Assembly: GCA_026982655.1 (NCBI GenBank) | Contig: JALSGO010000083.1 | Span: 30 to 64,029 of the forward strand | Reading direction: 5' to 3' | DNA: 64,000 nt | Source: Candidatus Bipolaricaulota bacterium | Lineage (GTDB): Bacteria; Bipolaricaulota; Bipolaricaulia; RBG-16-55-9 | In this document: positions 1 through 64,000 of the stretch, piece after piece | Layout: each line of letters begins with the position of its first letter | Position numbering within the stretch: the first letter of the stretch is position 1 | Translations under genes and position numbers: made by a program | Notes under the pieces: model-generated | Told to the model about the DNA's origin: nothing | Seen by the model: the letters and a program-made list of their open reading frames with translations, nothing else | The model's database searches: none

Positions 1-1
1 G

Positions 2-247
2 ACGTGGGACCTGGAGACGGGCCTGCGCTGGCACCTCTCGCCGCAGTTGGCCCTCTCCCTGCAGGCCCTCTTTCTCTTCGACGTCCTCGACGGCTTCGGC
101 CCCCAGCTGGGGGCCGAGGTGCGCTGGAGCTTTCCCCTAACTTCGACAGGGTCGTGGAGGTTCTTCAACGAGGTAGGGCTGTACGTTCCCCTGAAGGAGC
201 GCTTCGTACAGCCCGTCTACGGGGCAGGGATCTCGCTGCGGTTTTGA
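2..247 (+). CDS. 3' fragment of a gene entering from upstream; C-terminus resembles an outer-membrane beta-barrel protein (ends ...YGAGISLRF*)
   Basis: Open frame from the window edge to TGA at 245-247; alternating hydrophobic pattern and C-terminal Phe typical of OMPs. Confidence 0.35.
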   Translation, partial: TWDLETGLRWHLSPQLALSLQALFLFDVLDGFGPQLGAEVRWSFPLTSTGSWRFFNEVGLYVPLKERFVQPVYGAGISLRF

Positions 248-424
248 CGACGGAGGGTGGGATCCACCGGGCGATGATCCGGCTCATGTCCTGGTGAGCA
301 GGTAAGCTTTGCAGGTTTGACATGGGAGGATCTGCGAACTCCACAGACCTTCTCGTCGGAGTCTCGAAAGGAGGGGGACTAAAGCTGGGTACGTGCCAGC
401 CGGATGGGGAGAGAACGCCCCGCC

Positions 425-814
425 CTACTCCCGGCGGTGCCGGGATCGTCGGCGCTCCGGAAAGAAAGCTAAAGCAAGCCCGATGCCCACGGCATCGATG
501 AGCACGTCCCGGGGGCTCCCCTCCCGCCCCGGAACGAAGCTTTGGTGGTACTCGTCGAGCGCGGCGTAGAAGAGGGCCAAGGCCGCTGCCGTGATCCGAA
601 CATGTCGCGGTGCCAGCGAGTGAGCGCGGAGCGCCCGTCCCAGGAGCCAGGTAAGAACCGCATATTCGAACACATGCCCGACCTTCCGAAGGACGAGGTC
701 TCCGGCCCGGGGCAGCCCCGATTCCAGGGAGGGCACCGAGGAGAGGGCGAAGATGAGCCCCGCCCAGGCGAACACGGGGAGCCAGTAGCGAAGAAAAAGC
801 CTCGGGCTGTGCAT
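425..814 (-). CDS. VanZ-like family membrane protein
   Basis: Motifs FAWAGLIFALSS, HVFEYAVLTW, DEYHQSFVPGR and SPRDVLIDAVG typical of the VanZ family; start placed at Met of MHSPRLF (the longer ORF extends upstream). Confidence 0.6.
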   Translation of the reverse strand: MHSPRLFLRYWLPVFAWAGLIFALSSVPSLESGLPRAGDLVLRKVGHVFEYAVLTWLLGRALRAHSLAPRHVRITAAALALFYAALDEYHQSFVPGREGSPRDVLIDAVGIGLALAFFPERRRSRHRRE

Positions 815-897
815 CGTAGTCGGGATGATAGCACAGATGCAGACACAGAGGAAGTTAGGTTGACGGGAGAGAGACGATCCCCTAAGCTCAGAGCGCG

Positions 898-2595
898 ATG
901 AGCTGCGGGGTCGTCGGGGTCCTCCCCCTTGCGAGCGTCGAGGCACGCGAGGCCGTAGGGCTGACCATCGAGCTGCTGGAGAACTGCCGCAACCGCGGCG
1001 AGGACGGCACCGGCTTGCTGTTGTACGGCCAAGGGCTCTTCCCCCGGCTCTTCCACATCGAGAAGTGGTTCGGCTCCGCGTACGAGATCCCGCAACGCCT
1101 CTACGAGCTCAACCTGGAACACCACCCCGAGGCCATCCTGGGGCACACCCGCTACGCCACCCGCGGCGTCATCCAGGAGGAGAACATCCACCCCGTCTGG
1201 GCCGGATTTTCACCTTCCTGCGACGGGAATTCCCGAGACTTTGAGGAAGAAGTCCACCTCTTTCTGGTGATGAACGGCGAGGTCTCGTTCACAGAGCGCT
1301 GGGTTCGCCTCGCAGAGCGAAGGGGCATCAACCTCCACGGGGCCACCACGGACACCGCCGGGTGCGCCGGGTACTTGCTGGCGCTCTACCTCGAGCGTCG
1401 CGATCTGGGGGAGGCGCTCACGGAGTTCTACAAGCAGGCCTTCCCCTTCGGTGGCTTTTCGATTCTGGGCCTGCTCCTCGACGGCCCGCAGGCGTGGTTT
1501 CTCTATCTGAGGGACGGGATGCGCCCGCTCCACCGCGCCCGCTACGAGGGCTACGAGATCTTCGTCTCGGAGACGAAGCCCTTAACGAGCTTAGGGCTCC
1601 TCTATGAGGACATCGCCGCGATCCCGGCGGGGAGCGTGGGCTTTTGCTCCTTAGAGGATCGGGCTTGGGAGCACTTGGACATGACAAAAAGGCTTAAGGG
1701 CCGGGCGTTTCGTGGGGAGTGCTCCTTCGAGTACGCGTATTTTCAAGAGCCCAACTCCGTCATGCACGGGAGGAGCATGGACGAGATCCGGAGGGAGTTC
1801 GGCAAGGCCGCCTGCCGGGAGCATCCGCCCCAAAAACCCGAAACCGACCCGGGGGCTCGGGTGGTGGTGACCCCGGTGCCCAAGTCGGGGATCAGCGCCG
1901 CCTATGGGTACGCGGAGCAGGCGCTGCGCGACGGGTACGACGTCCACCTGGGGGCGGTGGTGCTGCGCCGGGGTGGGAGGGGGAGCGAGACCCGCTCCTT
2001 CCTGGGGGAGGGCCGCCCGGAGATCGTCCGCCGTCTGCGCAAGAAGTTCGAGATCAACGTCCAAGAGGCCAAGGACGCCGTGATCGTCAACGTGGACGAC
2101 TCCATCGTCCGGGGGAACGTCTCGGCCTGGATCACCCAGGGGGAGCGAAGAGCGGGGGCGCGGGAGGTTCGATTTGTCTCGGCCTGGCCGCCCATCCTCG
2201 GCCCCTGCTTTGCGGGGATCGCCATCGACATGGGCGAGCCCTTGGCGCATCTGGTGGCGGAGTTCGAGCCCGAAGAGCTCGCCCAAGACCACACCCCCCT
2301 GGAGGAGGAACTCAAGGAGGGCTTCGAGCACGAGGAGTTCGGCCCCACGCGCTTCGACGAGGTGGGCTACGTGAGCGTCCGGGCCGTCACCGACATCTTG
2401 CGGAAGATCGTCCCCGGGGACTTCTGCACCGGCTGCTTTACGGGGCTGTACAACTACATCAACCCGCTCAACATCCGGGGGAAGCCCTATCGCTACGCGA
2501 GGTGGCTCGACGAGTTCATCGAACAGAACGGCGTGGAGATGCCGAACGCCGAGGCCCCCGAACGAGGAGAACGGGGAGAAGGAGGCGCTTCGTGA
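898..2595 (+). CDS. Class II glutamine amidotransferase fused to a type I phosphoribosyltransferase domain (amidophosphoribosyltransferase/PurF-like)
   Basis: N-terminal M-S-CGVVG Ntn-type nucleophile region; C-terminal PRTase motif VIVNVDDSIVRGN; 565 aa ORF. Confidence 0.6.
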   Translation: MSCGVVGVLPLASVEAREAVGLTIELLENCRNRGEDGTGLLLYGQGLFPRLFHIEKWFGSAYEIPQRLYELNLEHHPEAILGHTRYATRGVIQEENIHPVWAGFSPSCDGNSRDFEEEVHLFLVMNGEVSFTERWVRLAERRGINLHGATTDTAGCAGYLLALYLERRDLGEALTEFYKQAFPFGGFSILGLLLDGPQAWFLYLRDGMRPLHRARYEGYEIFVSETKPLTSLGLLYEDIAAIPAGSVGFCSLEDRAWEHLDMTKRLKGRAFRGECSFEYAYFQEPNSVMHGRSMDEIRREFGKAACREHPPQKPETDPGARVVVTPVPKSGISAAYGYAEQALRDGYDVHLGAVVLRRGGRGSETRSFLGEGRPEIVRRLRKKFEINVQEAKDAVIVNVDDSIVRGNVSAWITQGERRAGAREVRFVSAWPPILGPCFAGIAIDMGEPLAHLVAEFEPEELAQDHTPLEEELKEGFEHEEFGPTRFDEVGYVSVRAVTDILRKIVPGDFCTGCFTGLYNYINPLNIRGKPYRYARWLDEFIEQNGVEMPNAEAPERGERGEGGAS

Positions 2596-2614
2596 TTCGT
2601 TTCGTGAGATCAAG

Positions 2615-3100
2615 ATGAGGAAGCGGCGGACGTGGGCTTTTGTGTTCGTGCTCTTGCTTGCGATAAGCCTTTTGTCGGGGGAGGTCCGGGCGGTCGTCCG
2701 CGTCGGTGGGGGGGTGGGGTTCGTCGGCGGGGAGGCGGCTCCGGTGGGGCGGGTCGTGCTGGACGTGCTGCCCCTGTGGTTCATCGCCCTCTCGCTGGAC
2801 GTGGAGTACTGGCTCCTCCCCGACCGGGGGGAGCTGCTGCCGTTTTTGACCGCAAGCACGACGCTGATCCTCCAAGCTACCTTGGGAGCCGGTCCCCTTC
2901 TCGCTTTCAGGCTCGCGGATGAGGAGAGGAAGATAGCGCTGCAGGGGGTGGGGCTTAAGGCCGGAATCGGGACGGTGCTCGGGCCCTTAGGACTCTTTGC
3001 CGAAGCGATCGTGCTCCCGGGAGCGGATGCTCCCCTGGCCCCGCCCCTCCGGGTGCGGGGGGAGCTGCGCTTCGCCGTCGGAGCCACGCTGGGGTTCTAG
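2615..3100 (+). CDS. Small secreted/outer-membrane beta-barrel-like hypothetical protein
   Basis: Signal peptide MRKRRTWAFVFVLLLAISLLSGEVRA, Gly/Val-rich amphipathic strands, C-terminal Phe. Confidence 0.45.
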   Translation: MRKRRTWAFVFVLLLAISLLSGEVRAVVRVGGGVGFVGGEAAPVGRVVLDVLPLWFIALSLDVEYWLLPDRGELLPFLTASTTLILQATLGAGPLLAFRLADEERKIALQGVGLKAGIGTVLGPLGLFAEAIVLPGADAPLAPPLRVRGELRFAVGATLGF

Positions 3101-3138
3101 GGGCTGGGAAGGAGGAGGAGAAAGGGAGGGGATCCTCG

Positions 3139-4945
3139 GTGAACAAGTGGATTCTGCTCGTGCTGGCGGCGCTCGTCGTAGCGCTGCTGCTCCTGGGCTT
3201 GGGACGCCCCAAGCCGGAGGCGCCGGAGCAGGTGGCTCCTACCCCTACTCCGGCACCGAGGACGGAGAGGAGGGCGGAGCCCGTCGCGGAGGAGGGCGCG
3301 TTTAGGATGCTCTACGCGGGCTCGCCCGTCGGGGAGGAGCGCTACTCCCTGCGGAGCGTCGAAGGGGAGTGGGAGCTCCGCTCCGAGGTGGACCTCTCGA
3401 TCTTCGGGCAGGAGGCTACGCTTCGGACGAACCTGCAGCTCGCAGCGCCGGACCTCCCCCAGACGTACAGCCTCCAGGCGGACACACCCCAGGAGAGACA
3501 AGAGCTGCGGGTCACCCTCGACTGGACCGCCGGAAAGGCCTCCCTCCAAGCGAAGGCGGGAAGGCGGACGGTTCAACGCGAGCTCTCCGTGGAACGCCCG
3601 CTCTTCGTGATCGACAACAACGTGAGCAGCCACTTCGTCGTGCTCTACCGGGCGCTCCGCGTCCATGACTGGGGTGCCCGCCCGGAGCTGAAGGGGATGG
3701 CGCTCGCCCCACAACCCATGCTGACGGTCCCCCTGCGGGCCGAGCCTCCGCAGTCCGCTTCCGTCGTGAACAGAGCCACGGGGGAGACGGTGGACGTACA
3801 GAGCTTCCGCGTGCAGCTGGGAGACCTTGCGATCACGGTCTATGGGCAGGGGGACACCCTGCTGGTCATCGACAACCCGGCCCAACAGGTGCTCGTCTAC
3901 CGCTCCGACCTCCTGCCGGAGGGCGTAGAGCTCTCCGCTCCCTCGTCGGAGGCGGAAGCGTCCGAATCAGCCCTTCCCCGAGGGGTGCGGGAGGTGGAGC
4001 TCTCGTTCCGGAGCGAGGGGCTCACGCTGGCGGGGACGCTCGCGCTCCCCCAAGGGGAGGGGCCGTTCCCCGCCGTGCTGCTGCTCCCCGGCTCCGGGCC
4101 CGTAGATCGCGATGAGAACGCCCCCGGATTGCCGATCGACTTCTTCCGGGAGGCAGCCCATCGCTTGGCCCGAGAGGGGATCGCGAGCTTCCGCTACGAC
4201 AAGCGCGGCGTGGGGGAGAGCGAGGGCGACCTCTCCCGGGCGGGGATGCGCGATTTGGTAAGAGACGCCCGGGCCGCCCTAGAATTTCTCAGATCCCGGG
4301 AGGAAGTCGACCCCCGCAGGGTCTTCGTGCTGGGCCACAGCGAAGGAGGGGTCTTGGCCCCCCTGCTCGCCTCGGAGGGCGGGGTCGCCGGGGTCATCCT
4401 CGTGGCCGCGCCCGCCCAGCCCCTCGATCGGGTGCTCCTAGAGCAAGCCCGGCGAATCGCCGAAGCGATGGGCCTTCCGCCCGAACAGGTGGAAGCCCAA
4501 GTCCGGCAGACCCGACGGTTCATCGAGCTGGTGAAGTCCACCGAGGGCGATTGGGAGGACCTCCCCCCGGAGGAGCTCCAAGAGCGCTTCCCCTTGGCTC
4601 ACCGAGGAGCTGCTCGAGGCGTATCAGGGCCTCTCTCTGAGGTGGTTCCGCGAGCACTTTCGGCACAACCCCCTGCGGGCCGTGCAGTTCGTGCAGGCCC
4701 CCGTGCTGATCCTCCACGGCGAGAAGGATTTGCAGGTCGCGCCCTACCACGCGGAGCGCCTGGCCGAGGCCCTGCGCGAGGCCGGAAACCCGGACGTCAC
4801 GGTGAAGATCCTCCCCGACCTCAACCACCTCCTGCGCCGCCACCCGGAGGAACCCAGCGTCGCCTATCGGCATCTGGACGAGCCCGTGGACGAGCGCGTC
4901 CTGCGCCTCATCGCCGACTGGGTGAAGGAGCGCCTAGGGGGCTAA
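3139..4945 (+). CDS. Secreted two-domain protein ending in an alpha/beta-hydrolase (dienelactone hydrolase/S9-like) domain; reading frame is interrupted near 4595 (frameshift)
   Basis: Signal/TM N-terminus; LLLPGSGPVDRD...GHSEGG (GxSxG) hydrolase core in frame 1; C-terminal hydrolase segment (VLILHGEKDL...) continues in frame 2 from ~4598; frame-1 tail is Pro/Arg/Gly-rich junk. Confidence 0.5.
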
Positions 4946-6844
4946 GTGCTCCGTGAAGAAGCGGACGATCTCGTTATAGCATCGAACTTTGTTGGGGAAC
5001 TTCGTCACGTCGTGCCCCTCGTCCTCGAACACCAAGTATTCGACCTGCTTCCCCTGCCGACGGAGTTCCTCGACCAAGTCGCGCGACTCGGCTTCCACCA
5101 CCCGCGGGTCGTTCTTCCCCTGAATCACCAGTAGGGGGCACGCCAGACGGTGCAAATGCGTCTTGGGCGATCGCTCCACCAAGAAGTCGCGGTCGCGCTC
5201 GGGATCCCCTAGGATCATCCGGAAGTACGTCTGCCACGTCGGGGGGATGCGCTCCAAAAACGTTAAGAGGTTGTACGGCCCGAACATGTCGCAGGCGGCC
5301 TTCCACAATTCGGGGTGGCAGCCTGCGAGCATCAACGTCATATAGCCCCCGTAGGAGCGGCCCATGACGCCCGCACGCTCTAGGTCCAGCCTCTCGTCGT
5401 CCTTGAGGTGCTCGAAGGCGGCTACGTGGTCTAAGCGGTCCTTCCCGCCCCAGTCGCGGTCCACCTGCTTCATGTAGGAGAGCCCATAGCCGGAGCTGCC
5501 CCGGACGTTGGGGACGAAGACCGCAAAGCCCTTCAGCGTGAAGTACTGGATCAAGGGCATGGAGAACCAGGTGAAGTCGGGGCGCTCCTGGCTGTGGGGT
5601 CCCCCGTGGATGTAGAAGATCACGGGCCGTGGGCCTCGATACCCCAGCTGCTCCGAGGGCAGATACAACCGGGCGGAGACCCGCAGCCCGTCGTGGCTCT
5701 CATACGAGGCGTCCTCCCCCGGGGAGAGGAGCTCTTGAGGGATCCCCAGCACCCGCTCGCGGGTGTGCCGCCTCACCTCCCCGTCCTCCACGGTGTAGAT
5801 CTGCGCGGGCGAGGTGGCGGTGGAGAACGTCAGCACGAAGTGCCCGCTCCCCTTGTCGAAGTGCAAAGACTGGAGCACGCCGTCCCGCAGCGGGGCTTGG
5901 AGGCCGCAGATCGGGCGCTCGATGCGCAGTCGAAGGGCCTCTTCGTCGAAGGTCCCCTCGTAGACGTAGGAGCAGCCGTCGATGTTGTAATAAACGAGGT
6001 AGCGGTCGCCGTGGAGGCGCTCCAGGCCGGTAAGCTCCCCGAGGCCTCGGTGGAGGGTCCCCTCCACAGCCACGGGGCGCACGTCCTTGGGGTTCGCCAG
6101 CGGGAAGTACCCCAGGCCGTAGGTATCCTCGAAGAGGGAGGTCACAAAGAGCAGCCCCTCCCGCGTGAAGTGGCAGTCGTGGATCGAGTTTAAGGGGACC
6201 TCCTCGCCCGCTCGTCGTCCCTCTAAAGGCGTGCCGAAGAGGAGCTCCCGCCGTCGGGAGCCCTCCTCCCAGAGGTAGAGCACGTGATCCCCCGCCGTGT
6301 AGGAGTCCCGGAGGATGAGCTTTCGGTGATCCTCGCTTACGCCGTCCACGAGGTTGCCGTAGAGGCTCGTCCCCAGCTCTTCCCGTTTTAGGGTCTCGAG
6401 ATGGCAGCGGAACGTGAGGTGATTCGGGTCGGTGCGCGGGTCGACGGAGAAGTACGCTAGGTTGGCGTCGGGATCGCAGCGGAGGAGCCGGAGCTGTTGG
6501 CCCTCAAATTCTTCCCCGAAGAGCGGCTCGGGGAAGCCCCCCTCCAGGGGGATGACGTACGGCTGATAGTTCTCGTCCCCGTCGCGGTCGATCATCACCA
6601 CGATCTTCCCCAGTCGGGGGAAGACGGAGAAGGGCTTCCCGAACAGGAGGGCCGGGGTGTGCAGCGCCACGTCCCGGGGCAGCAAGGGCTCGGGGACGCT
6701 CCCGCCCTGGTCCATGGCGTACAGACTCAGGCGCCCGGAGAGGTCGCTGACGAAGTAGATGCGCTCCCCCACGAGCTGGGGGCTTACGAAGAGCCGAGTC
6801 GACAATAGGGCTTCTACAGATACAGACGTGCGGAGCGATGTCAT
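4934..6844 (-). CDS. S9 family serine peptidase (prolyl oligopeptidase/acylaminoacyl-peptidase-like) with N-terminal beta-propeller
   Basis: IHGGPHSQ...GRSYGGYMT (GxSxG) and DxxH catalytic region; TolB-like propeller N-terminus; start at Met of MTSLRTSV with GGGGAGAG RBS. Confidence 0.75.
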   Translation of the reverse strand: MTSLRTSVSVEALLSTRLFVSPQLVGERIYFVSDLSGRLSLYAMDQGGSVPEPLLPRDVALHTPALLFGKPFSVFPRLGKIVVMIDRDGDENYQPYVIPLEGGFPEPLFGEEFEGQQLRLLRCDPDANLAYFSVDPRTDPNHLTFRCHLETLKREELGTSLYGNLVDGVSEDHRKLILRDSYTAGDHVLYLWEEGSRRRELLFGTPLEGRRAGEEVPLNSIHDCHFTREGLLFVTSLFEDTYGLGYFPLANPKDVRPVAVEGTLHRGLGELTGLERLHGDRYLVYYNIDGCSYVYEGTFDEEALRLRIERPICGLQAPLRDGVLQSLHFDKGSGHFVLTFSTATSPAQIYTVEDGEVRRHTRERVLGIPQELLSPGEDASYESHDGLRVSARLYLPSEQLGYRGPRPVIFYIHGGPHSQERPDFTWFSMPLIQYFTLKGFAVFVPNVRGSSGYGLSYMKQVDRDWGGKDRLDHVAAFEHLKDDERLDLERAGVMGRSYGGYMTLMLAGCHPELWKAACDMFGPYNLLTFLERIPPTWQTYFRMILGDPERDRDFLVERSPKTHLHRLACPLLVIQGKNDPRVVEAESRDLVEELRRQGKQVEYLVFEDEGHDVTKFPNKVRCYNEIVRFFTEHLAP

Positions 6845-6930
6845 ATGGGTTCTCTCCCCTTGGATCTCGATTGAGGGTAACGGCATCGTACCCCAAACGG
6901 GGAGGGGGCACAAGGTCCGCCTGCTGGTCG

Positions 6931-7224
6931 TCAGGTTGGCATGACTTCGTAGAGTTGAAACTCGTTGGGACGGCTGAACCACTCCTTCGACGCTCCGCGG
7001 CGATGGCCTTTTTGGAACTCCTCCGAGTTCGTCCAGCGTTCGAAGTCCTCTCTCGATTCCCACCAGGTCATCACCAGGTAGTCCTCTCCGGTGGTGGGGC
7101 GGAGGATCTGGATGCGCACGAACCCCGGCATCGTCTCCACCAGCCGCTCCCGCTCGCGGAACCGCTGCTCGAAGGACTCCCGATACTCCGGTTTCACGAA
7201 GATCCGGTTGACGGCAACGATCAT
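6931..7224 (-). CDS. Antibiotic biosynthesis monooxygenase (ABM) domain protein
   Basis: ~97 aa ferredoxin-like ABM fold signature (MIVAVNRIFVKPEY...FVRIQILRP...); GGAGG RBS before the chosen ATG. Confidence 0.6.
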   Translation of the reverse strand: MIVAVNRIFVKPEYRESFEQRFRERERLVETMPGFVRIQILRPTTGEDYLVMTWWESREDFERWTNSEEFQKGHRRGASKEWFSRPNEFQLYEVMPT

Positions 7225-7259
7225 CTCGTCTACCTCCTCGCTACGGGATCGGATGTGCA

Positions 7260-8384
7260 TCACGTTCTCATTATAGTGCGCGGCGTCTCCGCTCGATAGA
7301 GCGTGTGCGCTCCGGTGGCTGCGAGTGTCTCCACCTGTTGGAAGGACTCCCGGAGCCAGCGGAGGAGGGGGAGCCCCGCGGAGCTTACGACGTAGGCCCT
7401 CCCCCGGGGCTGCAACACCCGGGCTGCCCCCTGGATGAACCGCTGGGCCGTCTCCCGATCCCGCGTCCAGTCGCGATGAGCCGGGGGGTAGGTCAGCACG
7501 ACGTCAAAGCGTTCCCCTGCGATGCCGGAGGTGACGTCGCTATATCGTACCGCCGCCTGGGGCTCGGAGAGCCCGTAGAGCGCGAGGGTGCGCCGGGAGG
7601 CCTCCAAGGCGGCGGCGCTTACGTCCACCAGCACCGCTCGCGCCGCAAAGCGCCGGACTGCGAGGAGCCCCACGATTCCGGACCCGCATCCCAGGTCCAG
7701 CACGCGCTCCCCCGGCCTGAGGTCCATAGATTCTAGCAGCATGCGGGTCCCTGGGTCGAGTCCCTCGGCACCGTAGGCGAAGAGGGCCGGGTGGGTGTAG
7801 CTGTGCCACCTTTGCCCGTAGACCTCGACCTCGTGGAGCCGAAACCCCTCTCCGGGGTCCTCCCTCCGGGAGGAGAGAAGGAGCACGGCGCAGGCAGCTC
7901 GGCAGCCTCCGCCGTACGTCTCCTCCTCCAGATCCCCAAACAGCTCCCGTGTGAAGGCCAGGGCACCGGAGATGCCGCCGCGCTTCGGACCCGCCAGGCA
8001 GAACCGCCCGCCGGGTCGAAGGTACCAAGCGGCCAGCCGGATCAGTCGGCGGGTGAACTCCTTCCCCTTGGGGATGGAAAGACAGACGAGATCGAAGCTT
8101 CCCGGCGTAAGAACCGCGTAGCCGTCGCCGTGGAGGAGTCGGATTCGTCGCCCTGGATCGCGATCGCCCATGAGGCTGTCGCGGGCGAGAGCCCGGCGGA
8201 GGGCTTCAATGGCCCCTCCGTGGTCGTCCGCCAGCACCACGTCCCCGAGAGCTCGGCGGACGAGGAAGCGGGCGAGCTCACCCTTCCCTGCGCCACACCG
8301 CAGGTCGAGAACCCGGCGGGTGGGAGGAGAGAGGCTCAACCGGGCGATGAGCAGGCGGGCTGCGGGATCGCCGGGCTCCCTCAT
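7260..8384 (-). CDS. Class I SAM-dependent methyltransferase with duplicated small MTase domains (RsmC/RlmG-like rRNA methyltransferase)
   Basis: Two glycine-rich SAM motifs (VLDLRCGAGKG; VLDLGCGSGIVG) and a TYPP/NPPxH-like motif (VLTYPPAH). Confidence 0.5.
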   Translation of the reverse strand: MREPGDPAARLLIARLSLSPPTRRVLDLRCGAGKGELARFLVRRALGDVVLADDHGGAIEALRRALARDSLMGDRDPGRRIRLLHGDGYAVLTPGSFDLVCLSIPKGKEFTRRLIRLAAWYLRPGGRFCLAGPKRGGISGALAFTRELFGDLEEETYGGGCRAACAVLLLSSRREDPGEGFRLHEVEVYGQRWHSYTHPALFAYGAEGLDPGTRMLLESMDLRPGERVLDLGCGSGIVGLLAVRRFAARAVLVDVSAAALEASRRTLALYGLSEPQAAVRYSDVTSGIAGERFDVVLTYPPAHRDWTRDRETAQRFIQGAARVLQPRGRAYVVSSAGLPLLRWLRESFQQVETLAATGAHTLYRAETPRTIMRT

Positions 8385-9175
8385 TCTAGGGGGGCCGGGG
8401 GACTCCAAAACCCCACGAGCCAAACCTCCGATGCTGCGGCACGGAGTCGGATCGGACGGGCTGCGGAGAGCAGGGTCAACCCGCCGGGCTCCACCGTCAC
8501 CTCGGAGCCGAAGCGGTTCGTGCCCAGCCGCAACCCACCCCGCATCACGTAGAGCGCGACATCGCCTTCCGCCGGCCGCAGAGACCCCGTCCCCCGCAGG
8601 CGCAGGAGCCAAACGCTCCCGGTGGGGGACTCGAAGACGGGGGAGCCCTCTATGCTCTCGCCCTCTCCGGCTTCGGCTTCGACGTCGGTACCGGCCTTGA
8701 GCGACCTCAGAGGTTGGGTAAACCGCACGTCAAGAGCGATCCGAAGCGGAAAGAGCCCTCCAGAGATCGGCGGCTCGTCCCGGGTCACCGAGGGGGGAGG
8801 CGTGGAGAAGACGAGCAGGAGGAGAGTCCGATCGCCCGAAGGGCGGATCTCCGCTTGGGTCCCTTGGAAGAGGATGAGCAGCTCCTCCGCGTCCAGGCGG
8901 AGGTCCCCCTGAGGGAAGGTGGCGTGCCCTTGGCCCCGAAGGGCGAGCACGGCCTCGTGGCTGGCGGGGTTCGAGCGCCAGCTCTCCCCCGGCGGGATGC
9001 GCCAGAGGGTAAGGCGCCCCGACGGGTTCTCCCAGAGGACCCAAGGGGAAGGGGAGAGGGGGTCCCGGATCTCCTCCGGCGCGAGCACCCGAGGCCGAGA
9101 GCCCCCGCCGACGAGGAGATTCAGCGCCCACAGCCCCGTAAGCGCAGCGATCAGGAGGGCGAGAACCCAACGCAT
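8381..9175 (-). CDS. Hypothetical secreted protein
   Basis: ORF with N-terminal signal peptide MRWVLALLIAALTGLWALNL; no recognisable catalytic motif. Confidence 0.4.
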   Translation of the reverse strand: MRWVLALLIAALTGLWALNLLVGGGSRPRVLAPEEIRDPLSPSPWVLWENPSGRLTLWRIPPGESWRSNPASHEAVLALRGQGHATFPQGDLRLDAEELLILFQGTQAEIRPSGDRTLLLLVFSTPPPSVTRDEPPISGGLFPLRIALDVRFTQPLRSLKAGTDVEAEAGEGESIEGSPVFESPTGSVWLLRLRGTGSLRPAEGDVALYVMRGGLRLGTNRFGSEVTVEPGGLTLLSAARPIRLRAAASEVWLVGFWSPPAPLE

Positions 9176-9188
9176 GCGGCCCCGTCCT

Positions 9189-9563
9189 TCAGCCCCTCAT
9201 CGTGGGGGGGGGAGCGGGTTGGTCTCGACGGATCTCGTCCAGGGTTTCCACCGCCCTTCGCAAATGGGGGATGACGATGGACCCGCCTACGATCAAGGCA
9301 ACGCCGAACGCTTCGAAGAGCTCCTCGTCGGTTACGCCCTGCTCGGTGCACCGTAAGAGGTGGTACGTGATGCAGTCGTCACAGCGGAGCACCATCGAGG
9401 CTACCAACCCCATAAGCTCCTTCGTGCGGGCGGGCAGGGCCCCGTCCCGATACATCTGGGTGTCCAAGCTGAAGAGCCGGTTGATCGCAAGGTTCCCCTG
9501 GCGAAAGATCCGCTCGTTCATCCGTTCGCGGTACTCCTGGAATGCCTTGAGGCGATCGCCCAT
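9189..9563 (-). CDS. Carboxymuconolactone decarboxylase (CMD)/AhpD-like family protein
   Basis: AhpD-core motif VLRCDDCITYH; start ATG overlaps the stop of the upstream esterase (ATGA). Confidence 0.65.
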   Translation of the reverse strand: MGDRLKAFQEYRERMNERIFRQGNLAINRLFSLDTQMYRDGALPARTKELMGLVASMVLRCDDCITYHLLRCTEQGVTDEELFEAFGVALIVGGSIVIPHLRRAVETLDEIRRDQPAPPPTMRG

Positions 9564-10510
9564 CAAGGACTTCCCCCTTTCCTCCGCTCCGGTAAAGGAA
9601 GCGTCTTCCTCAAGAACGTCACGACGAGCTGGGTGGCGGGATCCTCCCTCCGGCCCAGGAACGCTACGATCGACCCGTGGTCCCGATCCGGGACCTCGGA
9701 GAGGTCCGCGTCCGCTCCTTGGGCGAGGAGGGCGCGATAGAAGACCTGCGCTTGGTGGCCCAACGTGGGGATATCGTACTGAGCGTACAAGATGAGAAAG
9801 GGAAACGGGGGAGGGTCGCCCTCCCGAGCGTACGTGAGGGGGGAAGCGTCTCGCCGGCGTTCGGGGTCGTTCCCGAAGACCTCGGCAAACCCGGGGACGG
9901 CGTTGAGGTCGTAGACGCCGCTGATGGGGATCACGCCGTCGAGGATCCGGGGGGAGAGCCCCTGCTCGCGGAGGTAGCGGTCGTCGAGGGCCAGCAGCGC
10001 GACGAGATGCCCCCCGGCCGAGTGGCCCATGAGGACGATCCGTTCGGGGTCTCCGCCGTAGTCGGCGATGCGGTTGTAGGTCCAGGCCACGGCGCGGGCG
10101 ACGTCCCGGACGTGCACCGGGTGCTGCACCTCGGGGCTCAGGCGGTAGTTGGGGATCACGGTCACGTACCCCTGGGAGGCGAAGGCATTCCCCAGGTAGC
10201 CATAGGTGCCCTTGTCGCCGCTCGTCCACCCCCCGCCGTGGACGAAGAGGAGCACCGGGGCCGCCTCCGCCCCCCGGAGGCGGTAGAGGTCCAGCGCGTT
10301 GCGCCGGGGATCCGCTCCGAACCCCTCGAAGTAGGGAAGGTCTTGGAGGACCTCTACCGCCGTCTCGGGCGAAAGGGGCTGTGCGTAAGGGATCAGCCCT
10401 CCCAGCAAGAGCAGAACCCAAGCTGCTCCTAGGTCCTGAAGCGTTCGGTGCCCACGCCGATCCCGATCCCGAGAGCGGTGCCGTCTCGGTCGTGCTGGGC
10501 GATCGATCAT
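9563..10510 (-). CDS. Alpha/beta hydrolase fold-3 esterase/lipase (paralog of 20373-21269)
   Basis: HGGGW oxyanion motif, GHSAGG nucleophile elbow, conserved Asp/His; GGAGG RBS before the chosen ATG. Confidence 0.75.
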   Translation of the reverse strand: MIDRPARPRRHRSRDRDRRGHRTLQDLGAAWVLLLLGGLIPYAQPLSPETAVEVLQDLPYFEGFGADPRRNALDLYRLRGAEAAPVLLFVHGGGWTSGDKGTYGYLGNAFASQGYVTVIPNYRLSPEVQHPVHVRDVARAVAWTYNRIADYGGDPERIVLMGHSAGGHLVALLALDDRYLREQGLSPRILDGVIPISGVYDLNAVPGFAEVFGNDPERRRDASPLTYAREGDPPPFPFLILYAQYDIPTLGHQAQVFYRALLAQGADADLSEVPDRDHGSIVAFLGRREDPATQLVVTFLRKTLPLPERRKGGSP

Positions 10511-10529
10511 GAGGGACCTCCTCGGGAGG

Positions 10530-11945
10530 TCAAAACTCCTCCCATACAAGGTCGGTCACCACAGGGAGGCCGTTCTCCAAGCGCTTGACCTCCGCGCGCT
10601 GGATGCGAACGCGAACCTCACCCGTCTGCGAGTCCCAGTCCAGAAGCTTGCGGTAGGCGTACGGGAACCCCCGGAAGAGCCGAACCACGAAGGCGATCTT
10701 CTCGCGCAAGACCGTCTTGCCCGTGAGCGATTCGATGCGCTGCGCTCGGCTCACCATCGCGGGGGTGTCTCGGGTGTACGCTTCGAAGGTCGAGGCGAAA
10801 TCTTCGAAGCGATTGACCATGGCGTAGTGGAGGATCCCTGCCCGGCGGGCTCCGGCATCGGCGTCTTGGATGGGATAGCGATCGGAGTCCTCGCCTGAGC
10901 GCCGATGGAGCTGTATCCAGCGCTGCTGCTCCGAGGGGGTGAAGAGGCGATCCTGGAGGACGTGGCCGATCTCGTGATAGGTGGTCTCGGCAAAGGCCTT
11001 GAGGTGCCGGAGGTTGGCGAAGAGCCGTACGGTGCCCACCCCTGTGTACATGCCGGCGATCTCTTCGCTCTCCGGCATGCGGATGAACTGTGCGATCGGG
11101 TTGCGTAAGGGGTCCGGCAGGCTGCGGAGGACGGCCAGCAGGATCGCGCAGTAGGGCTCCGTCAGCGGCTCGGCCCCCTCCCGCTCGCCGATGAAGAGGA
11201 GGAACTCCTCAAAGATCCGGGTGCAGCTCTCCTCCGGCTGGGGAGGAGGGGCGGCAAAGAGGTCCACCGTGTCCCCTTCTCGGACGGCAAGCACCGCGAT
11301 GTCGTACGCTTGGCCCGCGCTGCGGTTGTCCCAACCGCGGGAAGTCGACCGTTCGTCCACATAGATCCCCCAGGAGCGGATCCTCTGCAGGGAGGTTTCC
11401 CAGTTGTAGAAGGCGGCATTTCCCGCGAGGTCCACGTCTTGGGAGTTAAGGACGAAGAACCCTCCTTCCCGGTTCCTCTCCGCCGTGTTGTCGCGGAGAC
11501 GCACCCGCTGTGAGTCGACGACCTGGAAGCCCCGATCGCTGCCCGTGACCCGGCAGGCCTCCACGGTGACGTTCGCAACCCGCTCCAGCAGGATCCCTAC
11601 CTCCCGGGCGTTGAGCACCTCACAGCGGCGTAGGATCACATACGCATCCGTGTCGGAGAGGTGAACCCCCACGGAGGCTTCGGAGGCGTCGATGCGCCAA
11701 CCTTCGATCACGTAGGGATCCCTTTCGGTGCCCGATCCCCGCAGCACGCCGTTTCTCCCCGTGAACTCTTCGTTCCCTCGGATGACGATGGGCGCGTGGG
11801 ACCGGAGAGGGCGCTCCTCCCGAGCTTGGGCCCAGACCGAGGAGCCCAAGTCCTCGGCCGGGAGGGCCAGGATTCCCACTAGCAAAGCTCCCCACAGGAA
11901 CGCCCGGATCGTGGCCATCCCTCGGGGCTTCTCCTCCTGCAGCAT
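10530..11945 (-). CDS. Secreted right-handed parallel beta-helix repeat protein with C-terminal HExxH (zincin-like) motif
   Basis: Signal peptide; PbH1-like repeats (NAREVGILLERVANVTVEA..., DNTAERNREGGFFVLNS...); TYHEIGHVLQ motif; strong AAGGAGGAGGAG RBS before ATG at 11945. Confidence 0.55.
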   Translation of the reverse strand: MLQEEKPRGMATIRAFLWGALLVGILALPAEDLGSSVWAQAREERPLRSHAPIVIRGNEEFTGRNGVLRGSGTERDPYVIEGWRIDASEASVGVHLSDTDAYVILRRCEVLNAREVGILLERVANVTVEACRVTGSDRGFQVVDSQRVRLRDNTAERNREGGFFVLNSQDVDLAGNAAFYNWETSLQRIRSWGIYVDERSTSRGWDNRSAGQAYDIAVLAVREGDTVDLFAAPPPQPEESCTRIFEEFLLFIGEREGAEPLTEPYCAILLAVLRSLPDPLRNPIAQFIRMPESEEIAGMYTGVGTVRLFANLRHLKAFAETTYHEIGHVLQDRLFTPSEQQRWIQLHRRSGEDSDRYPIQDADAGARRAGILHYAMVNRFEDFASTFEAYTRDTPAMVSRAQRIESLTGKTVLREKIAFVVRLFRGFPYAYRKLLDWDSQTGEVRVRIQRAEVKRLENGLPVVTDLVWEEF

Positions 11946-12153
11946 GCGGTGCTCCTCCTCCTTGCTTGCGTCGCCGGAAGTTGAAACAGGGGCGCTGCGG
12001 TAGATTCTGCCCTCCCAAGGGAGCGCACGCAACCCGTACCCTCCCCCCGGGGGGGCCAGGCTGTCGCGGGCGAGGCAGCCGTCCTTGTCTGCTCGACAAA
12101 GGTCGGGTATACCCAATCATCCGGTGGAACGGGCAAGGAAGGGAGGCGTCTCA

Positions 12154-12585
12154 ATGCTGGCTAAAGTGTTTGGGCAACCCGACGACGTAGCGTTGTTTCT
12201 CGGGCGGGTCATCCTCGGGGTGATCTTCTTTGCCCACGGGTATCAGAAGTTCTTCGACATCGGGGTGGAGAACGTCGCGTCCTTCTTCGCATCGATAGGG
12301 ATTCCGGCCCCCCTGTTCTTTGCCTGGGGGGTCTCGTTGGTGGAGCTCCTGGGCGGAGCGGCGCTGGTGGTGGGGGTCTTTACCCGCTGGGCGGCGTTGG
12401 GCGTTGCGATCATCCTGGTGGTGGCTACCCTCACCGTGAAGTTGCCTGTGGGACTCATCGCGCCCCCGGGGAAGGGAGCCGGCTACGAGCTCGACCTGGC
12501 CCTTTTGGGGCTGGCTTTGATCTTCCTCCTCGTCGGGCCCGGGCGCCTCTCTCTGGAGAAGGGCGTGCTCCGGAGGGAGATGTAG
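12154..12585 (+). CDS. DoxX family membrane protein
   Basis: Four-TM protein with FAHGYQKF motif typical of DoxX; AAGGAAGGGAGG RBS. Confidence 0.7.
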   Translation: MLAKVFGQPDDVALFLGRVILGVIFFAHGYQKFFDIGVENVASFFASIGIPAPLFFAWGVSLVELLGGAALVVGVFTRWAALGVAIILVVATLTVKLPVGLIAPPGKGAGYELDLALLGLALIFLLVGPGRLSLEKGVLRREM

Positions 12586-12795
12586 CCTCCCTCGGGTCCT
12601 TGCCGGACGGAAGGGGCTCCGGTATGCTGAACGGGGTCGGCTCGAGAGGCCCTGCCCGACTCGGCGGTGCGACGGATGCCAGGCTGGGGAGGGGGGAGGA
12701 GGGGAGCCCTTTCAGCAAGACCGACGTCGATACGGGACCGGGGGAGGATCGGATCGAAGGGGTGGGAGAAGGGGTGGGATAGGAGAGGCAGGATC

Positions 12796-13866
12796 ATGCG
12801 GGAACGGAGATCGGAAGAGATCGAGGAGAGCCGGAGCGAGAGGGAAGCGGCAGCAGAAGCCGGAGCAGGCGCGGAGGAGGCTTTTGTCTCCTCGGGGTCT
12901 GACCTCGCCCCCGACCCCGATCCTGCCCTGGAGGGGAGCTGGGGCCCCTTGGGGGAGTGGGAAGAGGGAGAAGGGGAAGGGGATCGAGCCGAGGAGGGGA
13001 GCGCCCCGCCTGCGGAAGGAGGATCGGGAGGCCGGGAGGATCCGATCCAAACCTACCTCCGGGAGATCGGCCGCATCCCGCTGCTGACGGCGGAGGAGGA
13101 GAAGGAGTTGGCCCGTCGCGCCCGTGCCGGGGACGAGGAAGCCAAGGCGAAGCTCGCCGCGGCCAACCTGCGCCTGGTGGTCTCCATCGCCAAGCGCTAC
13201 ACCGGACTGGGGCTCCCCCTGCTCGATTTGATCCAAGAGGGGAACGTGGGCCTGATGCGGGCCGTAGAGAAGTTTGACCCCGAGCGGGGATACAAGTTCA
13301 GCACCTACGCCACGTGGTGGATTCGTCAGGCCATCACGCGGGCCCTAACGCAGACTGCTCGATCCATCCGCCTCCCGGAGTCCCTCCTGCAGCGGTTGCG
13401 CAAGATCCAGGAAGCCGAGTCGGAGTGGCTCCAGGAGTACGGCGAGCTCCCCACGGACGAGGAGCTGGCGGAAGTGCTGGGGATGCCCGTTGAACAGATC
13501 CAAGAGGCCCGTCAGGCCCCGCAGTACACCCCCTCCCTCGATCAGCCCTTGGACGAAGAGGAGGACGGGGACGAGCTGGAGCAGCTCATCGGCAACGGGA
13601 GCCTCCCCTCCCCGCTGCGCACCGCCTTGAAGGAGCTGCGTCGCGAGGAGCTGCTCAAAGCTTTGGAATCGTTGAGTGAACGGGAGCGCAAGGTCCTCTC
13701 GCTGCGGTACGGTCTGGAGGACGACCAGCCCCGCACCCTCGAGGAGACCGGACGCATCCTGGGGATCAGCCGCGAGCGGGTCCGCCAGATCCAGAACGAA
13801 GCGCTGGAGAAGCTGCGCCAGCCCAAGATCCGCAAACGCTTGGAGAAGTTCCTCGACTTCACGTGA
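12796..13866 (+). CDS. RNA polymerase sigma factor, sigma-70 family (RpoD/SigA-like), acidic low-complexity N-terminus
   Basis: Regions 1.2 ([17 protein letters not shown]), 2 ([17 protein letters not shown]), 3 and 4 ([16 protein letters not shown]) clearly present. Confidence 0.85.
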
Positions 13867-14107
13867 GGGGCGACGCTCCGGCCCCAGGCGCGGCGGAAAG
13901 CGAATCCCCTCCCTGGCGCCCTGAGGATGGAGGCCTCGAAATCCCATCCTCTCCTTCCCTGTGTCCGTTGCCCCCGGACAGGTGCTCTGCTATACTCCGT
14001 CTAACCGTGTCGTACCGTGACGTGCGTGCTGCACCGAAGGGCGTCGGGCGGAGACCCGGAGTGCAAGACGAAGGAGAAGGAGTAGTAAAGGGAGAAGGAG
14101 GAAGCGT

Positions 14108-14368
14108 ATGGCCTTTGTCATCGCGGAGCCCTGTGTGAACACCAAGTCGGGCGAGTGCCTCCAAGTCTGTCCGGTGGATTGCATCCACCCGCGTCCGGAT
14201 GAGCCCGGATACGACGAGGCCCCCCAGCTGTACATCGACCCACAGACCTGCATCAACTGCGGCGCGTGCGCGTCCGTCTGCCCGGTGGAGGCGATCTTCC
14301 CCGAGGAGGACCTCCCCGAGGAGTGGCGCAAGTACATCGAGATCAACGCGCAGTACTATCAGAAGTGA
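14108..14368 (+). CDS. Ferredoxin (7Fe/4Fe-4S type)
   Basis: CxxSGEC...CP and CINCGACASVCP cysteine clusters; AGGAGG RBS. Confidence 0.8.
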   Translation: MAFVIAEPCVNTKSGECLQVCPVDCIHPRPDEPGYDEAPQLYIDPQTCINCGACASVCPVEAIFPEEDLPEEWRKYIEINAQYYQK

Positions 14369-14437
14369 CCCGCACGGAACGGAACGGGTCGTCTCCGCCT
14401 CCTCCAGGCCGTTCGGCGGTCCTGAAGGGCTTTCCTT

Positions 14438-15256
14438 TCAAGGGTCGAGGGCCGGATCCTTGGGAGGGCTCTGCCCCGTTCGGGGGACGAAGAGACGGAT
14501 CAACCCCATCCCGGCCAGGAATCCCCCGATATGGGCGATCCAAGCGACCCCGCCGCCGGCTCCGGATCCGGCCAGGGAAGCGTTCAGGAGCTGGAACAGG
14601 AACCAAAAGCCCAGGAAATACAGAGCCGGAAGCCGGAGGAGGCGCACGAAGTAGAAGAACCACAAGAGGGTGAGGACCCTTCCCCGAGGGTAGAGGACTA
14701 GGTAGGCCCCCAGCACGCCGGAGACGGCTCCCGAGGCACCGATCATCGGCACCGTCGAAGTAGGGTCTGCGGCGATCTGCGCTCCGGCGGCCGCCAATCC
14801 GCTTAGGAGATAGAAGAGAACAAAGCGAACCTTCCCCATCGCGTCTTCCACGTTGTCTGCAAAGACCCAAAGGTACCACATGTTCCCCACCAGATGGAGT
14901 ATGCTTCCGTGAAGAAACATAGAGGTGAATAGAGTCATCCAGAGGGGGAACTCGACGGGCGGGAAGGGCGAACAGCTCCCCAGCACCTCGCAGGGGGAGA
15001 GGCCGTAGGTGTAGAGGAAGAGCATCTCTCGGCTGAGATAAGCACCATGCCCTCCTCCGAGCTCAACCCAAACCCTACGATCGCCCAGGAGAAAGGCCTG
15101 ATAGAGGTAGATGAGGACGTCGATCGCGATGATCGTGACGGTCACCCCGGGGAAGGTGCGGCTGGGCCGGTAATCGCGCAGGGGGAAGAACACCGAGCAT
15201 CGCCTCGCTCTCCGGAAAGTCGGGCCCACTCTACCGCTTGGGGGAAAGCGCTGCAA
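14438..15256 (-). CDS. Rhomboid family intramembrane serine protease
   Basis: GASGAVSGVLGAY (GxSG) and downstream His-containing TM helices; multiple TM segments; start codon uncertain. Confidence 0.65.
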   Translation of the reverse strand: MQRFPPSGRVGPTFRRARRCSVFFPLRDYRPSRTFPGVTVTIIAIDVLIYLYQAFLLGDRRVWVELGGGHGAYLSREMLFLYTYGLSPCEVLGSCSPFPPVEFPLWMTLFTSMFLHGSILHLVGNMWYLWVFADNVEDAMGKVRFVLFYLLSGLAAAGAQIAADPTSTVPMIGASGAVSGVLGAYLVLYPRGRVLTLLWFFYFVRLLRLPALYFLGFWFLFQLLNASLAGSGAGGGVAWIAHIGGFLAGMGLIRLFVPRTGQSPPKDPALDP

Positions 15257-15294
15257 CTCCGCTCCGTTTGAGTTCGCGGAGGCGCGGGCCTACA

Positions 15295-15702
15295 ATGATA
15301 ACGATGCGCTCCTCAAAGCTTCTTGCGTTCTTCGCGCGCTGGGTGGCCGGGACCCTGGCCATCTACGCCGTGGCTTGGCTTCTGCCGGGCATCGTGGTGG
15401 AGGACTTCGCCGCGGCGATCTGGGCCGGGCTGGCGTTGGGGCTCCTCAACGCTTTCCTACGCCCGCTGTTGATCTTCTTCACCCTCCCGGCCACGATCGT
15501 GACGTTGGGGCTGTTTATCCTGGTGATCAACGCGTTCATCCTCTATTTGGTGGGGGAGCTGGTGGCGGGCGTGGAGATCCGCGGCTTCGGCTCCGCGTTC
15601 CTGGGGGCGCTCCTCATCAGCCTCCTGAGCAGCGTCCTCTACGCCCTCATCGGACCGGAAGAATATCGTGTGCGGGTGGAACTTCGACGGGGACCCCGAT
15701 GA
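15295..15702 (+). CDS. Phage holin family (PF04020-like) small membrane protein
   Basis: WLLPGIVVEDF...LGLLNAFLRPLL signature; four TM segments; ~135 aa. Confidence 0.55.
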   Translation: MITMRSSKLLAFFARWVAGTLAIYAVAWLLPGIVVEDFAAAIWAGLALGLLNAFLRPLLIFFTLPATIVTLGLFILVINAFILYLVGELVAGVEIRGFGSAFLGALLISLLSSVLYALIGPEEYRVRVELRRGPR

Positions 15703-15977
15703 AGAGGAAGACGAGGGTGAAGGTCTTCTCCCTTCGGCGCTATGTCGAGGAAGCGCTGAAAAGGGCTTGCTACGAGGTCGACGAGAACGGCGTGGTGATC
15801 GCCAAGGTGCCGGATGCGTCCGGGTTCTTCGCCCAAGGGGAGACGTTCGAGGAGGCCCGGGAGAACCTGCGCGACGTCATTGAGGGAAACGTCATACTGG
15901 CCTTGCAGTTGGGGCTGGAGATCCCCCAGGTCTCCGGCGTCAAGATCGAAGAGCGCGAGGTTCCTATCGAGTCGTGA
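15699..15977 (+). CDS. hicB: Type II toxin-antitoxin system antitoxin, HicB family
   Basis: HicB-like RNase H fold signature (GVVIAKVPDASGFFAQGETFEEARENLRDVIE); start overlaps the upstream stop (GATGA); followed by hicA. Confidence 0.7.
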   Translation: MKRKTRVKVFSLRRYVEEALKRACYEVDENGVVIAKVPDASGFFAQGETFEEARENLRDVIEGNVILALQLGLEIPQVSGVKIEEREVPIES

Positions 15978-15984
15978 GGGGCGG

Positions 15985-16209
15985 ATGGCCAAGCTCACCC
16001 CTCTCAAGCCCCGGCAGGTGATTCAAAAGCTGAGGAAGCTCGGCTACGTCGGTCCCTTCCCCGGCGGACGCCATCGCAGAATGGTACACCCGGAGTCGGG
16101 CAAGATCATTCCCATCCCCATGCACAGGGGGAAGGATGTGAGCGTAGGCCTCATCCGCGAGATCCTCCGCGAACTCGGCATCTCGCGTGAGGAGTGGCTG
16201 GACCTATAG
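15985..16209 (+). CDS. hicA: Type II toxin-antitoxin system toxin, HicA family (mRNA interferase)
   Basis: KPRQVIQKLRKLGYV...GGRHRRMVHPESGKIIPIPMH, typical HicA dsRBD-like toxin. Confidence 0.75.
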   Translation: MAKLTPLKPRQVIQKLRKLGYVGPFPGGRHRRMVHPESGKIIPIPMHRGKDVSVGLIREILRELGISREEWLDL

Positions 16210-16273
16210 CTTCTCCTTCCCTGCTTGCAAGGCGGCTGGCGGACCGGAAGGTCGCAGGCAGGAGGAACTGGAC

Positions 16274-17230
16274 CTATAGCTCCAGCTCCTTCCCCACCCC
16301 CTGCTCCCGGGCCTTCCGGAAGAGGTGTGCCCCTACGGCGACGTCCTCCAGCGCGATCCCCTGGGACTCGAAGAGGGTGATCTCCTCGGCCTGAAGCCTT
16401 CCGGGGACGATCCCCGCCACCACGTCCTTGAGCTCACGGACCTGCTCCCAGCGCAGCACCCCCCGTTCGACCGCGGGGAGGAGGTCCCCGCACTCGACCC
16501 GGGCCTGCTCGAGGTCGTCCACCACCACGCGATTCGCCCGGCGGACGGCCTCGGTGTCCAGCTCGCGCCGGAGCCAGTGGTTCGAGCCCGCCGCCAGCAC
16601 GCACGTCCCCGGGGCGAGCCACTCCCCCCGGAGGACGGGCTCACGGGCCGAGGTGATCGTGATCACGATGTCCGCGCCCTCCACGGCCTCCCGCGCGTCG
16701 TCCACGGGTCGGATCTCCACACCCAGATGTTGGCCCATGCGCTCGGCGAAGGCCCGGCGGCGCTCGGGGGTGCGGCTGTAGACCCGGACGCGCTCGACGG
16801 GGCGGACCCGGCAGACGGCCTCCAACTGGGTCTCCGCTTGGTAGCCCGCGCCCAGAAGGCCCACGACCCAGGAGTCCTCTCGGGCCAAGTATTTGGCGGC
16901 CACCCCGGAGGCCGCGCCCGTGCGCACCTGCCCCAGGCGGTCGGCCTCCATCAAGGCCAAGACCTCCCCGGTCTCCGCGCCGAAGAGCACCACGAGGAAG
17001 CGGGCCCGGTGGCCCGCGACGGTGGAGTAGGACTTAAAGCCCATCACGCGCTCGTCGAGGGCCGCCGCGGGCATCAGGTGCAGAAAGCCGTGGGGCACCC
17101 GCACGCGCATCCGGGGACGGTTCACCGCCCTCCCCTCCCCCCAGCTGCGAAACGCCTCCTCCACGGCTCGGAGGGCGTCGTCCAGGGTGAGCAGCCTCTC
17201 CACATCGGATTCTCGAAGGAAAAGGGCCAT
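16274..17230 (-). CDS. Ornithine cyclodeaminase/mu-crystallin family protein
   Basis: Rossmann motif LGAGYQA and overall OCD-family similarity across 318 aa. Confidence 0.75.
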   Translation of the reverse strand: MALFLRESDVERLLTLDDALRAVEEAFRSWGEGRAVNRPRMRVRVPHGFLHLMPAAALDERVMGFKSYSTVAGHRARFLVVLFGAETGEVLALMEADRLGQVRTGAASGVAAKYLAREDSWVVGLLGAGYQAETQLEAVCRVRPVERVRVYSRTPERRRAFAERMGQHLGVEIRPVDDAREAVEGADIVITITSAREPVLRGEWLAPGTCVLAAGSNHWLRRELDTEAVRRANRVVVDDLEQARVECGDLLPAVERGVLRWEQVRELKDVVAGIVPGRLQAEEITLFESQGIALEDVAVGAHLFRKAREQGVGKELEL

Positions 17231-17261
17231 GCGAGTCCTCCTTTCTCATCCCAAGCCTTAC

Positions 17262-18533
17262 TTACGGTTGCTTCCGTAGCGCGGGGAAGACCCACGCGCC
17301 CACGAGGCCCGAGAGCGCCCCGCCCGCGCCCGCCAGCCCGAAGAGCCACGGCGCCTCCAACGCCTCGCCCAAGGCCCCCGTAGCAAACGACGAGAGGGCC
17401 ATAAACCCCACCACGGTAAGGTTCACCAGCGCGAAGACCCGCCCCAGGCGCTCCGGGGGCACAAGTTCTTGAATGAGCGACGTTCGGGTCACGGTGATGA
17501 GCGGGATGAACAGCCCGTGAAACGCGATCAGCGCCAAGCTCAGCCCGTAGGAGCGCACGTCCCCGCTCAGAAACGCCAGAAAGGGCAAATAGGTCGCCCC
17601 GTCCATCGCGATCCCGAGCAGCAGCAACTTCCCCTTGGGGAGGCGCTTGCCGTAGCGGAGCATCCCCAGCGTCCCCAGGAGCCACCCCGCCGCCAGCGCC
17701 GCCTGGAAGAACGCCAGGTGTCGGGCCTCCAGCTCGAGGGTTTGCTTGACGAAGAGGTTGGCCCCCACCACCGCCGGGCCCATGATGAAGAGGTTATCGA
17801 TGGCCGTGAGCAGCAGCAGCCCCCGCAGCACGGGCGAGCCCCACGCATACCGCAGCCCCTCGACGGCCTCCCGCCACGCCGAGGGCACCTCTCGTCGACG
17901 GCTCCCCAGGGGCGGCTCGTCCACCCGGATGAGCCAGACGCACAGGAACGAGACGAAGAAGGTGAGCCCGTCCAGCACCAGAAGCCGGATCATCGGGAGC
18001 ACCTCGTCCTCGCCCGCGCCTCCTCCGCTTCCCGTCTGCACGCTGAGCAGAACCCCGGCCAAGAGCGTCCCCGTGATCATCGCCAGCTGCGTCGAGGTCT
18101 GGACCCAGGCGTTCGCCTGCACCAGGCGCTCCTTCCCTACTAAAGAGGGGATCAGCGCGTCGCGGGCCGGGTTGAAGAGCGTGGAGAACGTCGAGAGCAG
18201 GAACGCGATCGCTCCCAAGGAGACCCAGCTCAGCCACCCCAGCGCCCAGAGCAGGGGCACCGCAAAGAGCAGAAGCCCCCGGGCGGCGTCGGAGAGGAGC
18301 ATCATCGTCCGGCGGCGGTAGCGGTCCACCAACGATCCGGCCAGGAGCCCGAACAACAAGAAGGGCAGCGTCTCCAAGGTGCTGACCGTCCCGGCCTTGA
18401 GCGCGCCCTGGGCGGGCTCGATCGTGAGGATCAAGAAGAGGACCGTGGCCTGAAACAGGAAATCCCCCGTCTGGGAGATGAACTGCCCGGCCCAAAGCAG
18501 CACCAAATTGCGGCTCTCCCGGAGGGCGATCAT
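17262..18533 (-). CDS. MFS transporter
   Basis: 12 predicted TM helices, MFS loop motif (LVDRYRRR). Confidence 0.7.
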   Translation of the reverse strand: MIALRESRNLVLLWAGQFISQTGDFLFQATVLFLILTIEPAQGALKAGTVSTLETLPFLLFGLLAGSLVDRYRRRTMMLLSDAARGLLLFAVPLLWALGWLSWVSLGAIAFLLSTFSTLFNPARDALIPSLVGKERLVQANAWVQTSTQLAMITGTLLAGVLLSVQTGSGGGAGEDEVLPMIRLLVLDGLTFFVSFLCVWLIRVDEPPLGSRRREVPSAWREAVEGLRYAWGSPVLRGLLLLTAIDNLFIMGPAVVGANLFVKQTLELEARHLAFFQAALAAGWLLGTLGMLRYGKRLPKGKLLLLGIAMDGATYLPFLAFLSGDVRSYGLSLALIAFHGLFIPLITVTRTSLIQELVPPERLGRVFALVNLTVVGFMALSSFATGALGEALEAPWLFGLAGAGGALSGLVGAWVFPALRKQP

Positions 18534-18555
18534 CGATCTAGGATCTAGACGTTAT

Positions 18556-19047
18556 CTAGACGTCCACGCGCTCGGCCTCGTGGGTTTCGGTGTCGTAGAG
18601 CGCGAAGGTGGAAGCCCCGAAGCGACCCATCACTTCCCCGGGGTTGATCAACAACGCGTTCCCCTCGCGCGAGAGGTGGAAGCGATGGTCGTGCCCGTAG
18701 CAGACGACGTCGTACTGCCCGGACTTCGCCAGGGCGCGCCCGATCTCGGGGAAGTGGGTCACCGCAAAGCGCTTCCCCCCTAACGAGAGCTCCGCGAACT
18801 CGCCGTGCAGCTTGACGTGCTCATAGCGCAGGGCCTGCTGCGCGATGCGGAAGGGGTCCCCGTCGTTGTTCCCGAAGACGATGTGGATCTCGCCCGAGAA
18901 GCCCTCGGCCAGCTGCGGAACGACGAAGGGCGCGCACAAGTCGCCGCAGCAGATCAGCGCTTCTGCGCCCCGCTTCCCGATCTCCTTCAGAACCTCCGAG
19001 AGCTTCCAGATGTTATCGTGGATGTCGGAGAGAATGACGATCTTCAC
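18556..19047 (-). CDS. Metallophosphoesterase (YfcE/MJ0936-like phosphodiesterase)
   Basis: MKIVILSDIHDN...CCGDL...GHDH motifs of the calcineurin-like fold. Confidence 0.75.
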   Translation of the reverse strand: MKIVILSDIHDNIWKLSEVLKEIGKRGAEALICCGDLCAPFVVPQLAEGFSGEIHIVFGNNDGDPFRIAQQALRYEHVKLHGEFAELSLGGKRFAVTHFPEIGRALAKSGQYDVVCYGHDHRFHLSREGNALLINPGEVMGRFGASTFALYDTETHEAERVDV

Positions 19048-19062
19048 GCCCTCACCTCCCCT

Positions 19063-19620
19063 TCAGTACTTGTACCCCTTCGCTTCCTCCTCGCTGAACT
19101 CGACGCCCAATCCCAAGGCCACGCGGTTTACGAAGTTGAAGTAGCTCACGATCAAGTTGGCTTGCAGGATCTCCTCGTCGGAGAAGCCGGCTTCCCTGAG
19201 GGTCTGAACGTCCTGCTCCGTCACGGACGAGGGCGATCGGGTGAGTTGGGCCGCGTACTCGACGATCGCCCGATCCTTCGGGGAGAGCTCGACTTGGCGG
19301 TAATCTTCAAGGAGCTTCTGCAGGCGCTCCTCGTCCTTCCAGTAGAAGTTGAGGGCTTCGGCGTGGTGGCGGGTGCAGTAGGCGCAGTCGTTGAGCACGG
19401 AGACGACCGTCGCGATCAGCTCCCGCTGCTCGCGGCGCAGCCCGCCGGGGCGGAACATGAGGGCTACGTAGAGCTCGAGGTGCTGCTGCATCGTCTCGGG
19501 CAGGAGGCTCTGCACCTTGAGGATGTTGGCCACCTTGCCCCGGGCTTCTCGAATTGCCTCGTAGATCCGGGCCAGATCCCCTTGGGCCTCGGGTTCGTCG
19601 ACGACGCGGATCCAGGGCAT
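19063..19620 (-). CDS. Carboxymuconolactone decarboxylase/AhpD-like peroxidase-related protein
   Basis: CAYCTRHH motif; start at Met of MPWIRVV (the longer ORF extension is low-complexity). Confidence 0.65.
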   Translation of the reverse strand: MPWIRVVDEPEAQGDLARIYEAIREARGKVANILKVQSLLPETMQQHLELYVALMFRPGGLRREQRELIATVVSVLNDCAYCTRHHAEALNFYWKDEERLQKLLEDYRQVELSPKDRAIVEYAAQLTRSPSSVTEQDVQTLREAGFSDEEILQANLIVSYFNFVNRVALGLGVEFSEEEAKGYKY

Positions 19621-19726
19621 CGTATGCACCCCTTCGATGGTACGCCGAGCGGGCAGCACGGGCAAGCGAGCGGCATGGGGAACGAACTTGTCTTTTCGCG
19701 AGCCAGCCGTTAAAGTTTCGCAGGAG

Positions 19727-20518
19727 GGTGCGATGAGTACGAAGATCTTGTGGATCGTAGCGGCGGCGTTGGCAGTGCTGCTGGGCTTCCTCTGGATCTC
19801 CGGGGGCCGAGGCGGGGTGCAGTCGGCCGAGGAACCCGAGGGGGGGGAGGAGTACCCTCTCGCGGTCGCGGAGCTTGTGAACACGGAAGGGATGTTCGTG
19901 GGGATCGCGATCCTCACCGAGCTTCCCGAGGGCGTGCGGGTTCAGCTCAAGGCCGAGAGGCTCCCGCCGGGGGAGCACGCCCTCCACATCCACGAGACGG
20001 GGCGGTGCGAGCCGCCGGATTTCCGCAGCGCCGGGGGTCACTTCAACCCCTTCGGGAAGCGCCATGGGCTCAACAACCCCGAGGGGCCGCACGCAGGGGA
20101 CCTTCCCAACGTGACCGTGGACGAGGACGGCTCCCTGGATGTAGACCTCGTCGCGGAGGGGGTGACGCTCCGGCCCGGGGCGCAGAACTCGCTCTTCGAC
20201 GGGGACGGCTCGGCCTTGGTGATCCACGCCGGGCCCGACGATCTCAGGAGCGACCCGGCAGGGAACGCGGGGCCGCGGATCGCCTGCGGTGTGATCCAAC
20301 AACCGGAGTCCGGAAGCCACATAGACCTGTCTTCCCGCATGTCCTCCGGTAGAGGACAAGAAAGGAACACCGATGGGTGGAGCAGTAGCAGCAGTGCTCG
20401 GGCGTCGCAGGCACCTGCGGCTGGGGGCGTGGGTGTTCGCCCTCTTGGTCGGGTTGGTTTCTTCCTCGGTCGCGCAGATCTCCCCTCAGTCCCCGTCTTC
20501 GCTCAACATTTCTCTTAA
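19727..20518 (+). CDS. sodC: Cu/Zn superoxide dismutase (SodC) with signal peptide; ORF reads ~85 aa past the expected C-terminus into the next gene
   Basis: HIHETGRC...GGHFNP...HAGDLPN...ALVIHAGPDD...RIACGVI, all canonical Cu/Zn-SOD ligand motifs. Confidence 0.8.
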   Translation, partial: GAMSTKILWIVAAALAVLLGFLWISGGRGGVQSAEEPEGGEEYPLAVAELVNTEGMFVGIAILTELPEGVRVQLKAERLPPGEHALHIHETGRCEPPDFRSAGGHFNPFGKRHGLNNPEGPHAGDLPNVTVDEDGSLDVDLVAEGVTLRPGAQNSLFDGDGSALVIHAGPDDLRSDPAGNAGPRIACGVIQQPESGSHIDLSSRMSSGRGQERNTDGWSSSSSARASQAPAAGGVGVRPLGRVGFFLGRADLPSVPVFAQHFS

Positions 20519-21269
20519 CATCCCCTACTTTGCAGGCAAGGACTCCGATCCTCGAAGAAACGCGTTGGACATCTACGCGCAAGCGGGGGCGGAGGCGGCC
20601 CCGGTGCTCCTCTTCGTCCACGGCGGGGGGTGGACGAGCGGCGACAAGGGCACCTATGGCTACCTGGGGCGCTCCTTCGCCTCCCAGGGGTACGTGACCG
20701 TGATCCCCAACTACCGCCTGAGCCCCGAGGTGCAGCACCCGGTGCACGTCCGGGACGTCGCCCGCGCCGTGGCCTGGACCTACAACCGCATCGCCGACTA
20801 CGGCGGAGACCCCGAACGGATCGTCCTCATGGGCCACTCGGCCGGGGGGCATCTCGTCGCGCTGCTGGCCCTCGACGACCGCTACCTCCGCGAGCAGGGG
20901 CTCTCCCCCCGGATCCTCGACGGCGTGATCCCCATCAGCGGCGTCTACGACTTGACCGTGATCCCTGCCTTCACGGAGGTCTTTGGAAACAGCTTGGATC
21001 GCCGTCGTGACGCCTCCCCCCTCTACCACGCCCGGGAAGGGCGCCTCCCGTCCCTCCCCTGGCGAATCCTCTACGCCGAGGAGGACCTGCCCACCCTAGG
21101 GGAGCAAGCGGAAGACTTCTACCAAGCGCTCCGCTCCCGGGGGGCGAGAGCGGAGCTCTTCCGGATCCCAGGCCGGGACCATGAGACGATTATCTCGTTC
21201 CTCGGGCGCAATGCGGACCCGGCTACGCGGCTCGTCCTGGCGTTCCTGAAGGAGCAGATCGGTCCCTGA
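20373..21269 (+). CDS. Alpha/beta hydrolase fold-3 esterase/lipase (paralog of 9563-10510, ~400 nt identical)
   Basis: Signal peptide; HGGGW, GHSAGG; RBS GAAAGGAACACC before ATG. Confidence 0.75.
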   Translation: MGGAVAAVLGRRRHLRLGAWVFALLVGLVSSSVAQISPQSPSSLNISLNIPYFAGKDSDPRRNALDIYAQAGAEAAPVLLFVHGGGWTSGDKGTYGYLGRSFASQGYVTVIPNYRLSPEVQHPVHVRDVARAVAWTYNRIADYGGDPERIVLMGHSAGGHLVALLALDDRYLREQGLSPRILDGVIPISGVYDLTVIPAFTEVFGNSLDRRRDASPLYHAREGRLPSLPWRILYAEEDLPTLGEQAEDFYQALRSRGARAELFRIPGRDHETIISFLGRNADPATRLVLAFLKEQIGP

Positions 21270-21282
21270 CCTGCGCGGAGGG

Positions 21283-21302
21283 GAACCCCCTACGAGGGGT
21301 TC
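21283..21302 (+). terminator. GC-rich hairpin (GAACCCC-loop-GGGGTTC) just after the esterase stop; possible intrinsic terminator without a U-tract
   Basis: 7-bp perfect stem with 6-nt loop located 14 nt downstream of the stop at 21269. Confidence 0.25.
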
Positions 21303-21390
21303 GCGACGTCTCCGCAGTCCGATCCGGAAGGCGAGATACGGCTTCGCTTGACAACTCCACGCCTCGCCGGTATCCTTGGTGGCGCCCGTA

Positions 21391-21417
21391 TTAGCAGTCC
21401 TCCAAGGAGAGTGCTAA
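21391..21417 (+). promoter_or_regulatory. CIRCE (HrcA operator) inverted repeat: TTAGCAGTC-N9-GAGTGCTAA
   Basis: Near-perfect match to the CIRCE consensus TTAGCACTC-N9-GAGTGCTAA, 3 nt upstream of the hrcA GTG start. Confidence 0.9.
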
Positions 21418-21420
21418 CCC

Positions 21421-22473
21421 GTGGACGACCGGAAGCGCCTAGTGCTCAAAGCCATCGTCGATCACTACATCAAGACCGGACAACCCTTAAGCAGCCAGAC
21501 GCTGCTTAAGGAGTACGGCCTCGACGTCAGTTCCGCCACGATCCGCAACGACATGAAGGCGCTGGAGCGCGAGGGGCTGATCACCAAGGAGTACAGCTCC
21601 GCGGGGCGCGTCCCCACGGAGAAGGGGTTCCGCTTCTTCGTAGATTGGTTGGTAGAGCTCAGCGAGCTGACCCGTCCCGAGGAGCACGCGCTCATGGAGA
21701 GCTATCGCCTCCAGCGCCAGCCCTTGGAAGAACTCCTCAAACAGACGGCGCTCCTTCTGGCGGGTCTCAGCGGCTACGCCGGGTTCGTCCTCTCCCCCCG
21801 GCTGGAGGAGACCCGCCTCGAGTCCATCACGTGGGTGAAGCTCGACGAGGAGAGCGCTCTGGTCGTCATCTTATCGGAGCTGGGGATCGTGGAGCATCGA
21901 ATCCTGCCCACGTCCCTCTCCCAGGAGGAGCTCGAAGAAATTGGAAGATGGCTGAGCGAGCGGCTCCGAGGGCGCACCCTCAGCGAGGTGCGTGAAGAAG
22001 CCCAACGGTACGTGACGGAGGCGGGCGAGGGCTGGCACGACCCCCGCACCCAGAGCGCCTTCCAACTGCTGCGGAGCGCCCTCGAGCGGCGCTTGGAGCG
22101 GAGACTGTACACCGAGGGGCTCTTCAACCTCCTCCAGAAGCTCCTAGAGGAGGAGGTAGGACTCGCGGAAGTGCGGGACATCGTGCGGCTCCTCAGCGAG
22201 TCCGCCCGCTTCGGGGAGTATTTGGAATCCCAGATCGAGGACTCGAAGCTGCAGGTGCGCATCGGCTCCGAGAACTCTTTGCGGGAACTGCGACCGTGCA
22301 GCTTGGTCCTGATGGGCTACGGCTACTCCGGCGTGCTGGGGGTGCTCGGCCCCGTGCGCATGGACTACTCCAAGGCCTGCTCCATCACCCAGTACATCGG
22401 GAACCGCCTGGAGGCGATCCTCACGCTCAGCCGCCGCGCGCCCATGGAGGCCCCGGAGGTGAACCCGTCGTGA
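21421..22473 (+). CDS. hrcA: Heat-inducible transcription repressor HrcA
   Basis: N-terminal winged-helix (RKRLVLKAIVDHYIKTGQPLSSQ), full-length 350 aa, precedes grpE-dnaK-dnaJ. Confidence 0.9.
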   Translation: MDDRKRLVLKAIVDHYIKTGQPLSSQTLLKEYGLDVSSATIRNDMKALEREGLITKEYSSAGRVPTEKGFRFFVDWLVELSELTRPEEHALMESYRLQRQPLEELLKQTALLLAGLSGYAGFVLSPRLEETRLESITWVKLDEESALVVILSELGIVEHRILPTSLSQEELEEIGRWLSERLRGRTLSEVREEAQRYVTEAGEGWHDPRTQSAFQLLRSALERRLERRLYTEGLFNLLQKLLEEEVGLAEVRDIVRLLSESARFGEYLESQIEDSKLQVRIGSENSLRELRPCSLVLMGYGYSGVLGVLGPVRMDYSKACSITQYIGNRLEAILTLSRRAPMEAPEVNPS

Positions 22474-23150
22474 GCGACACCGAGAAGGATCAACGCGAAC
22501 GCGAACGCGAGGCCGAGCAGCAGAGGGAGGCTCAGGTCCAGCAGGCGCAAGGGCAGCCCGACGCGGAAGCGCTCCGGAAGGAGCTTCAAGGGCTAAGACA
22601 GCAGTTGGAGGAGCGCGACCGGCAGCTCCAGGAGCTTACGGAGCGCCTCCGGCGCCTGCAGGCAGACTTCGACAACTACAAGAAGCGCGTCGAGCGCGAG
22701 CGGGAGGAGTTCGCCCGCATCGTCGAGGATCGGTTTCTGCTCAAGATCCTCCCGATCTACGACAACCTGGAGCGGGCCTTTCGCTCGTACGACCACAACA
22801 ACGACAAGGACTCGTTCATCGAGGGCATGGAGCGGATCTTCGCCCAGTTCCGCGAGTTCTTGAAGGGCGAGGGGGTCCAGCCCATCGAGGCGTTAGGGAA
22901 ACCGTTCGACCCCTTGCTCCACGAGGCGCTCCTCAGCGTCGAGACCGAGAACGATCCGCCCAACGTGGTGCTCGAGGAGTTCGAGCGGGGGTATCTCAGA
23001 GCGGAGCGGGTGCTGCGCCCCAGCCGCGTCAAGGTGAGCCGCAGGCCCGCCAAAGCCCCGACGCAGGGGACCGACGAGGAAGGCTCCGGATCGGGCGAGA
23101 GCGAAGGCCGGAGCGGGAACGGGAACGGGCAGGCGAAAGAGGAGGGATAG
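22470..23150 (+). CDS. grpE: Nucleotide exchange factor GrpE
   Basis: Coiled-coil N-terminus, conserved ERLRRLQADFDNYKKR, C-terminal beta domain; GTG overlapping hrcA stop (GTGA). Confidence 0.85.
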   Translation: MSDTEKDQREREREAEQQREAQVQQAQGQPDAEALRKELQGLRQQLEERDRQLQELTERLRRLQADFDNYKKRVEREREEFARIVEDRFLLKILPIYDNLERAFRSYDHNNDKDSFIEGMERIFAQFREFLKGEGVQPIEALGKPFDPLLHEALLSVETENDPPNVVLEEFERGYLRAERVLRPSRVKVSRRPAKAPTQGTDEEGSGSGESEGRSGNGNGQAKEEG

Positions 23151-23153
23151 GAG

Positions 23154-25043
23154 ATGGCCAAGGAGAAAGTGGTGGGCATCGATTTGGGCACGACGATGTC
23201 GGCCATCGCCATCGTCGAGGGAGGCCGACCGGAGATCATCCCCAACGCCGAGGGCGAGCGAATCACGCCCTCCGTGGTGGCGTTCACCGAGGACGGCGAG
23301 CGCCTGGTGGGTCGGCTGGCGCTGCGCCAGGCGATCACGAACCCCGAGCGCACCGTCATGGAGATCAAGCGTAAGATGGGGACCTCCCATCGTGTGAAGA
23401 TCCAGACGAACGCCTGGACCAAGGAGTTCTCCCCGGAGGAGATCTCCGCAATGATCCTCCAGAAGCTCAAGAAGGACGCGGAGGAGCGCTTGGGGCACCC
23501 CGTCAAGAAGGCCGTGATCACCTGTCCGGCCTACTTCGACAACACCCAGCGCCAGGCGACCAAGGACGCCGGGAAGATCGCCGGTCTGGAGGTGCTGAGG
23601 ATCATCAACGAGCCGACCGCCGCCGCGCTCGCCTACGGGCTCGACAAAGAAAAAGACCAGACGATCCTGGTGTACGACCTGGGAGGGGGGACCTTCGACG
23701 TCTCGATCCTCGAGATCGGGGAGGGCGTCTTCGAGGTCGTGGCCACCGGCGGGGACAACCAGCTCGGCGGCAAGGACTTCGACGAGCGGATCATGGACTG
23801 GCTCATCGAGGAGTTCAAGGAGGAGACGGGCATCGACCTGCGGAACGACGCCGCCGCGATGCAGCGCCTCAAGGAAGCCGCCGAGAACGCCAAGAAGGAG
23901 CTCTCCTCCAAGAAGGAGACGGTCATCCACCTCCCCTACATCACCGCGGACGCCAGCGGCCCCAAGCACCTCGAGAAGAAGCTCACCCGCGCCAAGCTCG
24001 AGAGCTTGATCGGCGACCTCCTCGAGCGCACGATCGACCTGCTGCACCAGACGCTCAAGGAAGCGAAGATGACCGAAAAAGACATCGACCAGATCGTGCT
24101 GGTGGGCGGGTCCACCCGGATCCCCAAGGTGCAGCAGCTCATCGAGGAGGCGATCCCGGGCAAGATCAACAAGGAGATCAACCCCGACGAGGTGGTCGCC
24201 CTGGGCGCGGCGCTCCAGGGGGCCGTCCTCTCCGGGGAGATCGACGAGATCGTGCTCTTAGATGTAACCCCCTTGACGCTCTCCGTCGAGACCCTGGGCG
24301 GGATCGCCACCCCCATCATCGAGAAGAACACCACCATCCCCTGCGAGAAGACGCGGGTCTTCACCACCGCCGAGGACGGGCAGACCACGGTGGACATCCA
24401 CATCGTCCAGGGGGAGCGCAAGCTCGCCAAGGACAACAAGAGCCTAGGGAGGTTTCAGCTCACGGGCATCCCGCCCGCGCCGCGGGGCGTGCCCCAGATC
24501 GAGGTGAAGTTCGCCATCGACGCCGACGGCATCCTCAACGTCACGGCCAAGGACCTGGGGACGGGCAAGTCCGCGAGCATCGTCATCAAGGAGACCTCGC
24601 GCCTGAGCGAGGAGGAGATCGAGCGGATGCGCAAGGAGGCGGAGGAGCACGCGGAGGAGGACCGCCGCCGGGTCGAGGAGATCGAGACCCGCAACCAAGC
24701 CGACCAACTCGTGTACATGACCGAGAAGAGCCTGAGAGAGTACGGCGACAAGGTGAGCGCCGCCACCCGCCAGAGCATCGAGGAGAAGCTCAAGGAGCTG
24801 AAGGAGCTGATCGAGAAGGAAGCGCCCGTCGCCGATCTGCGAAGGGCGATGGAGGAGCTGCGCCAGGCCTCGTTCGAGCTGGGCCAGCAGATCTATCAGC
24901 AACAGCAGCAGGCGGCCACCGCCGCGGCGGGGTCGACGGAGGCGAGCCCCGACGGCTCGGATGCCCAAGCCGAGGAGGCTGCCACGAAGACCGGCGGGTA
25001 CGTGGAAGCCGAGTACGAGAAGGACGACGAGGAGAAGAAGTGA
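23154..25043 (+). CDS. dnaK: Molecular chaperone DnaK (Hsp70)
   Basis: [28 protein letters not shown] and all other Hsp70 signatures across 629 aa. Confidence 0.97.
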
Positions 25044-25046
25044 GGG

Positions 25047-26156
25047 ATGGCGAAGAAGGACTACTACGAGATCCTCGGGGTCTCGCGCGACGCATCCCCA
25101 GAGGAGATCAAGCGGGCCTACCGCCGCTTGGCCAAGAAGTACCACCCCGACGTGGCCAAGGACGGCGGGAGCGCCGAGAAGTTCAAGGAGATCGCCGAGG
25201 CCTACGAGGTCTTGTCGGACCCGGAGAAGCGGGCCCAATACGATCGCTTCGGCCACGTGGGGCCGGAGCAGGGCTTCGACTTCGACGTGGGCGATTTCCG
25301 CCGGGCGCGCGAGACCTTCGAGGAGTTCTTCGGGTTCGGGAGCTGGGAGGACCTCTTCGACCTCTTCTTCGGGGAGGGCCCGAGCACCCGGACCCGGACC
25401 CGCAGACGCACCCGCGCCCGCCGCGGCGAGGACCTCGAGTACAAGCTGCGCCTGACCCTAGAGGACGCCGCGCAGGGGACGCGGGTGAAGGTGACGGTGC
25501 CCCGCTACGTGGCCTGCGACCGCTGCGGCGGGACGGGCCGTGAGCCCGGCACGGACGCCCGGATCTGCCCCACGTGCAACGGGGCCGGACAGGTCGAGTA
25601 CCGCCGCCGGACGATGCTGGGGAGCTTCGTCAACATCCAGACCTGCGGGCGCTGCGAGGGGACCGGCGAGATCATCGAGGAGCCCTGCACCCGCTGCGAC
25701 GGCAAGGGGAGGGTGTGGGAGCAGAGCCGCATCTCGATTAAAGTCCCGCCGGGGGTGGACACGGGCTCCCGCTTGAAGCTCACGGGCGAGGGGAACGCGG
25801 GACTCTACGGGGGCCCGCCGGGGGACCTCTACATCGTGGTAGAGCTTGCGCCCCACGACGTCTTCACCCGCCAGGGGGACGACCTCTACTGCGAGGTGCC
25901 CATCACCTTCCCGCAGGCCGCCTTGGGGGCCACCATCAAGGTCCCCACGCTCTTCGGGGAGGAGGAGCTGAAGATCCCGCCGGGGACGCAGTCGGGGGAG
26001 ACGTTCGTGCTCCGCGGCAAGGGGATTCCGCACCTTCGGGGCCGCGGACGCGGCGATCAGTACGTCACCGTCAAGGTCCAGACCCCCAAGCGGGTGACCC
26101 GCCGGGTGCGGAAACTCCTCGAGGAGCTGGATCAGGAGCTGCGGGAGCAGCAGTAG
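25047..26156 (+). CDS. dnaJ: Molecular chaperone DnaJ (Hsp40, type I)
   Basis: J-domain with HPD, G/F region, four CxxCxGxG zinc-finger repeats. Confidence 0.95.
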
Positions 26157-26228
26157 CGCTACAGGGCGTCGTTTGCATCCCATGTTGCAGATGTTGCAGG
26201 ACCTCTTCTGTGACGGCATACTCCGGGT

Positions 26229-26441
26229 ATGGACGTACGAGACCTGGCCGAAAGCGTGCTGCCCAGCGAGGTCTTCGCCATGGTCACCTTCGACCCGGAG
26301 ACCCAGGAGGTGGGCGTGCAGTACGGCTACGTACTGCTGAGCCTGCCCCGCGAGGACTTCGAAAGCTTCGTCGAGCTGCTCGTCCGGGCGGGAGAGCGGC
26401 TCGAGGGGGCGGAACCGGAAGGCCGAAGGAAGAAGGGATGA
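26229..26441 (+). CDS. Small hypothetical protein (70 aa) in the dnaK operon tail
   Basis: ORF with protein-like composition between dnaJ and the Rad52-like gene. Confidence 0.35.
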   Translation: MDVRDLAESVLPSEVFAMVTFDPETQEVGVQYGYVLLSLPREDFESFVELLVRAGERLEGAEPEGRRKKG

Positions 26442-26444
26442 ACG

Positions 26445-27191
26445 ATGGCCACCGCGAAGGAGAAGGGCGATCTGCTCTCCTCGGCTGCGCGGACGAAGGA
26501 ACCCCAAGAGCTAACGAAGGCGCCGAGCAGCCCCCTCACCCTCCGACAGATCGAGGAACTCAAGAAACCCCTCGACCCGAGCCGGGTGCTGCGCCGGGTG
26601 GGCTTCCGCGGCCAGCAGCTCGAGTATCTCCCCGTCCACGACGTCATCGAGACGGCCAACCGCATCTTCGGGTACGGGGGCTGGCAGCGGGAGATCCGGC
26701 GCCTCGAGAAGGTCTACGAGGACGAGACGGACGGCGTCTACAGCGTCGGGTACCTCTGCGAGTATCGAGTGCGGGTGGGGGACGTGGTCCACGAGGACGT
26801 GGGGTTTGGCTCCTCTTCGAATCAACCCGACCCGGCCCAGGCCCACGAGATGGCGGTAAAAGCCGCCGTCTCCGACGCGCTCAAGCGCTGCTTTCGGGCC
26901 TTCGGCGATCAGTTCGGGCTGAGCTTATATCGCAAGCACGAGATTGAGGAGGGCCCCGCAGGCGGGGTGCGCACCGCCACCGACGCCCAAGTGGGCAGGC
27001 TGCGCAAGTCGCTCCGGACCCACGGCCTCCAGGAGGGCGACCTCCTGGAGTACATCAACGCCAAGATGGGGACGGACTACGCCCGCCTCTCGGACCTGCC
27101 CCTCAAGGTCGCCAGCCGCGCGATCGAGCGCTTCACCAAGGAAGGGGAGGCCTTCGCCGCCGAGATCCGCGAGATCGCCCAGGCGAAATAA
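26445..27191 (+). CDS. Rad52/Rad22-family single-strand annealing protein (SSAP)
   Basis: Matches Rad52 N-terminal domain core: VIETANRIFGYGGWQREI, VHEDVGFG, KAAVSDALKRCFRAFGDQFG (cf. eukaryotic EAVTDGLKRALRSFGNALG). Confidence 0.7.
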   Translation: MATAKEKGDLLSSAARTKEPQELTKAPSSPLTLRQIEELKKPLDPSRVLRRVGFRGQQLEYLPVHDVIETANRIFGYGGWQREIRRLEKVYEDETDGVYSVGYLCEYRVRVGDVVHEDVGFGSSSNQPDPAQAHEMAVKAAVSDALKRCFRAFGDQFGLSLYRKHEIEEGPAGGVRTATDAQVGRLRKSLRTHGLQEGDLLEYINAKMGTDYARLSDLPLKVASRAIERFTKEGEAFAAEIREIAQAK

Positions 27192-28762
27192 CGAAGACGC
27201 ACCCCCGGATCGAGTGCAAGGAGCAAGAGAAGCGGCCAAAGCGCCGTAGCTGTCGCCCACGCTTCCCCGTCTACGGGGACATAGGCCCAGGGGAGCCGGG
27301 CGAAGAACTCCACCGCATATGTAAGCCCGGAGAGCCACAACCCTTCGAGCCTCCCCACGAGGGCGGCGACCGGAACCGGGACCGGGAAGAGGGCCAGCAC
27401 CAGGAGGAGCACCCCCAGCCAGAGGGCGACGGCCACCATGGGCACGACCACCCCGTTGGCCACCCAAGCCCCCACGTAGAGTCGCTGGAAGTGATAGGCG
27501 ATCACGGGGGCTACCGCCAGCTGCGCCGCCCCGGAGATCACCACCAGGTAGATGCCCTTCTCCAGGACCCAGAGCAGAAAGCGCTTCGGGAGGGGCAGGG
27601 GGCTTCGTGCCCCGCCTCCGCCCTCGCTCCCGCTCCCGCCCCGGAGCCTGCGGAACCGGCGCTGCAGGCGCGGGTGCGCCCACCCGAGCGCGAGCAGGAT
27701 GCCCGCAGTGGCAGCGAAGCTGAGCTGAAAGCTCACGTCGAAGAGCGCGGCGGGCGTCGTCCCCAAGATCACCAGGGCTGCGAGGCTCAACCCCTGGAGG
27801 GGATCGCTCCAGCGCCGCAGGATGAGGCCGCGCTCGGCCAGCACGGAGCCCAGGGCCACGAAGGCCAGCATCAGCGACGCCCGGACCAAGCTCACCTTGA
27901 AGCCCACCAGCGTCAGGTACAGCAGCGTCAGCGGCAGGAGTACCCCATAGGTGGCCGTAGCGGAGAGCCCCGCAGCCCGAAGGAGCCACCAGCCGAGTCC
28001 CAGCAGGATGCTGAGGTGCAGCCCCGAGACGGCGAGGACGTGCATCACCCCCGCGTCGCGAAAGCTCGCCTCCTGTTCGGGGGAGAGATGGGCCCGCTCC
28101 CCGAAGAGAAGCCCTTTGAGCAGTCCCCCTTCCTGCTCCGGGAGATGACGGTCGATGAGGTCGAAAAGCTCCCTTCGGGCTCGATCGCCCCACCGCAGCA
28201 GGGGGTGACCCCCTTCCCGCTCTAGGACCCGCAGCTGCCGCCCGCTCCAGAAGGTTCCCACGCCCCAGACGCCCCGCGTCTCGAGGTACGCGCGGTAGTC
28301 GAAGTCCTCGAACGTCCAGGGGACCTCGAAGTCGGCCTCCAGCTCGACGACGTCGCCGTACGCGACGGCCTTGGAGGCCCCCCGGGGGTGCCGATAGAAG
28401 ATCTGGAGCTGGCCGGGGAGGCCCTCGGGCCGGAGCCGGAAGCTCGTTCGGTCCGGGCGCTCCGTCGGGTAGCTCACGACCGTCCCGCGGACGCGGGCCA
28501 TCCCCTCCAAGAGGGGGTAGAGCCGCTCCACGGGGAGGCGGGTCTCGACGTACCCGAGCGCTCCTACGGCGGCCACGAGCCCGAGGAGCGCGCCGGACCA
28601 TCCCGGATGCCCCCGCAGGTAGAGGGCGGCCGTAAGCCCCAGGAGCCCGACCGCTGTGGCCCACAGAGCCACCGGCGGGACTACGGGCGAGAGCTCGCGG
28701 CCATAGGCGATCCCCAGCGCTCCGGCCAGCCCAAGGTACAGCAGAGGACACCGACGGGCCAT
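27077..28762 (-). CDS. comEC: DNA internalization competence protein ComEC/Rec2 (DUF4131 + competence domain, no C-terminal MBL domain)
   Basis: Polytopic membrane protein with ComEC signature AGVMHVLAVSGLHLSILLG...; start placed at Met of MARRCPLLYLG (the longer ORF extension is an artefact of reading through the (CAAG)n repeat). Confidence 0.75.
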   Translation of the reverse strand: MARRCPLLYLGLAGALGIAYGRELSPVVPPVALWATAVGLLGLTAALYLRGHPGWSGALLGLVAAVGALGYVETRLPVERLYPLLEGMARVRGTVVSYPTERPDRTSFRLRPEGLPGQLQIFYRHPRGASKAVAYGDVVELEADFEVPWTFEDFDYRAYLETRGVWGVGTFWSGRQLRVLEREGGHPLLRWGDRARRELFDLIDRHLPEQEGGLLKGLLFGERAHLSPEQEASFRDAGVMHVLAVSGLHLSILLGLGWWLLRAAGLSATATYGVLLPLTLLYLTLVGFKVSLVRASLMLAFVALGSVLAERGLILRRWSDPLQGLSLAALVILGTTPAALFDVSFQLSFAATAGILLALGWAHPRLQRRFRRLRGGSGSEGGGGARSPLPLPKRFLLWVLEKGIYLVVISGAAQLAVAPVIAYHFQRLYVGAWVANGVVVPMVAVALWLGVLLLVLALFPVPVPVAALVGRLEGLWLSGLTYAVEFFARLPWAYVPVDGEAWATATALWPLLLLLALDPGVRLRYFAWAISRISAAKASPSLVKRSIARLATLRGRSERRA

Positions 28763-28817
28763 CTCCCTTGGCCTCCCGGGGAGGACAACGTTATACTCGT
28801 TCGTGCCCTGTGCTACC

Positions 28818-28849
28818 TGTACCAGCTGTACTATGTACCATCTGTACCA
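28818..28849. repeat. Array of four TGTAC[C/T]A heptamer direct repeats (spacing 9/7/9) in the comEC-ABC transporter divergent intergenic region
   Basis: TGTACCAGC TGTACTA TGTACCATC TGTACCATCC read directly. Confidence 0.6.
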
Positions 28850-28904
28850 TCCCGGGCCCGGGCGAGCCAACGCCGGTTCGGTGCTTGCGCATACGGTGCA
28901 GGAA

Positions 28905-28940
28905 GCAAGGAGCAAGCAAGCAAGCAAGCAAACAAGCAAG
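28905..28940. repeat. (CAAG)n tetranucleotide microsatellite (~8 units, one imperfect) ending at the RBS of the ABC substrate-binding protein gene
   Basis: gcaagcaagcaagcaagcaaacaagcaagg read directly. Confidence 0.8.
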
Positions 28941-28951
28941 GAGGGAGAACG

Positions 28952-30565
28952 ATGGCTACGACCGCAAGGGATGTCGTCGTCCGGTGGGCACAGCGTGGGG
29001 GCCGTGCCCTGATCGTCGTGGGCCTAGGGGTCCTGGGGTTGCTGGGAGCCCTGGGGTGGGAGAGCGGGACGACGGCCGTTGGACAGGGTGCCTCCGAACT
29101 CGTCATCGGCGTGGCCAAGGACCAATATCGTCTCGAAGGGGACGCGGCCGCCTTGGGGGTTTACCCCTTGAACGCGAACATCACCGAGACGCTGGTGCGT
29201 CTCACCCCGGACTTCCAGATCATCCCCTGGCTAGCCACCTCGTGGGAGTACGTCGGGGAAAACACCTGGCGGTTCTCCCTGCGCCGGGGGGTCAAGTTCC
29301 ACAACGGGGACGAGATGGACGCCGAAGCCGTCAAGTGGTCGCTGGCCAAACAGCAGCGCTTCCAGCCCCTCTTCCCCGCGGGCGAGGAGAACATCCGCGT
29401 GGTGGACAAGTACACGATCGAGATCACGACCCGCTGGGACTTCCGCCGGGTGGTGGAGGCGCTCACCCACCCGAGCTACGCGATCTACTCACCCAAGGGC
29501 GACCCGGGGCGCAACCCCATCGGGACGGGGCCGTTCCGCCTGGTGGAGTACCGCCAGAACGAGGTCCTCGTCGTGGAGCGCTTCGCAGACTACTGGAACG
29601 CGGAGGAGGCCCCGCGGGTGGACCGCCTCGTCTTCCGCTTCGTCCCCGACGGTTCGACGCGTATCCTCGCGCTCCAGGCCGGCCAAGTCGACCTGATCGT
29701 GCCGGTCCCGCGCGAGAACGCCGCCGCGCTGGCTCAGCAGCCGGGCATCACCGTCTATCAAGCCCCTGCGAACGCTTACTACGCGCTCTACTTCGCCACC
29801 AAGGACCAAGTCCCACCCTATGATACCCTCACCGACCCTCGGGTGCGCAAGGCCGTCAACTACGCGATCGACCGGGAGACGATCGTCGAGCAGATCTACT
29901 CGGGCTTCGCCGAGGTGGCCAAGACCCTCACGCCGCCCGCCGTGCTCCCCGAAGTCGACGCCGGGGTAGAGGGCTTCTCGTTCTCCCCGGAGCGCGTGGC
30001 CGAGCTGCTCACGGAGGCGGGCTACACCCGCGGAGCCGACGGCTTCTGGGAGAAGGACGGCGAGCCGCTCGCCCTGACGCTGGTGTCGGGCTTCCCGCCC
30101 GCCAGCATCATCAAGCCCCTGCCGGAGGTCCTCCAGGCGATGCTCGAGGACCAGGGCATCCGGGTGCGCCTCGTCGAGTTCGACGACATCGGGGCCTACT
30201 ACGACTACGTCGACACCGGGGAGCTCCACATGGTCATCGAATCGGGCAGCTGGAACATGCCCGACCCCTCGTTCATCCCCTTCGGGCTCTTCTGCTCCTG
30301 CAACACCGAGGGGGAGGCCATCCTCTACCAGCGCTTCTGGATCAACGAGGCGTTCGAGCAAGAGGTCATGCGCATGGTCTCCGCCGAGGACCGGGCCGAG
30401 GTCGTAGAGGCCGCCGTCCGGGCCGCCCAGATCCTGGTCGACGAGTTCACGGGGGTGGGCCCGATCGCCTACATCCCGAACCTGATCGCCGCCCGCGATG
30501 AGGTCCAGGGGGTGGTCGTCCACCCGGCGGCCGTCCACCAGCGCTGGACGGGGATGGGCAAGTAA
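28952..30565 (+). CDS. ABC transporter substrate-binding protein, family 5 (peptide/nickel/opine; DppA/NikA-like)
   Basis: Signal/TM N-terminus then SBP_bac_5 fold hallmarks across ~535 aa; GGAGGGAG RBS; start ATG 28952 (longer ORF upstream is an extension). Confidence 0.8.
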   Translation: MATTARDVVVRWAQRGGRALIVVGLGVLGLLGALGWESGTTAVGQGASELVIGVAKDQYRLEGDAAALGVYPLNANITETLVRLTPDFQIIPWLATSWEYVGENTWRFSLRRGVKFHNGDEMDAEAVKWSLAKQQRFQPLFPAGEENIRVVDKYTIEITTRWDFRRVVEALTHPSYAIYSPKGDPGRNPIGTGPFRLVEYRQNEVLVVERFADYWNAEEAPRVDRLVFRFVPDGSTRILALQAGQVDLIVPVPRENAAALAQQPGITVYQAPANAYYALYFATKDQVPPYDTLTDPRVRKAVNYAIDRETIVEQIYSGFAEVAKTLTPPAVLPEVDAGVEGFSFSPERVAELLTEAGYTRGADGFWEKDGEPLALTLVSGFPPASIIKPLPEVLQAMLEDQGIRVRLVEFDDIGAYYDYVDTGELHMVIESGSWNMPDPSFIPFGLFCSCNTEGEAILYQRFWINEAFEQEVMRMVSAEDRAEVVEAAVRAAQILVDEFTGVGPIAYIPNLIAARDEVQGVVVHPAAVHQRWTGMGK

Positions 30566-30651
30566 CCCGGGCGGCAAACGCAAAGCGCGCAAGGCTTGCG
30601 TGAGGCTCCGGGGGACGAGGGACAGTCCGGAGGGGCAGGAGGGCGAACGGC

Positions 30652-31584
30652 GTGTTGCGCTATCTCGCCTCGCGTCTGGTGCAGCTGGGGGTCGTCTTGT
30701 TCGCCATCACGGTACTGAGCTTCGCCCTCCTGCACCTGGCCCCCGGCGACCCGGCCCAGATCCTCCTACGCAACCAGGGGGCGCTGCTCACCCAGACGAC
30801 CGTCGAGAAGATGCGGGCGGAGCTGGGGCTGGATCAGCCCCTTCCCGTGCAGTATTGGAGGTGGTTGAGGGGCGCCGTGCGCTTGGATTTCGGGGTCTCT
30901 TTCCGGACGGGGCAACCCGTCGCCGAGCTGCTCCTCGGGCGCTTGGGGGCGACGGTGGAGCTGGCCGCGGCGGCGTTGGTCCTGGCCCTGCTGTGGTCGG
31001 TGCCCTTGGGCATCCTCGCCGCCGTCTATCGGGACACCCTCCTCGACCACGCGAGCCGTCTGCTCGCGCTGGTAGGGGCGTCCATGCCCAGCTTTTGGCT
31101 TGGACTTCTGCTCATCTACGCCTTCGCCGTCCAATTGGGTTGGTTTCCCGTCCTGGGCCGGGGGTCGCTGGCCCACCTGGTGCTCCCTGCGATCACCCTT
31201 GCGTTGAGCTTGGCCCCCGTCTACATGCGCCTGATCCGGGCGAACCTCTGCGATGCGCTGCGGGAAGACTACATCCGGACCGCGCGGGCCAAAGGGGCCT
31301 CCGAGCGGCGGGTGATCCTGCGCCACGGGCTGCGGACGGCCCTCATCCCCGTGGTCACCCTCTTCGGGATGACGCTGGCCCACTTGTTGGGCGGCACCGT
31401 CGTGGTCGAGACGATCTTCGCTTGGCCGGGGATTGGCCAGCTCGCCGTCGAGGCGATCCTGAACCGAGACTTTCCCGTTGTCCAGGCCTTTGTGCTGCTC
31501 CTGTCCCTCGCCTTCGCGCTGGCCAACCTGGCCGTCGACCTCTTCTACGTCTTGCTGGACCCGCGGATCCGAGTGGAGGGATAG
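30652..31584 (+). CDS. ABC transporter permease (DppB/NikB-like)
   Basis: Six TM helices, EAA-like motif (ARAKGASERRVILRHGLRTALIP). Confidence 0.85.
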   Translation: MLRYLASRLVQLGVVLFAITVLSFALLHLAPGDPAQILLRNQGALLTQTTVEKMRAELGLDQPLPVQYWRWLRGAVRLDFGVSFRTGQPVAELLLGRLGATVELAAAALVLALLWSVPLGILAAVYRDTLLDHASRLLALVGASMPSFWLGLLLIYAFAVQLGWFPVLGRGSLAHLVLPAITLALSLAPVYMRLIRANLCDALREDYIRTARAKGASERRVILRHGLRTALIPVVTLFGMTLAHLLGGTVVVETIFAWPGIGQLAVEAILNRDFPVVQAFVLLLSLAFALANLAVDLFYVLLDPRIRVEG

Positions 31585-31587
31585 GGC

Positions 31588-32415
31588 GTGTGGAGACGGC
31601 TTCGGAGGGATCGGCTGGCCTGGGTGGGGCTCCTCCTCCTTGGGGGCATCGGCGCCGCGGCCCTGTTCGCCCCGTGGCTGACGGACCGGGATCCCCTCGA
31701 GACCGACTTCCTCCGGCGCTTCGAGCCGCCGAGCCGGGAGCACCCCTTGGGCACCGACCAGCTGGGGAGGGATCTGCTCGCCCGCTTGCTCTACGGCGCC
31801 CGCTACACCCTGGGGGCGGGCTTGGCGGCCTTGGTCCTCATCCTTACGGTGGGCACGGCGGTCGGCTTGGGGGCCGGACTCGTGGGAGGGCGCGTGGACG
31901 CCTTTCTGATGCGGATTGTGGACGTCCTGCTCGCCTTCCCCGGACTGATCTTGGCGTTGGCGATCGTCGGAATGCTGGGGCCCAGCTTGGGCAACGTGCT
32001 GATCGGAATCGCGGCCGTAAGCTGGGCTTCGTACGCTCGGGTGGTGCGGGGGTTGGTGCTCAGCCTGCGGGAACGGGAGTTCGTCGAAGCCGCCCGCGCC
32101 TTGGGCGCCCCTCGCCTCTGGGTGGCGCGACGGCACATCCTGCCCCATGTGCTCCCGACGGTCGTGGTGCTGGCCAGCCTCGATCTGGGCAACCTGCTGT
32201 TGGCCATCTCGGCGCTCTCCTTCCTCGGCGTCGGCGCGCAGGCTCCCACCCCGGAGTGGGGACGCATGCTCAACGACGCGCGGGCCTTCCTCTGGCAGGC
32301 TCCCCACCTGATGCTCTTTCCCGGGTTGGCCCTCTTCTTGGTGGTGCTCGCCTGTAACTTCTTGGGGGACGGGCTGCGCGATCTGCTCGATCCGCACCTT
32401 CGACAAGGGAGCTGA
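31588..32415 (+). CDS. ABC transporter permease (DppC/NikC-like)
   Basis: N-terminal DppC-type segment, EAA motif (EAARALGAPRLWVARRHILPHV). Confidence 0.85.
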   Translation: MWRRLRRDRLAWVGLLLLGGIGAAALFAPWLTDRDPLETDFLRRFEPPSREHPLGTDQLGRDLLARLLYGARYTLGAGLAALVLILTVGTAVGLGAGLVGGRVDAFLMRIVDVLLAFPGLILALAIVGMLGPSLGNVLIGIAAVSWASYARVVRGLVLSLREREFVEAARALGAPRLWVARRHILPHVLPTVVVLASLDLGNLLLAISALSFLGVGAQAPTPEWGRMLNDARAFLWQAPHLMLFPGLALFLVVLACNFLGDGLRDLLDPHLRQGS

Positions 32416-32478
32416 CGGATGCCGGATCCGTTCCCGCCCTTGACAACCCGGGTCGGTCGTGGTATCGTAGGATCGCCT

Positions 32479-32502
32479 TTCCCACCCCACCGGGGGTGGG
32501 AA
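32479..32502 (+). promoter_or_regulatory. CsoR-type operator, perfect 10-bp-arm inverted repeat TTCCCACCCC-ACCG-GGGGTGGGAA
   Basis: Read directly; same architecture (CCCACCCC-N4-GGGGTGGG) as characterised CsoR operators; 28 nt upstream of the Rieske gene start. Confidence 0.6.
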
Positions 32503-32530
32503 GAGCCCGAGGAAAGGGGAGGGATCTCTC

Positions 32531-33181
32531 GTGAAAGCGCGGAAGAAACGGCCCGAGGAGGAGCGGTGGGAACTCTCGCCGGAGGCGCGTCGACTGAGCC
32601 GGCGGAAGTTCCTGGCTCGCTTGGGCCTGGGCTCGCTGGTCCTCACGGCGGGAGGAGCGGTCAGCAGCATCGGCGCCTACATCCTGCCGAAGGTGAACTT
32701 TGAGCCCTCTCAAGCGTTTACCGCCGGGCGACCGGAGGACTACAACGTCGGGGACGTGCGGCTGATCGAATCCCAGGCCGTGTTCATCTTCCGCACGCCC
32801 TATGGCTTTCAGGCCGTCTCGGACATCTGCACCCACCTGGGGTGCGCCTATCAGCCGTACGGCCCGCCGGACGACGAGTACCCCCAGGTCCATGCCCATT
32901 GCCCCTGTCACGGGTCGGTCTTCGCGCGGGACGGGCGGGTGTTGCGGGCTCCCGCTCCTCGGCCCGTGCCCTTCTACTACATGACGATCAACCCATCGGG
33001 CTTGCTGGTGGTGGACAAGGGGGTCTACGATCCCACGGACGAGCTGAGCCGCCAGAGCGGCGAGGGGGTAGGGCACAACCTCTATCTCGACCCCGAGACG
33101 GGGCAGATGGTAGAGGGTCCGCTGCCCACCGGCGAGGACCTCCGGTTCGGAGCGATCCGAACCGAGCCCTCTCGAGGCTGA
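32531..33181 (+). CDS. Rieske [2Fe-2S] iron-sulfur protein with twin-arginine signal
   Basis: SRRKFLARLG Tat motif; CTHLGC...CPCHGS Rieske boxes; AGGGGAGGG RBS. Confidence 0.8.
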   Translation: MKARKKRPEEERWELSPEARRLSRRKFLARLGLGSLVLTAGGAVSSIGAYILPKVNFEPSQAFTAGRPEDYNVGDVRLIESQAVFIFRTPYGFQAVSDICTHLGCAYQPYGPPDDEYPQVHAHCPCHGSVFARDGRVLRAPAPRPVPFYYMTINPSGLLVVDKGVYDPTDELSRQSGEGVGHNLYLDPETGQMVEGPLPTGEDLRFGAIRTEPSRG

Positions 33182-33268
33182 AGCCCGCGGGTGCGGAACG
33201 GGCGTGGAATAGAGAGAACAAAGAAGGAAGGCAAAGAAAGAATCTCCCAACGATGGAGGTGCTGTTCG

Positions 33269-35848
33269 GTGCAGAGATCGCAGGCACAGGCGAGGACGGC
33301 GACGGAGAAACGGGAGCAAAGCTCCGCGGACACGCGTCTGGAGCTCCCCATCCGCGGGATGACGTGCGCTTCGTGCGTGGCCCGGGTCGAGCGGGCGCTC
33401 CAAGGCGCGCCCGGCGTCCGGGAGGCCCAGGTGAACTTCGCCGCGGAGCGCGCGTCCGTGGTGCTCAACCCGGAGGCGGGCTCCCCGGAAGCGCTGGTGG
33501 AGGCCGTCCGCGAGGCCGGCTATGAGGTCCCCACCGAGGCGCTCACCCTGCGGGTAAAGGGGATGACGTGCGCTTCGTGCGTGGCCCGGGTCGAGCGGGC
33601 GCTTCGCGAGGTCCCGGGAACCTTGAAGGCCGCGGTCAACTTCGCCGCGGAGACGGCCCAGATCGAGTACCTCCCCGGGGTGGCCTCGCCGCAGGACTAC
33701 CTCCAGGCCGTCCGGGACGCGGGCTACGAGGCCCAGCTCGCCGAGGAGGAGCGGGGCGAGGACGCGCTGGAGCGCCAGAGGCGGGAACACGAGGCCCATC
33801 TCAAGAAGCTCCGCCTTAAGATCGCCGTCGGTGCGATCATCAGCGTCCCCGTCTTCTTCGGCAGCTACCCCAAGCTCTTCCCCTGGGTGCCGGAGATCCT
33901 GCAGAACTTCTACGTGCTCTGGGCGCTGACCACCCCGGTGCAGTTCTGGGTCGGCTGGCAGTTCTACAAGGGGACCTGGGCGGCCTTAAAGCACAAGTCC
34001 GCGGACATGAACACGCTGATCGCCGTCGGCACCTCCGCGGCCTACCTCTACAGCGTGCTCCTCATCTTGTTCCCCCGGTTCTTCGAGGCCCAGGGGATCG
34101 CCCGGGAAGTGTACTTTGACACCTCGACGATCATCATCACCCTCATCCTGGTGGGGCGGTATCTCGAGGCCGTGGCCAAGGGACGCACCTCGGAGGCCAT
34201 CCGCAAGCTCATGGGGCTCCAAGCCAAGACGGCCCGCGTGGTCCGCGACGGGCGCGAGATCGAGATCCCCGTCGAGGAGGTCCAGGTCGGCGACATCGTG
34301 GTGGTGCGCCCCGGCGAGAAGGTGCCTGTAGACGGCGTGGTGATCGAGGGCTCCTCCGCGGTGGACGAGTCGATGGTCACGGGCGAGTCGATCCCCGTGG
34401 AGAAGGGCCCCGGCGACGAGGTGATCGGGGCGACGATCAACAAGACGGGGACCTTTACCTTCAAGGCGACCCGAGTGGGCAAGGACACCTTCCTGAGCCA
34501 GATCATCAAGCTGGTCGAGGAGGCCCAGGGCTCGAAGGCCCCCATCCAGCGCCTGGTCGACAAGGTGACGGGCGTCTTCGTCCCGGCGGTGATGCTCATC
34601 GCCTTGGGGACGTTCGTCGTGTGGTACTTCTTCGGGCCGCACCCCGCTTTGACCTATGCGCTGCTCAACGCCGTGTCGGTGCTGATCATTGCCTGCCCCT
34701 GCGCGCTGGGGCTGGCCACTCCGACGTCCATCATGGTGGGGATGGGCAAGGGGGCCGAGCACGGCATCTTGATTCGCAGCAGCGAGGCGCTCGAGCGGGC
34801 GGGCAAGATACAGACCATCGTCTTCGACAAGACGGGGACGCTCACCCGCGGAGAGCCCCAACTGACGGACATCCTCCCCGCGGAGGGCTTCACGGAGGCC
34901 GAGGTGCTCCGACTGGCGGCGGCCGCGGAGCGGCGGAGCGAGCACCCCCTGGGGGAGGCGATCGTCCGAGGCGCCGAGGAGCGGGGGTTGGACTTGGCCG
35001 AGCCGGAGGGCTTCCAGGCGATCCCGGGCCACGGCATCGAGGCCACGGTCGAGGGGCACCGGGTGCTGTTGGGCAACCGGCGGCTCATGGAACGGGAGGG
35101 CGTCGACGTGCGCGCCTTGCAGGCCCAACTGGAGCGACTGGCCGACGAGGGCAAGACCCCCATGATCGTGGCCGTCGACGGCCGGGCAGCCGGGGTGCTG
35201 GCCGTGGCCGACACCCTCAAGGAGGGCTCCCGAGAGGCGATCGAGGCGCTGCACCGGTTGGGCATCGAGGTGGCGATGATCACGGGCGACAACCGGCGCA
35301 CCGCCGAGGCGATCGCCCGCCAGGTGGGGATCGATCGGGTGCTGGCCGAGGTGCTCCCCCAGGACAAGGCCAAGGAGGTCAAGCGCCTCCAGCAGGAGGG
35401 CCGGGTGGTGGCCATGGTGGGCGACGGGATCAACGACGCGCCCGCGCTGGCCCAGGCCGACGTGGGGATCGCCCTGGGGACGGGGACGGACATCGCCATC
35501 GAGACGGCCGAGGTCATCCTGATCTCGGGCGACGTGCGCGGGGTGGTGACCGCCATCGCCCTCTCCCGGGCCACGATCCGCAACATCAAGCAGAACCTCT
35601 TCTGGGCCTTCTTCTACAACACGGCGCTCATCCCTGTGGCCGCCGGGGTGCTCTACCCGTTCACGGGCCTGTTGCTCAACCCCATCCTCGCCGCGGCGGC
35701 GATGGCCACCAGCTCCGTCTCCGTGGTGACGAACGCCCTGAGGCTGCGGCGGTTCCGCCCCCCGGTCGTCCAGGGACCGCCCGGCCCCTCGCGCGGGGAG
35801 CCGCGCCCCGACTCCGTCCCGGTCCCGGCGGCCGGAGCGGGCCGCTAG
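33269..35848 (+). CDS. copA: Copper-translocating P1B-type ATPase with two N-terminal HMA domains
   Basis: Two [12 protein letters not shown] (MxCxxC) domains, TGES, CPC in TM6, [19 protein letters not shown]; GTG start chosen (ORF opens at 33191). Confidence 0.9.
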
Positions 35849-35923
35849 AGGGCAGAGCGGACGACCGTCGATCGCCCTTGCCCTCGCAACCACAACGAAG
35901 AAGAGAAGAGAGGAGAGGAGAGG

Positions 35924-36238
35924 ATGACCGAAGAACTACTGGTGTTGTTACAGCAGGGGAGCCTGGCGGCCCACCCGGAGGCGAAGCGCCACGCCCAGCG
36001 GCTCGTCCGCACCGTCATCGGCCACACCCAGGGCATCGAGCGGATGATCGAGGAAGAGCGATACTGCATCGACATCTTAAAGCAGATCGCCGCGGTGCAG
36101 GGGCTGCTGACCAAGCTGGCCCACACCGTAAGCGAAGCCCACATGAAACACTGCGTGCGACTGGCCATCGAGGAGGGCCACGGCGAGGAGGCCGTTGAAG
36201 AACTGATGGAGACGCTGAAATACCTGCGGAGCGTATAG
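35924..36238 (+). CDS. csoR: CsoR family Cu(I)-sensing transcriptional repressor
   Basis: ~104 aa; Cys (RYC) and H-x3-C (AHMKHC) with C-to-H spacing of 25 as in M. tuberculosis CsoR C36/H61/C65; no N-terminal His cluster (not RcnR). Confidence 0.8.
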   Translation: MTEELLVLLQQGSLAAHPEAKRHAQRLVRTVIGHTQGIERMIEEERYCIDILKQIAAVQGLLTKLAHTVSEAHMKHCVRLAIEEGHGEEAVEELMETLKYLRSV

Positions 36239-36245
36239 TTCCCCC

Positions 36246-38663
36246 ATGGGGTGGCTGGACGGCCTGCTGCGCCATCGTGGGCTCGTGCTGGGGGCGGCTT
36301 TGCTGCTCACCGTTCCGGCGCTCCTGTCTCTCAGTCGATTGGAGTCCCAGGACACCTACGATGCTTGGTTCCCCCCGGACGACCCGGCGTATCGCTTCTA
36401 TCGGGAGTTCCAGCGGCGGTTTGAGAACGACATGTTCATCGTGGTGGCCTATCGAGACGAGACCCTCTTCACCCGGGAGGGGCTGGCGTTCCTCGCGGAG
36501 CTCACCGCCCGTCTTGCGGAGCTCCCCTACGTGCGGGAGGTGACCAGCCTCACGAACGTCGAGCACGTCCGGGGGGAAGAGCAGGCGCTCATCGTCGAAC
36601 CCCTCGTCCCCGATCCGGAGCGCCTCGATCCCGACGTCGTCCGGCAACGGGCCCTCTCGCGCCCCCTCTACCGCGGGCTGCTGATCTCCGAGGACGGGAC
36701 GACGACCGCGGTCGTCGCCGAACTCGACCGGATCGCCTCCATGGACGAGGAGGCCGCTCTGGTGGGGGCCCTCAAGGACCTCCTGCGCACGCTGGAGGTC
36801 CGAACGGGCAAGTCCTTCTACATCGGGGGCTATCCCGTCCTCGACGTCGAGATCATGCAGGCTTCCGAGCGGGATATCCGGACGTTCATCCCCTTGACCG
36901 TCGGGGCCATCTTCCTCGTATTGTGGGGGGTCTTCCGCCGACCGTCGCTGGCCGCCCTGGCGTTCGTGTCCGTCTCGCTGGCGCTGGCTTGGACCTTCGG
37001 GCTGTACGCCGGCCTGGGTCTTAAGTACAGCATGATGCTGAGCATCCTGCCCACGATCATCCTCGCCATCGGGATTGCGGATGCGGTACACATCTTGGTC
37101 CACTACTACGAGGAGCTCGCCCGGGGGCGGCCGCAGCGGGAGGCCCTCCGTCAGACCCTACGAAAGATGCTCCGCCCCTGTCTGTTCACGACGCTGACGA
37201 CCGGAGCCGGGTTCATCTCGTTCTTGAGCAGCGATATCCCCGTGGTGCGGCTGACGGGGCTCTTTGCCGCGGTGGGCATCGGGCTTGCGTTCGTGCTCAC
37301 GGTGCTCGTGCTGCCCGCAGCCGTCTCGTTTTTCCGCCCGCCGCACGGGACGGCCCGGCGACGGTCTCAGGGCACGTTCGCTCGGGCCTTGGAGGGGCTG
37401 ACCCGAACGACCCTGGCCCACCCGCGCGCCGTGCTCCTGGGGGCCGGGATCGTGCTCGTCTTCGGCCTGTACGGGATCTCCCGCTTGGAAGCCGAGACGC
37501 TGGGCCTGGAGTGGCTGCGCGACGACCACCCCCTCCAGCAGAGCTATCGCTTCATCGAGGAGAACCTCACCGGGCTGTACAACCTCGAGCTCATCGTCGA
37601 GGGCGAACGGGACGCGCTCCGCTCCCCCGAGATGCTCCGCCGGATCGAGGAACTCAGTGCGTTTGCGCTCCAACAGCCGGGCGTGCGCAAGGCGATCTCC
37701 GTGGTCGACTACGTCAAAGAGATCCACCGGGCGCTCCGCGGGGGAGATCCCCGGTACTACACGATCCCGGACACGGCCCGCGACGTCGCGCAGGCGTTGT
37801 TGCTCTACGAGTTCTCCGGGGGACGCGAGCTGCGCGAGATCGTAAGCGGCGACTACAGCGCCGGACGACTCACCCTGCTGCTGGATGCCCTCTCCAGCCG
37901 GGAGTACACCGAGCTCAACCGACGCATCCTCGAGCGCGCCGAGACGTTGGACTTCCCTCGGCCCGTGCAGGCAACCGGTGCAGTGGTCCTGGTCGAGGCG
38001 ATGCTCAAGAAGCTCACCCTCAGCCAGGTCCGGAGCTTGGGGTTGGCTTTGGCCCTGATCACCTTGCTTATGATCGCCCTGTTGCGCTCCTGGAAGTTGG
38101 GGCTGCTCAGCTTGATCCCCAACGGGCTGCCGATCCTGCTGATGTTTGCGACCATGGGCCTGCTCTCCATCCCCCTGGACGCGGCGACGTCCACGGTCGC
38201 GGGGATGGCTTTAGGGATCGCCGTGGACGACACGATCCACTTCTTGACCCGCTTCCGACGCGAACTGAACGTGACGGGCGACTATCGCCGGGCGCTCACG
38301 CAGACGGCCCGGACGGTCGGCCAGGCGATCGTGTTCACGTCCGTGATCCTGCTGGCCGGCTTCAGCGTGCTGTTGCTGGGCAGCTTCAAGGGAACGGTGT
38401 ATATGGGGTTGCTCGTCGGGCTCACGATGCTCTTCGCGCTCGTAGGGGATTTGGTGCTCCTACCCGCGCTGCTCTGGGTCCTCAAGCCCCTCCCTGTGTC
38501 CGCAGCTGCTTCGACCCCGGCTCCGGCTCCGATGGCGGACGATGGCCGATCAGCTTCCGACCAGAGGAGGTTGAGGGAGGTCATGGACGACGCCCCCCGG
38601 GTGCAGGGTACGCTTATGCGTGGCCGGGACGAGGAAACAGGAGCCCGCGAAGCCGGCAGGTGA
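36246..38663 (+). CDS. RND superfamily transporter, MMPL/HpnN-like (12 TM, two periplasmic loops)
   Basis: 805 aa with duplicated 6-TM bundles and MMPL-type motifs (GIGIADAVHIL..., GIAVDDTIHFLTRF). Confidence 0.8.
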   Translation: MGWLDGLLRHRGLVLGAALLLTVPALLSLSRLESQDTYDAWFPPDDPAYRFYREFQRRFENDMFIVVAYRDETLFTREGLAFLAELTARLAELPYVREVTSLTNVEHVRGEEQALIVEPLVPDPERLDPDVVRQRALSRPLYRGLLISEDGTTTAVVAELDRIASMDEEAALVGALKDLLRTLEVRTGKSFYIGGYPVLDVEIMQASERDIRTFIPLTVGAIFLVLWGVFRRPSLAALAFVSVSLALAWTFGLYAGLGLKYSMMLSILPTIILAIGIADAVHILVHYYEELARGRPQREALRQTLRKMLRPCLFTTLTTGAGFISFLSSDIPVVRLTGLFAAVGIGLAFVLTVLVLPAAVSFFRPPHGTARRRSQGTFARALEGLTRTTLAHPRAVLLGAGIVLVFGLYGISRLEAETLGLEWLRDDHPLQQSYRFIEENLTGLYNLELIVEGERDALRSPEMLRRIEELSAFALQQPGVRKAISVVDYVKEIHRALRGGDPRYYTIPDTARDVAQALLLYEFSGGRELREIVSGDYSAGRLTLLLDALSSREYTELNRRILERAETLDFPRPVQATGAVVLVEAMLKKLTLSQVRSLGLALALITLLMIALLRSWKLGLLSLIPNGLPILLMFATMGLLSIPLDAATSTVAGMALGIAVDDTIHFLTRFRRELNVTGDYRRALTQTARTVGQAIVFTSVILLAGFSVLLLGSFKGTVYMGLLVGLTMLFALVGDLVLLPALLWVLKPLPVSAAASTPAPAPMADDGRSASDQRRLREVMDDAPRVQGTLMRGRDEETGAREAGR

Positions 38664-38722
38664 GCGGCCTGCTCTGCCGGACGAAGCCATTCGGAAGCGA
38701 GAGGAAGGGAGGAAAGGAACTC

Positions 38723-39373
38723 ATGAACCCGCAGGAACGATGGAACGATGCTCTGACGCCGGAGAAGGAACCGACCGAGGGAGCTCTCTCGACGCCGCCC
38801 CCGGACGGCGCGTCCGAGGGGACCGGAGAGGGGCGGTCCCCTAAGGGGCGAACCGTGGGGATCGCCCTGATCCTCGCCGTGGTCGTGGGGATCGGCATCG
38901 GGTACTCGCTGTATTCCTTGCGGGCCGAGAGGGTGTCCGGGCTGGCGTCCACGGGGAGGGAGGTAGACCGGGGCCTCGGCGGCGGCATGCCGGCGATCGT
39001 GGTGGCCCCGCTGCTTAGGGATCTCGGGGAGGTGAGCGTCCAAGGGGGGACGGTGACCACCTTCTTCACCGTGCGCAATCCCGGGGACGGGGTGCTGGTC
39101 ATCACCGACATGGAGACTTCCTGTATGTGCACGGAGGTCGCTTTGATCGTGGACGGCGTGGAAGGCCCTCGACTCGGGATGCGCGGCCACGGTCCGCGGC
39201 CCGAGTGGTCGGCCCGGCTGAACCCGGGCGAGGAGGCGACCCTTAAGGTCTACTACGACCCCACGGTACACGAGGAGCTACGCGGACCGGTCACCCGCGT
39301 GGTGCGGGTTCACACGAACGTCCCCACCCGTCCCTACGTGGACATCTTGATCGATCTGGTGCAAACGGACTGA
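38723..39373 (+). CDS. DUF1573 domain protein (SCxCT motif variant SCMCT), membrane-anchored
   Basis: TM anchor, then FTVRNPGDGVLVITDMETSCMCT matching the DUF1573 signature N-G-PL-I-SCGCT; GGAGGAAAGGAA RBS. Confidence 0.65.
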   Translation: MNPQERWNDALTPEKEPTEGALSTPPPDGASEGTGEGRSPKGRTVGIALILAVVVGIGIGYSLYSLRAERVSGLASTGREVDRGLGGGMPAIVVAPLLRDLGEVSVQGGTVTTFFTVRNPGDGVLVITDMETSCMCTEVALIVDGVEGPRLGMRGHGPRPEWSARLNPGEEATLKVYYDPTVHEELRGPVTRVVRVHTNVPTRPYVDILIDLVQTD

Positions 39374-39424
39374 CTCCCGTGGGCAGACCGAAGGCTACAC
39401 GACAATCGGGGAGGGAATGCCAAG

Positions 39425-40000
39425 GTGATGAACGGGGAATCGAGGGACAAGGACCAAGGTCAGAATACGGAGATGCACGCGATCCGCCGCCGGGCGGCCT
39501 TCTTGAGCCGAGGCGGAGTGAGCCTGCCCCTCCTGATCATCGGGGTCCTCCTGGCCCTGGGGACGACTGCGGGCCTGGGGTATTTGCGTCTGGCGGGCCC
39601 ACCGGCGGCAGGCCCTCCGCGCATCGAGGTCACGCCGGAGCTCATCGAGTTCGGAGAGATCTCCCCCACCGAGAAGGCGGTCGTGGAGTACCGTGTGCGA
39701 AACGCCGGGGGAAGCCCGTTGGAGATCACCCGCGTGAGCACCTCGTGTGGGTGCACCACCGCCGAGGTCGGCAAGACGACGCTCCTCCCCGGCGAGACGA
39801 CTCCGTTGCGCGTCACCTTCGACCCCCAAGCGATGCGGGCCGAAGGGCTCAACGAGGAGGACATCTACCGGATCATCTTCCTAAGGAGCAACGACCCCGA
39901 GCGGCCGGAGGTTACCGTCGAGCTTCGCGGTCGCGTCCTGCCGTCGGACTCGGACTCGAACTCGAACTCGGAGCCGGAGTCTGCCGTCGAGGGGAGGTAA
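39425..40000 (+). CDS. DUF1573 domain protein (canonical SCGCT motif), membrane-anchored, (DS/NS)n-rich C-terminus
   Basis: YRVRNAGGSPLEITRVSTSCGCTT signature; paralog of the preceding gene. Confidence 0.7.
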   Translation: MMNGESRDKDQGQNTEMHAIRRRAAFLSRGGVSLPLLIIGVLLALGTTAGLGYLRLAGPPAAGPPRIEVTPELIEFGEISPTEKAVVEYRVRNAGGSPLEITRVSTSCGCTTAEVGKTTLLPGETTPLRVTFDPQAMRAEGLNEEDIYRIIFLRSNDPERPEVTVELRGRVLPSDSDSNSNSEPESAVEGR

Positions 40001-40098
40001 CCGAAGCGCTCGGTTGGGGCCGGGCACGGGGGACGGCCCCCTAATCCCACCCCAGGAGGGAAGGGAAAGGGGAAGCTTCCTGAAGGAAGAAGAAGCCC

Positions 40099-42771
40099 AT
40101 GGCCAAGGTCAAAGACCCCGTCTGCGGGATGGAGATCGACGAGGAAGAGGCCGTCGCCTCCCACGTCTACGAGGGGCAGACGTACTCCTTCTGCTCCAAG
40201 GACTGCGAGAAGGAGTTCGTCGAGAAGCCCGAGTTTTATGTCAAGCCGGAGCCCGCCCGCTCGGCGACCACGGGCGTGGACGTCGAGAGCACGGAGCCGG
40301 TGCACGCCGAGCTCCCCCTGGCGGGCTTGGACTGCACCAGCTGCGTGGTGACCGTCGAGCGCACCCTGCGGGAGGTCCCCGGCGTGGAGAGGGCCCACGT
40401 CAACTTCTCGCTGGGGATCGCGCACGTCACCTACGATCCCAAGGAGGCGAGCGTCGAGGACGCCGTCCAGGCGCTCAAGAAGGCGGGCTACGACGTGGGG
40501 GCCGCCGAGATGCGGGTGCGCATCGAGGGGCTTCGCTGCGCCTCCTGTGTGGGCTTCATCGAGGAGGCCCTGCGGAAGGTCCCCGGCGTCTTGGAGGCCA
40601 CGGTGAGCCCCGGAACGGAGACGGCGGTCATCCGCTACGTCCCCGGGATGGTGAGTTTTCCGGCGATCAAGGAAGCGATCGAATCTACGGGCTACAAAAC
40701 GGTCCACCGCCTGGAGGAGGAGGAGCCGCCCGATCAGGAGGCCGCCGCCCGCGAGCGGGAGTACCGCCTGCTCATGCGCCGCTTCCTCTTCGCCGCCGTC
40801 GTCTCCGTCCCGGTGCTCCTTACGGCCTATCCCGAGTTCGTGCCCTTCTTGAGGGATCTTCCCCGGAGCACGATCCGGCTCATCTGGGCCTTCGACGCGC
40901 TGCTGACGCTGCCCGTGTTGTTGTGGTCGGGTCAGCGCTTCTTCACGGGCGCTTGGGCGGCGTTCAAGCACCACAGCGCGGACATGAACACGCTGATCGC
41001 GCTGGGCACCGGCGCGGCGTGGGCCTATTCGACGGTCGCGATCGCCTTCCCTCAAGTGTTCCCCGAGGGGACGGCGGAGCCCTTCTTCGACGTGGCCGCC
41101 GTGGTCATCGCCTTGGTCGTGTTGGGCCAAGCGCTCGAGGTCCGGGCCAAGGGGCGCACCAGCGCGGCGATCAAAAAGCTTCTCGACTTACAAGCCAAGA
41201 CGGCCCGCGTGGTGCGCGACGGGCAGGAGATGGACATCCCCGTGGAAGAGGTGCTCGTGGGCGACGTGGTGGTGGTCCGCCCCGGCGAGAAGGTGCCTGT
41301 AGACGGCGTGGTGATCGAGGGCTCCTCCGCGGTGGACGAGTCGATGATCACCGGGGAGCCGATCCCCGTGGAAAAAAATCCCGGGGATGAGGTGATCGGC
41401 GGGACGATCAACAAGACGGGGTCCTTCAAGTTCCGGGCGACCAAGGTGGGCAAGGAGACGGCGCTGGCGCAGATCGTCCAGCTCGTACAACAAGCCCAAA
41501 GCACCAAGCCCCCGATCGCCCGGCTGGTGGATGTGGTGAGCGGCTACTTCGTGCCCGCGGTGATGATCATCGCGGTGCTGGCGTTCTTGGTATGGTTTAA
41601 TTTCGGGCCGGAGCCGCGGCTGACCTTCGCCCTGGTGACCGCGGTGACCACGCTGATCATCGCCTGCCCCTGCGCGCTGGGGCTGGCCACCCCCATGAGC
41701 ATCATGGTCGGGGTGGGCAAGGCCGCCGAACACGGGATTCTCATTCGCAACGGCGAGGCCCTCCAAAAGGCCTCGAAGCTGGACACGATCGTGCTCGACA
41801 AGACGGGCACGGTCACCAAGGGGAAGCCCGAGCTGACCGACGTGATCGCCGCTGAGGGCTTTACAGAAGACGAGGTGCTCCGCCTGGCGGCCAGCGCGGA
41901 GCGGGCCAGCGAACACCCCTTGGCCGAGGCGATCGTCCAGGGCGCCCAGGCGCGCGGACTGGAGCTTGCGGACCCCGAGACGTTCAACGCCGTCCCCGGC
42001 CACGGGATCGAAGCCACGCTCGACGGCAAGAGAGTGCTCCTGGGCAACGTAAAACTCATGAAGCGCGAGGGCATCGACGTCGGCGGCCTCCGCGAGGCGG
42101 CGGAGCGCCTCTCCGACGAGGGCAAGACCCCGATGTACATGGCCGTCGACGGCCAAGCCGCGGGGCTGATCGCCGTGGCCGACACGATCAAGGAAGACTC
42201 CGTCGCGGCCATTCGGACGCTCCAGGAGCTGGGGCTGGAGGTCGTCATGCTCACCGGGGACAACCGCCGCACCGCCGAGGCGATCGCCCGCCAGGTCCAC
42301 ATCGACCGGGTCCTGGCCGAAGTGCTCCCGGAGCAGAAGGCGGCAGAGGTGAAGAAGCTGCAGCTCGAGGGCCGCAGGGTCGGCATGGTCGGCGACGGGA
42401 TCAACGACGCGCCCGCCCTGGCCCAGGCCGACGTGGGCTTCGCCATCGGGACGGGGACGGACGTGGCCATTGAAGCTGCGGACATCACGCTCGTGGGCGG
42501 AAGCCTCCGCGGGGTGGTCACCGCCATCGAGATCTCCAAGGCCACCATGCGCAACATCAAGCAAAATCTCGTGGGAGCCTTCATCTACAACACGCTGGGC
42601 ATCCCGGTGGCCGCGGGGGTCTTCTATCCCCTCACGGGGATGCTGCTGAGCCCCCTCATCGCGGGGGCGGCGATGGCGTTTAGCAGCGTGACCGTGGTGA
42701 CGAACGCCAACCGCCTGCGGCGGTTCCGGCCCCGGATCGTCTCCGACTTCGAGGAAGGAGGTACGACATGA
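40099..42771 (+). CDS. copA: Copper-translocating P1B-type ATPase with N-terminal YHS/TRASH domain plus two HMA domains
   Basis: [11 protein letters not shown]...[12 protein letters not shown] (YHS/TRASH); two CxxC HMA domains; [16 protein letters not shown]. Confidence 0.9.
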
Positions 42772-43142
42772 TCGCGCAAATCGTGGTGAACGTCTTGGGG
42801 CTGCTCGCGATCGTCTGGATCGTCTGGTACTTCTGGATCTACGAGAAGAAGGGCGTCGTGGCCGCGGAGGCGGGCGGCGCTCAAGAAGTTCGCATTCGGG
42901 TCAAGGGGGGCTACGACCCCGACGTCATCGTCGTCCAGGCCGGAAAGCCCGTGAAACTCCACTTCTACCGCGAGGAGGAGGCGTCGTGCAGCGAGACGGT
43001 CGTCTTCCCGGACTTCGCCCAGTCGCTGAAGCTTCCGCCCTTTGAGACCGTCACCCTGGAGCTTCTGCCGGAGAAGCCGGGGGAGTACGAGTTCCACTGC
43101 CAGATGAACATGCTGCGGGGCAAGCTCATCGTGGAGGAGTGA
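42768..43142 (+). CDS. Cupredoxin-like domain small membrane protein fused downstream of copA ([10 protein letters not shown] motif)
   Basis: N-terminal TM helix, ~90 aa beta-sandwich region with Cys/His/Met cluster; paralog of 48785-49270; start overlaps copA stop (ATGA). Confidence 0.6.
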
Positions 43143-43190
43143 GCCCTACGTGCGATCCACCTCCACAGAGAACGAAAGGATCGAAAGGGC

Positions 43191-44582
43191 ATGGGCGTAG
43201 ACTTGACGTTCCTCGGCGCCGCCGGGACGGTCACGGGCTCCAAGTATTGGCTCTCGGCGGGCGGCAAAAACTATCTCATCGACTGCGGGCTCTTCCAGGG
43301 ACCGGACGAGCTGGAGCAGCTCAACTGGGAACAGCTTCCCATCGCCCCCGCGGAGCTGGACGCCGTGGTGCTGACCCACGGGCACCTCGACCACTCGGGG
43401 TACCTCCCGCGGCTTGCGAAGAGGGGCTACTCCGGGCCGGTCTACGCCTCGGAGGCCACCTGCGCGCTGCTCGAGCTGCTTTTGCCCGACTCGGGATACC
43501 TGCAGGAGGAGCACGCGGGCTACGCCAACCGCAAGGGCTACTCCCGCCACAAGCCCGCGCTTCCGCTGTACACCTACGACCAAGCGCTCGAGTCCCTAAA
43601 GCTCTTACGGCCCGTGAAGCTCGCGGAGCCCTTCGCCGTAGACAAACACCTCACGGTCACGATGCGCCCGGCGGGCCACATCCTGGGCTCCGCGATCGTA
43701 GAGTGCGAGCTTGATAATAAAAAGATCGTCTTCTCCGGGGACCTGGGCCGCTACGATCAGGAAGTGATGAAATCCCCAGCGACGGTGACGCGGGCCGACT
43801 ATCTGCTGGTCGAGTCGACGTACGGCGATCGGGAGCACGGCGAGGACCCCATCGAAGATCAGCTGGCCCCCGTGGTGAACGCCGCTGTCGAGCGCGGCGG
43901 GGCGCTTCTCATCCCGAGCTTCGCCGTGGGCCGCACCCAGCACGTCCTCTACTACCTGCGAAAGCTCCAAGACCAAAAGCGCATCCCCGAGGTGCCCATC
44001 TACGTGGACAGCCCGATGGCCATCGACGCGACGGCGATCTACTGCCGCTTCGGAGATGAGCTCAACCTCAACGTCAACCTGCTGATGGACGACGAAGCCT
44101 GCCCGCTGCGCTGCCGCGACACGCGCTTTACGCGGACGGTCCCCGAGTCGAAGCGGCTCAACGACGCGCCGGGGCCTCTTGTGATCCTCTCCGCGAGCGG
44201 GATGTGCACCGGCGGTCGGATCCTCCACCACCTGAAGCACCGCCTGCCCGACCCCAAGAACACCGTGCTCTTCGTGGGCTACCAGGCCCAAGGCACCCGG
44301 GGCCGCAGGCTCCTCGAGGGAGCCGACGAGATCAGAATTCACGGGATGACCGTCCCGGTGCGGGCGGAGATCGCCCAGATCGACGGCCTCTCCGCCCACG
44401 GAGACGCCCGGGAGCTGATGCGCTGGCTCTCCGGGTTCGAGCGGCCTCCCGAACAGACGTTCCTCGTCCACGGGGAGCCGCACGCCTCCCAAGCGCTGGA
44501 GGAGCGCATTCGGAAGGAGCTGGGCTGGGCGACCCACCGGCCCCGCTACGGCGAGACCGTCTCCTTGGAGGGCAGGGGATGA
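43191..44582 (+). CDS. MBL-fold beta-CASP family RNA-metabolising hydrolase
   Basis: THGHLDHSG metallo-beta-lactamase motif, beta-CASP motifs (D..H..H) and C-terminal RNA-specificity region. Confidence 0.75.
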   Translation: MGVDLTFLGAAGTVTGSKYWLSAGGKNYLIDCGLFQGPDELEQLNWEQLPIAPAELDAVVLTHGHLDHSGYLPRLAKRGYSGPVYASEATCALLELLLPDSGYLQEEHAGYANRKGYSRHKPALPLYTYDQALESLKLLRPVKLAEPFAVDKHLTVTMRPAGHILGSAIVECELDNKKIVFSGDLGRYDQEVMKSPATVTRADYLLVESTYGDREHGEDPIEDQLAPVVNAAVERGGALLIPSFAVGRTQHVLYYLRKLQDQKRIPEVPIYVDSPMAIDATAIYCRFGDELNLNVNLLMDDEACPLRCRDTRFTRTVPESKRLNDAPGPLVILSASGMCTGGRILHHLKHRLPDPKNTVLFVGYQAQGTRGRRLLEGADEIRIHGMTVPVRAEIAQIDGLSAHGDARELMRWLSGFERPPEQTFLVHGEPHASQALEERIRKELGWATHRPRYGETVSLEGRG

Positions 44583-45304
44583 TCCGCTACGCGCTCTTCG
44601 ACTTGGACGACACGCTCTATCCCCCGGCGGCGGGGCTCATGGAGGCCCTCAGCCGCCGCTTTACGCAGTGCATCGCCGAGGAGCTGGGCATCTCCCTCGA
44701 ACAAGCCGAGGCCCTGCGGCGCGAGTACGGCAAGCGCTACGGCTCGACCACGCGGGGGCTCGCCCTGCATCACCACGTGGACATCGGGGGATTTTTGGCC
44801 AAGGTCCACGACCTGCCCATCGAGGAGTATCTGCAGCCCGACCCCGAGCTGGGGTGTTTGTTGGACTGCATCGACGCGCAGAGGTGCATCTTCACCAACG
44901 CGCCGGAGGCCTACGCCCGGCGGGTGTTAGACGTCCTGGGCGTCGCGGATCGCTTCTGTCGGGTCTTCGCGGTCGAGTTCTCGGGTTATAGGGGCAAGCC
45001 CGACCCCCTCGTCTACGAGCGGGTGGTCGCCGAGCTGGGCGCTTCCGACCCGGAGATCGTGATGCTCGACGACGTGCGGGCCAACCTCCTCCCCGCCGCG
45101 CAGAGGGGCTGGACGACCGTCTGGGTCAACGGGCGGGGGAAGCCCGCCGACCCTCAAGACCTCGACGGGATCTCCTATGCGGTGGGCGACCTCTGGGAGG
45201 TGGCCCGCGTCTTCCGCGAGATCGGGCTCCTCGACGAGGCCCACCACGAGGAGTGGAACCGCTGCCTCCTCCGGTGCCCGCTGGGCCGGAGACGGGCTGG
45301 GTGA
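44579..45304 (+). CDS. HAD superfamily hydrolase (pyrimidine 5'-nucleotidase/SDT1-like)
   Basis: FDLDDTLY motif I, FTNAP motif II, later K and DD motifs. Confidence 0.7.
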   Translation: MIRYALFDLDDTLYPPAAGLMEALSRRFTQCIAEELGISLEQAEALRREYGKRYGSTTRGLALHHHVDIGGFLAKVHDLPIEEYLQPDPELGCLLDCIDAQRCIFTNAPEAYARRVLDVLGVADRFCRVFAVEFSGYRGKPDPLVYERVVAELGASDPEIVMLDDVRANLLPAAQRGWTTVWVNGRGKPADPQDLDGISYAVGDLWEVARVFREIGLLDEAHHEEWNRCLLRCPLGRRRAG

Positions 45305-45347
45305 CCTTGCTGGACGTCTTCCGGGGGGAACATGACGCAGATCATTG

Positions 45348-45371
45348 ATCCCACCCCACGGGGGGTGGGAT
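45348..45371 (+). promoter_or_regulatory. CsoR-type operator, perfect inverted repeat ATCCCACCCC-ACGG-GGGGTGGGAT lying between -35 TTGATC and -10 GATAAT
   Basis: Read directly; 18-bp spacer promoter fully occupied by the palindrome; downstream gene is cytochrome b. Confidence 0.65.
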
Positions 45372-45405
45372 AATGGCGGGCGAAAGGCGGGCGAAGGAGG
45401 GACGC

Positions 45406-46491
45406 ATGGAAGCACAGAAGACGGTCATGCAAAGCCGACGGCGACGCCTCTGGGAGGCGCTCGACGAGCGCCTGGGGTTGAGCGCCCTGAGGTACCCCGT
45501 CCCCGCCCACGCCAACACGCTGGGATATATGTTAGGCGGGATCACCCTCTTTGGCTTCCTCATCTTGATCGCCACAGGCATTTATCTTACGCAGTTCTAC
45601 AACCCCGACCCCAGCCAAGCCCACGACAGCGTCGTCTACCTCGTCGAGCAGACGACGTTCGGGGACCTCGTCCGCAGCATCCACTACTGGACGGCCAACT
45701 TGGTGGTCGTCACCGTTCTCCTCCACCTTCTACGGATCTTCTTTGCGGGGGCGTACAAGCGGCCCCGGGAGGCCAACTGGCTGGTCGGCTTGGCGCTTTT
45801 GGCGATCACCATCGGCTTCGTCTTCACCGGCACGGTCCTCAAGTGGGACCAAGAGGCCTACGAGGCGATGCTCCACAACATGGCCTTCTCGGAGCTTCTG
45901 GGCGGGATCGGGAGCTGGTTCTCCCCAAGTTTTACCCTGAGCGTGCCGATGCTCACCCGCCTCTACGCCGTCCACATCGCGGTGCTCCCGGCGCTCTTCC
46001 TCATCTTGATCGCGATTCATCTGATGCTGGTCAAGTACCACGGGATCTCGCCGCTGCCCACCCTGAACGCTCGGGCGGGCACCTGGGGCAAGGAAGGGAC
46101 GGGCCGCTTCTCCGCGCACCTGCGGCGCATGGTGGGCTACGGGCTATGGCTGCTGGCCTTAGCGGGGGTGCTGGCGCTCCTCTGGCCCGCGCCGCTGGGC
46201 TATCCCCCGGTTCCGGGCGCCGAGGTGACGAAGCCCCCGTGGTTGTTCCTGTGGCTCTACGCCTTCGAGAACTGGGTGGGGACCGCCGGGCTGCTCTGGC
46301 CACCGCTTGTGCTCTTCCTGCTGCTGGCGTTGGTGCCCTTCCTCGACCGCAGCCCCTATCTGGCACCCCGAAAGCGACCCGTAACCGTCACGCTCGGCGT
46401 GGTGCTGTTGCTCTTTTTGGTCGGGTTGAGCGTGTACGTGGCCCTCACCCCGCCGGTGAGCCACATCCAAGGGCAAGGGATGGGAGGTTGA
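45406..46491 (+). CDS. Cytochrome b (bc/b6f-complex type; N- and C-terminal domains fused)
   Basis: Helix B/D bis-His pairs (HYWTANLVVVTVLLH; LHNMAF...VHIAVLP), 8 TM helices; GAAGGAGG RBS before ATG 45406 (ORF opens at 45373 inside the promoter). Confidence 0.75.
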   Translation: MEAQKTVMQSRRRRLWEALDERLGLSALRYPVPAHANTLGYMLGGITLFGFLILIATGIYLTQFYNPDPSQAHDSVVYLVEQTTFGDLVRSIHYWTANLVVVTVLLHLLRIFFAGAYKRPREANWLVGLALLAITIGFVFTGTVLKWDQEAYEAMLHNMAFSELLGGIGSWFSPSFTLSVPMLTRLYAVHIAVLPALFLILIAIHLMLVKYHGISPLPTLNARAGTWGKEGTGRFSAHLRRMVGYGLWLLALAGVLALLWPAPLGYPPVPGAEVTKPPWLFLWLYAFENWVGTAGLLWPPLVLFLLLALVPFLDRSPYLAPRKRPVTVTLGVVLLLFLVGLSVYVALTPPVSHIQGQGMGG

Positions 46492-46495
46492 GACC

Positions 46496-47077
46496 ATGCG
46501 ACCACAGAGCAGTTGGGTTCACGTCGGTTGGATCACAGCGTTGCTGACGGTGGCGGTGGGGATCGGGCTTGCGGTGGGGCTTCCGGGACGGGCCCACGAG
46601 GGCGCGGAGGTGAGCGCCTATCCTACCACCGTGGCCCCGGGGGAGACGCTCTTCGTGGAGGGCGCGGACATCAACCCTAACGGCCCGATCGCCCTCTTCT
46701 TGGAGGGCGTAAAGGGCAAGTTCCGCCTGGGTCAGGTCCGGGGGGACGAGGACGGCGGGTTCAAGACGAGCGTGGCCCTCCCGCCGGATCTCCCGCCGGG
46801 GACCTATTTGTTGGTGGCCGTCGGGGCCAACGGGGAGAAGGCCACCTTCTCGGTGACGGTGGCCGCCGCGGTAAGCTCCCTCACCCAAGAGCCCAGGGAG
46901 CCCACGGACGCGCTCATGGAGCTGGACCGGTCAAGGTCCTCCGAGGAGTGGGCGTTCCTCGCCGTCGTGATCGGGCTGAGCCTGCTCCTGGGGGCGTGGC
47001 TGGCCCGCCCGGAACGGATGGTTGCACCTGCCTCTCCTTCTGCCTCCGCCGCCGAGCCCGACGGGAGCGGGCCTTGA
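46496..47077 (+). CDS. Hypothetical periplasmic Ig-like protein with predicted mature N-terminal His and C-terminal TM anchor (possible CopC-like Cu-binding protein)
   Basis: Signal peptide ...GLPGRA|HEGAEV; beta-rich core; C-terminal helix WAFLAVVIGLSLLLGAWLA. Confidence 0.4.
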   Translation: MRPQSSWVHVGWITALLTVAVGIGLAVGLPGRAHEGAEVSAYPTTVAPGETLFVEGADINPNGPIALFLEGVKGKFRLGQVRGDEDGGFKTSVALPPDLPPGTYLLVAVGANGEKATFSVTVAAAVSSLTQEPREPTDALMELDRSRSSEEWAFLAVVIGLSLLLGAWLARPERMVAPASPSASAAEPDGSGP

Positions 47078-47103
47078 GCGCAAAGGGGGCCGAGAGGAAG
47101 GAG

Positions 47104-48309
47104 ATGAGCCGACGGGGGTACGAAGGAGTTTCGGTCGTGGGGGCCGGACCGGCGGGGCTTGTGGCGGCCCTCACGCTGGCCCGCGCAGGCGTCCCCGTCA
47201 CCGTCTACGAGAAGGGGCCGACGGTGGGCACCCGCTTCCACGGCGACTTTCAAGGCTTAGAGAACTGGTCCCGCGAGCTCGACGTCTTGGAGGATCTCCG
47301 GACGATGGGGCTTGCGATCAACTTCGCCGTGCAACCGCGCGACTCAGCGGACTTCTACGACGCCTGGGACCGGAAGTACGACATCAGGACCCGAGAGCCC
47401 CTCTTCTATCTGGTGCGCCGCGGGGGTGGGGAGGGGAGCCTCGACCGCGGGCTCTACGCCCAGGCCCGGGAGGCCGGGGTGCGGTTCCGTTTCCACACCA
47501 AGCTCGATCGGGTGGAGGGCCCGGCGATCGTGGCCACCGGCCCGCGCTACGCCGACGGCATCTGCGTGGGCTACCTCTTCGAGACGGACCTAGAAGACCT
47601 TACGGCCTGCATCCTCTCCCAGCGCCTGGCCCCCCGCGGCTACAGCTACCTCCTGGTGGCCGACGGTCGGGCGACGCTGGTGAGCTGCCACTTCGCCGAC
47701 CTCCCCCGCTGGCGGGATCATCTGGAGGCCACCGTCGAGGCCTTCCGAAAGCTTTACCGCTTTGAGATGCGGAACCCCCGCTTCTTCTCCGGCTACGGGA
47801 ACCTCTTCGCCCGGGGGCGCTTCCGCGACGGCCAAAAACTCTACGTGGGCGAGGCCGCCGGGCTCCAGGACGGCCTGTGGGGCTTCGGGATGCGCTTTGC
47901 CCTGCGCTCGGGATATCTGGCGGCCCAGAGCCTGCTCTCCGGCCAAGACTACGACGAGCTGGTCCGAAGGGAGCTTCTGCCGCACCACCGGGCGGGGCTG
48001 GTCAACCGCTTTTTCTGGAACCTCTTGAGCGATCGCATGTTGGCGTTCTTCCTGCGGCGGGCGGCGCGCTGGACCGACCTTCGGGGGCGGCTGCGCGAGC
48101 TCGCCGGGCCCCGTCCCTGGAAGGATCGGCTCTATCCCTTCATCCGGGGAGCCTGCGGCTGGCGGGCCCGCTACCGCGACGAGCGCTGCCTCCGGGAGGG
48201 GTGTCCCTGCATCGGGTGCGCGTGTCGGAGTCCTTCGCGTACGATCTCGAGCCCCTGCGTCTCTTGGGGAGCGGCTCGGTTCCGACTCGACATGACGCAA
48301 GTCATTTGA
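47104..48309 (+). CDS. FAD-dependent oxidoreductase (geranylgeranyl reductase-like) with Cys-rich C-terminal tail
   Basis: VSVVGAGPAGLVAALTLARAG dinucleotide-binding motif; tail ERCLREGCPCIGCACRS. Confidence 0.65.
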   Translation: MSRRGYEGVSVVGAGPAGLVAALTLARAGVPVTVYEKGPTVGTRFHGDFQGLENWSRELDVLEDLRTMGLAINFAVQPRDSADFYDAWDRKYDIRTREPLFYLVRRGGGEGSLDRGLYAQAREAGVRFRFHTKLDRVEGPAIVATGPRYADGICVGYLFETDLEDLTACILSQRLAPRGYSYLLVADGRATLVSCHFADLPRWRDHLEATVEAFRKLYRFEMRNPRFFSGYGNLFARGRFRDGQKLYVGEAAGLQDGLWGFGMRFALRSGYLAAQSLLSGQDYDELVRRELLPHHRAGLVNRFFWNLLSDRMLAFFLRRAARWTDLRGRLRELAGPRPWKDRLYPFIRGACGWRARYRDERCLREGCPCIGCACRSPSRTISSPCVSWGAARFRLDMTQVI

Positions 48310-48331
48310 CCCACCCCCTCTGGGGTGGAAT
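48309..48331 (+). promoter_or_regulatory. CsoR-type operator (imperfect): ACCCACCCC-CTCT-GGGGTGGAAT between -35 TTGACC and -10 AATAAT (17-bp spacing)
   Basis: Read directly; paralogous to the 45331-45375 module (CATGACGCA..TCATT..CCCACCCC..GGGGTGG.ATAAT). Confidence 0.55.
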
Positions 48332-48342
48332 AATAGAGTGAA

Positions 48343-48669
48343 ATGTCTGCAGAAGCGCGGCGCGGGATCGACAGCAGGTTCCGGGATCTCCTGTCCCTGT
48401 TGCTCATCGGGGTGTTGATCCTGCCGATGGCCGGCCCCTCCGGCCCCTTCACGGAGTCAGGGGCGTGTTCGGGGAACCCGCTTGAGGCGGGATGCGCTGC
48501 GATTCTGCATGTCGCCCGAGGCACGGCCGGTCATTGCCTGCCTTGTGGTGCCGTTGTCCTCCTGAGCTCTCCTCTGCCCTTTGCCTGGGCACTCGTAGGG
48601 GATTGGACTTCCGCCGGACTTGGCAGCCCGTTGGATCCGTCCTTTGTGCCCTGGCGTCCCCCTGCCTGA
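48343..48669 (+). CDS. Small Cys/His-rich membrane protein, probably leaderless (ATG 8 nt after the -10)
   Basis: TM helix LLSLLLIGVLILPMAG then GACSGN...GCAA...HCLPCG cysteine cluster; no SD. Confidence 0.4.
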   Translation: MSAEARRGIDSRFRDLLSLLLIGVLILPMAGPSGPFTESGACSGNPLEAGCAAILHVARGTAGHCLPCGAVVLLSSPLPFAWALVGDWTSAGLGSPLDPSFVPWRPPA

Positions 48670-48784
48670 CCTCCGCTTCGTTCTTTTGCCCGTGCCCGCG
48701 GTCCTTTGAACGGGCCTTCGTCGGCCTAAGGGATCGTACGTATCTCAACTCCATCTGCAATCTGCACAAGGAGCAGGAGGTCGA

Positions 48785-49270
48785 GTGCCAATGCCTAAGA
48801 AGACGAACAAGGATCGGAAGGTCAAGCAGCAGCGTCTACTCCGGCAGGGGGCGGCCGGGGGCTGGCGGCCCTGGGCCTTTGGGGCCGTCACCCTCGGGGT
48901 GCTAACAGCCGCGTTTGGGCTGCTCTTGCCGAAGTTCTTCGCCGACGGTCCCGCAGCGGACGGGGAGGCCAACGTCATCCTGGTCGAAGCGGACATGGCC
49001 GGGCTCTATCCCAAGGAGATCCGGGTCAAGGCCGGGGAGCCCGTGACCATCCGCCTGCGCAGCTTGGACAACCGGTTCCACCTGGACGGGGGAGGCAAGC
49101 ACCAGTTCGCCATCGACGAGCTGGGGGTCAACATCATCGCTCCGCCGCTCGGCACGGCCGAGGCCACCTTCATCCCTACGGAACCGGGTGAATACGAGTT
49201 CTACTGCGACATCTGCTGCGGCGGGCGGGCCAACCCGACCATGGTAGGGAGGCTGATCGTCGAGCTATGA
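48785..49270 (+). CDS. Cupredoxin-like domain protein (EYEFYCDICCGG motif), membrane-anchored
   Basis: Paralog of 42768-43142 (shared PGEYEF-xC motif and beta-sandwich core); GGAGCAGGAGG RBS. Confidence 0.6.
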   Translation: MPMPKKTNKDRKVKQQRLLRQGAAGGWRPWAFGAVTLGVLTAAFGLLLPKFFADGPAADGEANVILVEADMAGLYPKEIRVKAGEPVTIRLRSLDNRFHLDGGGKHQFAIDELGVNIIAPPLGTAEATFIPTEPGEYEFYCDICCGGRANPTMVGRLIVEL

Positions 49271-50109
49271 GCGCTCTGACCCAGATCTCCGCGCGCAAGG
49301 TGGTGCTGGCCTCGGCGATCGCCCTGGGGGTGATCGCCGCCGCGGTCTTCTTGGGGCTGCGGCACCCCTCCGCCCAGGCCGTCCCGATGAGCCCGCTCCT
49401 CCCGGCGGTGACGCTGGGGACCATCGTGGTGGCCGGGATCGTCGACGGGATCAACCCCTGTGCCTTCACGGTGCTCCTACTGTTCGTTACTGCCCTGCTC
49501 GCGAGCCTGCAAACCCGCAGCGACGTCGGGATCGCCGAGAACGTGGGGGCCACGCGCGCCCGGATCGTGGGGCTCGGCTCCATCTACATCGCAGCCATCT
49601 TCCTCACCTACCTGGCGCTGGGGGCGGGGCTCTTGGTGACGGCAGATCTCTTCGTGCGGGAGCACCTGCCCGCCCGGATCGGGGCGCTGCTCGCCATCTT
49701 CCTCGGGCTGTGGATGCTCAAGGACTACTTCCTGCCCGGGTGGGGCTGGCGGCTGGGGGCCCCCAAGGTCGTGGGGGAGTGGGCCCGGCGCGCGGCCCGG
49801 AAGATGACCGTCCCGGCGCTGGCGCTCGGGGGCTTTCTCATCGGGCTCTGCACCGTGCCCTGCAGCGGGGCGGTCTACCTGGCGGTGCTGGCGCTCCTCT
49901 CGACCCAGCCGACCGCGACGGCCTTCGGGTACCTGGTGCTCTACAACCTGATGTTCATCCTCCCGTTGGTCGGGGTGCTGGCCGTGGCCGCGTCGCGCCC
50001 GGCGCTGAACCGCTTGGCCCGCTGGAACCTCCACCACCGGGAGGGGGTCCGGCTGGCCTTGGGGTCGGGTGTCGTGCTCATGGGGCTGTTCATCCTGTAC
50101 ACCGTCTAG
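49267..50109 (+). CDS. Cytochrome c biogenesis CcdA/DsbD-family thiol-disulfide transmembrane protein
   Basis: Two TM-embedded Cys (DGINPCAF; CTVPCSGAV) in 6-8 TM helices. Confidence 0.7.
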   Translation: MSALTQISARKVVLASAIALGVIAAAVFLGLRHPSAQAVPMSPLLPAVTLGTIVVAGIVDGINPCAFTVLLLFVTALLASLQTRSDVGIAENVGATRARIVGLGSIYIAAIFLTYLALGAGLLVTADLFVREHLPARIGALLAIFLGLWMLKDYFLPGWGWRLGAPKVVGEWARRAARKMTVPALALGGFLIGLCTVPCSGAVYLAVLALLSTQPTATAFGYLVLYNLMFILPLVGVLAVAASRPALNRLARWNLHHREGVRLALGSGVVLMGLFILYTV

Positions 50110-50159
50110 CTGGGAAACGGAGAACGGATCGAGAACCCAGGAGAAAGGAGGAAGCGGCG

Positions 50160-50480
50160 GTGAACAACCATCATGCGGGAGGCGGCAAGCCCTGCCACGT
50201 CGAGCGGCTGGAGAAAGAGGTGGACATGGAGGCGCTGCGCTCCACCCGGGTCAGCATCCTGGCGGTGACGGGGATGGGGTGTCCCAACTGTGCCCTGCGG
50301 GTGCACAACGCGCTCCTCGCCCTCCCCGGCGTCCATCGGGTGGACGTGGAGCTGGAGGCCGAGCGGGCGATCGTCTACTGGGACCCGACCGCCCTGCAGC
50401 CGGAGAGGCTGATCGAGGCGGTCTCCCAGGCTGCGGCGGGGACCCCTCACGACTACCGGGCGTACTTCGTGAAGCCGTAG
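50160..50480 (+). CDS. Heavy-metal-associated (HMA) domain protein, CopZ-like (GMGCPNC)
   Basis: MxCxxC motif in beta-alpha-beta-beta-alpha-beta context; AGGAGAAAGGAGG RBS before GTG 50160. Confidence 0.65.
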   Translation: MNNHHAGGGKPCHVERLEKEVDMEALRSTRVSILAVTGMGCPNCALRVHNALLALPGVHRVDVELEAERAIVYWDPTALQPERLIEAVSQAAAGTPHDYRAYFVKP

Positions 50481-50642
50481 CGGAGCCACAGACGCAGAGC
50501 GGGGCTGCCCGGGGCCCGAGTCACCGTCGTCGCATCGGCTTCCACCTCCGCCCCGGGCAGCTCCCCGCCCTGCCCGCCGACGGCAGGGAGCTCCCACACA
50601 CGGGGAGAGAAGGAGAAAGGGAAGACACAAGGAGGGATTTCC

Positions 50643-51173
50643 ATGGACCTTAGGCTCATCGCCGTTGCGATCGTCTCCTTGGCGCTGGGGTTCCTCTTGG
50701 CCTCCGGCCTGCGCCCGGAGGTCGGGGTGGGGCCTTCGGAGGCGGAGCGGATCTTGGAGCGGCTGCGGCGCGAGATCATCCCGGAGGAGGGCAGCCCCAC
50801 GGGCTACGGGATCGCCTTCAGCGAGGCGGGCTACCAGACCCTGGTGGCCAAGAACCGCACACTCAGCGTCCCGCCCGAGCGGGCGGACGACTTCGAGGGC
50901 CTGGACATGAGCCTGCCCTGCTGTCCCTTCCAGAGCCCGAGCGTCGACGAGGCGAAGAACTGCCCGTGCGAGCACCATCAGGCGCTCTACGGGCTGGCCA
51001 AGTGGCTCCTCCAAGAAGACTATCCCGCAGACCGGGTCCAGGAGGAGGTGGCGCGCTGGAGCCGCTACCTCTTCCCCAAGGAGGCGCTGCGGGCGGAGAT
51101 GGAGCGGCGGGCGAAGCTCGATCCCGCCGTCGAAGCCGCCCTGGAGGAGCTCAAGGCCAAGGGGAAGTGCTAG
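50643..51173 (+). CDS. Membrane-anchored Cys-rich hypothetical protein (LPCCPF...NCPCEHH motifs)
   Basis: N-terminal TM helix; two CC/CxC clusters plus HH; AAGGAGGGA RBS. Confidence 0.5.
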   Translation: MDLRLIAVAIVSLALGFLLASGLRPEVGVGPSEAERILERLRREIIPEEGSPTGYGIAFSEAGYQTLVAKNRTLSVPPERADDFEGLDMSLPCCPFQSPSVDEAKNCPCEHHQALYGLAKWLLQEDYPADRVQEEVARWSRYLFPKEALRAEMERRAKLDPAVEAALEELKAKGKC

Positions 51174-51227
51174 GCCGATTGGAACAGGGACGACCCGACG
51201 AGATCGAGGACGAGGAGGCGAGCGACG

Positions 51228-52541
51228 ATGATGGCATCCACAGCCGAACCGGCGGAAACGGAACCCCGACGGGGCGGGGGCCTGGGGAAGAGCCTTCGGG
51301 AGCGCTGGGCGCTCTGGACCCTGGGGCTGTTCGCCCTGCTGATCGTAGGGCTCTTCTTCTTCTACCGCCCGCCCATGGAGGAGAGCATCACGGGGGACAC
51401 CTTCCACCCCATCCGCGGGCTGATCGGCTTCCCCCACGGCCCGGGGGCCGCCGCGGAACCCTACGACGAGGAGGCCCTCGACCGCTTCGTGGAGGAGACG
51501 ATCGCGGAGACCTACGCCAAGGCGCGCATCGATCAGATCAAGCTCCTCCTCATGGGGCTCCTCATCGGCTTGATCCCGCTGGGCTATTACCGCGGTCGGT
51601 CGGACCGCCTAAAGCGCCTGGGACAGCGGGTCAACAAGATCTGGGACCCCTACACCTTCGGCACCGTCTCGGGGCTCCTTTTGGTGGGGGTGATCATCCC
51701 TACGGGGACGGTCCTCGGCCTCTTCTACAGCGCCGACGCGGAGAAGCTCTACGAGAGCATGGCGGGCATCGTGGGGAACCCCATCCTGAGTTTCCTGCGC
51801 AACCTCCACCTCTGGGCCTCGGAGGCGTTCTTGCTCTTCCTGTTCCTGCACACGGCCCGGATCGTCTCCACGCGGGCCTACTTTGCGGGACGCAAGCTCG
51901 TCTGGGTTCTGGGTGTCGTGCTGCTTGTGATCAGCTGGGCGACCTTCCTGATCGGCACCTTCATCCGGGGGGACCAGGAAGCGTTTGAGGCCTGGGTCCA
52001 CATGATGGCCCTCATCCGCTTCATCCCCCTCGTCGGGGACCCGATCGCCGACTTCTTCTCCGGCCCCTTCGCCGTCATGCGGCTGTACGTCTTCCACATC
52101 GTGATCACCACCATCGCCTTGCTGCTGATTCTGGCACCCCACGTGCTGATGCAGAAGGTGTACGTCCACGTGCAGCGGCGCTGGAGGGCGGCCCTTCGCT
52201 ACACCCTGGGGCTTACGGCCCTGATCGCGGTCCTCAGCCTGCTGGTGCCCGCCCCCTTCCTGGCGGAGCCCTACCACGACCTGGAGATCACCAAGCCACC
52301 GTGGCCCTATTACTTCCTGTACGCCTGGGAGAACATCGGCGGCGCGGTGAGCATGATCTGGTCGCCGCTGCTCATCCTGGTGCCGCTGCTTCTGCTGCCG
52401 TACGCGCTGGAGCAGCTGCCACTCGCCCGCCGGACCGCCCAACGGGTGGGCGACTGGGTCTTCTACGGCGGGGTCCTGATCACCTTAGGGCTGAGCTACT
52501 GGGTGGCCGCCTCGGGAATTGTGGCCCACGTCTTCGAATGA
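51228..52541 (+). CDS. Cytochrome b (bc-complex type), second paralog
   Basis: Bis-His helix motifs (NLHLWASEAFLLFLFLH; WVHMMALIRF...FHIVITT), 8-10 TM helices. Confidence 0.7.
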   Translation: MMASTAEPAETEPRRGGGLGKSLRERWALWTLGLFALLIVGLFFFYRPPMEESITGDTFHPIRGLIGFPHGPGAAAEPYDEEALDRFVEETIAETYAKARIDQIKLLLMGLLIGLIPLGYYRGRSDRLKRLGQRVNKIWDPYTFGTVSGLLLVGVIIPTGTVLGLFYSADAEKLYESMAGIVGNPILSFLRNLHLWASEAFLLFLFLHTARIVSTRAYFAGRKLVWVLGVVLLVISWATFLIGTFIRGDQEAFEAWVHMMALIRFIPLVGDPIADFFSGPFAVMRLYVFHIVITTIALLLILAPHVLMQKVYVHVQRRWRAALRYTLGLTALIAVLSLLVPAPFLAEPYHDLEITKPPWPYYFLYAWENIGGAVSMIWSPLLILVPLLLLPYALEQLPLARRTAQRVGDWVFYGGVLITLGLSYWVAASGIVAHVFE

Positions 52542-52590
52542 GGAGGGCCGGACTTGACAACCCTCCCCGGATGGGGTACAGTGAGACCAT

Positions 52591-52613
52591 ATCCCACCCC
52601 AGGTGGGGTGGAT
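52591..52613 (+). promoter_or_regulatory. CsoR-type operator (imperfect): ATCCCACCCC-AGGT-GGGGTGGAT immediately before GATAAG and the MMPL gene start
   Basis: Read directly; TTGACA at 52554-52559 upstream. Confidence 0.5.
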
Positions 52614-52618
52614 AAGGG

Positions 52619-55573
52619 GTGAAGCGAATGGCCCGAGGGCCGGACTTCCTGATACGTTGGCGCGTGCCGCTGCTGGTCGCCGTCCTGGTGGCCACCGCGC
52701 TCTTGGGCGCGGCGGTCATGGGAGCCAAGCTCAACGCCGACTTCTCCACGTATCTTTCCCAAGACAGCCCGCTCGTCCGGGAGTTCAACCGCGTCGGCGA
52801 GGTCTTCAAGGCCAACTACGTCGGCATGGTCCTCGTCCGGACCGAGGATCTGTTCACCCCCGAGAACCTCAGGCTGCTGGATCGCCTGACCCGAGCGTAT
52901 AAGTCCATCGAGGGCGTCGACTCGGTGACCAGCCTCACCAACGCCGTCGACTTCCGGCGGGCCGACGGCGGCCTGGTTGTGGGAAAACTCCTCGAGGGCA
53001 AGCCCCTCCCGACGGCGCCCGAGGAGCTGGAGAGGTTCAAGCGCTACGTGCTCTCCAAGGAGATGTACGTCGGCGCGTTGGTCAACGCCAAGGGCACCAC
53101 CGCCGTGATCCTGGTGCGCCTGCTTCCCAAGGTGAATCACTTCAAGGTCGCCGGGCAGATCGACCAAGTCACCCAGGAGATCGCGCCCAATGCAGAAAAC
53201 ATCTACTACGGCGGGATGCCCTTCCTCATCTACTCCATGACCGGGCTCATCCTCGACAACCTCTTCTTCCTGGTGCCGCTGATCATCCTGTTGCTCGTGG
53301 GGGTGCTGGAGCTGGGTTTCCGCCGCCTGGGCGGGGTGCTCGCCCCCCTGACCGTGGTGCTGCTCGCCGTGGTCTGGACGATGGGGATCCTGGCGCTCCT
53401 GGGCCGCCCGATCGACCTTCTGACCGGGATCGTCCCCATCATCCTCATCGCGATGGGCTCGGCGGACGGGATCCACTTCATGCGGCGCTTCTACGAGGCG
53501 CGGGCCGCCGGAGCCGAGCGCCGCGAGGCCGTGAAAATCACAATGAGGGAGATGGGCACGCCGATCGTCTTTACGTCCATCACGACCATGATCGGGTTCG
53601 CCTCGCTGGCCATCTCGAACTTCGACATCATCCGGACGTTCGGCTGGGCCACCGCGCTGGGGATCTTCCTGGCGCTGGTCGTCACCCTGATCGTGCTCCC
53701 CGCCGGACTGTCCTTTGGCCGGGAGCGGGCCTCCGTGCCTGCCGAGACGGACAACAGCGGGAGGCCGCGCAGCGTCCGGGGAGGGAGCCGGGCGATGGCC
53801 GCCCTGGGCGGGGGGATCCACCGGCGTCCGGGCGCGATCGCGCTCCTGACGGTGGGGGTGATCGCGCTGGCCGCGGTGGGGATCCCCCGCATCGTGGTGA
53901 ACGTGGACTGGTCGCTCTGTCTGGCACGGGGCAGCAAGCCGTACTTGGCGGAGATGCTGCTGCGCCGGGAGTTCGGCGGCTCCCTGCCCCTGCTCGTGTC
54001 CGTGAAGGGCGACGTCAAGGACCCGGCGACGCTGGAGACGATGCGGGCCGTGGAGCGCCACCTCGACGCGCTGCCCGAGGTGAGCGAGGCCGAGTCGATA
54101 GCGTCGGTGCTGGCGGAGATGAACTGGACGCTCAACGGGCGCTTCGCCGTGCCCACCGAGCGGGCTCAAGTCAACAACTTGTGGTTCCTGCTCCAGGGAC
54201 AAGACGTGCTCGATCAGATGGTCCGCTCGGACAACCAAGAGGCGCTGGTGCAGGCGAAGGTGGCCTCGCTGGGCACGGCGGTGATCAGCCGGGTGGTCGA
54301 GGACGTGAACGCCTTCTTGAGCCGCCTGCCCCAGAAGTTGGTCGTCGTGGACGCCGCCCAAGCGCCCCCGGATGCTCAACAGGCGCTGAGGGAACTCCAA
54401 GCTCAGCAAGTGAAAGAGGCTCTGGCTCAAGACCTGCGGGCCAAAGGCCTTTCGGTTGAACCCGCGGCGCTCGAAGCTGTTGTTGAGGCAGCGCAGAGCT
54501 GGACCCCCGGCGAACCCGACTACGCGGCGCTCGGCGAAGCCATTGAGAAATATTTGCTGAGCCCCGAGTCCGAGGTGCCGTTCGACGACCCTGCACAGGC
54601 CGCGACGATAGCCGAGTCGATCACCACAGCGCTCAGCGAGCGAGGCGGACGGCCATTGAGTGTCTCTGAGTTAGAAGCGTTGCTGCGCCCCCAGGTCGAG
54701 ACGTCCTACCCCGAGGACGTGGCCTGGCTGGCAGAGGCGTTAGTTTATCGCGTCGATGAGTTTTTAGATGCCCGTCGCGTGGAGGCGGCTTACGCGCAGC
54801 TGGCCGCCCAGCTGCCCCCGGAGGCGCGCTCCAACACGGATCTTGCGAAGAAGCTGCGCGGCGACCTTTGGGGGCTGACGACTGCGACGCTGGCGCTCGG
54901 TCCCCAGCAGTACGAGTCCCTGCAGGCCCAATATGGTCTGGACCTCGCGCGGACGGTGACCCTGGCCGCCGAGCCCTCGGGCCTAGCCCCGGTGCTGGAT
55001 CAGATGGAGAAGGAGCTGCTCCCCACCCAGATCGAGAGCACGGCGCTGGCCTTGTTGGCCGTGACGCTCTTGCTGATTTTGGTGTTCCGCTCGCTGCGGG
55101 CGGGGCTTTTGGGGATCGTCCCCGTGGGCCTGACCATTCTGGTCAATTTCGCAGTGTTAGGCTACTTCGGCATCGGCCTGGACTCGTTCACCGCGATGAT
55201 CGCCAGCATCACCATCGGCCTGGGGATCGACTACGCGATCCACTTCACCCACCGCTTCCGGAAGGAGTTCGAGCGCTCCGGCGACGAGCGGACGGCCCTC
55301 ATCACCACGTTGCAGACGACGGGCGTGGCGATCCTCATCAATTCGTTTTCGGTGGGCGCGGGGTTCGCCGTGCTGCTCTTGGCCGGCGGCCAGCACATCC
55401 GGCTCTTGGGAGGCCTTACGGCAATAGCGCTCCTGGTGAGCGCGCTCTTCACCCTGGTCGTGCTCCCGGCGCTCACGCTCTTGTGGAAGCCGCGCTACTT
55501 TCAGACCCCCGTCGTCGTGGAGCCGAAGCTGCGCCCTGAGCCCGAAGCCGAGAGGGGAGTTCAAAGCGCGTGA
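52619..55573 (+). CDS. RND superfamily transporter, MMPL family (984 aa, large periplasmic domains)
   Basis: Duplicated 6-TM bundles, MMPL motifs (GSADGIHFMRRF; GLGIDYAIHFTHRF); real start may be ATG 52628 (leaderless). Confidence 0.8.
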   Translation: MKRMARGPDFLIRWRVPLLVAVLVATALLGAAVMGAKLNADFSTYLSQDSPLVREFNRVGEVFKANYVGMVLVRTEDLFTPENLRLLDRLTRAYKSIEGVDSVTSLTNAVDFRRADGGLVVGKLLEGKPLPTAPEELERFKRYVLSKEMYVGALVNAKGTTAVILVRLLPKVNHFKVAGQIDQVTQEIAPNAENIYYGGMPFLIYSMTGLILDNLFFLVPLIILLLVGVLELGFRRLGGVLAPLTVVLLAVVWTMGILALLGRPIDLLTGIVPIILIAMGSADGIHFMRRFYEARAAGAERREAVKITMREMGTPIVFTSITTMIGFASLAISNFDIIRTFGWATALGIFLALVVTLIVLPAGLSFGRERASVPAETDNSGRPRSVRGGSRAMAALGGGIHRRPGAIALLTVGVIALAAVGIPRIVVNVDWSLCLARGSKPYLAEMLLRREFGGSLPLLVSVKGDVKDPATLETMRAVERHLDALPEVSEAESIASVLAEMNWTLNGRFAVPTERAQVNNLWFLLQGQDVLDQMVRSDNQEALVQAKVASLGTAVISRVVEDVNAFLSRLPQKLVVVDAAQAPPDAQQALRELQAQQVKEALAQDLRAKGLSVEPAALEAVVEAAQSWTPGEPDYAALGEAIEKYLLSPESEVPFDDPAQAATIAESITTALSERGGRPLSVSELEALLRPQVETSYPEDVAWLAEALVYRVDEFLDARRVEAAYAQLAAQLPPEARSNTDLAKKLRGDLWGLTTATLALGPQQYESLQAQYGLDLARTVTLAAEPSGLAPVLDQMEKELLPTQIESTALALLAVTLLLILVFRSLRAGLLGIVPVGLTILVNFAVLGYFGIGLDSFTAMIASITIGLGIDYAIHFTHRFRKEFERSGDERTALITTLQTTGVAILINSFSVGAGFAVLLLAGGQHIRLLGGLTAIALLVSALFTLVVLPALTLLWKPRYFQTPVVVEPKLRPEPEAERGVQSA

Positions 55574-55624
55574 GGAATTTCGTCGGGGAGAGAATATCCC
55601 GTACAATAACAGGAGGTTGTTCCC

Positions 55625-56407
55625 ATGAAGCGTAGTGGAAGTAGAACGAGAACGGTGATCCTCGGACTGACGGTGACGTTGCTCCTGGCGGTCGGCGCTT
55701 GGGCGATCACGGGCGACGAGGTGCTGCAGAGGTCTCAAGAGGCGATGCGGCCCGGCCAGGACGCGACGATCACGGAACGGATGACGATCGCCAAGCCCGA
55801 CGGCCAGACGGACGTGCTGGAGCTCAAGATGTACATGAAGGGGGAGAAGACGCTGATCCGCGTCCTCGCCCCGGAGGACTTCGCGGGCATTGGGCTGTTG
55901 ATCCTGCCCCAGGAGGACGGCGGCGAGGAGATCTGGCTCTATCTTCCGGCCTTCCGGGACGTGAAGCAGATCGTGGCCGAATCCTTGAGCGAGGGCTTCG
56001 TCGGCTCGGACTTCGCCTACGAAGATCTCACGGTGCGCTACACCTCCAAGTGGGACGTGACCTCCATGAGCGAGGAGGAAGGGCAATACGTCCTGACGCT
56101 GGCTCCCAAGCCCGAGGCCCAGCTCAGTTACAGCGGGGCGCGCATGTGGGTGGACCAGGAGACGTTCCTGCCCACGCGGGCGGAGTTCGACCGGGAGGGA
56201 GAGCTGCTCAAGGTGCTGACCCTCTCGGAAGTGCAGGACTTCCCCAGCGTCGCGGACCCCGAGACGAGCTACCCCACCCCGACGCGGATCGAGATGGCCA
56301 ACGTGAAGACGGGGAGCCGGACCCTCATCGAGCTTTTGGAGGTCGAGTACGACACCGGGCTCTCGGACGACTTCTTCACCGTACGCAACCTCAAGCGGGG
56401 CGAATAA
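55625..56407 (+). CDS. LolA-like outer-membrane lipoprotein-sorting family protein (MMPL-associated)
   Basis: Signal peptide, LolA-like half-barrel signature (IWLYLPAFRDVKQI...GSDFAYEDL); paralog of 60626-61486. Confidence 0.65.
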   Translation: MKRSGSRTRTVILGLTVTLLLAVGAWAITGDEVLQRSQEAMRPGQDATITERMTIAKPDGQTDVLELKMYMKGEKTLIRVLAPEDFAGIGLLILPQEDGGEEIWLYLPAFRDVKQIVAESLSEGFVGSDFAYEDLTVRYTSKWDVTSMSEEEGQYVLTLAPKPEAQLSYSGARMWVDQETFLPTRAEFDREGELLKVLTLSEVQDFPSVADPETSYPTPTRIEMANVKTGSRTLIELLEVEYDTGLSDDFFTVRNLKRGE

Positions 56408-56460
56408 GACTGGACTGAGCTAAGATAGCCGTACACAAGCCGTAAAGGGAGAGGAGGGGG

Positions 56461-57798
56461 ATGGGAATGGCGCAAGCGACGGCGACGGCAGATCGCACGG
56501 AAGCCCAAGTGCGAGCGGTTTTAGACCGCCTGCTCGAGGCCATCCGCCCGAGGGAGTTCGCCGTGCGACTCTGGAACGGGGAGGTCATCGAGCCCGACCC
56601 CGGCCATCCGGCCCGCTTTACGCTCGTACTTAACCACCCGGGCGCGCTGGGGCGGATGCTCTGGCCGCCCTCGGACCTCACGATAGGAGAAGCCTACATC
56701 CGGGGGGACTTCGACGTCGAAGGAGATCTCATCGCCGCCTTCTCGCTGCGGGAGCACTTCACCCGCCCGCCGTTCCGCCTTACGGAGATGCTGCGCATGG
56801 TCCGCGTCCTGCGCCGAGCGGCCCGGACGGCCCCTCCCCTCCAGCCCGATCGAGGGCCCGCGCGCCTGCGCGGGGCGCGCCACTCCAAGGAGCGGGATCG
56901 GGCCGCCGTCCGCTACCACTACGACGTGGGCAACGACTTCTACGCCCTGTGGCTCGACCGCAACATGGTCTACTCCTGCGCGTATTTTGAGACGGGCACC
57001 GAAGATATTGACACAGCCCAGGAAGCCAAACTGGACTACATCTGCCGCAAGCTGCGCCTTCAGCCGGGAGAACGGCTGTTGGACATCGGCTGCGGCTGGG
57101 GCGGACTCCTGATGCACGCGGCCCAGCACTACGGCGTCGAGGCCGTCGGCATCACGCTAAGCCCCCCGCAAGCCGAATGGGCCCGGGAGCGCATCCGCGA
57201 GCGGGGGCTCGCCGACCGCTGCCGGGTGGAGGTCGCCGACTATCGCGACTTCGACGAGGGCCCCTTTGACAAGCTGGTGAGCGTCGGGATGTTCGAGCAC
57301 GTGGGCGCGAAGATGCTCCCCGTCTACTTCCAAAAGGCCTGGTCGCTGCTTAAGCCCGGCGGGGTTTTTCTCAATCATGGGATTACGCTGGGCCCGGGCC
57401 CGCGCGACGAGCCGAGCTGGTGGGGACGCACGCTCTTTAAGCAGGGGCTGTTCATCCAGCGATACGTCTTCCCCGACGGCGAGCTGGAGCCGATCCACGA
57501 GTCGCTCCAGGCCGCCGGTGAGGTGGGCTTTGAACTTAGGGATGTGGAGTCGCTGCGCGAGCACTACGCGCTCACCCTGCGCCGCTGGGTCCAGCGCCTG
57601 GAGGCCCGCCACGACGAGGCCGTCCGCGCCGCGGGCGAGGCCGTTTATCGCATCTGGCGACTGTTCATGGCCGGATCGGCGTATCACTTCGAGATCGGGA
57701 GGCTCAACGTCTACCAGGCGCTCTTCGTCAAGCCCGATCGCGGGCGGAGCGGTTTGCCTCTGACCCGAGCCGACTGGTATGCTCGCCCTAGTTCCTAG
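56461..57798 (+). CDS. cfa: Cyclopropane-fatty-acyl-phospholipid synthase family SAM-dependent methyltransferase
   Basis: YDVGNDFYALWLD, LLDIGCGWGGL, VSVGMFEHVG and the other CFA synthase motifs. Confidence 0.8.
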   Translation: MGMAQATATADRTEAQVRAVLDRLLEAIRPREFAVRLWNGEVIEPDPGHPARFTLVLNHPGALGRMLWPPSDLTIGEAYIRGDFDVEGDLIAAFSLREHFTRPPFRLTEMLRMVRVLRRAARTAPPLQPDRGPARLRGARHSKERDRAAVRYHYDVGNDFYALWLDRNMVYSCAYFETGTEDIDTAQEAKLDYICRKLRLQPGERLLDIGCGWGGLLMHAAQHYGVEAVGITLSPPQAEWARERIRERGLADRCRVEVADYRDFDEGPFDKLVSVGMFEHVGAKMLPVYFQKAWSLLKPGGVFLNHGITLGPGPRDEPSWWGRTLFKQGLFIQRYVFPDGELEPIHESLQAAGEVGFELRDVESLREHYALTLRRWVQRLEARHDEAVRAAGEAVYRIWRLFMAGSAYHFEIGRLNVYQALFVKPDRGRSGLPLTRADWYARPSS

Positions 57799-57815
57799 GG
57801 AAAGGGGGTGATACG

Positions 57816-58022
57816 ATGAACGAGTCGTTCACCGATCCCGTCTGCGGGATGACGATCGATAAGAGCCAAGTCGCCGCGACCCTCGAGTACGGAGGGAAAA
57901 CGTACTACTTCTGCTCCCCCGGCTGCAAGGTCGCCTTCGAGCGCGAGCCCGAGAGGTATGCCGAGTCGGAGTCCAAGCCGGAGTCCTCGGAGGGGAGCGC
58001 TCCCGGGTCGTCCTCTCCTTGA
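57816..58022 (+). CDS. YHS/TRASH domain small protein
   Basis: DPVCGMTID...YYFCSPGCKVAF, same motif as the copA2 N-terminus. Confidence 0.7.
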   Translation: MNESFTDPVCGMTIDKSQVAATLEYGGKTYYFCSPGCKVAFEREPERYAESESKPESSEGSAPGSSSP

Positions 58023-58060
58023 AGTTCACCCCTTGGATAAACGAGGGAGCGCGAAAGCCT

Positions 58061-58106
58061 CCCGGACCGGCGGGGACCGAGGGACATCCCTCCCCGCCGG
58101 TCCGGG
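58061..58106 (+). terminator. Strong GC hairpin: 15-bp perfect stem CCCGGACCGGCGGGG / CCCCGCCGGTCCGGG with 16-nt loop, 39 nt after the YHS gene stop
   Basis: Inverted repeat read directly; no U-tract. Confidence 0.3.
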
Positions 58107-58188
58107 GCCGAGGACGGACCCCGCCCTCTCCACAAGATCTCCACAGCTCTTTCACCGGGACTTCACACCCCCTCCCTAAGGTGTCCTC

Positions 58189-60585
58189 ATGTCGACGCGA
58201 TCGCTCAAGGAGGAGAATCCCTCGATCATGTACAAGAAATACGTGGAATGGGTGCTGAACCGCCCCAAACTCGTGCTCGCGCTGATCGCGCTGGTGACCC
58301 TGGGGTTCGCCGCGGGGCTCCCGCGCATCCAGACGGACACCGACCCCGAGAACATGCTCCGTCCCGACGCCCCCATCCGCGTCTACAACGACCAGGTCAA
58401 AGCTTGGTTCGACCTCCAAGACGTGCTCGTCTTAGGGATCGTCAACGACCAAGACCCCAACGGGGTCTTGAACGCCCAAACGCTGGGGAAGATCTACCGC
58501 ATCACCCAAGAGATCCTCAAGATCGAGGGCGTCGTCCGCCGCAACGTCTGGAGTTTTCCGACGACCAACCACATCCGGGTGCGGGGAGGCACCCTCGTCC
58601 AAGAGCGTTTGCTCAAGACCGATCGGCCCACGGATGCCGACATCGCCGCGCTCGCCCAGGCCCTCGACGGAAACCCCCTCTTCGAGCGCATTCTCATCTC
58701 GGACGACCGCACGTTGGCCGCCCTCTACATCCCCGTGGAGGACGACGTGGACGCGAAACCCATCACGGATCGCATTCAGGAGATCGTCCAAGCCGAGGGC
58801 GGGCCGGAGGAGTATTACCTCGGCGGACAGCGCGTCGCCGAGGACGTCTTCGGGGTGCTGATGTTCCAACAGATGCTGCTGCTCTCGCCCTTGGTGGCCC
58901 TCGTCATCTGGGTGGGCTTGTGGCTCATGTTTCGAAGGCTGCGCTTTGCGTTTGTCTTCTCCCCCTTGTTGATCGCCTTGGTCTCGGTGATCTGGACGAT
59001 GGGGCTCATGATCTGGCTCGGGATCCCCGTCCACATCATGAGCTCCATGGCCCCCGTGTTTCTGATGAGCATCGGCGTGGTCGACGGGATCCACATCCTC
59101 AGTGAGTTCGTCGATCAGTACCCTAAGAGCCGCAACCGCCGCCGAGCGATCCTCGACACCCTGGTGGCCCTCAAGCGGCCCCTGCTCTACACCTCGCTGA
59201 CCACCGCCGTCGGCTTTGCGTCTTTGTACTTCACGGACATCCCGCCCGTTAGGGTCTTCGGGGTGTTCGTGGCCTTCGGGATCCTGGCCGCCTGGGTGCT
59301 TACGATCACCATGGTCCCGGCGATCGTGATGGTCCTGCGCGAGCAGGATGCCAAGGAGCTCGCTGCCAAGGAGAACCGCCTGGCCCGCGGGCTCCAAGCC
59401 CTGGGACGCTTCAGCATCCGGCGCCGCCGGGCCGTGCTCGTCGGGGGCCTCCTCGCTTTGGCCGTCGCGGGCTTCGGGCTGACTCAAATTCACATCGACG
59501 ACAGCCCCGTCTGGTGGTTCAAGAAGGGCCAGCCCATCCGCGAGGCCACCGCTTTATTGAACGAGAAGCTGGGAGGGACTTCGCTCCTGTATGTCGTGCT
59601 CGAGGGGGAGAAGGGCACGATGAAAGAACCCGAGGTGCTGCGGTACCTCGAGGAACTCCAGCGGTATCTGGAAGAATCCCCGTTGGTGGGCAAGACGACC
59701 TCGCTGGCCGACGTCGTCAAACGCATCAACGAGGCCTGGAACGACGACGATCCTCGGTATCGCGTGATCCCCGACTCCCGCAGGGCCGTAGCTCAGTTCC
59801 TGCTGCTGTACCTCTCCTCGGGGGACCCCAGCGATCTACAAGACTTCGTGACCCATGGCACGGGCTACGACAAGGCCAACGTCATCGTACAGGTGAAGAG
59901 CCCCGGTTCGGCGGCCATGGAGCGGGTCGTAGCACGGGCGCAAGCCTTCGTAGAGGGGAATCCGCCGCCCCGGGGGGTGCGGGTGAGCTTCGCCGGGCCG
60001 GGGTACTTCAATGCGAAGTGGAACGAGGAGATGTTCCGCGGGATGATGCGCGCCGTGGCCGGGGCCACCCTCGTCGTGTGGTTGCTGCTGTCGCTCAACT
60101 TCCGCTCGATGCGTTGGGGGATCGTGGGGCTGCTCCCCTTAGGGTTTACGATCGTGTTCACCTACGGGATGCTGGCTTTGCTGGGGGTGCCCTTCACCAT
60201 GCCCATCGAGGTGATCTCGGCCCTCTCGCTGGGGATGGCCGTGGACTTCGCCATCCACTTCGTCCAACGCTTCCGCGAGCGCTACGCCGAGACTCAAGAC
60301 GTAGAGGGCTCCTTGAGGTGGACCATGGGCGGGCCCGGCGTGGCCATTTTGCGCAACGCCGTCATCCTGTTTGTGGGCTTTACGGTGCTGATCTTCGCGC
60401 CGCTTACGCCGTATATCACCGTGGGGGTCTTTATCGCGATCATCATGGCCCTAAGCTCGCTGACCACGCTCTTCTTCTTGCCCGCGCTCATACGGCAGTT
60501 TGCCCCCTGGCTGGTGGACCGGCCCGCGCGGGCGGCCGTCCCCGCGGCCGCTGAAGTGGAAGCGGAAGTGGAACCGAAAGCCTAA
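58189..60585 (+). CDS. RND superfamily transporter, MMPL family (third copy)
   Basis: 798 aa; motifs GVVDGIHILSEF and GMAVDFAIHFVQRF; 12 TM helices. Confidence 0.8.
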   Translation: MSTRSLKEENPSIMYKKYVEWVLNRPKLVLALIALVTLGFAAGLPRIQTDTDPENMLRPDAPIRVYNDQVKAWFDLQDVLVLGIVNDQDPNGVLNAQTLGKIYRITQEILKIEGVVRRNVWSFPTTNHIRVRGGTLVQERLLKTDRPTDADIAALAQALDGNPLFERILISDDRTLAALYIPVEDDVDAKPITDRIQEIVQAEGGPEEYYLGGQRVAEDVFGVLMFQQMLLLSPLVALVIWVGLWLMFRRLRFAFVFSPLLIALVSVIWTMGLMIWLGIPVHIMSSMAPVFLMSIGVVDGIHILSEFVDQYPKSRNRRRAILDTLVALKRPLLYTSLTTAVGFASLYFTDIPPVRVFGVFVAFGILAAWVLTITMVPAIVMVLREQDAKELAAKENRLARGLQALGRFSIRRRRAVLVGGLLALAVAGFGLTQIHIDDSPVWWFKKGQPIREATALLNEKLGGTSLLYVVLEGEKGTMKEPEVLRYLEELQRYLEESPLVGKTTSLADVVKRINEAWNDDDPRYRVIPDSRRAVAQFLLLYLSSGDPSDLQDFVTHGTGYDKANVIVQVKSPGSAAMERVVARAQAFVEGNPPPRGVRVSFAGPGYFNAKWNEEMFRGMMRAVAGATLVVWLLLSLNFRSMRWGIVGLLPLGFTIVFTYGMLALLGVPFTMPIEVISALSLGMAVDFAIHFVQRFRERYAETQDVEGSLRWTMGGPGVAILRNAVILFVGFTVLIFAPLTPYITVGVFIAIIMALSSLTTLFFLPALIRQFAPWLVDRPARAAVPAAAEVEAEVEPKA

Positions 60586-60625
60586 TGGAGAGATTTTACA
60601 GAACCCCATAGGAGGTTGACCGACC

Positions 60626-61486
60626 ATGAGGCAGAGCACAAGCAACAGACTCCTCACGACCGGACGGACGTTGGGGCTCCTGGCCCTGGGGCTGCTCCTC
60701 ACGCTGGGGGCCTTCCCCGTGGTCCTCACGCAGGCCCAAGCGCAAGGTCCCTCGGCGGAGGAGATCATGCAACAGGCGAAGGACCGCTGGCAGGGCGAGG
60801 ATTTCACGTCGGCCGTGCGGCTTACGACCGCGGAGCCCGGCGGCGGGGAGACCGTCCTCGACGTCGACTTCAAGGCCAAGCTCATCGAGGAGAGCCGGGA
60901 CTCGGGTGCGTTCCGCTACAAGGTGTTGGCCCGCGTCACGGCCCCGGAGGACGTAGCGGGCTGGGCGGTCCTCATCTGGGAGCAGGAGTTCCCCACCCCG
61001 GACGACATCTGGCTCTACCTGCCGGCGCTCGAGTCCACGAAGAAGATCTCGCTGGAGAACTTCCGTAACCCGCTCTTTGGAAGCGAGTTCGTGTTCGAGG
61101 ACGTCATCGGGCGCGAGCCGGGGCTCGACACCCACGAACTCCTGCGGGAGGAGACCCTCAACGTCGGCGGCGAGGACCGCCCCGTCTGGGTGATTAAGAG
61201 CACGCCTCAGGACCCCGATCTGGCGGGCTTCGCCTACCGCATCACCTACGTGGACCGGGAGACGCTCTTGGAGCTCCGCATGGAGCTCTACAACGACACC
61301 GACGCGTTGATCAAGCTCTACCAAGCCGAGGAGGTGCGAGAGCTGCAGGGCATCCCCACGTGGGTTACGGCGACGGCGGAGAACCTCGAGACGGGTCGAG
61401 TCACCACCTTCGAGTTCCTCGAGCCGGTCTACAACACGGGCGTTCCGGACGAGATCTTCGACCCGGAGCGGTTGGGGCAGCCGTAA
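60626..61486 (+). CDS. LolA-like outer-membrane lipoprotein-sorting family protein (MMPL-associated)
   Basis: Signal peptide; IWLYLPALESTKKI...GSEFVFEDV, paralogous to 55625-56407. Confidence 0.65.
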   Translation: MRQSTSNRLLTTGRTLGLLALGLLLTLGAFPVVLTQAQAQGPSAEEIMQQAKDRWQGEDFTSAVRLTTAEPGGGETVLDVDFKAKLIEESRDSGAFRYKVLARVTAPEDVAGWAVLIWEQEFPTPDDIWLYLPALESTKKISLENFRNPLFGSEFVFEDVIGREPGLDTHELLREETLNVGGEDRPVWVIKSTPQDPDLAGFAYRITYVDRETLLELRMELYNDTDALIKLYQAEEVRELQGIPTWVTATAENLETGRVTTFEFLEPVYNTGVPDEIFDPERLGQP

Positions 61487-61502
61487 CGGCTGCAGGGGCT
61501 TG

Positions 61503-61543
<41 letters not shown>

Positions 61544-61681
61544 GATCCCCCTTGCGTTGGGATCTCCCCCTTGCTATCGTGAACCTATGTCGTTACGGAG
61601 GGAAACGTTCATCGCGCTGCGTCCGCAACCGGGGCGCACCGAGACCCTGAGGCACAACTCTGAGGAGGAGGGGATGAGCCC

Positions 61682-63124
61682 ATGAATGAGAAGACGTGGA
61701 TGATCGTGATGGTCGTGCTCGCGCTGGCCCTGGGACTGTGGTGGCTCTCCACACCGAAAGGCCCCCGGATGGAGATGGGGCAGAGAGCGGCCCCTGCGGC
61801 CGAGGAGGCCGTAGCCGGGGCTCAAGGGGGGCTGAACCGCCTGGCGTTCGTCGACCCGAGGACGGGCAGTCGGTTCACGGTCGAGGTCGGCCCGGCCACC
61901 CACGGCGTAGGCGTCCTGCCGGACGGCTCGAAGGCGTACGCCACCAGCTTCGGCGCCGACGAGATCTCCGTAGTCGATTTGGCCCAGAAGAAGACGGTCA
62001 AGACGATCTCCATCGGGGCCAAGTCCCACCATGTCGAGATCAGTCCCGACGGGCGTTGGGCCTACATCACCGCCGCGGACGACACCGTGGCCGTGATCGA
62101 CACCCGCACCGACACCCTGGCCGCGAAGATCGCCGTCCCGCCCGGCCCGATGTACGCCGTCTTCTCGCCCGACGGGCGCTTCGCGTACGTCACCAGCATG
62201 AAGGGCGGCGTGGTGAGCGTCCTCGACGTCGAAGCCCAGCAAGTCGTCCGGGAGATCCCCGTCGGGAAGGGGCCGGATCACGCGGCGCTCACCCCCGACG
62301 GGCGCTTCCTCTACGTCGCAAACCGCAACGACGGGACCGTGAGCGTCATTGACACCCAGCAGGGGAGCGTTATAGCGACGATCCCCGTGGGGAAGGGACC
62401 TCATGGGGTGGCCGTCGTCGAACGCGGTGGGAAACTGCTCGTCTTTGTGGGCAACCGCGGCGAGACGACGATCTCCATCATCGATCCCACGACGAACGCA
62501 GTCCTCGAGACGTTCGATCTGGGGGTAAGCCCCGAGCACCTCACGCCCTCCTTCGACCGCAAGACGCTCTACATCGGGAGCATCCCCGCGAAGCAGCTCT
62601 TCGTCTACGACGTCGAGCGCGGGGAGATCGTGCAGCGCTTCGACGTCGAAGGGGAGATCCACCAGATCGTCGTCGTGCCCCCACGCCAACAGGCCCGCAT
62701 GCCCATGCCGAGGATGCCCATGGAGCCTGAGCAAGAGAAGGGGAAAGAGATGGGCATGCCTATGGAAGTCGAGTACGAGCTCGTCGAGGTCGAGGGCGGC
62801 AGCTACCGAAATATCGACGCCCCCACCCTCTGGGCGATGCTCCAACAGAAGGACTTTCTGCTGATCAACGTCCACATCCCCTACGCGGGCGAGCTGCCCG
62901 AGACGGACTTGTTCATCCCCTTCAACGCCATTGAAGAAAACCTCGACAAGCTCCCGGAAGACAAGGACACGAAGATCGTGGTCTACTGCCGCAGCGGGCC
63001 GATGAGCGCGAAGGCCGCCGCGACGCTGGTGAAGCTGGGCTACACGAACGTCTGGAACTTAGAGCAGGGGATGCGCGAGTGGCAGGCGGCGGGGTTCCCA
63101 CTCTTGACGAACAAGGCGGAGTAG
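61682..63124 (+). CDS. Membrane-anchored YVTN-family beta-propeller protein with Met-rich linker and C-terminal rhodanese domain
   Basis: Repeated ...SPDGR.AYV...G.VSVID... blades; MPMPRMPME...MGMPME Met-rich segment; rhodanese active-site loop VVYCRSGPMS; GAGGAGGGGA RBS. Confidence 0.7.
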   Translation: MNEKTWMIVMVVLALALGLWWLSTPKGPRMEMGQRAAPAAEEAVAGAQGGLNRLAFVDPRTGSRFTVEVGPATHGVGVLPDGSKAYATSFGADEISVVDLAQKKTVKTISIGAKSHHVEISPDGRWAYITAADDTVAVIDTRTDTLAAKIAVPPGPMYAVFSPDGRFAYVTSMKGGVVSVLDVEAQQVVREIPVGKGPDHAALTPDGRFLYVANRNDGTVSVIDTQQGSVIATIPVGKGPHGVAVVERGGKLLVFVGNRGETTISIIDPTTNAVLETFDLGVSPEHLTPSFDRKTLYIGSIPAKQLFVYDVERGEIVQRFDVEGEIHQIVVVPPRQQARMPMPRMPMEPEQEKGKEMGMPMEVEYELVEVEGGSYRNIDAPTLWAMLQQKDFLLINVHIPYAGELPETDLFIPFNAIEENLDKLPEDKDTKIVVYCRSGPMSAKAAATLVKLGYTNVWNLEQGMREWQAAGFPLLTNKAE

Positions 63125-63131
63125 GTGCCCC

Positions 63132-63886
63132 ATGGTCTTAGACCCATCCGAGCCCAACCCGGCGCAAAAGGCGATGCCCTCGAAGGCCTTCCCCATAGAT
63201 CCGGAAGCGACGGGGGTCACGCGGGCGCGCTACGACCGCGTGGCCCCCGTCTATGACCTCTACGAAGGCCTGATGGAAGGGCTCTTCTTCCGCTCGTGGC
63301 GGCGGCTCGTCTGGGGCGCCGTCCAAGAGCACCTGGAGCACCTGCAGCAAATCGCAGCCGCCACGAGCGCAGCGAAGCCCCGCTTGCTGGAGGTCGGCGT
63401 GGGCACGGGCAAGAACCTGCCCTACTACCCCGGAGGCGTCGAAGCCCTAGCCATCGACCTCAGCGAGAAGATGCTGGAGCGCGCCCGGAAGCGGGCTCTC
63501 AAGCTGGGAAAGCCCGTAGATTTGCTCCCGATGGACGCCCAGGCCCTCGCCTTCCCCGACGAGTCCTTCGACGTCGTGGTGGCCACGTTCGTGTTCTGCT
63601 CTGTGCCCGATCCCGTCCTAGGGCTCCGCGAAGTCAACCGGGTATTGAAGCCCCACGGACAGGTGGTTTTGCTGGAGCACATGCGTCCGCGCTCCGAGCG
63701 CTTGGGGAAACTCTTCGATCTCTTCAATCCCCTCGCCGTGAGGCTGACCGGGGCGAACATCAACCGCCGTACGGTCGAAAACGTCCGCAAGGCGGGCCTC
63801 GAACTTGAGAGCGTAAGGGAGCTCTCGGCCCAAGGAATCGTAAAGCTTATCGTAGCCCGAAGGGGCTCACCCGAAGGAGGTCAGCC

Positions 63887-63890
<4 letters not shown>
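63132..63890 (+). CDS. Class I SAM-dependent methyltransferase (UbiE/COQ5-like)
   Basis: LLEVGVGTGKNL motif I, acidic post-I and DVVVATF motif. Confidence 0.7.

Positions 63891-64000
<110 letters not shown>

Follow-up and report, generated by a model that had tools for sequence, protein, structure and literature searches.

A putative copper-defence operon with a CcdA-like membrane protein, a cysteine-rich exoprotein and a divergent cytochrome b

The six genes at positions 48343-52541 of the analysed 64-kb stretch of DNA (the window) are real and co-directional, as an earlier note had described them, and judging by their promoter and operator they appear to form a copper-switched operon. The reading that we tentatively favour, at somewhat less than an even chance, is an operon derepressed through CsoR that shields extracytoplasmic thiol chemistry from copper, with the cytochrome b as a lineage-specific respiratory add-on. 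The order of the six genes is kept in two related metagenome contigs (L001 and L006). The operon and the regulatory and respiratory features related to it are:

32482-33181, + strand: CsoR box (32482-32499, perfect) and Rieske gene (32531-33181; PF00355)
35924-36238, + strand: CsoR repressor gene, acting in trans (PF02583, 6e-24)
45351-46491, + strand: CsoR box (45351-45368, perfect, in a promoter-like site) and cytochrome b no. 1 (b1; PF00033, 2e-29)
48306-48334, + strand: promoter (-35 TTGACC, -10 AATAAT) with embedded CsoR operator CCACCCCCTCTGGGGTGG at 48311-48328
48343-48669, + strand: small Cys-rich membrane or exported protein, 108 aa, with orthologous ORFs in L006 and L001
48785-49270, + strand: membrane-anchored cupredoxin, predicted to face outward, with a variant CuA-like site (PF13473, 3.8e-13)
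49267-50109, + strand: divergent membrane protein of the CcdA/DsbD superfamily (sub-threshold SfLAP match; homologues with PF02683)
50160-50480, + strand: cytoplasmic CopZ-like HMA protein, 106 aa, with GMGCPNC (PF00403, 1e-13)
50643-51173, + strand: "PCC" protein, 176 aa, with LPCC and NCPCEHH motifs
51228-52541, + strand: divergent dihaem cytochrome b (b2), 437 aa, without Cys (PF00033, PF13631)
52554-52611, + strand: next promoter (TTGACA-17-TACAGT) with a perfect CsoR box at 52594

Promoter, operator and copper island

The promoter at 48306-48334 is sigma-70-like and scores 10/12 in a promoter scan. Between its TTGACC and AATAAT elements lies a perfect palindrome, CCACCCC-N4-GGGGTGG, of which the 64-kb window holds four perfect copies, compared with none in 100 shuffles. 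This operator, CCACCCCCTCTGGGGTGG, is almost identical to the CsoR operator of M. tuberculosis, GTAGCCCACCCCCAGTGGGGTGGGATAC (PMC10601412). The CsoR encoded at 35924 has a Cys-x24-His-x3-Cys ligand spacing equal to that of the Cu(I) ligands C36/H61/C65 of M. tuberculosis CsoR (PMC10601412), and by this spacing it is judged to be of the copper type. The claim that the cluster is CsoR-operated is thus supported. The same box and -10 element are kept 5' of the orthologue of the small Cys-rich gene in L006. The promoter and box at 52554-52611 are predicted to mark the downstream limit of the operon and to drive the MMPL gene at 52619.

The window shares with the CsoR regulons of M. tuberculosis (cso operon) and B. 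subtilis (copZA) a repressor with a Cys-His-Cys Cu(I) site, a GC-rich pseudo-palindromic operator that overlaps the promoter and is nearly the M. tuberculosis one, and targets that include CopA-type pumps and a CopZ-like chaperone. The regulon of the window differs in having at least four boxed units and in adding a Rieske protein, two cytochromes b, MMPL/LolA-like pairs, the CcdA-like protein and new Cys-rich exoproteins. The cluster is itself part of a large copper island under CsoR control, with two CopA pumps, a CupA-like chaperone (3.6e-22 to solved CupA), YHS proteins and MMPL/LolA-like pairs; the earlier proposal of a copper/thiol handling module fits this island and its control by CsoR. 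The operator and promoter, the copper-type CsoR and the island all support thiol protection. We hypothesize that at low copper CsoR would occupy the palindrome between the -35 and -10 elements and block transcription, and that Cu(I) binding would free it, allowing the six genes to be expressed together with the other boxed units (Rieske-CopA, cytochrome b1 and MMPL).

Exported proteins, CcdA-like protein and HMA protein

The first gene of the operon may be leaderless, its ATG lying 8 nt past the -10 element. Its codon-position GC signature is weak (0.66/0.61/0.71), yet we take the ORF as coding, given that it is conserved in L006 and L001, where the 108-110-aa versions share an aligned stop. 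The protein has a signal or TM segment, and C42, C51, H56, C65-LP-C68-GA and a C-terminal PWRPP are invariant among the window, L006 and L001. It is confined to these three closest loci and matches no Pfam family even at E<=10.

The cupredoxin, which probably starts at the ATG at 48791, has a basic N-tail and a single TM segment; the exoproteins of the operon carry predicted N-terminal anchors or lipoboxes. Its site residues H99, H106, C141, C144, C145 and M153 (motif CDICCGGxANPxM) are invariant in eight homologues. Among solved structures it comes closest to the CuA domains of N2O reductase (4e-10), and H106, C141, C145 and M153 align with four of the five CuA ligands, the second His being replaced by an invariant N150. 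It thus shares the cupredoxin fold, four aligned ligands, a membrane anchor and the outward orientation with CuA domains (N2O reductase, cytochrome oxidase subunit II) and with the stand-alone CuA-like PmoD, and differs from both in Asn150 and in the extra invariant Cys144 and His99; unlike the CuA domains, it lies outside any oxidase or reductase. CopI of Rubrivivax gelatinosus is likewise an envelope cupredoxin-type protein, is copper-induced and belongs to a setting in which copper targets the assembly of cytochrome c (PMC4600104), whereas the window protein gives only a sub-threshold NCBIfam CopI match, has other metal-site residues and is anchored in the membrane, its gene being paired with a CcdA-like one.

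The stop codon of the cupredoxin gene overlaps the start of the CcdA-like gene (ATGA). The CcdA-like protein falls below every Pfam threshold, and its best match is SfLAP, not DsbD_TM. It has more than 2000 homologues, many of which, at 60-70% identity, match PF02683 DsbD_TM and bear the JGI name CcdA, and in an alignment with true CcdA both Pro-Cys motifs coincide. Solved CcdA was not found by a profile built from the subfamily alone, hhalign gave 8% probability against true CcdA, and the AF2 model has a pLDDT of 46. C65, C195-x3-C199, M41 in the outer loop, H133 and H256-H257 are invariant and H33 is nearly so; the extra Cys, His and Met residues suit a route for metal no less than one for electrons.

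The HMA protein lacks a hydrophobic segment and matches CopZ-type NCBIfam models below their cut-offs. Translation most likely begins at the GTG at 50160, which is preceded by a GGAGG site and agrees with an L006 orthologue of 106 aa. L006, L016 and L017 retain its N-terminal CHVE motif, which reads CNVE in L002. Together, the HMA, cupredoxin and CcdA-like genes are a widespread core that occurs without cytochrome b, recurring in distant copper neighbourhoods with multicopper oxidase, P-type ATPases, YHS and YtkA.

This most conserved unit has a Cys-rich binder facing outward, a membrane protein whose cysteines lie on two helices and a cytoplasmic HMA protein, and so mirrors the MerP/MerT/NmerA arrangement. 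It could form a mer-like thiol relay, in which the CcdA-like protein would be a metal rather than an electron conduit and Cu(I) would pass from the cupredoxin (CxxCC) to the membrane cysteines, the HMA protein and finally CopA or cytoplasmic storage. The residues C195, H256-H257, H133, M41 and H33 are typical Cu(I) ligands, the superfamily includes several metal-ion transporters, and the top Pfam match is something other than DsbD_TM. However, copper import under a repressor that opens at high copper would be physiologically implausible, the close homologues do match DsbD_TM and are named CcdA, both catalytic Pro-Cys motifs are in register, and we know of no CcdA family member that acts as a metal carrier. 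We consider such a relay very unlikely.

Thiol protection is supported by the conserved gene order, the recurrent triad, the anchored exoproteins, the Pro-Cys motifs and the DsbD_TM homologues. We count against it that the CcdA-like protein lacks a thioredoxin-fold partner within the 64-kb window and is sub-threshold in Pfam, as well as its profile, hhalign and AF2 results and its extra Cys, His and Met residues. In this proposed scheme, the HMA protein would buffer Cu(I) in the cytoplasm and deliver it to the CopA pumps. At the outer face, the small Cys protein, the CuA-like cupredoxin and PCC would capture Cu(I) and/or carry thiol-disulfide exchange, and the CcdA-family protein would transfer reducing equivalents from the cytoplasm through the membrane, an electron supply that would keep the exoprotein cysteines reduced despite copper. 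Such upkeep could also shield clients, e.g. apocytochromes c and prolipoproteins; both c-type cytochrome assembly (PMC4600104) and lipoprotein acylation (PMC6538781) are copper targets. The Scs system (ScsABCD) of Salmonella, Proteus and Caulobacter similarly has a DsbD-superfamily membrane protein tied to copper tolerance and envelope Cys proteins that bind Cu(I) (see also PMC7785015), a binding that is putative in the window. The window cluster differs in that it lacks a thioredoxin-fold ScsC/ScsD partner, its conduit has no periplasmic domain, the partners are the cupredoxin, PCC and the small Cys protein, and the host belongs to another phylum.

PCC and cytochrome c maturation genes

PCC has an N-terminal membrane anchor followed by an all-helical domain predicted to be extracytoplasmic. 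Its invariant residues are C93, C94, C107, C109, H111, H112 and the C-terminal C176 (five Cys, two His). Searches of Pfam, NCBIfam and PDB found no relative, in agreement with the earlier description of a membrane protein of unrecognised family that accompanies CcdA-like and CopZ-like proteins. PCC is rare outside Chloroflexi, and a search of 185,579 genomes gave 6 loci in all. In structure it is best matched by CcmH, and there is no sequence-level relation to CcmH or PCYCGC proteins. In Chloroflexi, PCC adjoins Trx-CcmF-CcmH genes, heading Trx-CcmF-CcmH-DZR clusters in L007 and L012 and lying near such clusters in L008, L010 and L011; it adjoins Trx-CcmE in L006, and a distant superfamily member adjoins a DsbA-like gene. 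Within the orthologous clusters, Lgt lies between PCC and cytochrome b2 in L006 and L001, joined by EamA in the latter, and the position of PCC directly upstream of a cytochrome b, pointed out in the earlier note, therefore holds in the window but only there. The thiol-redox neighbours of PCC, its match to CcmH and the presence of Lgt add to the support for thiol protection, whereas a CcdA-like gene is absent within 10 kb in 6 of 11 distinct PCC loci; the two are not obligate neighbours, which we count against that reading.

The same neighbourhoods raise the possibility, which we regard as distinctly unlikely, that the cluster is an accessory arm of cytochrome c maturation hardened against copper. 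Haem attachment by System I (Ccm) would then be the main task of PCC, the CcdA-like protein and cytochrome b2: PCC would carry thiols in the manner of CcmH, cytochrome b2 would reduce haem or thiols in a quinol-linked step, and the copper genes would be mere co-regulated neighbours. Cytochrome b2 is followed directly 3' by CcdA-Trx-CcmE-CcmF-CcmH in L015 and by a 140-aa gene and then Trx-CcmE in L006, and a CcdA-family gene lies within 5 kb of it in five of six loci. Like the CcdA-ResA/CcmG-CcmH branch, the window has both Pro-Cys motifs in its CcdA-like protein and, in PCC, a protein with CcmH as best structural match and with Trx-CcmF-CcmH neighbours in Chloroflexi. Unlike that branch, the 64-kb window has no ccm genes, PCC lacks both LRCxxC and sequence similarity to CcmH, and the CcdA-like protein adds an N-terminal helix, a third invariant Cys and a His-His motif. 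PCC is also far too rare for a general Ccm component, and the ccm-type loci carry a His/Met-rich small membrane protein, so copper may be a common theme there too.

Cytochromes b and the Rieske protein

Cytochrome b2 matches solved cytochrome b6 at 3e-10, with haem ligands H194/H208 and H290/H305 at spacings of 13 and 14 residues. Its subfamily is rare, with 21 matches. It shares the dihaem four-helix core, the correct His spacings, a fused subunit-IV-like C-terminal part and a co-regulated Rieske protein with Rieske/cytochrome b complexes (bc1, b6f and archaeal SoxM with sulfocyanin). Two extra N-terminal helices set it apart, as does the loss of the Qo motifs, PEWY being replaced by PPWP and the PWGQ/PWDQ-type loop by IRGDQ; moreover, 19 kb separate it from the Rieske gene of the window, and a c-type cytochrome is lacking. 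The statement that no Rieske or cytochrome c partner is adjacent was accurate, the cluster being devoid of a Rieske gene and the entire 64-kb window of any CxxCH protein. To our knowledge, copper control of Rieske/cytochrome b genes has no known description.

The cytochrome b1 unit (probable start 45406) is a sister unit, joined to the six-gene cluster behind one box in L001, where a single box at 3997 precedes a co-directional array from cytochrome b1 to b2.

Because the CsoR box of the cluster also precedes the Rieske gene at 32531, we take the two to be co-regulated; the box-Rieske-CopA arrangement is also kept in L018. The suggestion that this protein serves in trans gains from the shared box, but no PCC or cytochrome b2 locus compared has a Rieske match, and we regard it as a candidate partner of the cytochromes b. 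A copper-induced quinol oxidoreductase free of c-type cytochromes could be composed of this Rieske protein and cytochrome b2 and/or b1, with the anchored CuA-like cupredoxin standing in for cytochrome c1 or c as electron acceptor. The CcdA-like, HMA and PCC proteins would be its assembly line, reducing the site cysteines, supplying copper and inserting it. Such an enzyme is unlikely in our estimation, although much in the window is compatible with it: identical boxes precede the Rieske gene, cytochrome b1 and the cytochrome b2 operon, the latter two behind one box in L001; the Rieske protein has a twin-arginine (Tat) signal and the full cluster motifs CTHLGC...CPCHGS; both cytochromes b have four haem-ligand His and no Cys, in a window without CxxCH proteins; and the cupredoxin is nearest to electron-transfer CuA domains. 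The cytochrome b2 subfamily recurs in copper-related neighbourhoods, cytochrome b1 has a sub-threshold SoxC match in the NCBIfam search, and archaeal SoxM complexes combine a cupredoxin (sulfocyanin) with a Rieske/cytochrome b pair. Against it stand the widespread triad without a nearby cytochrome b or Rieske gene, the loci without a Rieske match, the lost Qo motifs, the missing second CuA His, the lack of any terminal acceptor found, and the placement of cytochrome b2 beside ccm genes, which suggests a c-type partner elsewhere.

Homologous clusters, for which the earlier note had called, keep the gene order in L001 and L006, but more distant loci that contain PCC or the cupredoxin-CcdA-like pair lack a cytochrome b within 10 kb. 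With the core found elsewhere without cytochrome b, PCC and cytochrome b2 beside ccm-type genes and the Qo motifs lost, an alternative quinol oxidoreductase, as proposed earlier, is not established, and a copper-linked one is a possible reading among several. Under thiol protection, the Cys-free cytochrome b2 and the co-regulated Rieske protein would most likely sustain quinol oxidation when copper impairs c-type cytochrome maturation, an explanation that accounts weakly for two CsoR-controlled cytochromes b and a Rieske protein. We conclude that the cluster is not a proven new respiratory enzyme, but a real and partly new copper-defence module.

Copper island and predicted CsoR operators

The window has a GC content of about 67%, and a GC3 filter combined with Pfam scans delineates a single co-directional copper island from 32.5 to 64 kb. 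Its genes, including the cluster under study (48343-52541), are the following:

32531: Rieske protein, start of the island
33191: CopA, after the Rieske gene
35924-36238: CsoR (PF02583 at 6e-24)
Between CsoR and the second CopA: MMPL transporter and two DUF1573 proteins
40099: YHS-bearing CopA, with a small cupredoxin (42768) next
Between the small cupredoxin and cytochrome b1: beta-CASP nuclease and HAD hydrolase
45373: cytochrome b1, then a 193-aa protein, an FAD oxidoreductase and the cluster under study
48343-48669: small Cys-rich protein
48785-49270: cupredoxin
49267-50109: CcdA-like protein
50160-50480: HMA protein
50643-51173: PCC, a 176-aa Cys/His-rich protein
51228-52541: cytochrome b2
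52619: MMPL transporter, then a LolA-like protein, a cyclopropane-fatty-acid-synthase-like methyltransferase and a YHS protein
Downstream of the YHS protein: second pair of MMPL and LolA-like genes
End of the island: beta-propeller-rhodanese protein, then a methyltransferase

Neither ccm genes nor Lgt were found in the window.

The CsoR sequence reads Cys-x24-His-x3-Cys, a spacing equal to that of the Cu(I) ligands C36/H61/C65 of Mycobacterium tuberculosis CsoR (PMC10601412). Four copies of CCACCCC-N4-GGGGTGG (the box) occur in the window with zero mismatches, at 32482, 45351, 48311 and 52594, against a chance expectation of 0 copies in 100 shuffles. Sigma-70-like promoters enclose the boxes at 45351 and 48311, the second of which (CCACCCCCTCTGGGGTGG) sits between a -35 element TTGACC and a -10 element AATAAT. 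A third promoter (52554-52582) contains a copy with three mismatches, and the box at 52594 follows shortly after its -10. The motif is nearly the same as the operator used experimentally for M. tuberculosis CsoR, GTAGCCCACCCCCAGTGGGGTGGGATAC (PMC10601412). Among related metagenome and genome loci, the box and -10 are retained upstream of the orthologous cluster in L006, and in L001 one box is followed by a longer array from cytochrome b1 through cytochrome b2. Because the boxes, their overlap with promoters, the Cu-type CsoR and the conservation in L006 and L001 all agree, the earlier note's description of the cluster as CsoR-operated is well supported as an in silico prediction. No CsoR box was found in the more distant loci examined, where two-component regulators often occur instead, and CsoR control thus appears to be specific to this lineage.

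Other genes of the island show conserved features of their own. The gene for the Tat-dependent Rieske protein opens a CsoR-boxed unit that also includes CopA (32482-35848), an arrangement kept with its box in metagenome contig L018 at 83% nucleotide identity; a metagenome scan with the Rieske gene returned one close relative only. The small cupredoxin after the YHS-bearing CopA (42768-43142) is a clear homologue of Streptococcus pneumoniae CupA (PDB 2MRY/4F2E, 3.6e-22), which indicates that CupA-type chaperones exist in Chloroflexi. It keeps both Cys and the CxMxM motif (HCQMNM), its domain is cytoplasmic as judged from TM orientation, and the CopA-CupA pair is also kept in L001 and L005. The 193-aa protein (46496-47077), for which no Pfam family was found, is immediately downstream of cytochrome b1, a pairing kept in L001, and occupies the place expected of a cytochrome c1-type subunit. 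An N-terminal signal anchor precedes a body that is rich in beta structure and free of Cys, a TM helix closes the C-terminus, and cleavage between GRA and HEG would possibly expose an N-terminal His.

The FAD-dependent, geranylgeranyl-reductase-like oxidoreductase (47104-48309) directly upstream of the operator has a Cys-rich C-terminal tail (CLREGCPCIGCAC), kept in L006 as CQEEGCSCVWCTC, and could be a metal-binding or cupric-reductase-like enzyme. In L013 and L002, too, flavoproteins related to it are encoded near genes for cytochrome b2 and HMA. In the region 52554-61486, a gene for a LolA-like (TP_0789-like) protein follows that of each of the two MMPL/RND-like transporters, and the cyclopropane-fatty-acid-synthase-like methyltransferase and the YHS protein are encoded there too. 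The first MMPL unit has its own CsoR box (52594), which, with the gene content, suggests copper-induced export of envelope lipid or lipoprotein. The UbiE-like methyltransferase at 63132-63890 has 50-55% identical homologues in the distant loci L016 (14223-14855) and L017 (13712-14359), in both cases a few kb from genes for HMA, cupredoxin and CcdA-like proteins.

Proteins encoded by the cluster

The small Cys-rich ORF has weak GC3 and no strong codon signature, but we rejected a non-coding leader in view of orthologous ORFs of the same length (108 aa in L006, 110 aa in L001) with an identical aligned stop. All three proteins have a hydrophobic segment near the N-terminus, finish with PWRPP and share C42, C51, H56 and C65-LP-C68 as invariant residues, and we therefore treat the ORF as a real gene. 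An Rfam search at this position gave no match. With its ATG 8 nt past the -10, it may be transcribed without a leader. The protein, for which no family was found, is present in the three closest loci only.

The cupredoxin is predicted to face outward, given its long basic N-tail and single TM segment. It matches PF13473, and among solved structures it is closest to the CuA domains of nitrous-oxide reductase (4e-10). Residues H106, C141, C145 and M153 align with CuA ligands, and C144 and H99 are additional invariant residues; the second His of the full CuA set (His, Cys, Cys, His, Met) is replaced by an invariant Asn150. PDB entries 4HCF/5TK2, a solved 100-aa Cupredoxin_1 protein, bear both the names 'Cupredoxin 1' and 'Cytochrome B'; a search for literature on them found none, and we did not use them as a sign of a cupredoxin-cytochrome b link.

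The start of the CcdA-like gene overlaps the cupredoxin stop. The window protein falls below all Pfam thresholds (SfLAP, 23 bits against a cut-off of 35). Its homologues exceed 2000 in number, and DsbD_TM (PF02683) is present in many of those that share 60-70% identity with it. The CcdA/DsbD conduit is characterised by two essential Pro-preceded Cys, one in core helix 1 and one in core helix 4; here, P64-C65 and P198-C199 are invariant and line up with those of a true CcdA. Further features are an additional helix at the N-terminus and the invariant residues C195, M41, H133 and H256-H257. A profile match to solved CcdA arose only when a true CcdA sequence was included in the profile; the subfamily-only profile found no match in the PDB, hhalign against true CcdA gave 8% probability, and the AF2 model is poor (pLDDT 46). 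No outer-side thioredoxin-fold acceptor was found in the cluster or window, and a thioredoxin-fold gene is present downstream in L006. Alternatively, the CcdA-like protein could serve in a mer-like relay of Cu(I), which we regard as quite unlikely. Bacillus subtilis YcnL, encoded by a DsbD-like gene in a copper locus, is a lead only.

The HMA protein (106 aa from its likeliest start, a GTG at 50160) matches PF00403 (51.8 bits; cut-off 24.8) and carries GMGCPNC and a conserved N-terminal CHVE motif. Neither an export signal nor a hydrophobic segment was found in it. These are the features of a CopZ-type protein (HMA above threshold, MxCxxC, no export signal), although it scores under the cut-offs of the CopZ equivalog models.

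PCC has one N-terminal anchor, replaced by lipoboxes in some homologues, and its invariant residues are LPCC, C107, C109, H111, H112 and C176, with which the protein ends. It matches no Pfam or NCBIfam family, and Pfam was also empty for 25 members. Its homologues fall into 42 clusters, whose sources are without exception metagenomes or Chloroflexi MAGs, and a scan of 185,579 species genomes recovered just 6 loci. A profile search retrieved 193 representatives, the distant ones having CxxCCG...CGCxH and a GGC end and likewise lacking a Pfam family. AF2 predicts with high confidence (pLDDT 92) an all-helical fold, for which Foldseek found no match in the PDB. We rejected at the sequence level membership in CcmH, which calls for a three-helix bundle with LRCxxC and a PF03918 match, and membership in PCYCGC (PF13798): none of the 25 members matched Pfam, and hhalign to a PCYCGC protein aligned only 5 residues at 1% probability. 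One natural fusion, P0047 (608 aa), joins a YncE-like beta-propeller, a domain of ~150 aa and PCC. The ~150-aa domain is the same as a 179-aa gene product in L001 (region 6185-7852), and the beta-propeller-rhodanese protein of the window is encoded at 61682-63124.

As in Rieske/cytochrome b complexes, where they lie on helices B and D, cytochrome b2 (PF00033, 66.5 bits) has four haem-ligand His, H194/H208 and H290/H305, at 13/14-residue spacing. It has no Cys and two extra N-terminal helices. In place of the canonical Qo motifs PEWY and PW(G/D)Q it has PPWP and IRGDQ; cytochrome b1 retains LKWDQ but also shows PPWL. The cytochrome b2 subfamily is rare (21 matches). As the earlier note had said, no Rieske or c-type acceptor was found adjacent within the cluster. 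The Rieske gene is 19 kb upstream, and no CxxCH protein was found anywhere in the window.

Related loci and the respiratory alternative

The full order from the small Cys-rich protein to cytochrome b2 is kept only in L006 (~90% identity) and L001 (~70%), and in both Lgt is located between PCC and cytochrome b2, with an EamA gene there too in L001. Lgt genes within or beside orthologous copper clusters (L001, 10634-11374; L006, 9757-10548; L002, 19840-20552) are absent from the window, and their presence agrees with published copper damage to lipoprotein acylation. The widespread unit is the cupredoxin and CcdA-like pair, usually with an HMA gene, found in L002, L005, L009, L016 and L017 among genes for CopA, CsoR, multicopper oxidase, YHS, YtkA and SHOCT proteins. 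No cytochrome b was found beside the pair in these five loci.

PCC genes occur in two types of neighbourhood. One is the triad of HMA, cupredoxin and CcdA-like genes (the window, L001, L006, L002, L005 and L009), and the other is cytochrome c maturation (L007 and L012, and nearby in L008, L010 and L011). The order in L007 and L012 is PCC, a ~170-aa protein, a ~85-aa Cys/His/Met-rich protein, thioredoxin, CcmF, CcmH and a DZR protein, and Trx-CcmE genes are found downstream in L006. In several Chloroflexi (L007, 10516-11321; L002, 10552-11354; L011; L012), PCC is succeeded by the conserved ~170-aa protein, which has no family, and then by the ~85-aa membrane protein, whose sequence shows a CC motif and has a tail rich in His and Met (MMKGMMNHDHAGQDHAAHH); the two genes precede Trx-CcmF-CcmH. 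A distant member of the PCC superfamily adjoins a DsbA-like gene. Between cytochrome b2 and Trx-CcmE in L006, a 140-aa protein (12137-12559) with a CPCGAC...ECHC motif and then helices loosely recalls PCC and CcmH, with an hhalign probability of only 4.6%.

Cytochrome b2 homologues in L013 and L015 also have copper-flavoured surroundings. Nearby genes in L013 encode HMA, a 37%-identical CcdA-like protein, beta-CASP nuclease, DUF1573, rhodanese and CopA, and those in L015 a YHS protein, then CcdA-Trx-CcmE-CcmF-CcmH and DUF1573. In five of six loci, cytochrome b2 has a CcdA-family gene no more than 5 kb away. A primary role of the cluster in cytochrome c maturation seems quite unlikely to us.

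The earlier note had proposed a copper-dependent or copper-resistant alternative quinol oxidoreductase served by the Rieske protein in trans. In its favour are the operator common to the Rieske gene and both cytochromes b, the lack of a c-type cytochrome and the CuA-like cupredoxin. Against it, the Qo signature of cytochrome b2 is degenerate, the core triad exists without cytochrome b, and linkage to a Rieske gene was seen in none of the other loci. We retain the proposal as an unlikely rival.

Proposed function and significance

We tentatively favour, at somewhat less than even confidence, the reading that the cluster is a CsoR-derepressed operon for thiol protection and Cu(I) capture. Copper blocks the assembly of periplasmic c-type cytochromes (PMC4600104) and the acylation of lipoproteins (PMC6538781), and these effects, together with the recurring gene mix, underlie our preference. 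The repeated association of CcdA-family proteins, outward Cys/His-rich proteins, Lgt, ccm/Trx, LolA-like/MMPL proteins and copper pumps would be explained most simply as defence of exposed envelope thiols.

There is also a slim chance that the cluster and the boxed Rieske and cytochrome b1 units specify a copper-inducible Rieske/cytochrome b complex without a c-type cytochrome, with the membrane-anchored CuA-like cupredoxin as acceptor and a dedicated assembly line. In that line the CcdA-like protein would reduce the site cysteines, HMA would donate copper, and PCC could represent a novel class of protein that inserts copper or carries thiols outside the cytoplasm. Such a complex would be a bacterial counterpart of the archaeal sulfocyanin arrangement and, if real, would allow cells to move respiration off haem c and onto copper whenever copper prevents cytochrome c from maturing.

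The regulatory logic and the CopZ and CopA parts are already known. A literature search of a subset of papers found no prior description of the PCC family, the small Cys-rich protein, a CuA-variant cupredoxin paired with a CcdA-like protein, or copper control of Rieske/cytochrome b genes. To our knowledge, extracytoplasmic copper defence is well described only in Proteobacteria and a few Firmicutes, and we know of experimental support for a link between copper stress and haem c attachment in one proteobacterium only.

The triad of CopZ-like, CuA-like cupredoxin and CcdA-like genes is large, recurrent and uncharacterised. PCC is a rare family, confidently folded according to its model; five Cys and two His are invariant in it, and neither Pfam and NCBIfam nor the PDB offered a relative. 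From the operator sequences, a copper repressor appears to govern a Rieske protein and two cytochromes b, and the ties of PCC and the cytochrome b2 subfamily to cytochrome c maturation genes connect copper stress with haem c attachment. If these points are confirmed, the locus would be a source of testable candidates for the upkeep of envelope thiols and respiration under copper stress.

Follow-up and report, generated by a model that had tools for sequence, protein, structure and literature searches.

The question raised by this locus is why RND-type pumps, LolA-like periplasmic proteins and a cyclopropane-fatty-acid synthase should be encoded among copper genes. The window that we analysed, 64,000 nucleotides of a Candidatus Bipolaricaulota contig, carries at 52619-61486 six genes on the + strand: pump 1 (52619-55573; Pfam MMPL, 7e-37 in two stretches, plus sterol-sensing/Patched), LolA1 (55625-56407; LolA_like PF17131, 2.5e-47), a homologue of cyclopropane-fatty-acid synthases (CMAS; 56461-57798; Pfam CMAS, 1.6e-95), a 68-aa YHS protein (57816-58022; YHS, 4e-19), pump 2 (58189-60585; MMPL, 6e-41) and LolA2 (60626-61486; LolA_like, 7.8e-42). 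The first four form a single close-packed, co-directional unit. Every gene named in the initial annotation is present on the + strand at correct coordinates, and the Pfam matches bear out both the LolA-like partner downstream of two pumps and the synthase and free-standing YHS gene between the pairs. The recurrence of MMPL transporters that it described also stands, since pump 0 (36246-38663, + strand; MMPL, 3.5e-34) is a third, but the three pumps share only ~28% identity and the two LolA-like proteins ~30%, and they are therefore old paralogues rather than recent duplicates. We tentatively read the locus, with slightly less than even confidence, as two modules of an HAE3-type pump and a secreted LolA3-type carrier inside a chromosomal, CsoR-controlled copper island.

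The copper island itself is confirmed. It encodes a pair of P1B ATPases that carry HMA/YHS domains (33191-35848 and 40099-42771), a CsoR and, in addition to two cupredoxins, a CopZ-like HMA ORF (50160-50480); directly outside the window edge lie further P-type ATPases and a multicopper oxidase. CsoR (35924-36238, + strand, ORF from 35849; Pfam Trns_repr_metal, 1.5e-23; NCBIfam best match RicR) carries a C...H...C ligand set (ERYC and AHMKHC) and, judging from its sequence, is a Cu(I)-sensing repressor. The same C-H-C Cu(I) ligands occur in the CsoR regulons of M. tuberculosis (cso operon), B. subtilis and Streptomyces lividans, and the window has in common with them autoregulation (predicted here) with a CopA-type ATPase and operators that are G-tract pseudopalindromes (PMC3902906). 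The window operator differs from type-2 CsoR sites in lacking their TAC/GTA dyad. Four such palindromes (CCCACCCC-N4-GGGGTGG) occur in the window, where CCACCC-N3-10-GGGTGG has 4 matches, compared with an expectation of 0.08 in shuffled sequence; 2.28 Mb of other loci that we compared contain only 2 matches to the operator pattern, of which one falls in L090, a related contig.

One copy, CCCACCCC-AGGT-GGGGTGGA (52593-52612; match to the search pattern at 52594-52611), lies between the pump 1 promoter and start codon, which bears out the claim that one of the pumps has a CsoR-type operator. It begins 11 nt past the -10 box of a sigma-70-type promoter (TTGACA-17-TACAGT; 52554-52582, + strand), the sole promoter-like site within 52-62 kb, and stands right before the start codon, which is likely ATG 52628, with GTG 52619 as an alternative. 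As read from the DNA, the unit from pump 1 to the YHS gene is thus placed behind a predicted sigma-70-type promoter, with a CsoR-type operator as its first transcribed bases. An identical architecture (32440-32500, + strand; TTGACA-17-TATCGT, operator 32481-32500) heads the Rieske-CopA1-CsoR operon, and the 11-mer context of the -35 box, CTTGACAACCC, is the same at the 52554 and 32439 promoters. The two remaining operators lie upstream of a cytochrome b gene (operator 45350-45369, gene 45373), which is followed by a gene of no assigned function and one for a geranylgeranyl-reductase-like flavoprotein, and upstream of a block encoding a cupredoxin, an SfLAP-like membrane protein, a CopZ-like protein and a cytochrome b (48310-48329). 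The operator is kept before orthologous pump operons in the related loci L170, L171 and L174: it precedes an 85%-identical pump 1 orthologue in L170 and the syntenic pump 0 operon in L174. All regulatory statements here are predictions from sequence; compared with the known regulons, the one predicted for this window is broader, including RND pumps, one LolA-like carrier and the CMAS homologue as well as cytochromes b, a Rieske protein and cupredoxins.

Pump 0, an HAE3/MMPL-type RND transporter from a narrow clade, is likewise placed by its position in a predicted CsoR-autoregulated copA operon (+ strand; Rieske-CopA1-CsoR-pump 0-DUF1573 x2-CopA2 and onward, with the 32440-32500 promoter/operator at its head). 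Its start lies 7 nt past the csoR stop codon, CopA and CsoR preceding it; in L174 the gap is 20 nt. Its partners are two DUF1573 genes rather than a LolA-like gene (38660-39373 and ~39440-39945, + strand; Pfam), the first of which encodes an S-C-M-C-T motif, and a tblastn search with the proteins of L173, L174 and L086 found two DUF1573 genes always 3' of pump 0 orthologues.

A part in the copper response had been proposed for the pump-carrier pairs, and control by CsoR is supported in silico for the pump 1 pair; the pump 2 pair (58189-61486) has no CsoR operator, since a pattern search of the window found no CsoR-type palindrome upstream of it. Between the YHS gene and the pump 2 unit lies a hairpin (58061-58106, + strand) with a G+C-rich stem of ~16 bp, a short 3-bp stem-loop on top and no U-tract; the intergenic fold around it reaches -75.7 kcal/mol (z = -3.3; equalled by 0 of 200 shuffles). 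This hairpin may be a terminator, an attenuator or an RNA-stabilising element that splits the two pump units. Further downstream, direct repeats (CTCCACA / TCTCCACA / TTCAC / TTCACA; 58126-58168, + strand), spaced by ~10-11 nt, are kept in L088 upstream of a 90%-identical pump 2 orthologue, although the rest of the intergenic region has diverged, and we infer a candidate response-regulator site.

What might these pumps move? Pump 1 (52628-55573; 981 aa), an RND transporter of HAE3/MMPL type, has 12 TM helices and two periplasmic domains, the second with an all-helical insert of ~190 aa, and belongs to a subfamily of 950-985 aa that is present in many phyla. Pump 2 (798 aa) is an HAE3/MMPL-type RND transporter with more than 2900 relatives, the closest named ones from Candidatus Bipolaricaulia, and its PDB sequence matches are weak (Dispatched, MmpL4 and HpnN). 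The best NCBIfam match of pump 1 is HAE3 (TIGR00921; 266 bits, cut-off 352), and pump 2 scores 248 bits against the same cut-off. The pumps fall outside the characterised clades, their NCBIfam scores lying far under the cut-offs for HpnN, MmpL3, BstA and CusA. An AlphaFold2 model of pump 1 (pLDDT 87.9) is closest among solved structures to MmpL5 and MmpL4 (E = 3e-27 to 1e-21, 13-15% identity), then to HpnN and MmpL3, with NPC1-type proteins also near.

The most direct link to copper would be expulsion of Cu(I) itself from periplasm or cytoplasm, as by CusA, with the LolA-like protein as a CusF-type chaperone. CusCFBA is an HME-RND copper/silver efflux system with the periplasmic chaperone CusF; it resembles the window modules in joining an RND pump to a small periplasmic partner in a copper-induced operon (predicted for the window). 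Location in a copper island with CsoR-type operators and a YHS protein in the cassette would fit such a role, as would four residues of the second periplasmic domain, C431, M443, M472 and M498, which hardly vary across the pump 1 family and could form a metal site. However, CusCFBA differs from the window modules in both pump family and carrier fold, and neither CusB nor CusC is encoded in the window. The CusA/CzcA model gives 24-25 bits for pumps 0 and 2 (cut-off 701) and is not among the NCBIfam matches of pump 1, and CusA is absent from the top 50 structural matches of the pump 1 model. The periplasmic loops of the pumps are low in Met, His and Cys; both carriers are free of Cys, LolA1 also of His, while LolA2 has a single His; and the sequences of the window pumps and carriers revealed no Met-rich metal site. 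Moreover, the module has no copper neighbours in 144 of 153 other loci. Pumps and carriers do not look like metal binders, and we regard Cu(I) efflux as highly improbable; the Cys-less carriers, the composition of the loops, the negligible CusA scores and the structural neighbours argue instead for a hydrophobic cargo.

Another candidate cargo is a small molecule that binds copper, or a lipophilic complex of the metal (a metallophore or a ligand of the chalkophore type), which the pairs would export much as MmpL4/5 with MmpS4/5 export siderophores in mycobacteria. Those systems, the closest structural matches of the pump 1 model, likewise have their second periplasmic domain extended by a helical insertion, and they combine a periplasmic accessory protein (MmpS rather than LolA-like) with a role in metal homeostasis. 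NCBIfam, for its part, assigns the window pumps to HAE3 and to none of the mycobacterial MmpL clades. The YHS Cu(I)-binding protein of the cassette would suit this function. In P. gingivalis and Prevotella, operons that pair MMPL with LolA-like genes show some of the strongest metal responses, with 13- to 223-fold induction when iron is depleted (PMC10434189), and the MmpS6/MmpL6 locus influences the copper response of M. bovis (PMC9048740). The Bacteroidota operons, in which the partner is annotated as an outer membrane lipoprotein-sorting protein, differ in adding ABC ATPases and a TetR regulator and in answering to iron/haem, not CsoR/copper. Against ligand export, neither the island of the window nor the related islands contain NRPS, PKS, isonitrile or other ligand-biosynthesis genes, siderophore and chalkophore pathways included, and a likeness at such low identity is common to the lipid transporters HpnN and MmpL3. 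We therefore consider it unlikely, if credible.

HpnN, the hopanoid transporter of Burkholderia and Rhodopseudomonas, offers a model for lipid cargo. It has the same family-level fold, 12-TM architecture and HAE3 neighbourhood as the window pumps, is proton-driven, moves a membrane lipid from the inner towards the outer membrane and is among the top structural matches of the pump 1 model. To our knowledge, it has no link to copper regulation. The window pumps reach just 49-92 bits against the HpnN equivalog (cut-off 1100), no hopanoid genes were seen near them, and HpnN functions without a co-encoded periplasmic partner (PMC6394551).

Both modules at 52619-61486 do encode such a partner. LolA1 and LolA2 are secreted LolA3-type proteins, LolA1 with a signal peptide that has no lipobox cysteine and LolA2 with one of AQA|Q type. 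The AlphaFold2 model of LolA1 (pLDDT 84.5) aligns with 3bk5, 9tp6, 4z48 and 3buu at TM-scores of 0.74-0.84, against 0.4-0.5 for true LolA/LolB. Its closest structure is P. gingivalis LolA3 (PGN0947; 9tp6; TM-score 0.76-0.84), a member of the same carrier subfamily that LolA2 also matches by sequence in the PDB (E = 1.8e-22), along with 3bk5 and 4z48; against the NCBIfam LolA3 model LolA1 scores 19 bits (cut-off 83) and LolA2 gives no match. In P. gingivalis LolA3 the groove is hydrophobic, and LolB is not its partner (PMC13103446). Across genomes, a same-strand LolA-like gene lies downstream of the pump 2 relative in 73 of 80 loci, within ~400 nt in 68, and in natural fusions the carrier is tethered to the pump by an additional TM segment that follows TM12. 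Pump and LolA-like protein thus constitute a near-universal two-gene module, already known but uncharacterised.

A precedent for this coupling, AmeABCD of Castellaniella defragrans, suggests another use: efflux of hydrophobic damage products, such as those of lipid peroxidation, or of membrane-active xenobiotics, co-induced with the copper genes as a general envelope-stress measure. AmeD, the HAE3 pump of this system, has a periplasmic partner from the LolA superfamily (DUF1329) and confers monoterpene tolerance (PMC6394551); an outer-membrane DUF1302 protein and a BNR-like one complete the Ame cassette. A DUF1302 gene, comparable to AmeA, joins the pump 1 relative in L172, and non-copper orthologues adjoin stress-type regulators (ArsR-family HTH, DUF302 and rhodanese genes). 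The window, however, has only the two-gene form with a short PF17131 carrier and lacks the DUF1302 barrel and BNR protein that are hallmarks of Ame-type cassettes. Its CsoR operator points to a copper-specific rather than a general signal, whereas AmeABCD is tied to terpene metabolism. Detoxifying efflux accordingly appears quite unlikely.

Lipid cargo is favoured also by the company that the pumps keep. The CMAS homologue carries DUF7884 at its N-terminus, and its sequence shows both a SAM motif, LDIGCGWGG, and a GMFEHVG motif (392 bits against NCBIfam CfaB, cut-off 650). It adjoins the pump 1 orthologue in L170 too; the link is confined to the window and this one close relative, and the wider 153 loci yield only 2 weak CMAS matches. 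Lipid-modifying enzymes nevertheless recur beside the pumps: L171 and L172 contain PEMT/ICMT, patatin and UbiB genes, and the window also has PmtA-like and geranylgeranyl-reductase-like genes. The YHS/TRASH protein is free-standing and cytoplasmic (C10-X22-C33-X3-C37), and YHS genes lie beside the module in L170, L171, L172, L086 and L090.

Based on these observations, we propose a mechanism, held at not quite an even chance, in which CsoR released by Cu(I) switches on cyclopropanation together with export of a lipid-like molecule to a periplasmic carrier. A rise in cytoplasmic Cu(I) would cause CsoR to leave its operators, and CMAS would then convert unsaturated acyl chains of membrane phospholipids into cyclopropane rings, removing peroxidation-prone double bonds and tightening the membrane. 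The proton-driven pump would extract its cargo from the cytoplasmic membrane, at the outer leaflet. This cargo, hydrophobic or amphiphilic and most likely a lipid of the membrane or something lipid-like, would pass into the hydrophobic groove of the LolA-like protein, which would carry it through the periplasm as far as the outer envelope layer. In the cytoplasm, Cu(I) may be buffered or relayed by the small YHS protein. Pump 2 and LolA2 would be expected to work by the same mechanics under a separate, non-CsoR control region, perhaps through a response regulator or an ArsR-type protein, by comparison with orthologous loci. The lipid cargo is extrapolated from HpnN, MmpL3 and the carrier fold; because we know of no HAE3 and LolA3-type pair with a known substrate, "lipid exporter" and "envelope remodelling" are terms that we infer. 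If correct, the mechanism suggests a copper defence that operates by reworking the cell envelope.

How far does the association with copper extend? Relatives of pump 1 occur in copper islands in L170, L171 and L172, of pump 2 in L084, L086 and L090, and of pump 0 in L173 and L174, with L175 as an exception. Of the 13 informative close loci, 8 have copper neighbours, whereas in the wide family the figure is 9 of 153 (Fisher p = 2e-6, a value that ignores shared ancestry), and the recurrence is partly synteny because related contigs share ancestry. The proposed clustering with copper genes recurs among close relatives of all three pumps; in the wider family, outside this lineage, the module is near copper genes in those 9 loci only. 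The modules could be mere passengers in a mosaic stress island, functionally unconnected to copper, their adjacency a product of island assembly. Gene orders do differ between these mosaic islands, 3 of 7 better-sampled close pump 2 loci (window excluded) lie outside copper islands, and the 90%-identical orthologue in L088 has an unrelated upstream context, devoid of copper genes over 10 kb, and little sequence on its downstream side. Yet the CsoR operator directly between promoter and pump 1 is retained in L170 and L171, the csoR-pump 0 gap is short in both the window and L174, and the association recurs in L172, where a pump 1 relative just 48% identical accompanies YHS, CopA, cupredoxin and multicopper oxidase genes. 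We judge a purely positional association improbable. Downstream of LolA2, on the + strand, a beta-propeller-rhodanese fusion (61682-63124) and a UbiE/PmtA-like methyltransferase (63132-63890; both Pfam, NCBIfam) follow, and the two genes recur beside the pump 2 orthologues in L084, L088 and L090.

We propose that one pump-carrier pair of this copper island is placed, together with a cyclopropane-fatty-acid synthase homologue and a YHS protein, under a predicted CsoR operator. The proposal starts from what the DNA itself displays: the gene content, the coupling of pump to carrier, and the arrangement of promoter and operator together with its conservation. Every gene named in the initial annotation is present by Pfam, on a + strand that is almost entirely coding from about 20 kb on, in DNA of about 66% G+C. 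Pump 1, an MMPL/RND transporter (52619-55573, with its likely start at the ATG at 52628), is followed on the + strand by LolA1, a LolA_like protein of PF17131 (55625-56407), by CMAS, a cyclopropane-fatty-acyl-phospholipid synthase homologue (56461-57798), and by a YHS protein of 68 aa (57816-58022). Next on the same strand come a second MMPL transporter, pump 2 (58189-60585), and a second LolA_like protein, LolA2 (60626-61486), which confirms by Pfam the claim that two of the pumps have a LolA-like partner downstream; a third MMPL gene, pump 0, lies apart at 36246-38663 (+).

The copper setting claimed for these genes also holds, in that P1B ATPases, a CsoR-family repressor, cupredoxins and a CopZ-like HMA ORF surround the pumps. 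The island comprises two P1B ATPases with HMA and YHS domains (CopA1 and CopA2), the repressor, a Rieske protein, two cupredoxins, the CopZ-like ORF and two cytochromes b, and an independent assembly of the locus (L001) continues past the window end with a further P-type-ATPase-like gene, a multicopper oxidase and another P-type ATPase. A 744-aa product at L001:6362-8596 has no Pfam match and shows 33-40% identity to CopA-type ATPase regions of other loci, which probably brings the island as a whole to four or more P-type ATPase genes besides a multicopper oxidase. Because the genes before about 32.4 kb are ordinary ones (an oligopeptide ABC transporter, HrcA-DnaK-DnaJ, a sigma-70 factor), we consider the island chromosomal. 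The closest named pump relatives come from Candidatus Bipolaricaulia MAGs. As minor features, the CopZ-like ORF (50160-50480, with a GMGCPNC motif) is nested in a longer mechanical ORF and is directly followed by a gene for a 230-aa protein (50481-51173) without family match.

Reading through the intergenic DNA, we found G-tract palindromes that follow the scheme CCCACCCC-N4-GGGGTGG(G/A). The generalized pattern CCACCC-N3-10-GGGTGG occurs four times in the window (32482-32499, 45351-45368, 48311-48328 and 52594-52611) against 0.08 expected from shuffles, and recurs in relatives of pump 1 (L170:3485; L171:5295 and 15442) and of pump 0 (L173:14781; L174:4277); the other fetched loci, 2.28 Mb in all, contain two matches, of which one falls in L090, a related contig. 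A promoter, CTTGACAACCC...TATCGT, lies at about 32439 and a near-identical one, CTTGACAACCC...TACAGT, at about 52553, the latter (52554-52582) being the only promoter-like site in 52-62 kb; at both, the candidate operator begins 11-13 nt past the -10 box. The initial annotation had placed a CsoR-type operator before one pump, and the site at 52594-52611, upstream of pump 1, is that element. The canonical type-2 CsoR patterns TACCC-N-GGGTA and ATACC-N-GGTAT have no match in the window, and the window sites lack the TAC/GTA dyad of type-2 operators. The repressor carries the ligand set Cys...His...Cys (ERYC, AHMKHC), as in Cu(I)-sensing CsoR and unlike the persulfide sensor CstR, whose pattern is Cys-only. 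CsoR operators have been described as G-tract pseudopalindromes (PMC3902906). With C-H-C ligands in the repressor and a candidate operator that overlaps the promoter region, the arrangement is that of a CsoR-regulated copper operon; its binding and copper induction, like every regulatory conclusion here, are predicted from sequence.

Two transcription units, both on the + strand, are predicted from gene spacing: Rieske-CopA1-CsoR-pump 0-DUF1573-DUF1573-CopA2 and onward, in which csoR and pump 0 are 7 nt apart, and pump 1-LolA1-CMAS-YHS, with gaps of 18-54 nt. A G+C-rich hairpin (stem about 16 bp, no U-tract) lies 3' of the YHS gene; as Rfam at gathering threshold returned no match in the whole window, the hairpin does not belong to a known RNA family. 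Pump 2 is preceded by TCCACA/TTCACA direct repeats about 10-11 nt apart (58126-58168), which its 90%-identical relative L088 also has (L088:~9900-9950), and pattern search found no CsoR site in the region upstream of it, so that the pump 2-LolA2 pair is probably controlled separately. Regulators differ among pump 2 orthologues, and in two more distant ones a TTCGA-N4-TCGAA palindrome stands just after a strong promoter (L084:~9930-9990; L090:~930-990). The predicted CsoR regulon is unusually broad, taking in CopA, CsoR, Rieske, two cytochromes b, two cupredoxins, the CopZ-like ORF, beta-CASP and HAD genes and a geranylgeranyl-reductase-like flavoprotein, a composition that hints at a copper-induced membrane redox chain.

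All three pumps are RND proteins of HAE3/MMPL architecture (PF03176; TIGR00921). Pfam MMPL scores are 119-141 bits against a cut-off of 20.5, and HAE3 TIGR00921 is the top NCBIfam match for each, at 248-266 bits, under its trusted cut-off of 351.9. Hydropathy fits a 12-TM RND plan whose two large extracytoplasmic domains lie between TM1-2 and TM7-8. That each pump is internally duplicated is evident both from BLASTP, by which N- and C-terminal halves match one another, and from the two MMPL stretches that Pfam finds per pump. Given mutual BLASTP identities of about 28% among the pumps and about 30% between LolA1 and LolA2, we regard each set as old paralogues. In the pump 1 family, whose subfamily members of 950-985 aa are spread over many phyla, D280/H283 and D868/H872 of TM4/TM10 are invariant, as are D299/H302 (GVVDGIH) and D686/H690 (AVDFAIH) in the pump 2 family; the proton-relay residues of RND pumps are thus present in both, and proton coupling is predicted. 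An AlphaFold model of pump 1 built from 61 homologues (pLDDT 87.9, pTM 0.82) runs TM1, periplasmic domain 1, TM2-6, TM7, periplasmic domain 2, TM8-12; the second of the two periplasmic domains contains an insert of about 190 residues that is helical throughout.

Sequence matches of the pumps to solved structures are weak. The best structural matches to the pump 1 model are MmpL5 and MmpL4, with HpnN, MmpL3 and NPC1-type sterol transporters next and AcrB further down; the top 50 do not include CusA. The siderophore exporters MmpL5 and MmpL4 have a helical insert at the same place as that of pump 1, and the resemblance lends weight to a rival explanation in which the pairs export a copper ligand or a lipophilic copper complex, as do the iron-responsive MMPL + LolA-like operons of Bacteroidota (PMC10434189) and MmpL6/TbD1 (PMC9048740), whereas the absence of ligand-biosynthesis genes speaks against it. 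A lipophilic copper complex as cargo can also be read as a variant of our own proposal.

Direct expulsion of Cu(I) by the pumps is unlikely. The CusA/CzcA (HME) model TIGR00914 reaches 24-25 bits with pumps 0 and 2 (cut-off 701) and is missing from the NCBIfam matches of pump 1, and the annotated window has no membrane-fusion or outer-membrane-factor genes of the CusB/CusC type. The periplasmic loops of the pumps are poor in Met, His and Cys, and the carriers have no Cys and 0 or 1 His; C431, M443, M472 and M498 are nearly invariant in the pump 1 family and might form a metal site. On residue composition, family scores and structural matches together, we rejected direct copper handling by either the pumps or the LolA-likes. 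A hydrophobic cargo is favored instead, because the carriers and the pump periplasmic loops lack metal-ligand residues, because CusA-type scores are negligible, and because each of the nearest structures is a transporter of lipids or lipophilic siderophores.

Membership in HpnN, MmpL3 or BstA was likewise rejected, with NCBIfam scores far under the cut-offs (for HpnN, NF052374 at 49-92 bits against 1100 and TIGR03480 at 107-139 against 752), and no shc or hpn genes are annotated among the window neighbors of the pumps. The initial annotation had named placement in a characterized housekeeping clade as one outcome that would overturn it; none of the pumps falls within HpnN, MmpL3/4/5 or CusA. 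Another rival explanation, that the pairs expel hydrophobic damage products or xenobiotics, has a precedent in AmeABCD (PMC6394551). That cassette joins a DUF1302 outer-membrane protein, a DUF1329 protein and a BNR-like protein to an HAE3 pump, whereas the window has a pump and a short LolA-like gene and not four components, and we rejected an AmeABCD-type assignment; among the compared loci DUF1302 appears solely in the distant relative L172.

LolA1 and LolA2 have a signal peptide without a lipobox cysteine, and Pfam score (161 and 143 bits for PF17131, cut-off 30) and, for LolA1, the modeled fold make them LolA3-type/PF17131 proteins. The LolA1 model (pLDDT 84.5) aligns with 3bk5, 9tp6 (P. 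gingivalis LolA3), 4z48 and 3buu at TM-scores of 0.74-0.84, and the LolA2 sequence matches PDB 9tp6, 3bk5 and 4z48. Since they fall short of the NCBIfam LolA3 equivalog (LolA1 scores 19 bits, cut-off 83), we place them on the same superfamily branch and do not regard them as orthologues of P. gingivalis LolA3. A canonical Lol pathway was rejected: the LolA1 model reaches TM-scores of 0.4-0.5 to true LolA/LolB, and the partner is an RND pump, not LolCDE. LolA3 itself has a hydrophobic groove, does not pair with LolB and has been assigned "a separate function" (PMC13103446); deletion of lolA3 in F. johnsoniae gave no phenotype (PMC11885536). Relatives of HAE3 pump + LolA-like pairs number in the thousands and are very common in environmental bacteria. 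To our knowledge, the solved LolA3-type structures are orphans, and no substrate has been assigned for any member of these pairs.

That pump and carrier work together physically has strong genomic evidence behind it. A LolA-like gene lies downstream on the same strand in 73 of the 80 listed genome loci with a 39-46%-identical pump 2 relative, within about 400 nt of the pump in 68 of the 73, and of the seven remaining loci at least three lie on contigs that break off just past the pump; in the combined listed set, the count is 125 of 153. The pump 1-type and pump 2-type families also contain natural pump-LolA-like fusions (P0039, P0077, P0094, P0153 and P0192), in which the former signal peptide serves as a thirteenth TM segment and the LolA-like domain is thereby periplasmic. 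In L171, a 72%-identical pump 1 orthologue (L171:8873-11400) has lost the helical insert (about 190 aa; query residues ~575-761), and the LolA-like gene beside it is an 18-codon remnant; their joint loss raises the idea that the insert may be a carrier docking site.

CMAS matches PF02353 over its full length (1-272 of 273, 320 bits) and has the motifs GCGWGG and GMFEHVG; NCBIfam gives 392 bits for CfaB (cut-off 650) and 250 for E. coli-type Cfa (cut-off 400). It is a member of the family, and the predicted reaction is cyclopropanation or another acyl-chain methylation. Other lipid enzymes in related islands add to the lipid theme, namely PEMT/ICMT and patatin in L171 and L172 and UbiB in L172; the PmtA-like methyltransferase and geranylgeranyl-reductase-like flavoprotein of the window are weak matches, below cut-offs. 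In the mechanism that we propose, Cu(I) would release CsoR from its operators, CMAS would modify unsaturated acyl chains, and the YHS protein would buffer or relay Cu(I), while the pump would draw a hydrophobic or amphiphilic molecule and hand it over to the groove of the LolA-like carrier for delivery to the outer envelope. A lipid arm of a CsoR regulon would fit with the fact that copper damages unsaturated lipids.

The initial annotation had the pumps clustering with copper genes, and this extends to most of the informative close loci and to few loci of the wider family. Among pump 1 relatives, L170 (85%) keeps pump-LolA-YHS-CMAS with the same operator right after the -10 box, and L171 (72%) is an island with beta-CASP, HAD, cytochrome b, CopA, Rieske and YHS genes, in which a CsoR operator lies ahead of a co-directional gene run containing the pump. 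L172 (48%, from a different genome) has a multicopper oxidase, YHS, PEMT/ICMT, UbiB, FtsH and FTR1 with the pump, and further a LolA-like, DUF1302, YHS-CopA, cupredoxin, YHS and patatin. The pump 2 relatives L084, L086 and L090 (58-70% identical) sit in copper islands whose gene content is strikingly alike (YHS, CopA, CsoR, Rieske, cupredoxin, multicopper oxidase, beta-propeller, rhodanese, methyltransferase); L082, L168 and L169 lie outside copper islands, with ArsR-type regulators, DUF302 or rhodanese/YgaP genes instead, and in the 90%-identical L088, which has little sequence past the pair, the 10 kb upstream contain no copper gene. Of the pump 0 relatives, L174 shares both gene order and operator with the window, L173 likewise lies in a copper island, and L175 does not.

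In total, a copper link is seen in 8 of the 13 informative close loci and in 9 of 153 listed wide-family loci (Fisher p = 2e-6, ignoring shared ancestry), the wide-family criterion being a tblastn match to a P1B ATPase, YHS or multicopper oxidase in the flanks, which also catches non-copper P-type ATPases. The 80 genome loci span many phyla. The matches listed from the genome-collection and metagenome scans are mostly 40-46% relatives, with 7 close ones among them, so that close-clade statistics rest on a small sample. With 9 of 153 listed loci in this 40-46%-identity family, we rejected a copper link as a general property of the module; co-directional CopA, YHS or multicopper-oxidase genes flank the pair in some wide-family loci (L042, L140, L059 and L020). 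Part of the recurrence in copper islands reflects synteny among relatives, and the pairs might be island hitch-hikers only; the operator argues against this. A tblastn search of pump 1 against plasmids found nothing, and the fetched flanks held no further pump 1-type loci. On the Ralstonia insidiosa conjugative plasmid CP093305 (L176, record 23407-42015), a P1B ATPase, YHS, DUF2933 and an ICMT-family methyltransferase occur near a LolA-like gene with a MacB-like ABC transporter and UbiB. This echo of L172 suggests that LolA-like modules recur in metal islands with different energizing transporters.

It is conceivable, though we hold it to be somewhat doubtful, that HAE3 + LolA3-type pairs form a widespread proton-driven lipid or lipid-like route to the outer envelope, wired to CsoR along with cyclopropanation in Bipolaricaulia and some other lineages. 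If so, active replacement or remodeling of envelope lipids would be a dedicated arm of copper defense beside CopA, CopZ and multicopper oxidase, and the CsoR regulon, beyond metal pumps and chaperones, would take in the chemistry and transport of membrane lipids, in parallel with scattered hints from mycobacteria (MmpL6/TbD1) and Bacteroidota (iron-responsive MMPL + LolA-like operons). The parts are known (HAE3/MMPL RND, PF17131 LolA3-type, CMAS, YHS, CsoR); what appears new is their wiring, in which a predicted CsoR operator would directly control a pump-carrier-CFA-synthase-YHS operon, and the recurrence of three HAE3 pump lineages as copper-island components. In the searchable literature we found no report of either, nor, save for mycobacterial transcriptomics, of an HAE3/MMPL pump in a CsoR regulon. 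The conserved CsoR input before this operon offers a concrete condition under which to seek the cargo and phenotype of an orphan module; as the host is uncultivated, tests will be heterologous or metatranscriptome-based.

Several smaller features accompany the pumps. Two DUF1573 genes always follow pump 0 orthologues (window 38660-39373 and ~39440-39945; L173, L174, L086), and an S-C-M-C-T motif in the first window copy could be a metal or redox site; an ORF at 39379-40000, gene-like by GC3, was rejected as a wrong frame, the second DUF1573 being the real gene there. An SfLAP-like membrane protein of 280-410 aa co-occurs with pump 0 and the DUF1573 genes (window copy 49267-50109). A 39-G homopolymer (61504-61542) separates the LolA2 stop codon from a beta-propeller-rhodanese gene; the same tract reads G9-A-G7 in L001, and the run probably either stems from a sequencing or assembly error or is hypervariable; gene order across it agrees with L001 and L088. 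The beta-propeller-rhodanese fusion and a UbiE/PmtA-like methyltransferase (61682-63890) recur 3' of pump 2/LolA2 in L084, L088 and L090. Pump 2 orthologues outside copper islands, L168 among them, carry ArsR-HTH-rhodanese, YgaP-like or DUF302 genes, and such rhodanese/ArsR/YgaP-type companions point to a possible sulfur or persulfide connection.

Follow-up and report, generated by a model that had tools for sequence, protein, structure and literature searches.

The gene under study runs from position 61682 to 63124 on the forward strand of the window (the whole stretch of DNA analyzed, 64,000 nucleotides) and encodes, from an ATG start, a protein of 480 amino acids. The open reading frame was confirmed at exactly these coordinates, and domain scores and an AlphaFold2 model (mean pLDDT, 89.5) agree with the order that a sequence-only reading of this DNA had proposed: a transmembrane (TM) anchor, a YVTN beta-propeller, a Met-rich linker, and a rhodanese domain. 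The gene is genuine, and its product is a rare membrane-anchored protein of copper-resistance islands, built from the following parts.

61682..63124, + strand: whole gene (TM anchor, seven-bladed seven-His YVTN propeller, Met-rich linker, rhodanese)
61688..61750, + strand: N-terminal hydrophobic helix, residues 3-23, signal anchor (AlphaFold2 helix)
61808..62677, + strand: YVTN beta-propeller, seven blades, 28 strands, residues 43-332 (TIGR02276, Pfam, AlphaFold2)
62693..62779, + strand: Met-rich, Pro/Glu-rich disordered linker, residues 338-366, 7 Met (AlphaFold2, composition)
62777..63109, + strand: rhodanese module, residues 366-476 (PF00581, AlphaFold2)
62987..63007, + strand: active-site loop C436-R-S-G-P-M441-S442, six-residue, sulfurtransferase-type (alignment, AlphaFold2)

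The propeller is of the YVTN/lactonase type: the TIGR02276 YVTN repeat scores 140.5 bits over five stretches, above its curated cutoff of 27.85, Pfam Lactonase, Cytochrom_D1, and YNCE match residues ~68 to 335, and the model folds residues 43 to 332 into 28 strands that make up seven four-stranded blades. The same model shows a helix at residues 3 to 23, predicted disorder at residues 337 to 360 (pLDDT <50), and a rhodanese fold at residues 366 to 470. The closest solved structure to the propeller is 1l0q (28% identity); fold searches matched all sorts of seven-bladed propellers with similar scores, and non-metal propellers dominate the matches. The positive-inside rule gives an ambiguous orientation for the anchor of the target itself. 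Relatives have signal peptides or a lipobox (P0068, LFAGC), from which the bulk of the target protein is probably outside the cytoplasm. A scan for promoters and terminators around the gene returned no promoter-like site, and terminators at chance level only.

The copper island at whose presumed edge the sequence-only reading placed the gene is genuine, as far as the window, which stops at 64000, shows it. Its two P1B-1 Cu(I) ATPases show the CPC/YN/MxxSS motifs and its CsoR the C...HxxxC fingerprint; YHS and a pair of cupredoxins are also encoded. These genes and their neighbors are arranged as follows.

32531..43142, + strand: core copper genes of the island, of which the next seven lines are members
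32531..33181, + strand: Rieske
33191..35848, + strand: CopA-1
35924..36238, + strand: CsoR
36246..38663, + strand: MMPL
within 32531..43142, + strand: DUF1573 proteins
40099..42771, + strand: CopA-2 with YHS and two HMA domains
42768..43142, + strand: cupredoxin with FHCQMNM
48785..51173, + strand: linked module of CuA-like cupredoxin (48785-49270), SfLAP-like membrane protein (49267-50109), and Cys-rich domain
50643..51173, + strand: the Cys-rich domain of this module, free-standing and TM-anchored
57816..58022, + strand: small YHS-domain protein
58189..61486, + strand: MMPL-type RND transporter (58189-60585) and LolA-like/TP_0789-like protein (60626-61486), directly upstream of the target
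63132..63890, + strand: UbiE/PmtA-like class I SAM methyltransferase, beginning 8 nt past the target stop

Because the regulator has the copper fingerprint, a reading of it as the persulfide-sensing CstR was set aside. In P0025 (locus L004), a seven-His propeller carries a C-terminal domain that shares 60% identity with the free-standing Cys-rich domain of the window, and it is preceded by the same cupredoxin and SfLAP-like genes. The CuA-like cupredoxin gene, 12 kb upstream of the target, has no second His ligand and was seen at two loci only. The order MMPL, LolA-like protein, propeller is repeated in the closest relatives (L001, L021, and L012), and the adjacency of rhodanese and methyltransferase is retained in five loci (L001, L011, L012, L008, and L009). 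This methyltransferase separates the target from the (EH)n open reading frame, which starts at GTG 63887 and had been described as the next gene. No nosDFYL-type assembly cluster was found in the window, the only match being a weak beta-helix/NosD-domain one 50 kb away.

The sequence-only reading centered on the linker, and the Met-rich string that it quoted, MPMPRMPMEPEQEKGKEMGMPMEVEYE, is present at residues 340 to 366. Seven Met in 30 residues, compared to 2.2% Met elsewhere in the protein, exceed chance (binomial p, 3.5e-6; ~0.0016 once corrected for all windows), and no other 30-residue stretch in six frames of the 64-kb window is richer in Met. Could this segment be the copper site, with the rhodanese an ordinary sulfurtransferase and the propeller only a scaffold? 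In addition to its composition, an M/P/E-rich character is maintained in the six closest orthologues (7, 6, 5, 3, 4, and 5 Met) despite varying sequence and length. In some free-standing rhodaneses of the same subtype as the target's, a His-rich linker (GHEQHH) takes the corresponding position, so that metal-catching tethers may be a recurring theme, and the invariant Cys and six-residue loop described below suit an ordinary sulfurtransferase. We nevertheless consider this account improbable. The Met-rich segment is lineage specific: it is confined to orthologues at ≥70% identity; of the 14 orthologues with a rhodanese, the other 8 have it deleted (0 to 1 Met), and the remaining 19 family clusters, which retain the same copper context, lack it. 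It is predicted to be disordered, no Pfam or NCBIfam match covers residues 338 to 366, and no homology to the CusF, PcoC, or CopB domains or to any other Met-motif domain was found; a copper-binding linker also leaves the strongest conservation signal of the family, the histidine hub described below, unexplained.

The target is not a Met-motif Cu(I) protein of the CusF, PcoC, or CopB type, since it has no homologous domain and the segment is unconserved, and the description of the linker as typical of such motifs is not supported in that form. Like the Met-rich Cu(I) segments of CueO, PcoA, CusF, PcoC, and CopB, the linker is short and of low complexity, rich in M-x-M with Pro/Glu in between, and part of an envelope protein from a copper island. 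The likeness of the sequences is one of composition only, and the target linker differs as a disordered interdomain tether without domain homology that is not conserved in its family. The proposed link between this protein and copper handling is strong and conserved at the level of the cop-gene neighborhood; the linker as its copper element, which only six orthologues share, is not supported.

The rhodanese domain (PF00581 over residues 398 to 470; 50.6 bits versus a cutoff of 22.2) is, by score and sequence, of the catalytically competent type, with YCRSGPMS, as quoted earlier, at residues 435 to 442. C436, the sole Cys of the protein, occupies the catalytic position after strand 432-435 and before helix 440-451, starts the six-residue loop, and is invariant in 14/14 orthologues and in 9/9 members of a second fusion family. 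The module also includes an N-terminal hairpin, VEVEGGSYRNI, and the motif NVHIPYAGELPETD, which contains H398. It belongs to a subtype in which nearly all loops found read CRSGxMS, with an invariant Met where the common CRSGxRS loop has Arg, and in which NVH replaces the usual DVR. With Met instead of Arg/Thr at the last loop position, rhodanese activity cannot be assumed. The same subtype occurs free-standing and TM-anchored in CopA-cupredoxin islands and is also fused to an unrelated YVTN propeller adjoining CsoR-CopA and two multicopper oxidases; among the loci examined, it almost exclusively adjoins CopA and cupredoxin genes.

This company, together with the Met in place of Arg and the NVH motif, raises the idea that the rhodanese binds Cu(I) in its own right (through the Cys436 thiolate, the Met441 thioether, and perhaps His398) instead of acting as a sulfurtransferase, giving the protein two copper sites. 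We find this very doubtful: persulfide-forming rhodaneses typically have a loop of this length that begins with CRSG, and periplasmic rhodaneses with sulfur roles exist, among them PspE and Sud, which appear among the PDB matches (6mxv, Sud [1qxn], PspE [2jtq], and YgaP). The target resembles PspE, Sud, and YgaP in having one extracytoplasmic rhodanese domain whose six-residue loop bears a single catalytic Cys; it differs in its CRSGxMS loop, NVHIPYxGE[LI] motif, and N-terminal GGSYRNI hairpin and in a neighborhood of copper genes, not psp or polysulfide-reductase genes. Scores of 28.2 bits (PspE) and 23.3 bits (GlpE), versus an equivalog cutoff of 102, place it outside the PspE/GlpE thiosulfate sulfurtransferases.

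The conserved core of the family is not the Met-rich linker but the seven-bladed propeller with a hub of seven His residues, in register at about one per blade. The seven are kept in 33/33 family clusters, which have just 21 invariant columns overall. The hub positions of the target are as follows.

61901..61903, + strand: H74, blade 1 (ATHGVGV), invariant in 33/33
62027..62032, + strand: H116-H117, adjacent His pair, blade 2 (KSHHVEI), invariant in 33/33
62153..62155, + strand: Y158, hub position of blade 3, the sole His-less blade (family alignment)
62276..62281, + strand: D199-H200, blade 4 (GPDHAAL), D in 32/33 and H in 33/33
62402..62404, + strand: H241, blade 5 (GPHGVAV), locally aligned with the His of NosZ SPHGIN
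62534..62539, + strand: E285-H286, blade 6 (SPEHLT), E in 28/33 and H in 33/33
62660..62665, + strand: H327-Q328, blade 7 (EIHQIVV), both in 33/33

Beside the hub His lie the conserved residues D199, E285, Q328, and Y158, the last of which is Y/F within the family and Y/F/M/S in distant MAG relatives. The target has eight His in all, every one invariant, and the seven-His pattern persists in MAG relatives at ~32 to 38% identity; generic YVTN proteins, including 1l0q, have other residues at these positions. From the AlphaFold2 strands and the alignment, the hub residues are located where the final strand of each sequence repeat begins, and we take this to be the innermost strand on the model of the YVTN repeat structure 1L0Q; the His side chains may then face the central tunnel. 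The hub is probably a multi-copper site. The sequence-only reading had overlooked this conserved candidate metal site.

WD40 propellers have a conserved His in each blade without metal, and with this precedent, and with fold searches dominated by non-metal propellers, the seven His could be structural (an intrablade hydrogen-bond network like the WD40 GH tetrad) or could bind a noncopper ligand, in a surface or scaffold YVTN protein that travels with metal islands. That seems quite unlikely to us. Generic YVTN propellers manage without these His; the HH doublet, the flanking D199, E285, and Q328, and the complete absence of nonconserved His argue for a ligand site; and the copper neighborhood accompanies the propeller across phyla whatever its C-terminal module.

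We propose that these proteins form a new family, the seven-His YVTN propellers of copper islands, recognizable by the in-register hub pattern HHH-x-HHHH, an N-terminal anchor or signal, and a cop-gene neighborhood, all three of which the target has. The hub pattern was found in the target, in 33 clusters, and in 14 complete and 2 partial genomic loci (L011 to L027), most with CopA, YHS, CsoR, cupredoxin, or MMPL genes nearby. In an exhaustive search of 1.84 billion representatives, giant multi-propeller YVTN proteins crowded the results, which give only a rough family size. The combination of propeller and rhodanese is uncommon, as had been suggested: a search of 5.8 billion sequences returned 14 clusters of the target family and 9 of the second family. 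All carriers of the family are uncultured MAGs. Orthologues and paralogues at 33 to 82% identity adjoin CopA, CopZ, CsoR or MerR, YHS, and cupredoxin genes in Bipolaricaulota, Fraserbacteria, Binatia, Tectomicrobia, Thermodesulfobacteriota, and one Gammaproteobacteria MAG. The copper neighborhood is seen again and again in at least six phyla, around propellers that differ in their C-terminal module. Gene orders include MerR-CopA-DUF302-CopZ-propeller (L006), CsoR-YHS-propeller (L012), and CopA-cupredoxin-YHS-propeller (L024), and the YHS protein is the most frequent close neighbor of the propeller in the related loci. Some distant loci (L020, L023, and L025 to L027) have no CopA within 8 kb.

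The C-terminal module varies within the family and may be a rhodanese, a DsbG-like CxxC domain, a Cys-rich CxC/HH domain, or none. These interchangeable modules, and the DsbD_TM, DsbA, and thioredoxin genes that neighbor family members, fit the earlier suggestion of a link to thiol or sulfur-transfer chemistry. Rieske and/or cytochrome b genes recur in the propeller loci (L002, L005, L008, L022, L025 to L027, L047, and the target window), and in L027 a Tat-signal Rieske gene overlaps the propeller gene.

The position of the target after the MMPL and LolA-like pair, in the window and in the closest relatives, would suit a noncatalytic periplasmic metallochaperone or buffer, whose hub would bind a single Cu (or Zn) ion or a handful and pass them on, in the manner of the zinc-delivering propeller AztD, to the adjacent MMPL/LolA-like system or CopA. 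Weak matches to AztD (30 bits; 6cmk, E value of 9e-4) point the same way, as does the YVTN propeller PedA2, whose gene lies in an ABC operon for lanthanide uptake (PMC6839425). We regard such a role as unlikely, since seven His plus Asp and Glu exceed the ligand need of a transfer site, the MMPL adjacency is restricted to close relatives, and the Rieske, cytochrome b, and cupredoxin neighbors and the swappable redox-thiol modules would go unexplained. The AztD zinc metallochaperone profile (NF038015) has a cutoff of 400 bits, which the target is far from reaching.

The reading that we favor, tentatively, is that the target is an envelope copper-stress protein in which a NosZ- or TcDH-like multi-copper hub is served by a tethered thiol/persulfide carrier. 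It would be an extracytoplasmic, membrane-anchored component of the copper-stress island, with the propeller as its conserved working part and the seven His, D199, E285, Y158, and Q328 lining the central tunnel. This tunnel would most likely hold a multinuclear center of three to four copper ions, like CuZ or the tri-copper site of TcDH, and the center would be redox active, not a passive sink, oxidizing or otherwise neutralizing Cu(I), or Cu-thiol or Cu-sulfur species, in the cell envelope; its partners in electron exchange would be the Rieske, cytochrome b, and cupredoxin products of nearby genes. The rhodanese, on its flexible linker of ~30 residues, would be one of several interchangeable thiol modules, with Cys436 carrying thiol/persulfide to or from the hub for sulfur supply or removal or for the handling of copper-thiol adducts. 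In the Bipolaricaulota-like clade, whose linker has turned Met-rich, the tether may additionally catch Cu(I).

Of this picture, the architecture, the pattern of conservation, the swapping of modules, and the copper-gene surroundings are shown, and the tunnel-facing His, copper binding, the redox role, and the sulfur hand-off are inferred. Several lines of evidence lead to this proposal. The invariance of the seven His in the 33 clusters and in the MAG relatives, their replacement in generic YVTN proteins, the conservation of 8/8 target His alongside a single Cys, the register of the hub residues beside D199, E285, Y158, and Q328, and the local alignment of H241 and H286 with NosZ motifs all speak for it. 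So do the copper context conserved across phyla, the Cu(I) fingerprints of the CsoR and both ATPases in the window, the interchangeable modules, the free-standing copy of the Cys-rich module in the window, the CRSGxMS rhodaneses that are free-standing, or on an unrelated propeller, in copper islands, and the recurrence of Rieske and/or cytochrome b genes. Other observations count against the proposal: the NosZ alignment is nonsignificant (~3%) and the ring order slightly different, every kind of seven-bladed propeller scores similarly in fold searches, one conserved His per blade can be structural, copper is deduced only from a gene neighborhood that in some distant loci is without CopA, and the window has no nosDFYL-type assembly genes.

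A bolder idea, possible but on balance unlikely, is that a propeller with a CuZ- or TcDH-like copper (or copper-sulfide) cluster is an unrecognized envelope copper enzyme of uncultured, largely anaerobic lineages, to which rhodanese, DsbG-like, or Cys-rich modules would deliver, or from which they would remove, sulfur or reducing equivalents. It might be an oxygen-independent cuprous or copper-thiolate oxidoreductase or a "split" relative of N2O reductase or thiocyanate dehydrogenase, in either case connected to CuA-like cupredoxin, Rieske, and cytochrome b partners from separate genes. The missing second His ligand of the CuA-like cupredoxin and its presence in just two loci count against the "split NosZ" variant.

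Known envelope copper defenses comprise efflux pumps, Met-rich chaperones, cupredoxins such as CopI, and oxygen-dependent multicopper oxidases; to our knowledge, extracytoplasmic Cu(I) neutralization in strict anaerobes and uncultured phyla is poorly understood. Literature searches for copper-linked YVTN propellers or for rhodaneses in cop operons returned nothing relevant. If our proposal is right, a His-lined multi-copper propeller with exchangeable thiol/persulfide modules would be a new player in envelope copper defense and would join NosZ and thiocyanate dehydrogenase as just a third kind of copper-hub propeller, and the evolutionary origin and sulfur source of the CuZ-type site would become experimentally approachable. 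Annotation pipelines call the family just "YVTN family beta-propeller protein," and HMM-based nosZ surveys that accept weak lactonase-type matches could miscount it.

Propellers and rhodanese-like proteins also meet in one PQQ-dependent system, for which the PQQ-catabolism YVTN propeller TIGR03866 (PedA2) and the CXXCW protein TIGR03865 are named and whose genes are neighbors. These are two separate proteins with other hub residues and a CXXCW motif, whereas the target is fused, has a single Cys, and is without CXXCW; it scores 137 versus 287.3 bits and 27.4 versus 128 bits, respectively, and belongs to neither.

The target is not a member of NosZ or L-NosZ and probably not of TcDH. For NosZ, the nitrous-oxide reductase (TIGR04244/TIGR04246), the target scores 19.5 bits with TIGR04246, versus a cutoff of 625. 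NosZ of clades I and II has, after its N-terminal CuZ propeller, a fused C-terminal CuA cupredoxin (H...C-x3-C-x3-H-x2-M) where the target has its rhodanese, and NosZ belongs to a denitrification context, whereas the target lies among copper-resistance genes without nosDFYL or nosR. We aligned the family profile with hhalign to S. meliloti NosZ, located on pSymA by its CuA motif; the global mode gave nonsense, and from the local mode (probability, ~3%; not significant overall) we kept only the in-blade motif equivalence. H241 and H286 then align with the His of SPHGIN and GPLHTA, respectively, which are CuZ ligands. The HH pair of the candidate hub lies on another blade than the one in NosZ: the ring order of NosZ is HH, H, -, H, H, H, H, and that of the target is H, HH, -, H, H, H, H.

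L-NosZ, the clade III lactonase-type N2O reductase reportedly described by He et al. 2025 (Nature 646:152), has a profile (NF052460) with a cutoff of 700 bits, with which the target scores 103.7, 10 other YVTN matches, including cupredoxin- and rhodanese-bearing ones, score 72 to 136, and distant seven-His members score 82 to 124. The target has no C-terminal cupredoxin and is set apart from L-NosZ by profile score. One account places L-NosZ in some phyla shared with the target family (Nitrospinota and Desulfobacterota) and describes it as being without canonical nos accessory genes and as having cytochrome and transporter neighbors (PMC13477213).

Thiocyanate dehydrogenase (TcDH) of Thioalkalivibrio (PDB 5f75/6uwe) has only remote, local sequence similarity to the target. 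TcDH forms a soluble dimer, is exported by Tat, and has no rhodanese, and its gene belongs to thiocyanate-oxidation operons that also encode cytochrome c552, whereas the target is membrane anchored, carries a rhodanese, and is encoded in cop islands.

The gene for this fusion protein lies exactly where the sequence-only reading had placed it, at 61682..63124 on the plus strand (ATG start, 480 aa), and both peptide strings quoted from it are present. The proposed order of propeller, linker, and rhodanese is borne out by five YVTN repeats (NCBIfam TIGR02276; 140.5 bits versus a cutoff of 27.85), by Pfam matches to the Lactonase, Cytochrom_D1, and YNCE propeller models (aa 68-335) and to rhodanese (aa 398-470; 50.6 bits versus 22.2), and by a confident AlphaFold2 model (mean pLDDT, 89.5; 42 homologues as input). 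The protein belongs to the YVTN propeller and rhodanese superfamilies.

Parts of the protein in the AlphaFold2 model
aa 3-23, helix
aa 43-332, propeller with seven blades and 28 strands
aa 337-360, disordered stretch (pLDDT <50)
aa 366-470, rhodanese fold

The sole cysteine, C436, sits between a central strand and a helix in the model, and the eight histidines comprise seven in the propeller hub and H398 of the rhodanese NVH motif. The combination had been called uncommon, and a search of 5.8 billion proteins returned 14 full-length clusters with the same architecture (49 to 100% identity), annotated, if at all, only as “YVTN family beta-propeller protein.” All seven propeller histidines (H74, H116, H117, H200, H241, H286, and H327) are invariant in the 14-cluster alignment. 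Mapped over 120 hits, the pattern H-HH-[Y/F]-H-H-H-H marks a subfamily of 33 clusters, outside which YVTN proteins have unrelated residues at these positions; a profile search with the family recovered the same 33 clusters and no additional ones. The seven histidines are among the 21 invariant columns of the 33-sequence alignment, and adjacent hub positions hold D199 (32/33), E285 (28/33), Y158 (Y/F), and Q328 (33/33). The histidines are kept down to 32 to 38% identity, with the blade-3 position alone varying (Y/F/M/S). Scanning 185,579 species genomes, we found the hub pattern in 14 complete and two partial open reading frames (ORFs), all from metagenome-assembled genomes (MAGs) of Bipolaricaulota, Fraserbacteria, Binatia, Tectomicrobia, Nitrospinota, Thermodesulfobacteriota, Syntrophobacterales, and one gammaproteobacterium (loci L011 to L027); the nearest genomic relatives (78% and 69% identity) are Bipolaricaulota.

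When the sequence is set out one blade to a line, its seven repeats fall into register.

Hub repeats, with the hub residue set off by hyphens
Blade 1, ...VGPAT-H-GVGVLPDG
Blade 2, ...IGAKSH-H-VEISPDG
Blade 3, ...VPPGPM-Y-AVFSPDG
Blade 4, ...VGKGPD-H-AALTPDG
Blade 5, ...VGKGP-H-GVAV
Blade 6, ...LGVSPE-H-LTPSFD
Blade 7, ...VEGEI-H-QIVV

The conserved residue starts the last strand of every sequence repeat, which in YVTN propellers is followed by the PDG turn and then by the “YVTN” strand. Because we take this strand, from the 1L0Q structure, to be the innermost, the hub residues are predicted to encircle the central tunnel at one of its mouths. A rival reading is that the histidines are purely structural; given the unrelated residues of other YVTN proteins at these positions, we regard that explanation as decidedly unlikely.

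The sequence-only reading had centered on the Met-rich segment as a Cu(I)-binding element. Its composition does exceed chance: it has seven Met per 30 residues, versus 2.2% elsewhere in the protein (p ~3.5e-6, ~0.0016 corrected), and is the top 30-residue Met window over all six frames of the window. It is not conserved, however, being present in only the six closest of the 14 orthologue clusters (7, 6, 5, 3, 4, and 5 Met), where the M/P/E composition is kept and length and sequence vary; in the other eight the linker is cut to 8 to 14 residues with 0 to 1 Met. A linker-centered function is thus very unlikely in our view. Within the linker DNA (62696-62759), GCATGCCCAT (62696-62705) is the reverse complement of ATGGGCATGC (62750-62759), and there are two copies of ATGCCCATG; slippage or hairpin-mediated duplication may have spread the M-P-M and M-G-M codons.

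The copper setting is genuine, as had been claimed, and runs from about position 32.5 kb to the window's end. The island encodes a CsoR bearing the C...HxxxC fingerprint for copper, and Cu(I) motifs (CPC/YN/MxxSS) mark its two CopA-type ATPases, one of which has a YHS domain at its N terminus as well. A Rieske protein, a small YHS protein, and a pair of cupredoxins are also present.

Further features of the island (MMPL spans include following genes)
36246-39373, MMPL-type RND transporter, then DUF1573 genes
42768-43142, small TM-anchored cupredoxin immediately 3' of CopA, C-terminal F[QHT]CQM[GN]M motif
46948-48309, FAD/NAD(P)-binding oxidoreductase
48785-49270, TM-anchored cupredoxin; best curated matches, CuA domains of NosZ (nitrous oxide reductase) clades I-III and CoxB
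50643-51173, free-standing TM-anchored Cys-rich protein (LPCCPF...NCPCEHHQ...KAKGKC)
52619-56407, MMPL-type RND transporter, then a LolA-like/TP_0789-like gene
56461-57798, cyclopropane-fatty-acid synthase
58189-61486, MMPL-type RND transporter, then a LolA-like/TP_0789-like gene
61504-61570, poly-G run of 39 nt (61504-61542) leading into a hairpin with arms GGGGAGATCCCC / GGGGAGATCCC
63887-64000, (EH)n ORF with a GTG start

A cupredoxin with the F[QHT]CQM[GN]M motif also follows CopA directly in seven examined loci (L002, L003, L005, L008, L009, L024, and L047) and is a conserved CopA partner. The MMPL, LolA-like, and cyclopropane-fatty-acid synthase genes may represent an envelope-lipid remodeling or export theme within the metal island. 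The (EH)n ORF had been described as adjoining the fusion gene; in fact a UbiE-like methyltransferase gene intervenes, whose stop the ORF overlaps by 4 nt. After ~17 residues it becomes a pure (Glu-His)n repeat that the window's end cuts short, and it may be the His-rich metal-binding N terminus of a transporter or chaperone. The poly-G run falls within the 196-nt gap that precedes the fusion gene; at this position L001 (78% identical) carries a YgaP-like TM gene (69 aa). The join looks sound because synteny continues across it; the run may be an artifact of sequencing or assembly and may conceal a small gene or stand in its place.

Seven-His propellers keep copper gene company regardless of their C terminus.

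Gene order at representative loci
L001 (P0005, 78% identity), Trx, DUF411, MMPL, LolA-like, YgaP-like TM, propeller, UbiE methyltransferase, then P-ATPase, ArsR, DsbA
L002 (P0013, 51% identity), CopZ, YHS, Rieske, CsoR, beta-CASP, HAD, CopA, cupredoxin, CHRD, hypothetical (218 aa), propeller, hypothetical (229 aa), DsbD_TM ... MMPL, LolA-like
L004 (P0025), CopA, YHS, cupredoxin, SfLAP-like, propeller, Ccm genes, second CopA
L005 (P0019, no C-terminal domain), as L002 minus beta-CASP/HAD, plus a Cu-oxidase_2 gene
L006 (P0016), MerR, CopA, DUF302, CopZ, propeller
L012 (orthologue, 57% identity), MMPL, LolA-like, CsoR, YHS, propeller, methyltransferase
L024 (distant member, 35% identity), cytochrome c, CopA, cupredoxin, YHS fusion, propeller

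By tblastn, most of 27 loci have CopA, YHS, cupredoxin, CsoR, or MMPL genes within 8 to 10 kb, except short contigs and some Nitrospinota/Tectomicrobia loci with Rieske and cytochrome b genes beside the propeller. At L027 (7333-8870; Nitrospinota MAG), the start of the propeller gene is overlapped by a gene for a Rieske protein with a Tat-like signal, and genes for a histidine kinase and a sigma-54-type response regulator lie upstream; the arrangement suggests an electron-transfer pair outside the cop context.

The C terminus varies: family members have none (~325 aa proteins), a rhodanese, a DsbG-like thioredoxin-fold domain (CIWC; 36.5 bits to DsbG, under cutoff), a ~130-aa domain (LDTH...SxHHR), or that domain plus a Cys-rich one (LPCC...C.CEHH...RWHHYLYP); no Pfam or NCBIfam model matched the last two domains. 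The Cys-rich protein at 50643-51173 is 60% identical to the domain fused to the P0025 propeller and comes after a cupredoxin and SfLAP-like pair, the same gene pair that L004 has ahead of its fused propeller.

The rhodanese keeps the loop C436-R-S-G-x-M441-S and the motif NVHxPYxGELPxTD throughout the 14-cluster alignment. A copper site formed by Cys, Met, and His within this domain would be compatible with our preferred model; we judge it highly improbable. Among the best 120 of 806 hits to the rhodanese alone, nearly all are free-standing (118 to 204 aa, mostly ~145 to 160; 58 to 73% identical), 90 carry CRSGxMS-type loops, some replace the Met-rich tether with a His-rich one (GHEQHH), and three are fused to DUF1573; the free-standing ones examined have an N-terminal TM helix. 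These too occur in copper islands, at L009 and at L008, whose contig also carries the P0025 propeller, in the order CopA, cupredoxin, PEMT-type methyltransferase, FAD oxidoreductase, rhodanese, UbiE-type methyltransferase, and at L010 beside DUF302 and P-type ATPase genes. Rhodanese-to-UbiE adjacency is shared by the window, L001, L011, L012, L008, and L009. The FAD/NAD(P)-binding oxidoreductase (L008 8811-10004; L009 6826-8004; 62 to 75% identical between loci) is immediately 5' of the rhodanese in L008 and L009 and apart from the fused one in the window. The pairing of propeller, this rhodanese subtype, and copper genes arose more than once, because an unrelated YVTN family (hub pattern.THDGHQY, 385 to 653 aa) carries the same subtype: at L047 (9001-14295), its fusion P0029 (565 aa) lies between CsoR-CopA-cupredoxin-rhodanese genes and, directly downstream, two tandem multicopper oxidases.

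The ligand-rich, strictly conserved hub, the copper-regulon neighbors, and the swappable single-thiol or dithiol modules are what a mechanism has to accommodate. YVTN propellers are usually extracytoplasmic, and a P0068 lipobox, signal peptides in L024 and L027, and the DsbG-like fusion point the same way; Rieske, cytochrome b, cupredoxin, CcdA, DsbA, and Ccm genes are frequent neighbors. Seven His with Asp and Glu would suit a cluster of three or four ions, like CuZ or that of thiocyanate dehydrogenase (TcDH), and the hub could be a copper-loaded, redox-active center acting on envelope Cu(I) or copper-thiol/copper-sulfur species, in a role analogous to that of the multicopper oxidases in cop/cue regulons, which depend on oxygen. 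Thiol or sulfane sulfur would be ferried into or out of the tunnel by Cys436 in the tethered rhodanese, and in one clade the Met-rich tether would serve to catch Cu(I). What is shown is the anatomy, the conservation, and the gene context; the identity and number of the metal ions, the redox activity, and the transfer of sulfur are putative, and we hold the reading as a whole tentatively, at somewhat less than an even chance. A noncatalytic chaperone or buffer supplying the adjacent MMPL/LolA-like system would fit the gene order and is unlikely; we favor the redox-active hub because three or four ions per 50-kDa protein make a poor store.

As reference for NosZ we used the Sinorhizobium meliloti pSymA sequence, located through its CuA motif. 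Its His-bearing motifs (DLHHPH, TVHGL, SPHGIN, GPLHTA, QPGHNH, and AEPHDA) have a spacing that we take to fit the CuZ ligands His129/130/178/326/382/433/494 (Pseudomonas stutzeri numbering). Profile alignment with the family is not significant overall (probability, ~3%); locally, H241 and H286 fall on the histidines of SPHGIN and GPLHTA, respectively, and the hub histidines therefore appear to occupy the in-blade position used for CuZ ligands, a likeness that stops short of blade-by-blade equivalence. The rings differ slightly in order (H, HH, -, H, H, H, H versus HH, H, -, H, H, H, H in NosZ). The protein scores under every curated cutoff for NosZ, L-NosZ (clade III, lactonase type), AztD, YncE, PQQ-associated propeller, PspE, and GlpE, and membership in NosZ is unsupported. 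The cupredoxin at 48785-49270 matches CuA models weakly (E, 3e-7 to 4e-4), keeping the first His and both CuA Cys, with a third Cys in its loop and the second His missing (YCDICCGGRANPTM versus YYCTWFCHAMHMEM). A split NosZ-like enzyme is only speculative because this CuA-like type lacks that His and occurs in the window and L004 only. The window has no nosDFYL genes. A 528-aa right-handed beta-helix protein (10533-12116, minus strand; weak NosD-domain match, 35.9 bits) lies 50 kb away among housekeeping genes, with no NosF, NosY, or NosL adjoining.

The finding is real and broader than one odd fusion protein, with evidence that is computational throughout. Literature searches found no paper on this rhodanese subtype or on any YVTN propeller linked to copper, and we found no curated model for the family. 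The family is rare and scattered across the phylogeny, and consists of seven-His propellers with exchangeable thiol modules in the copper islands of uncultured bacteria. Its kinds are already known, namely the hub-metal propeller and the envelope rhodanese, and its closest functional likeness is to NosZ and TcDH, seven-bladed propellers with a copper hub, which in our protein is predicted.
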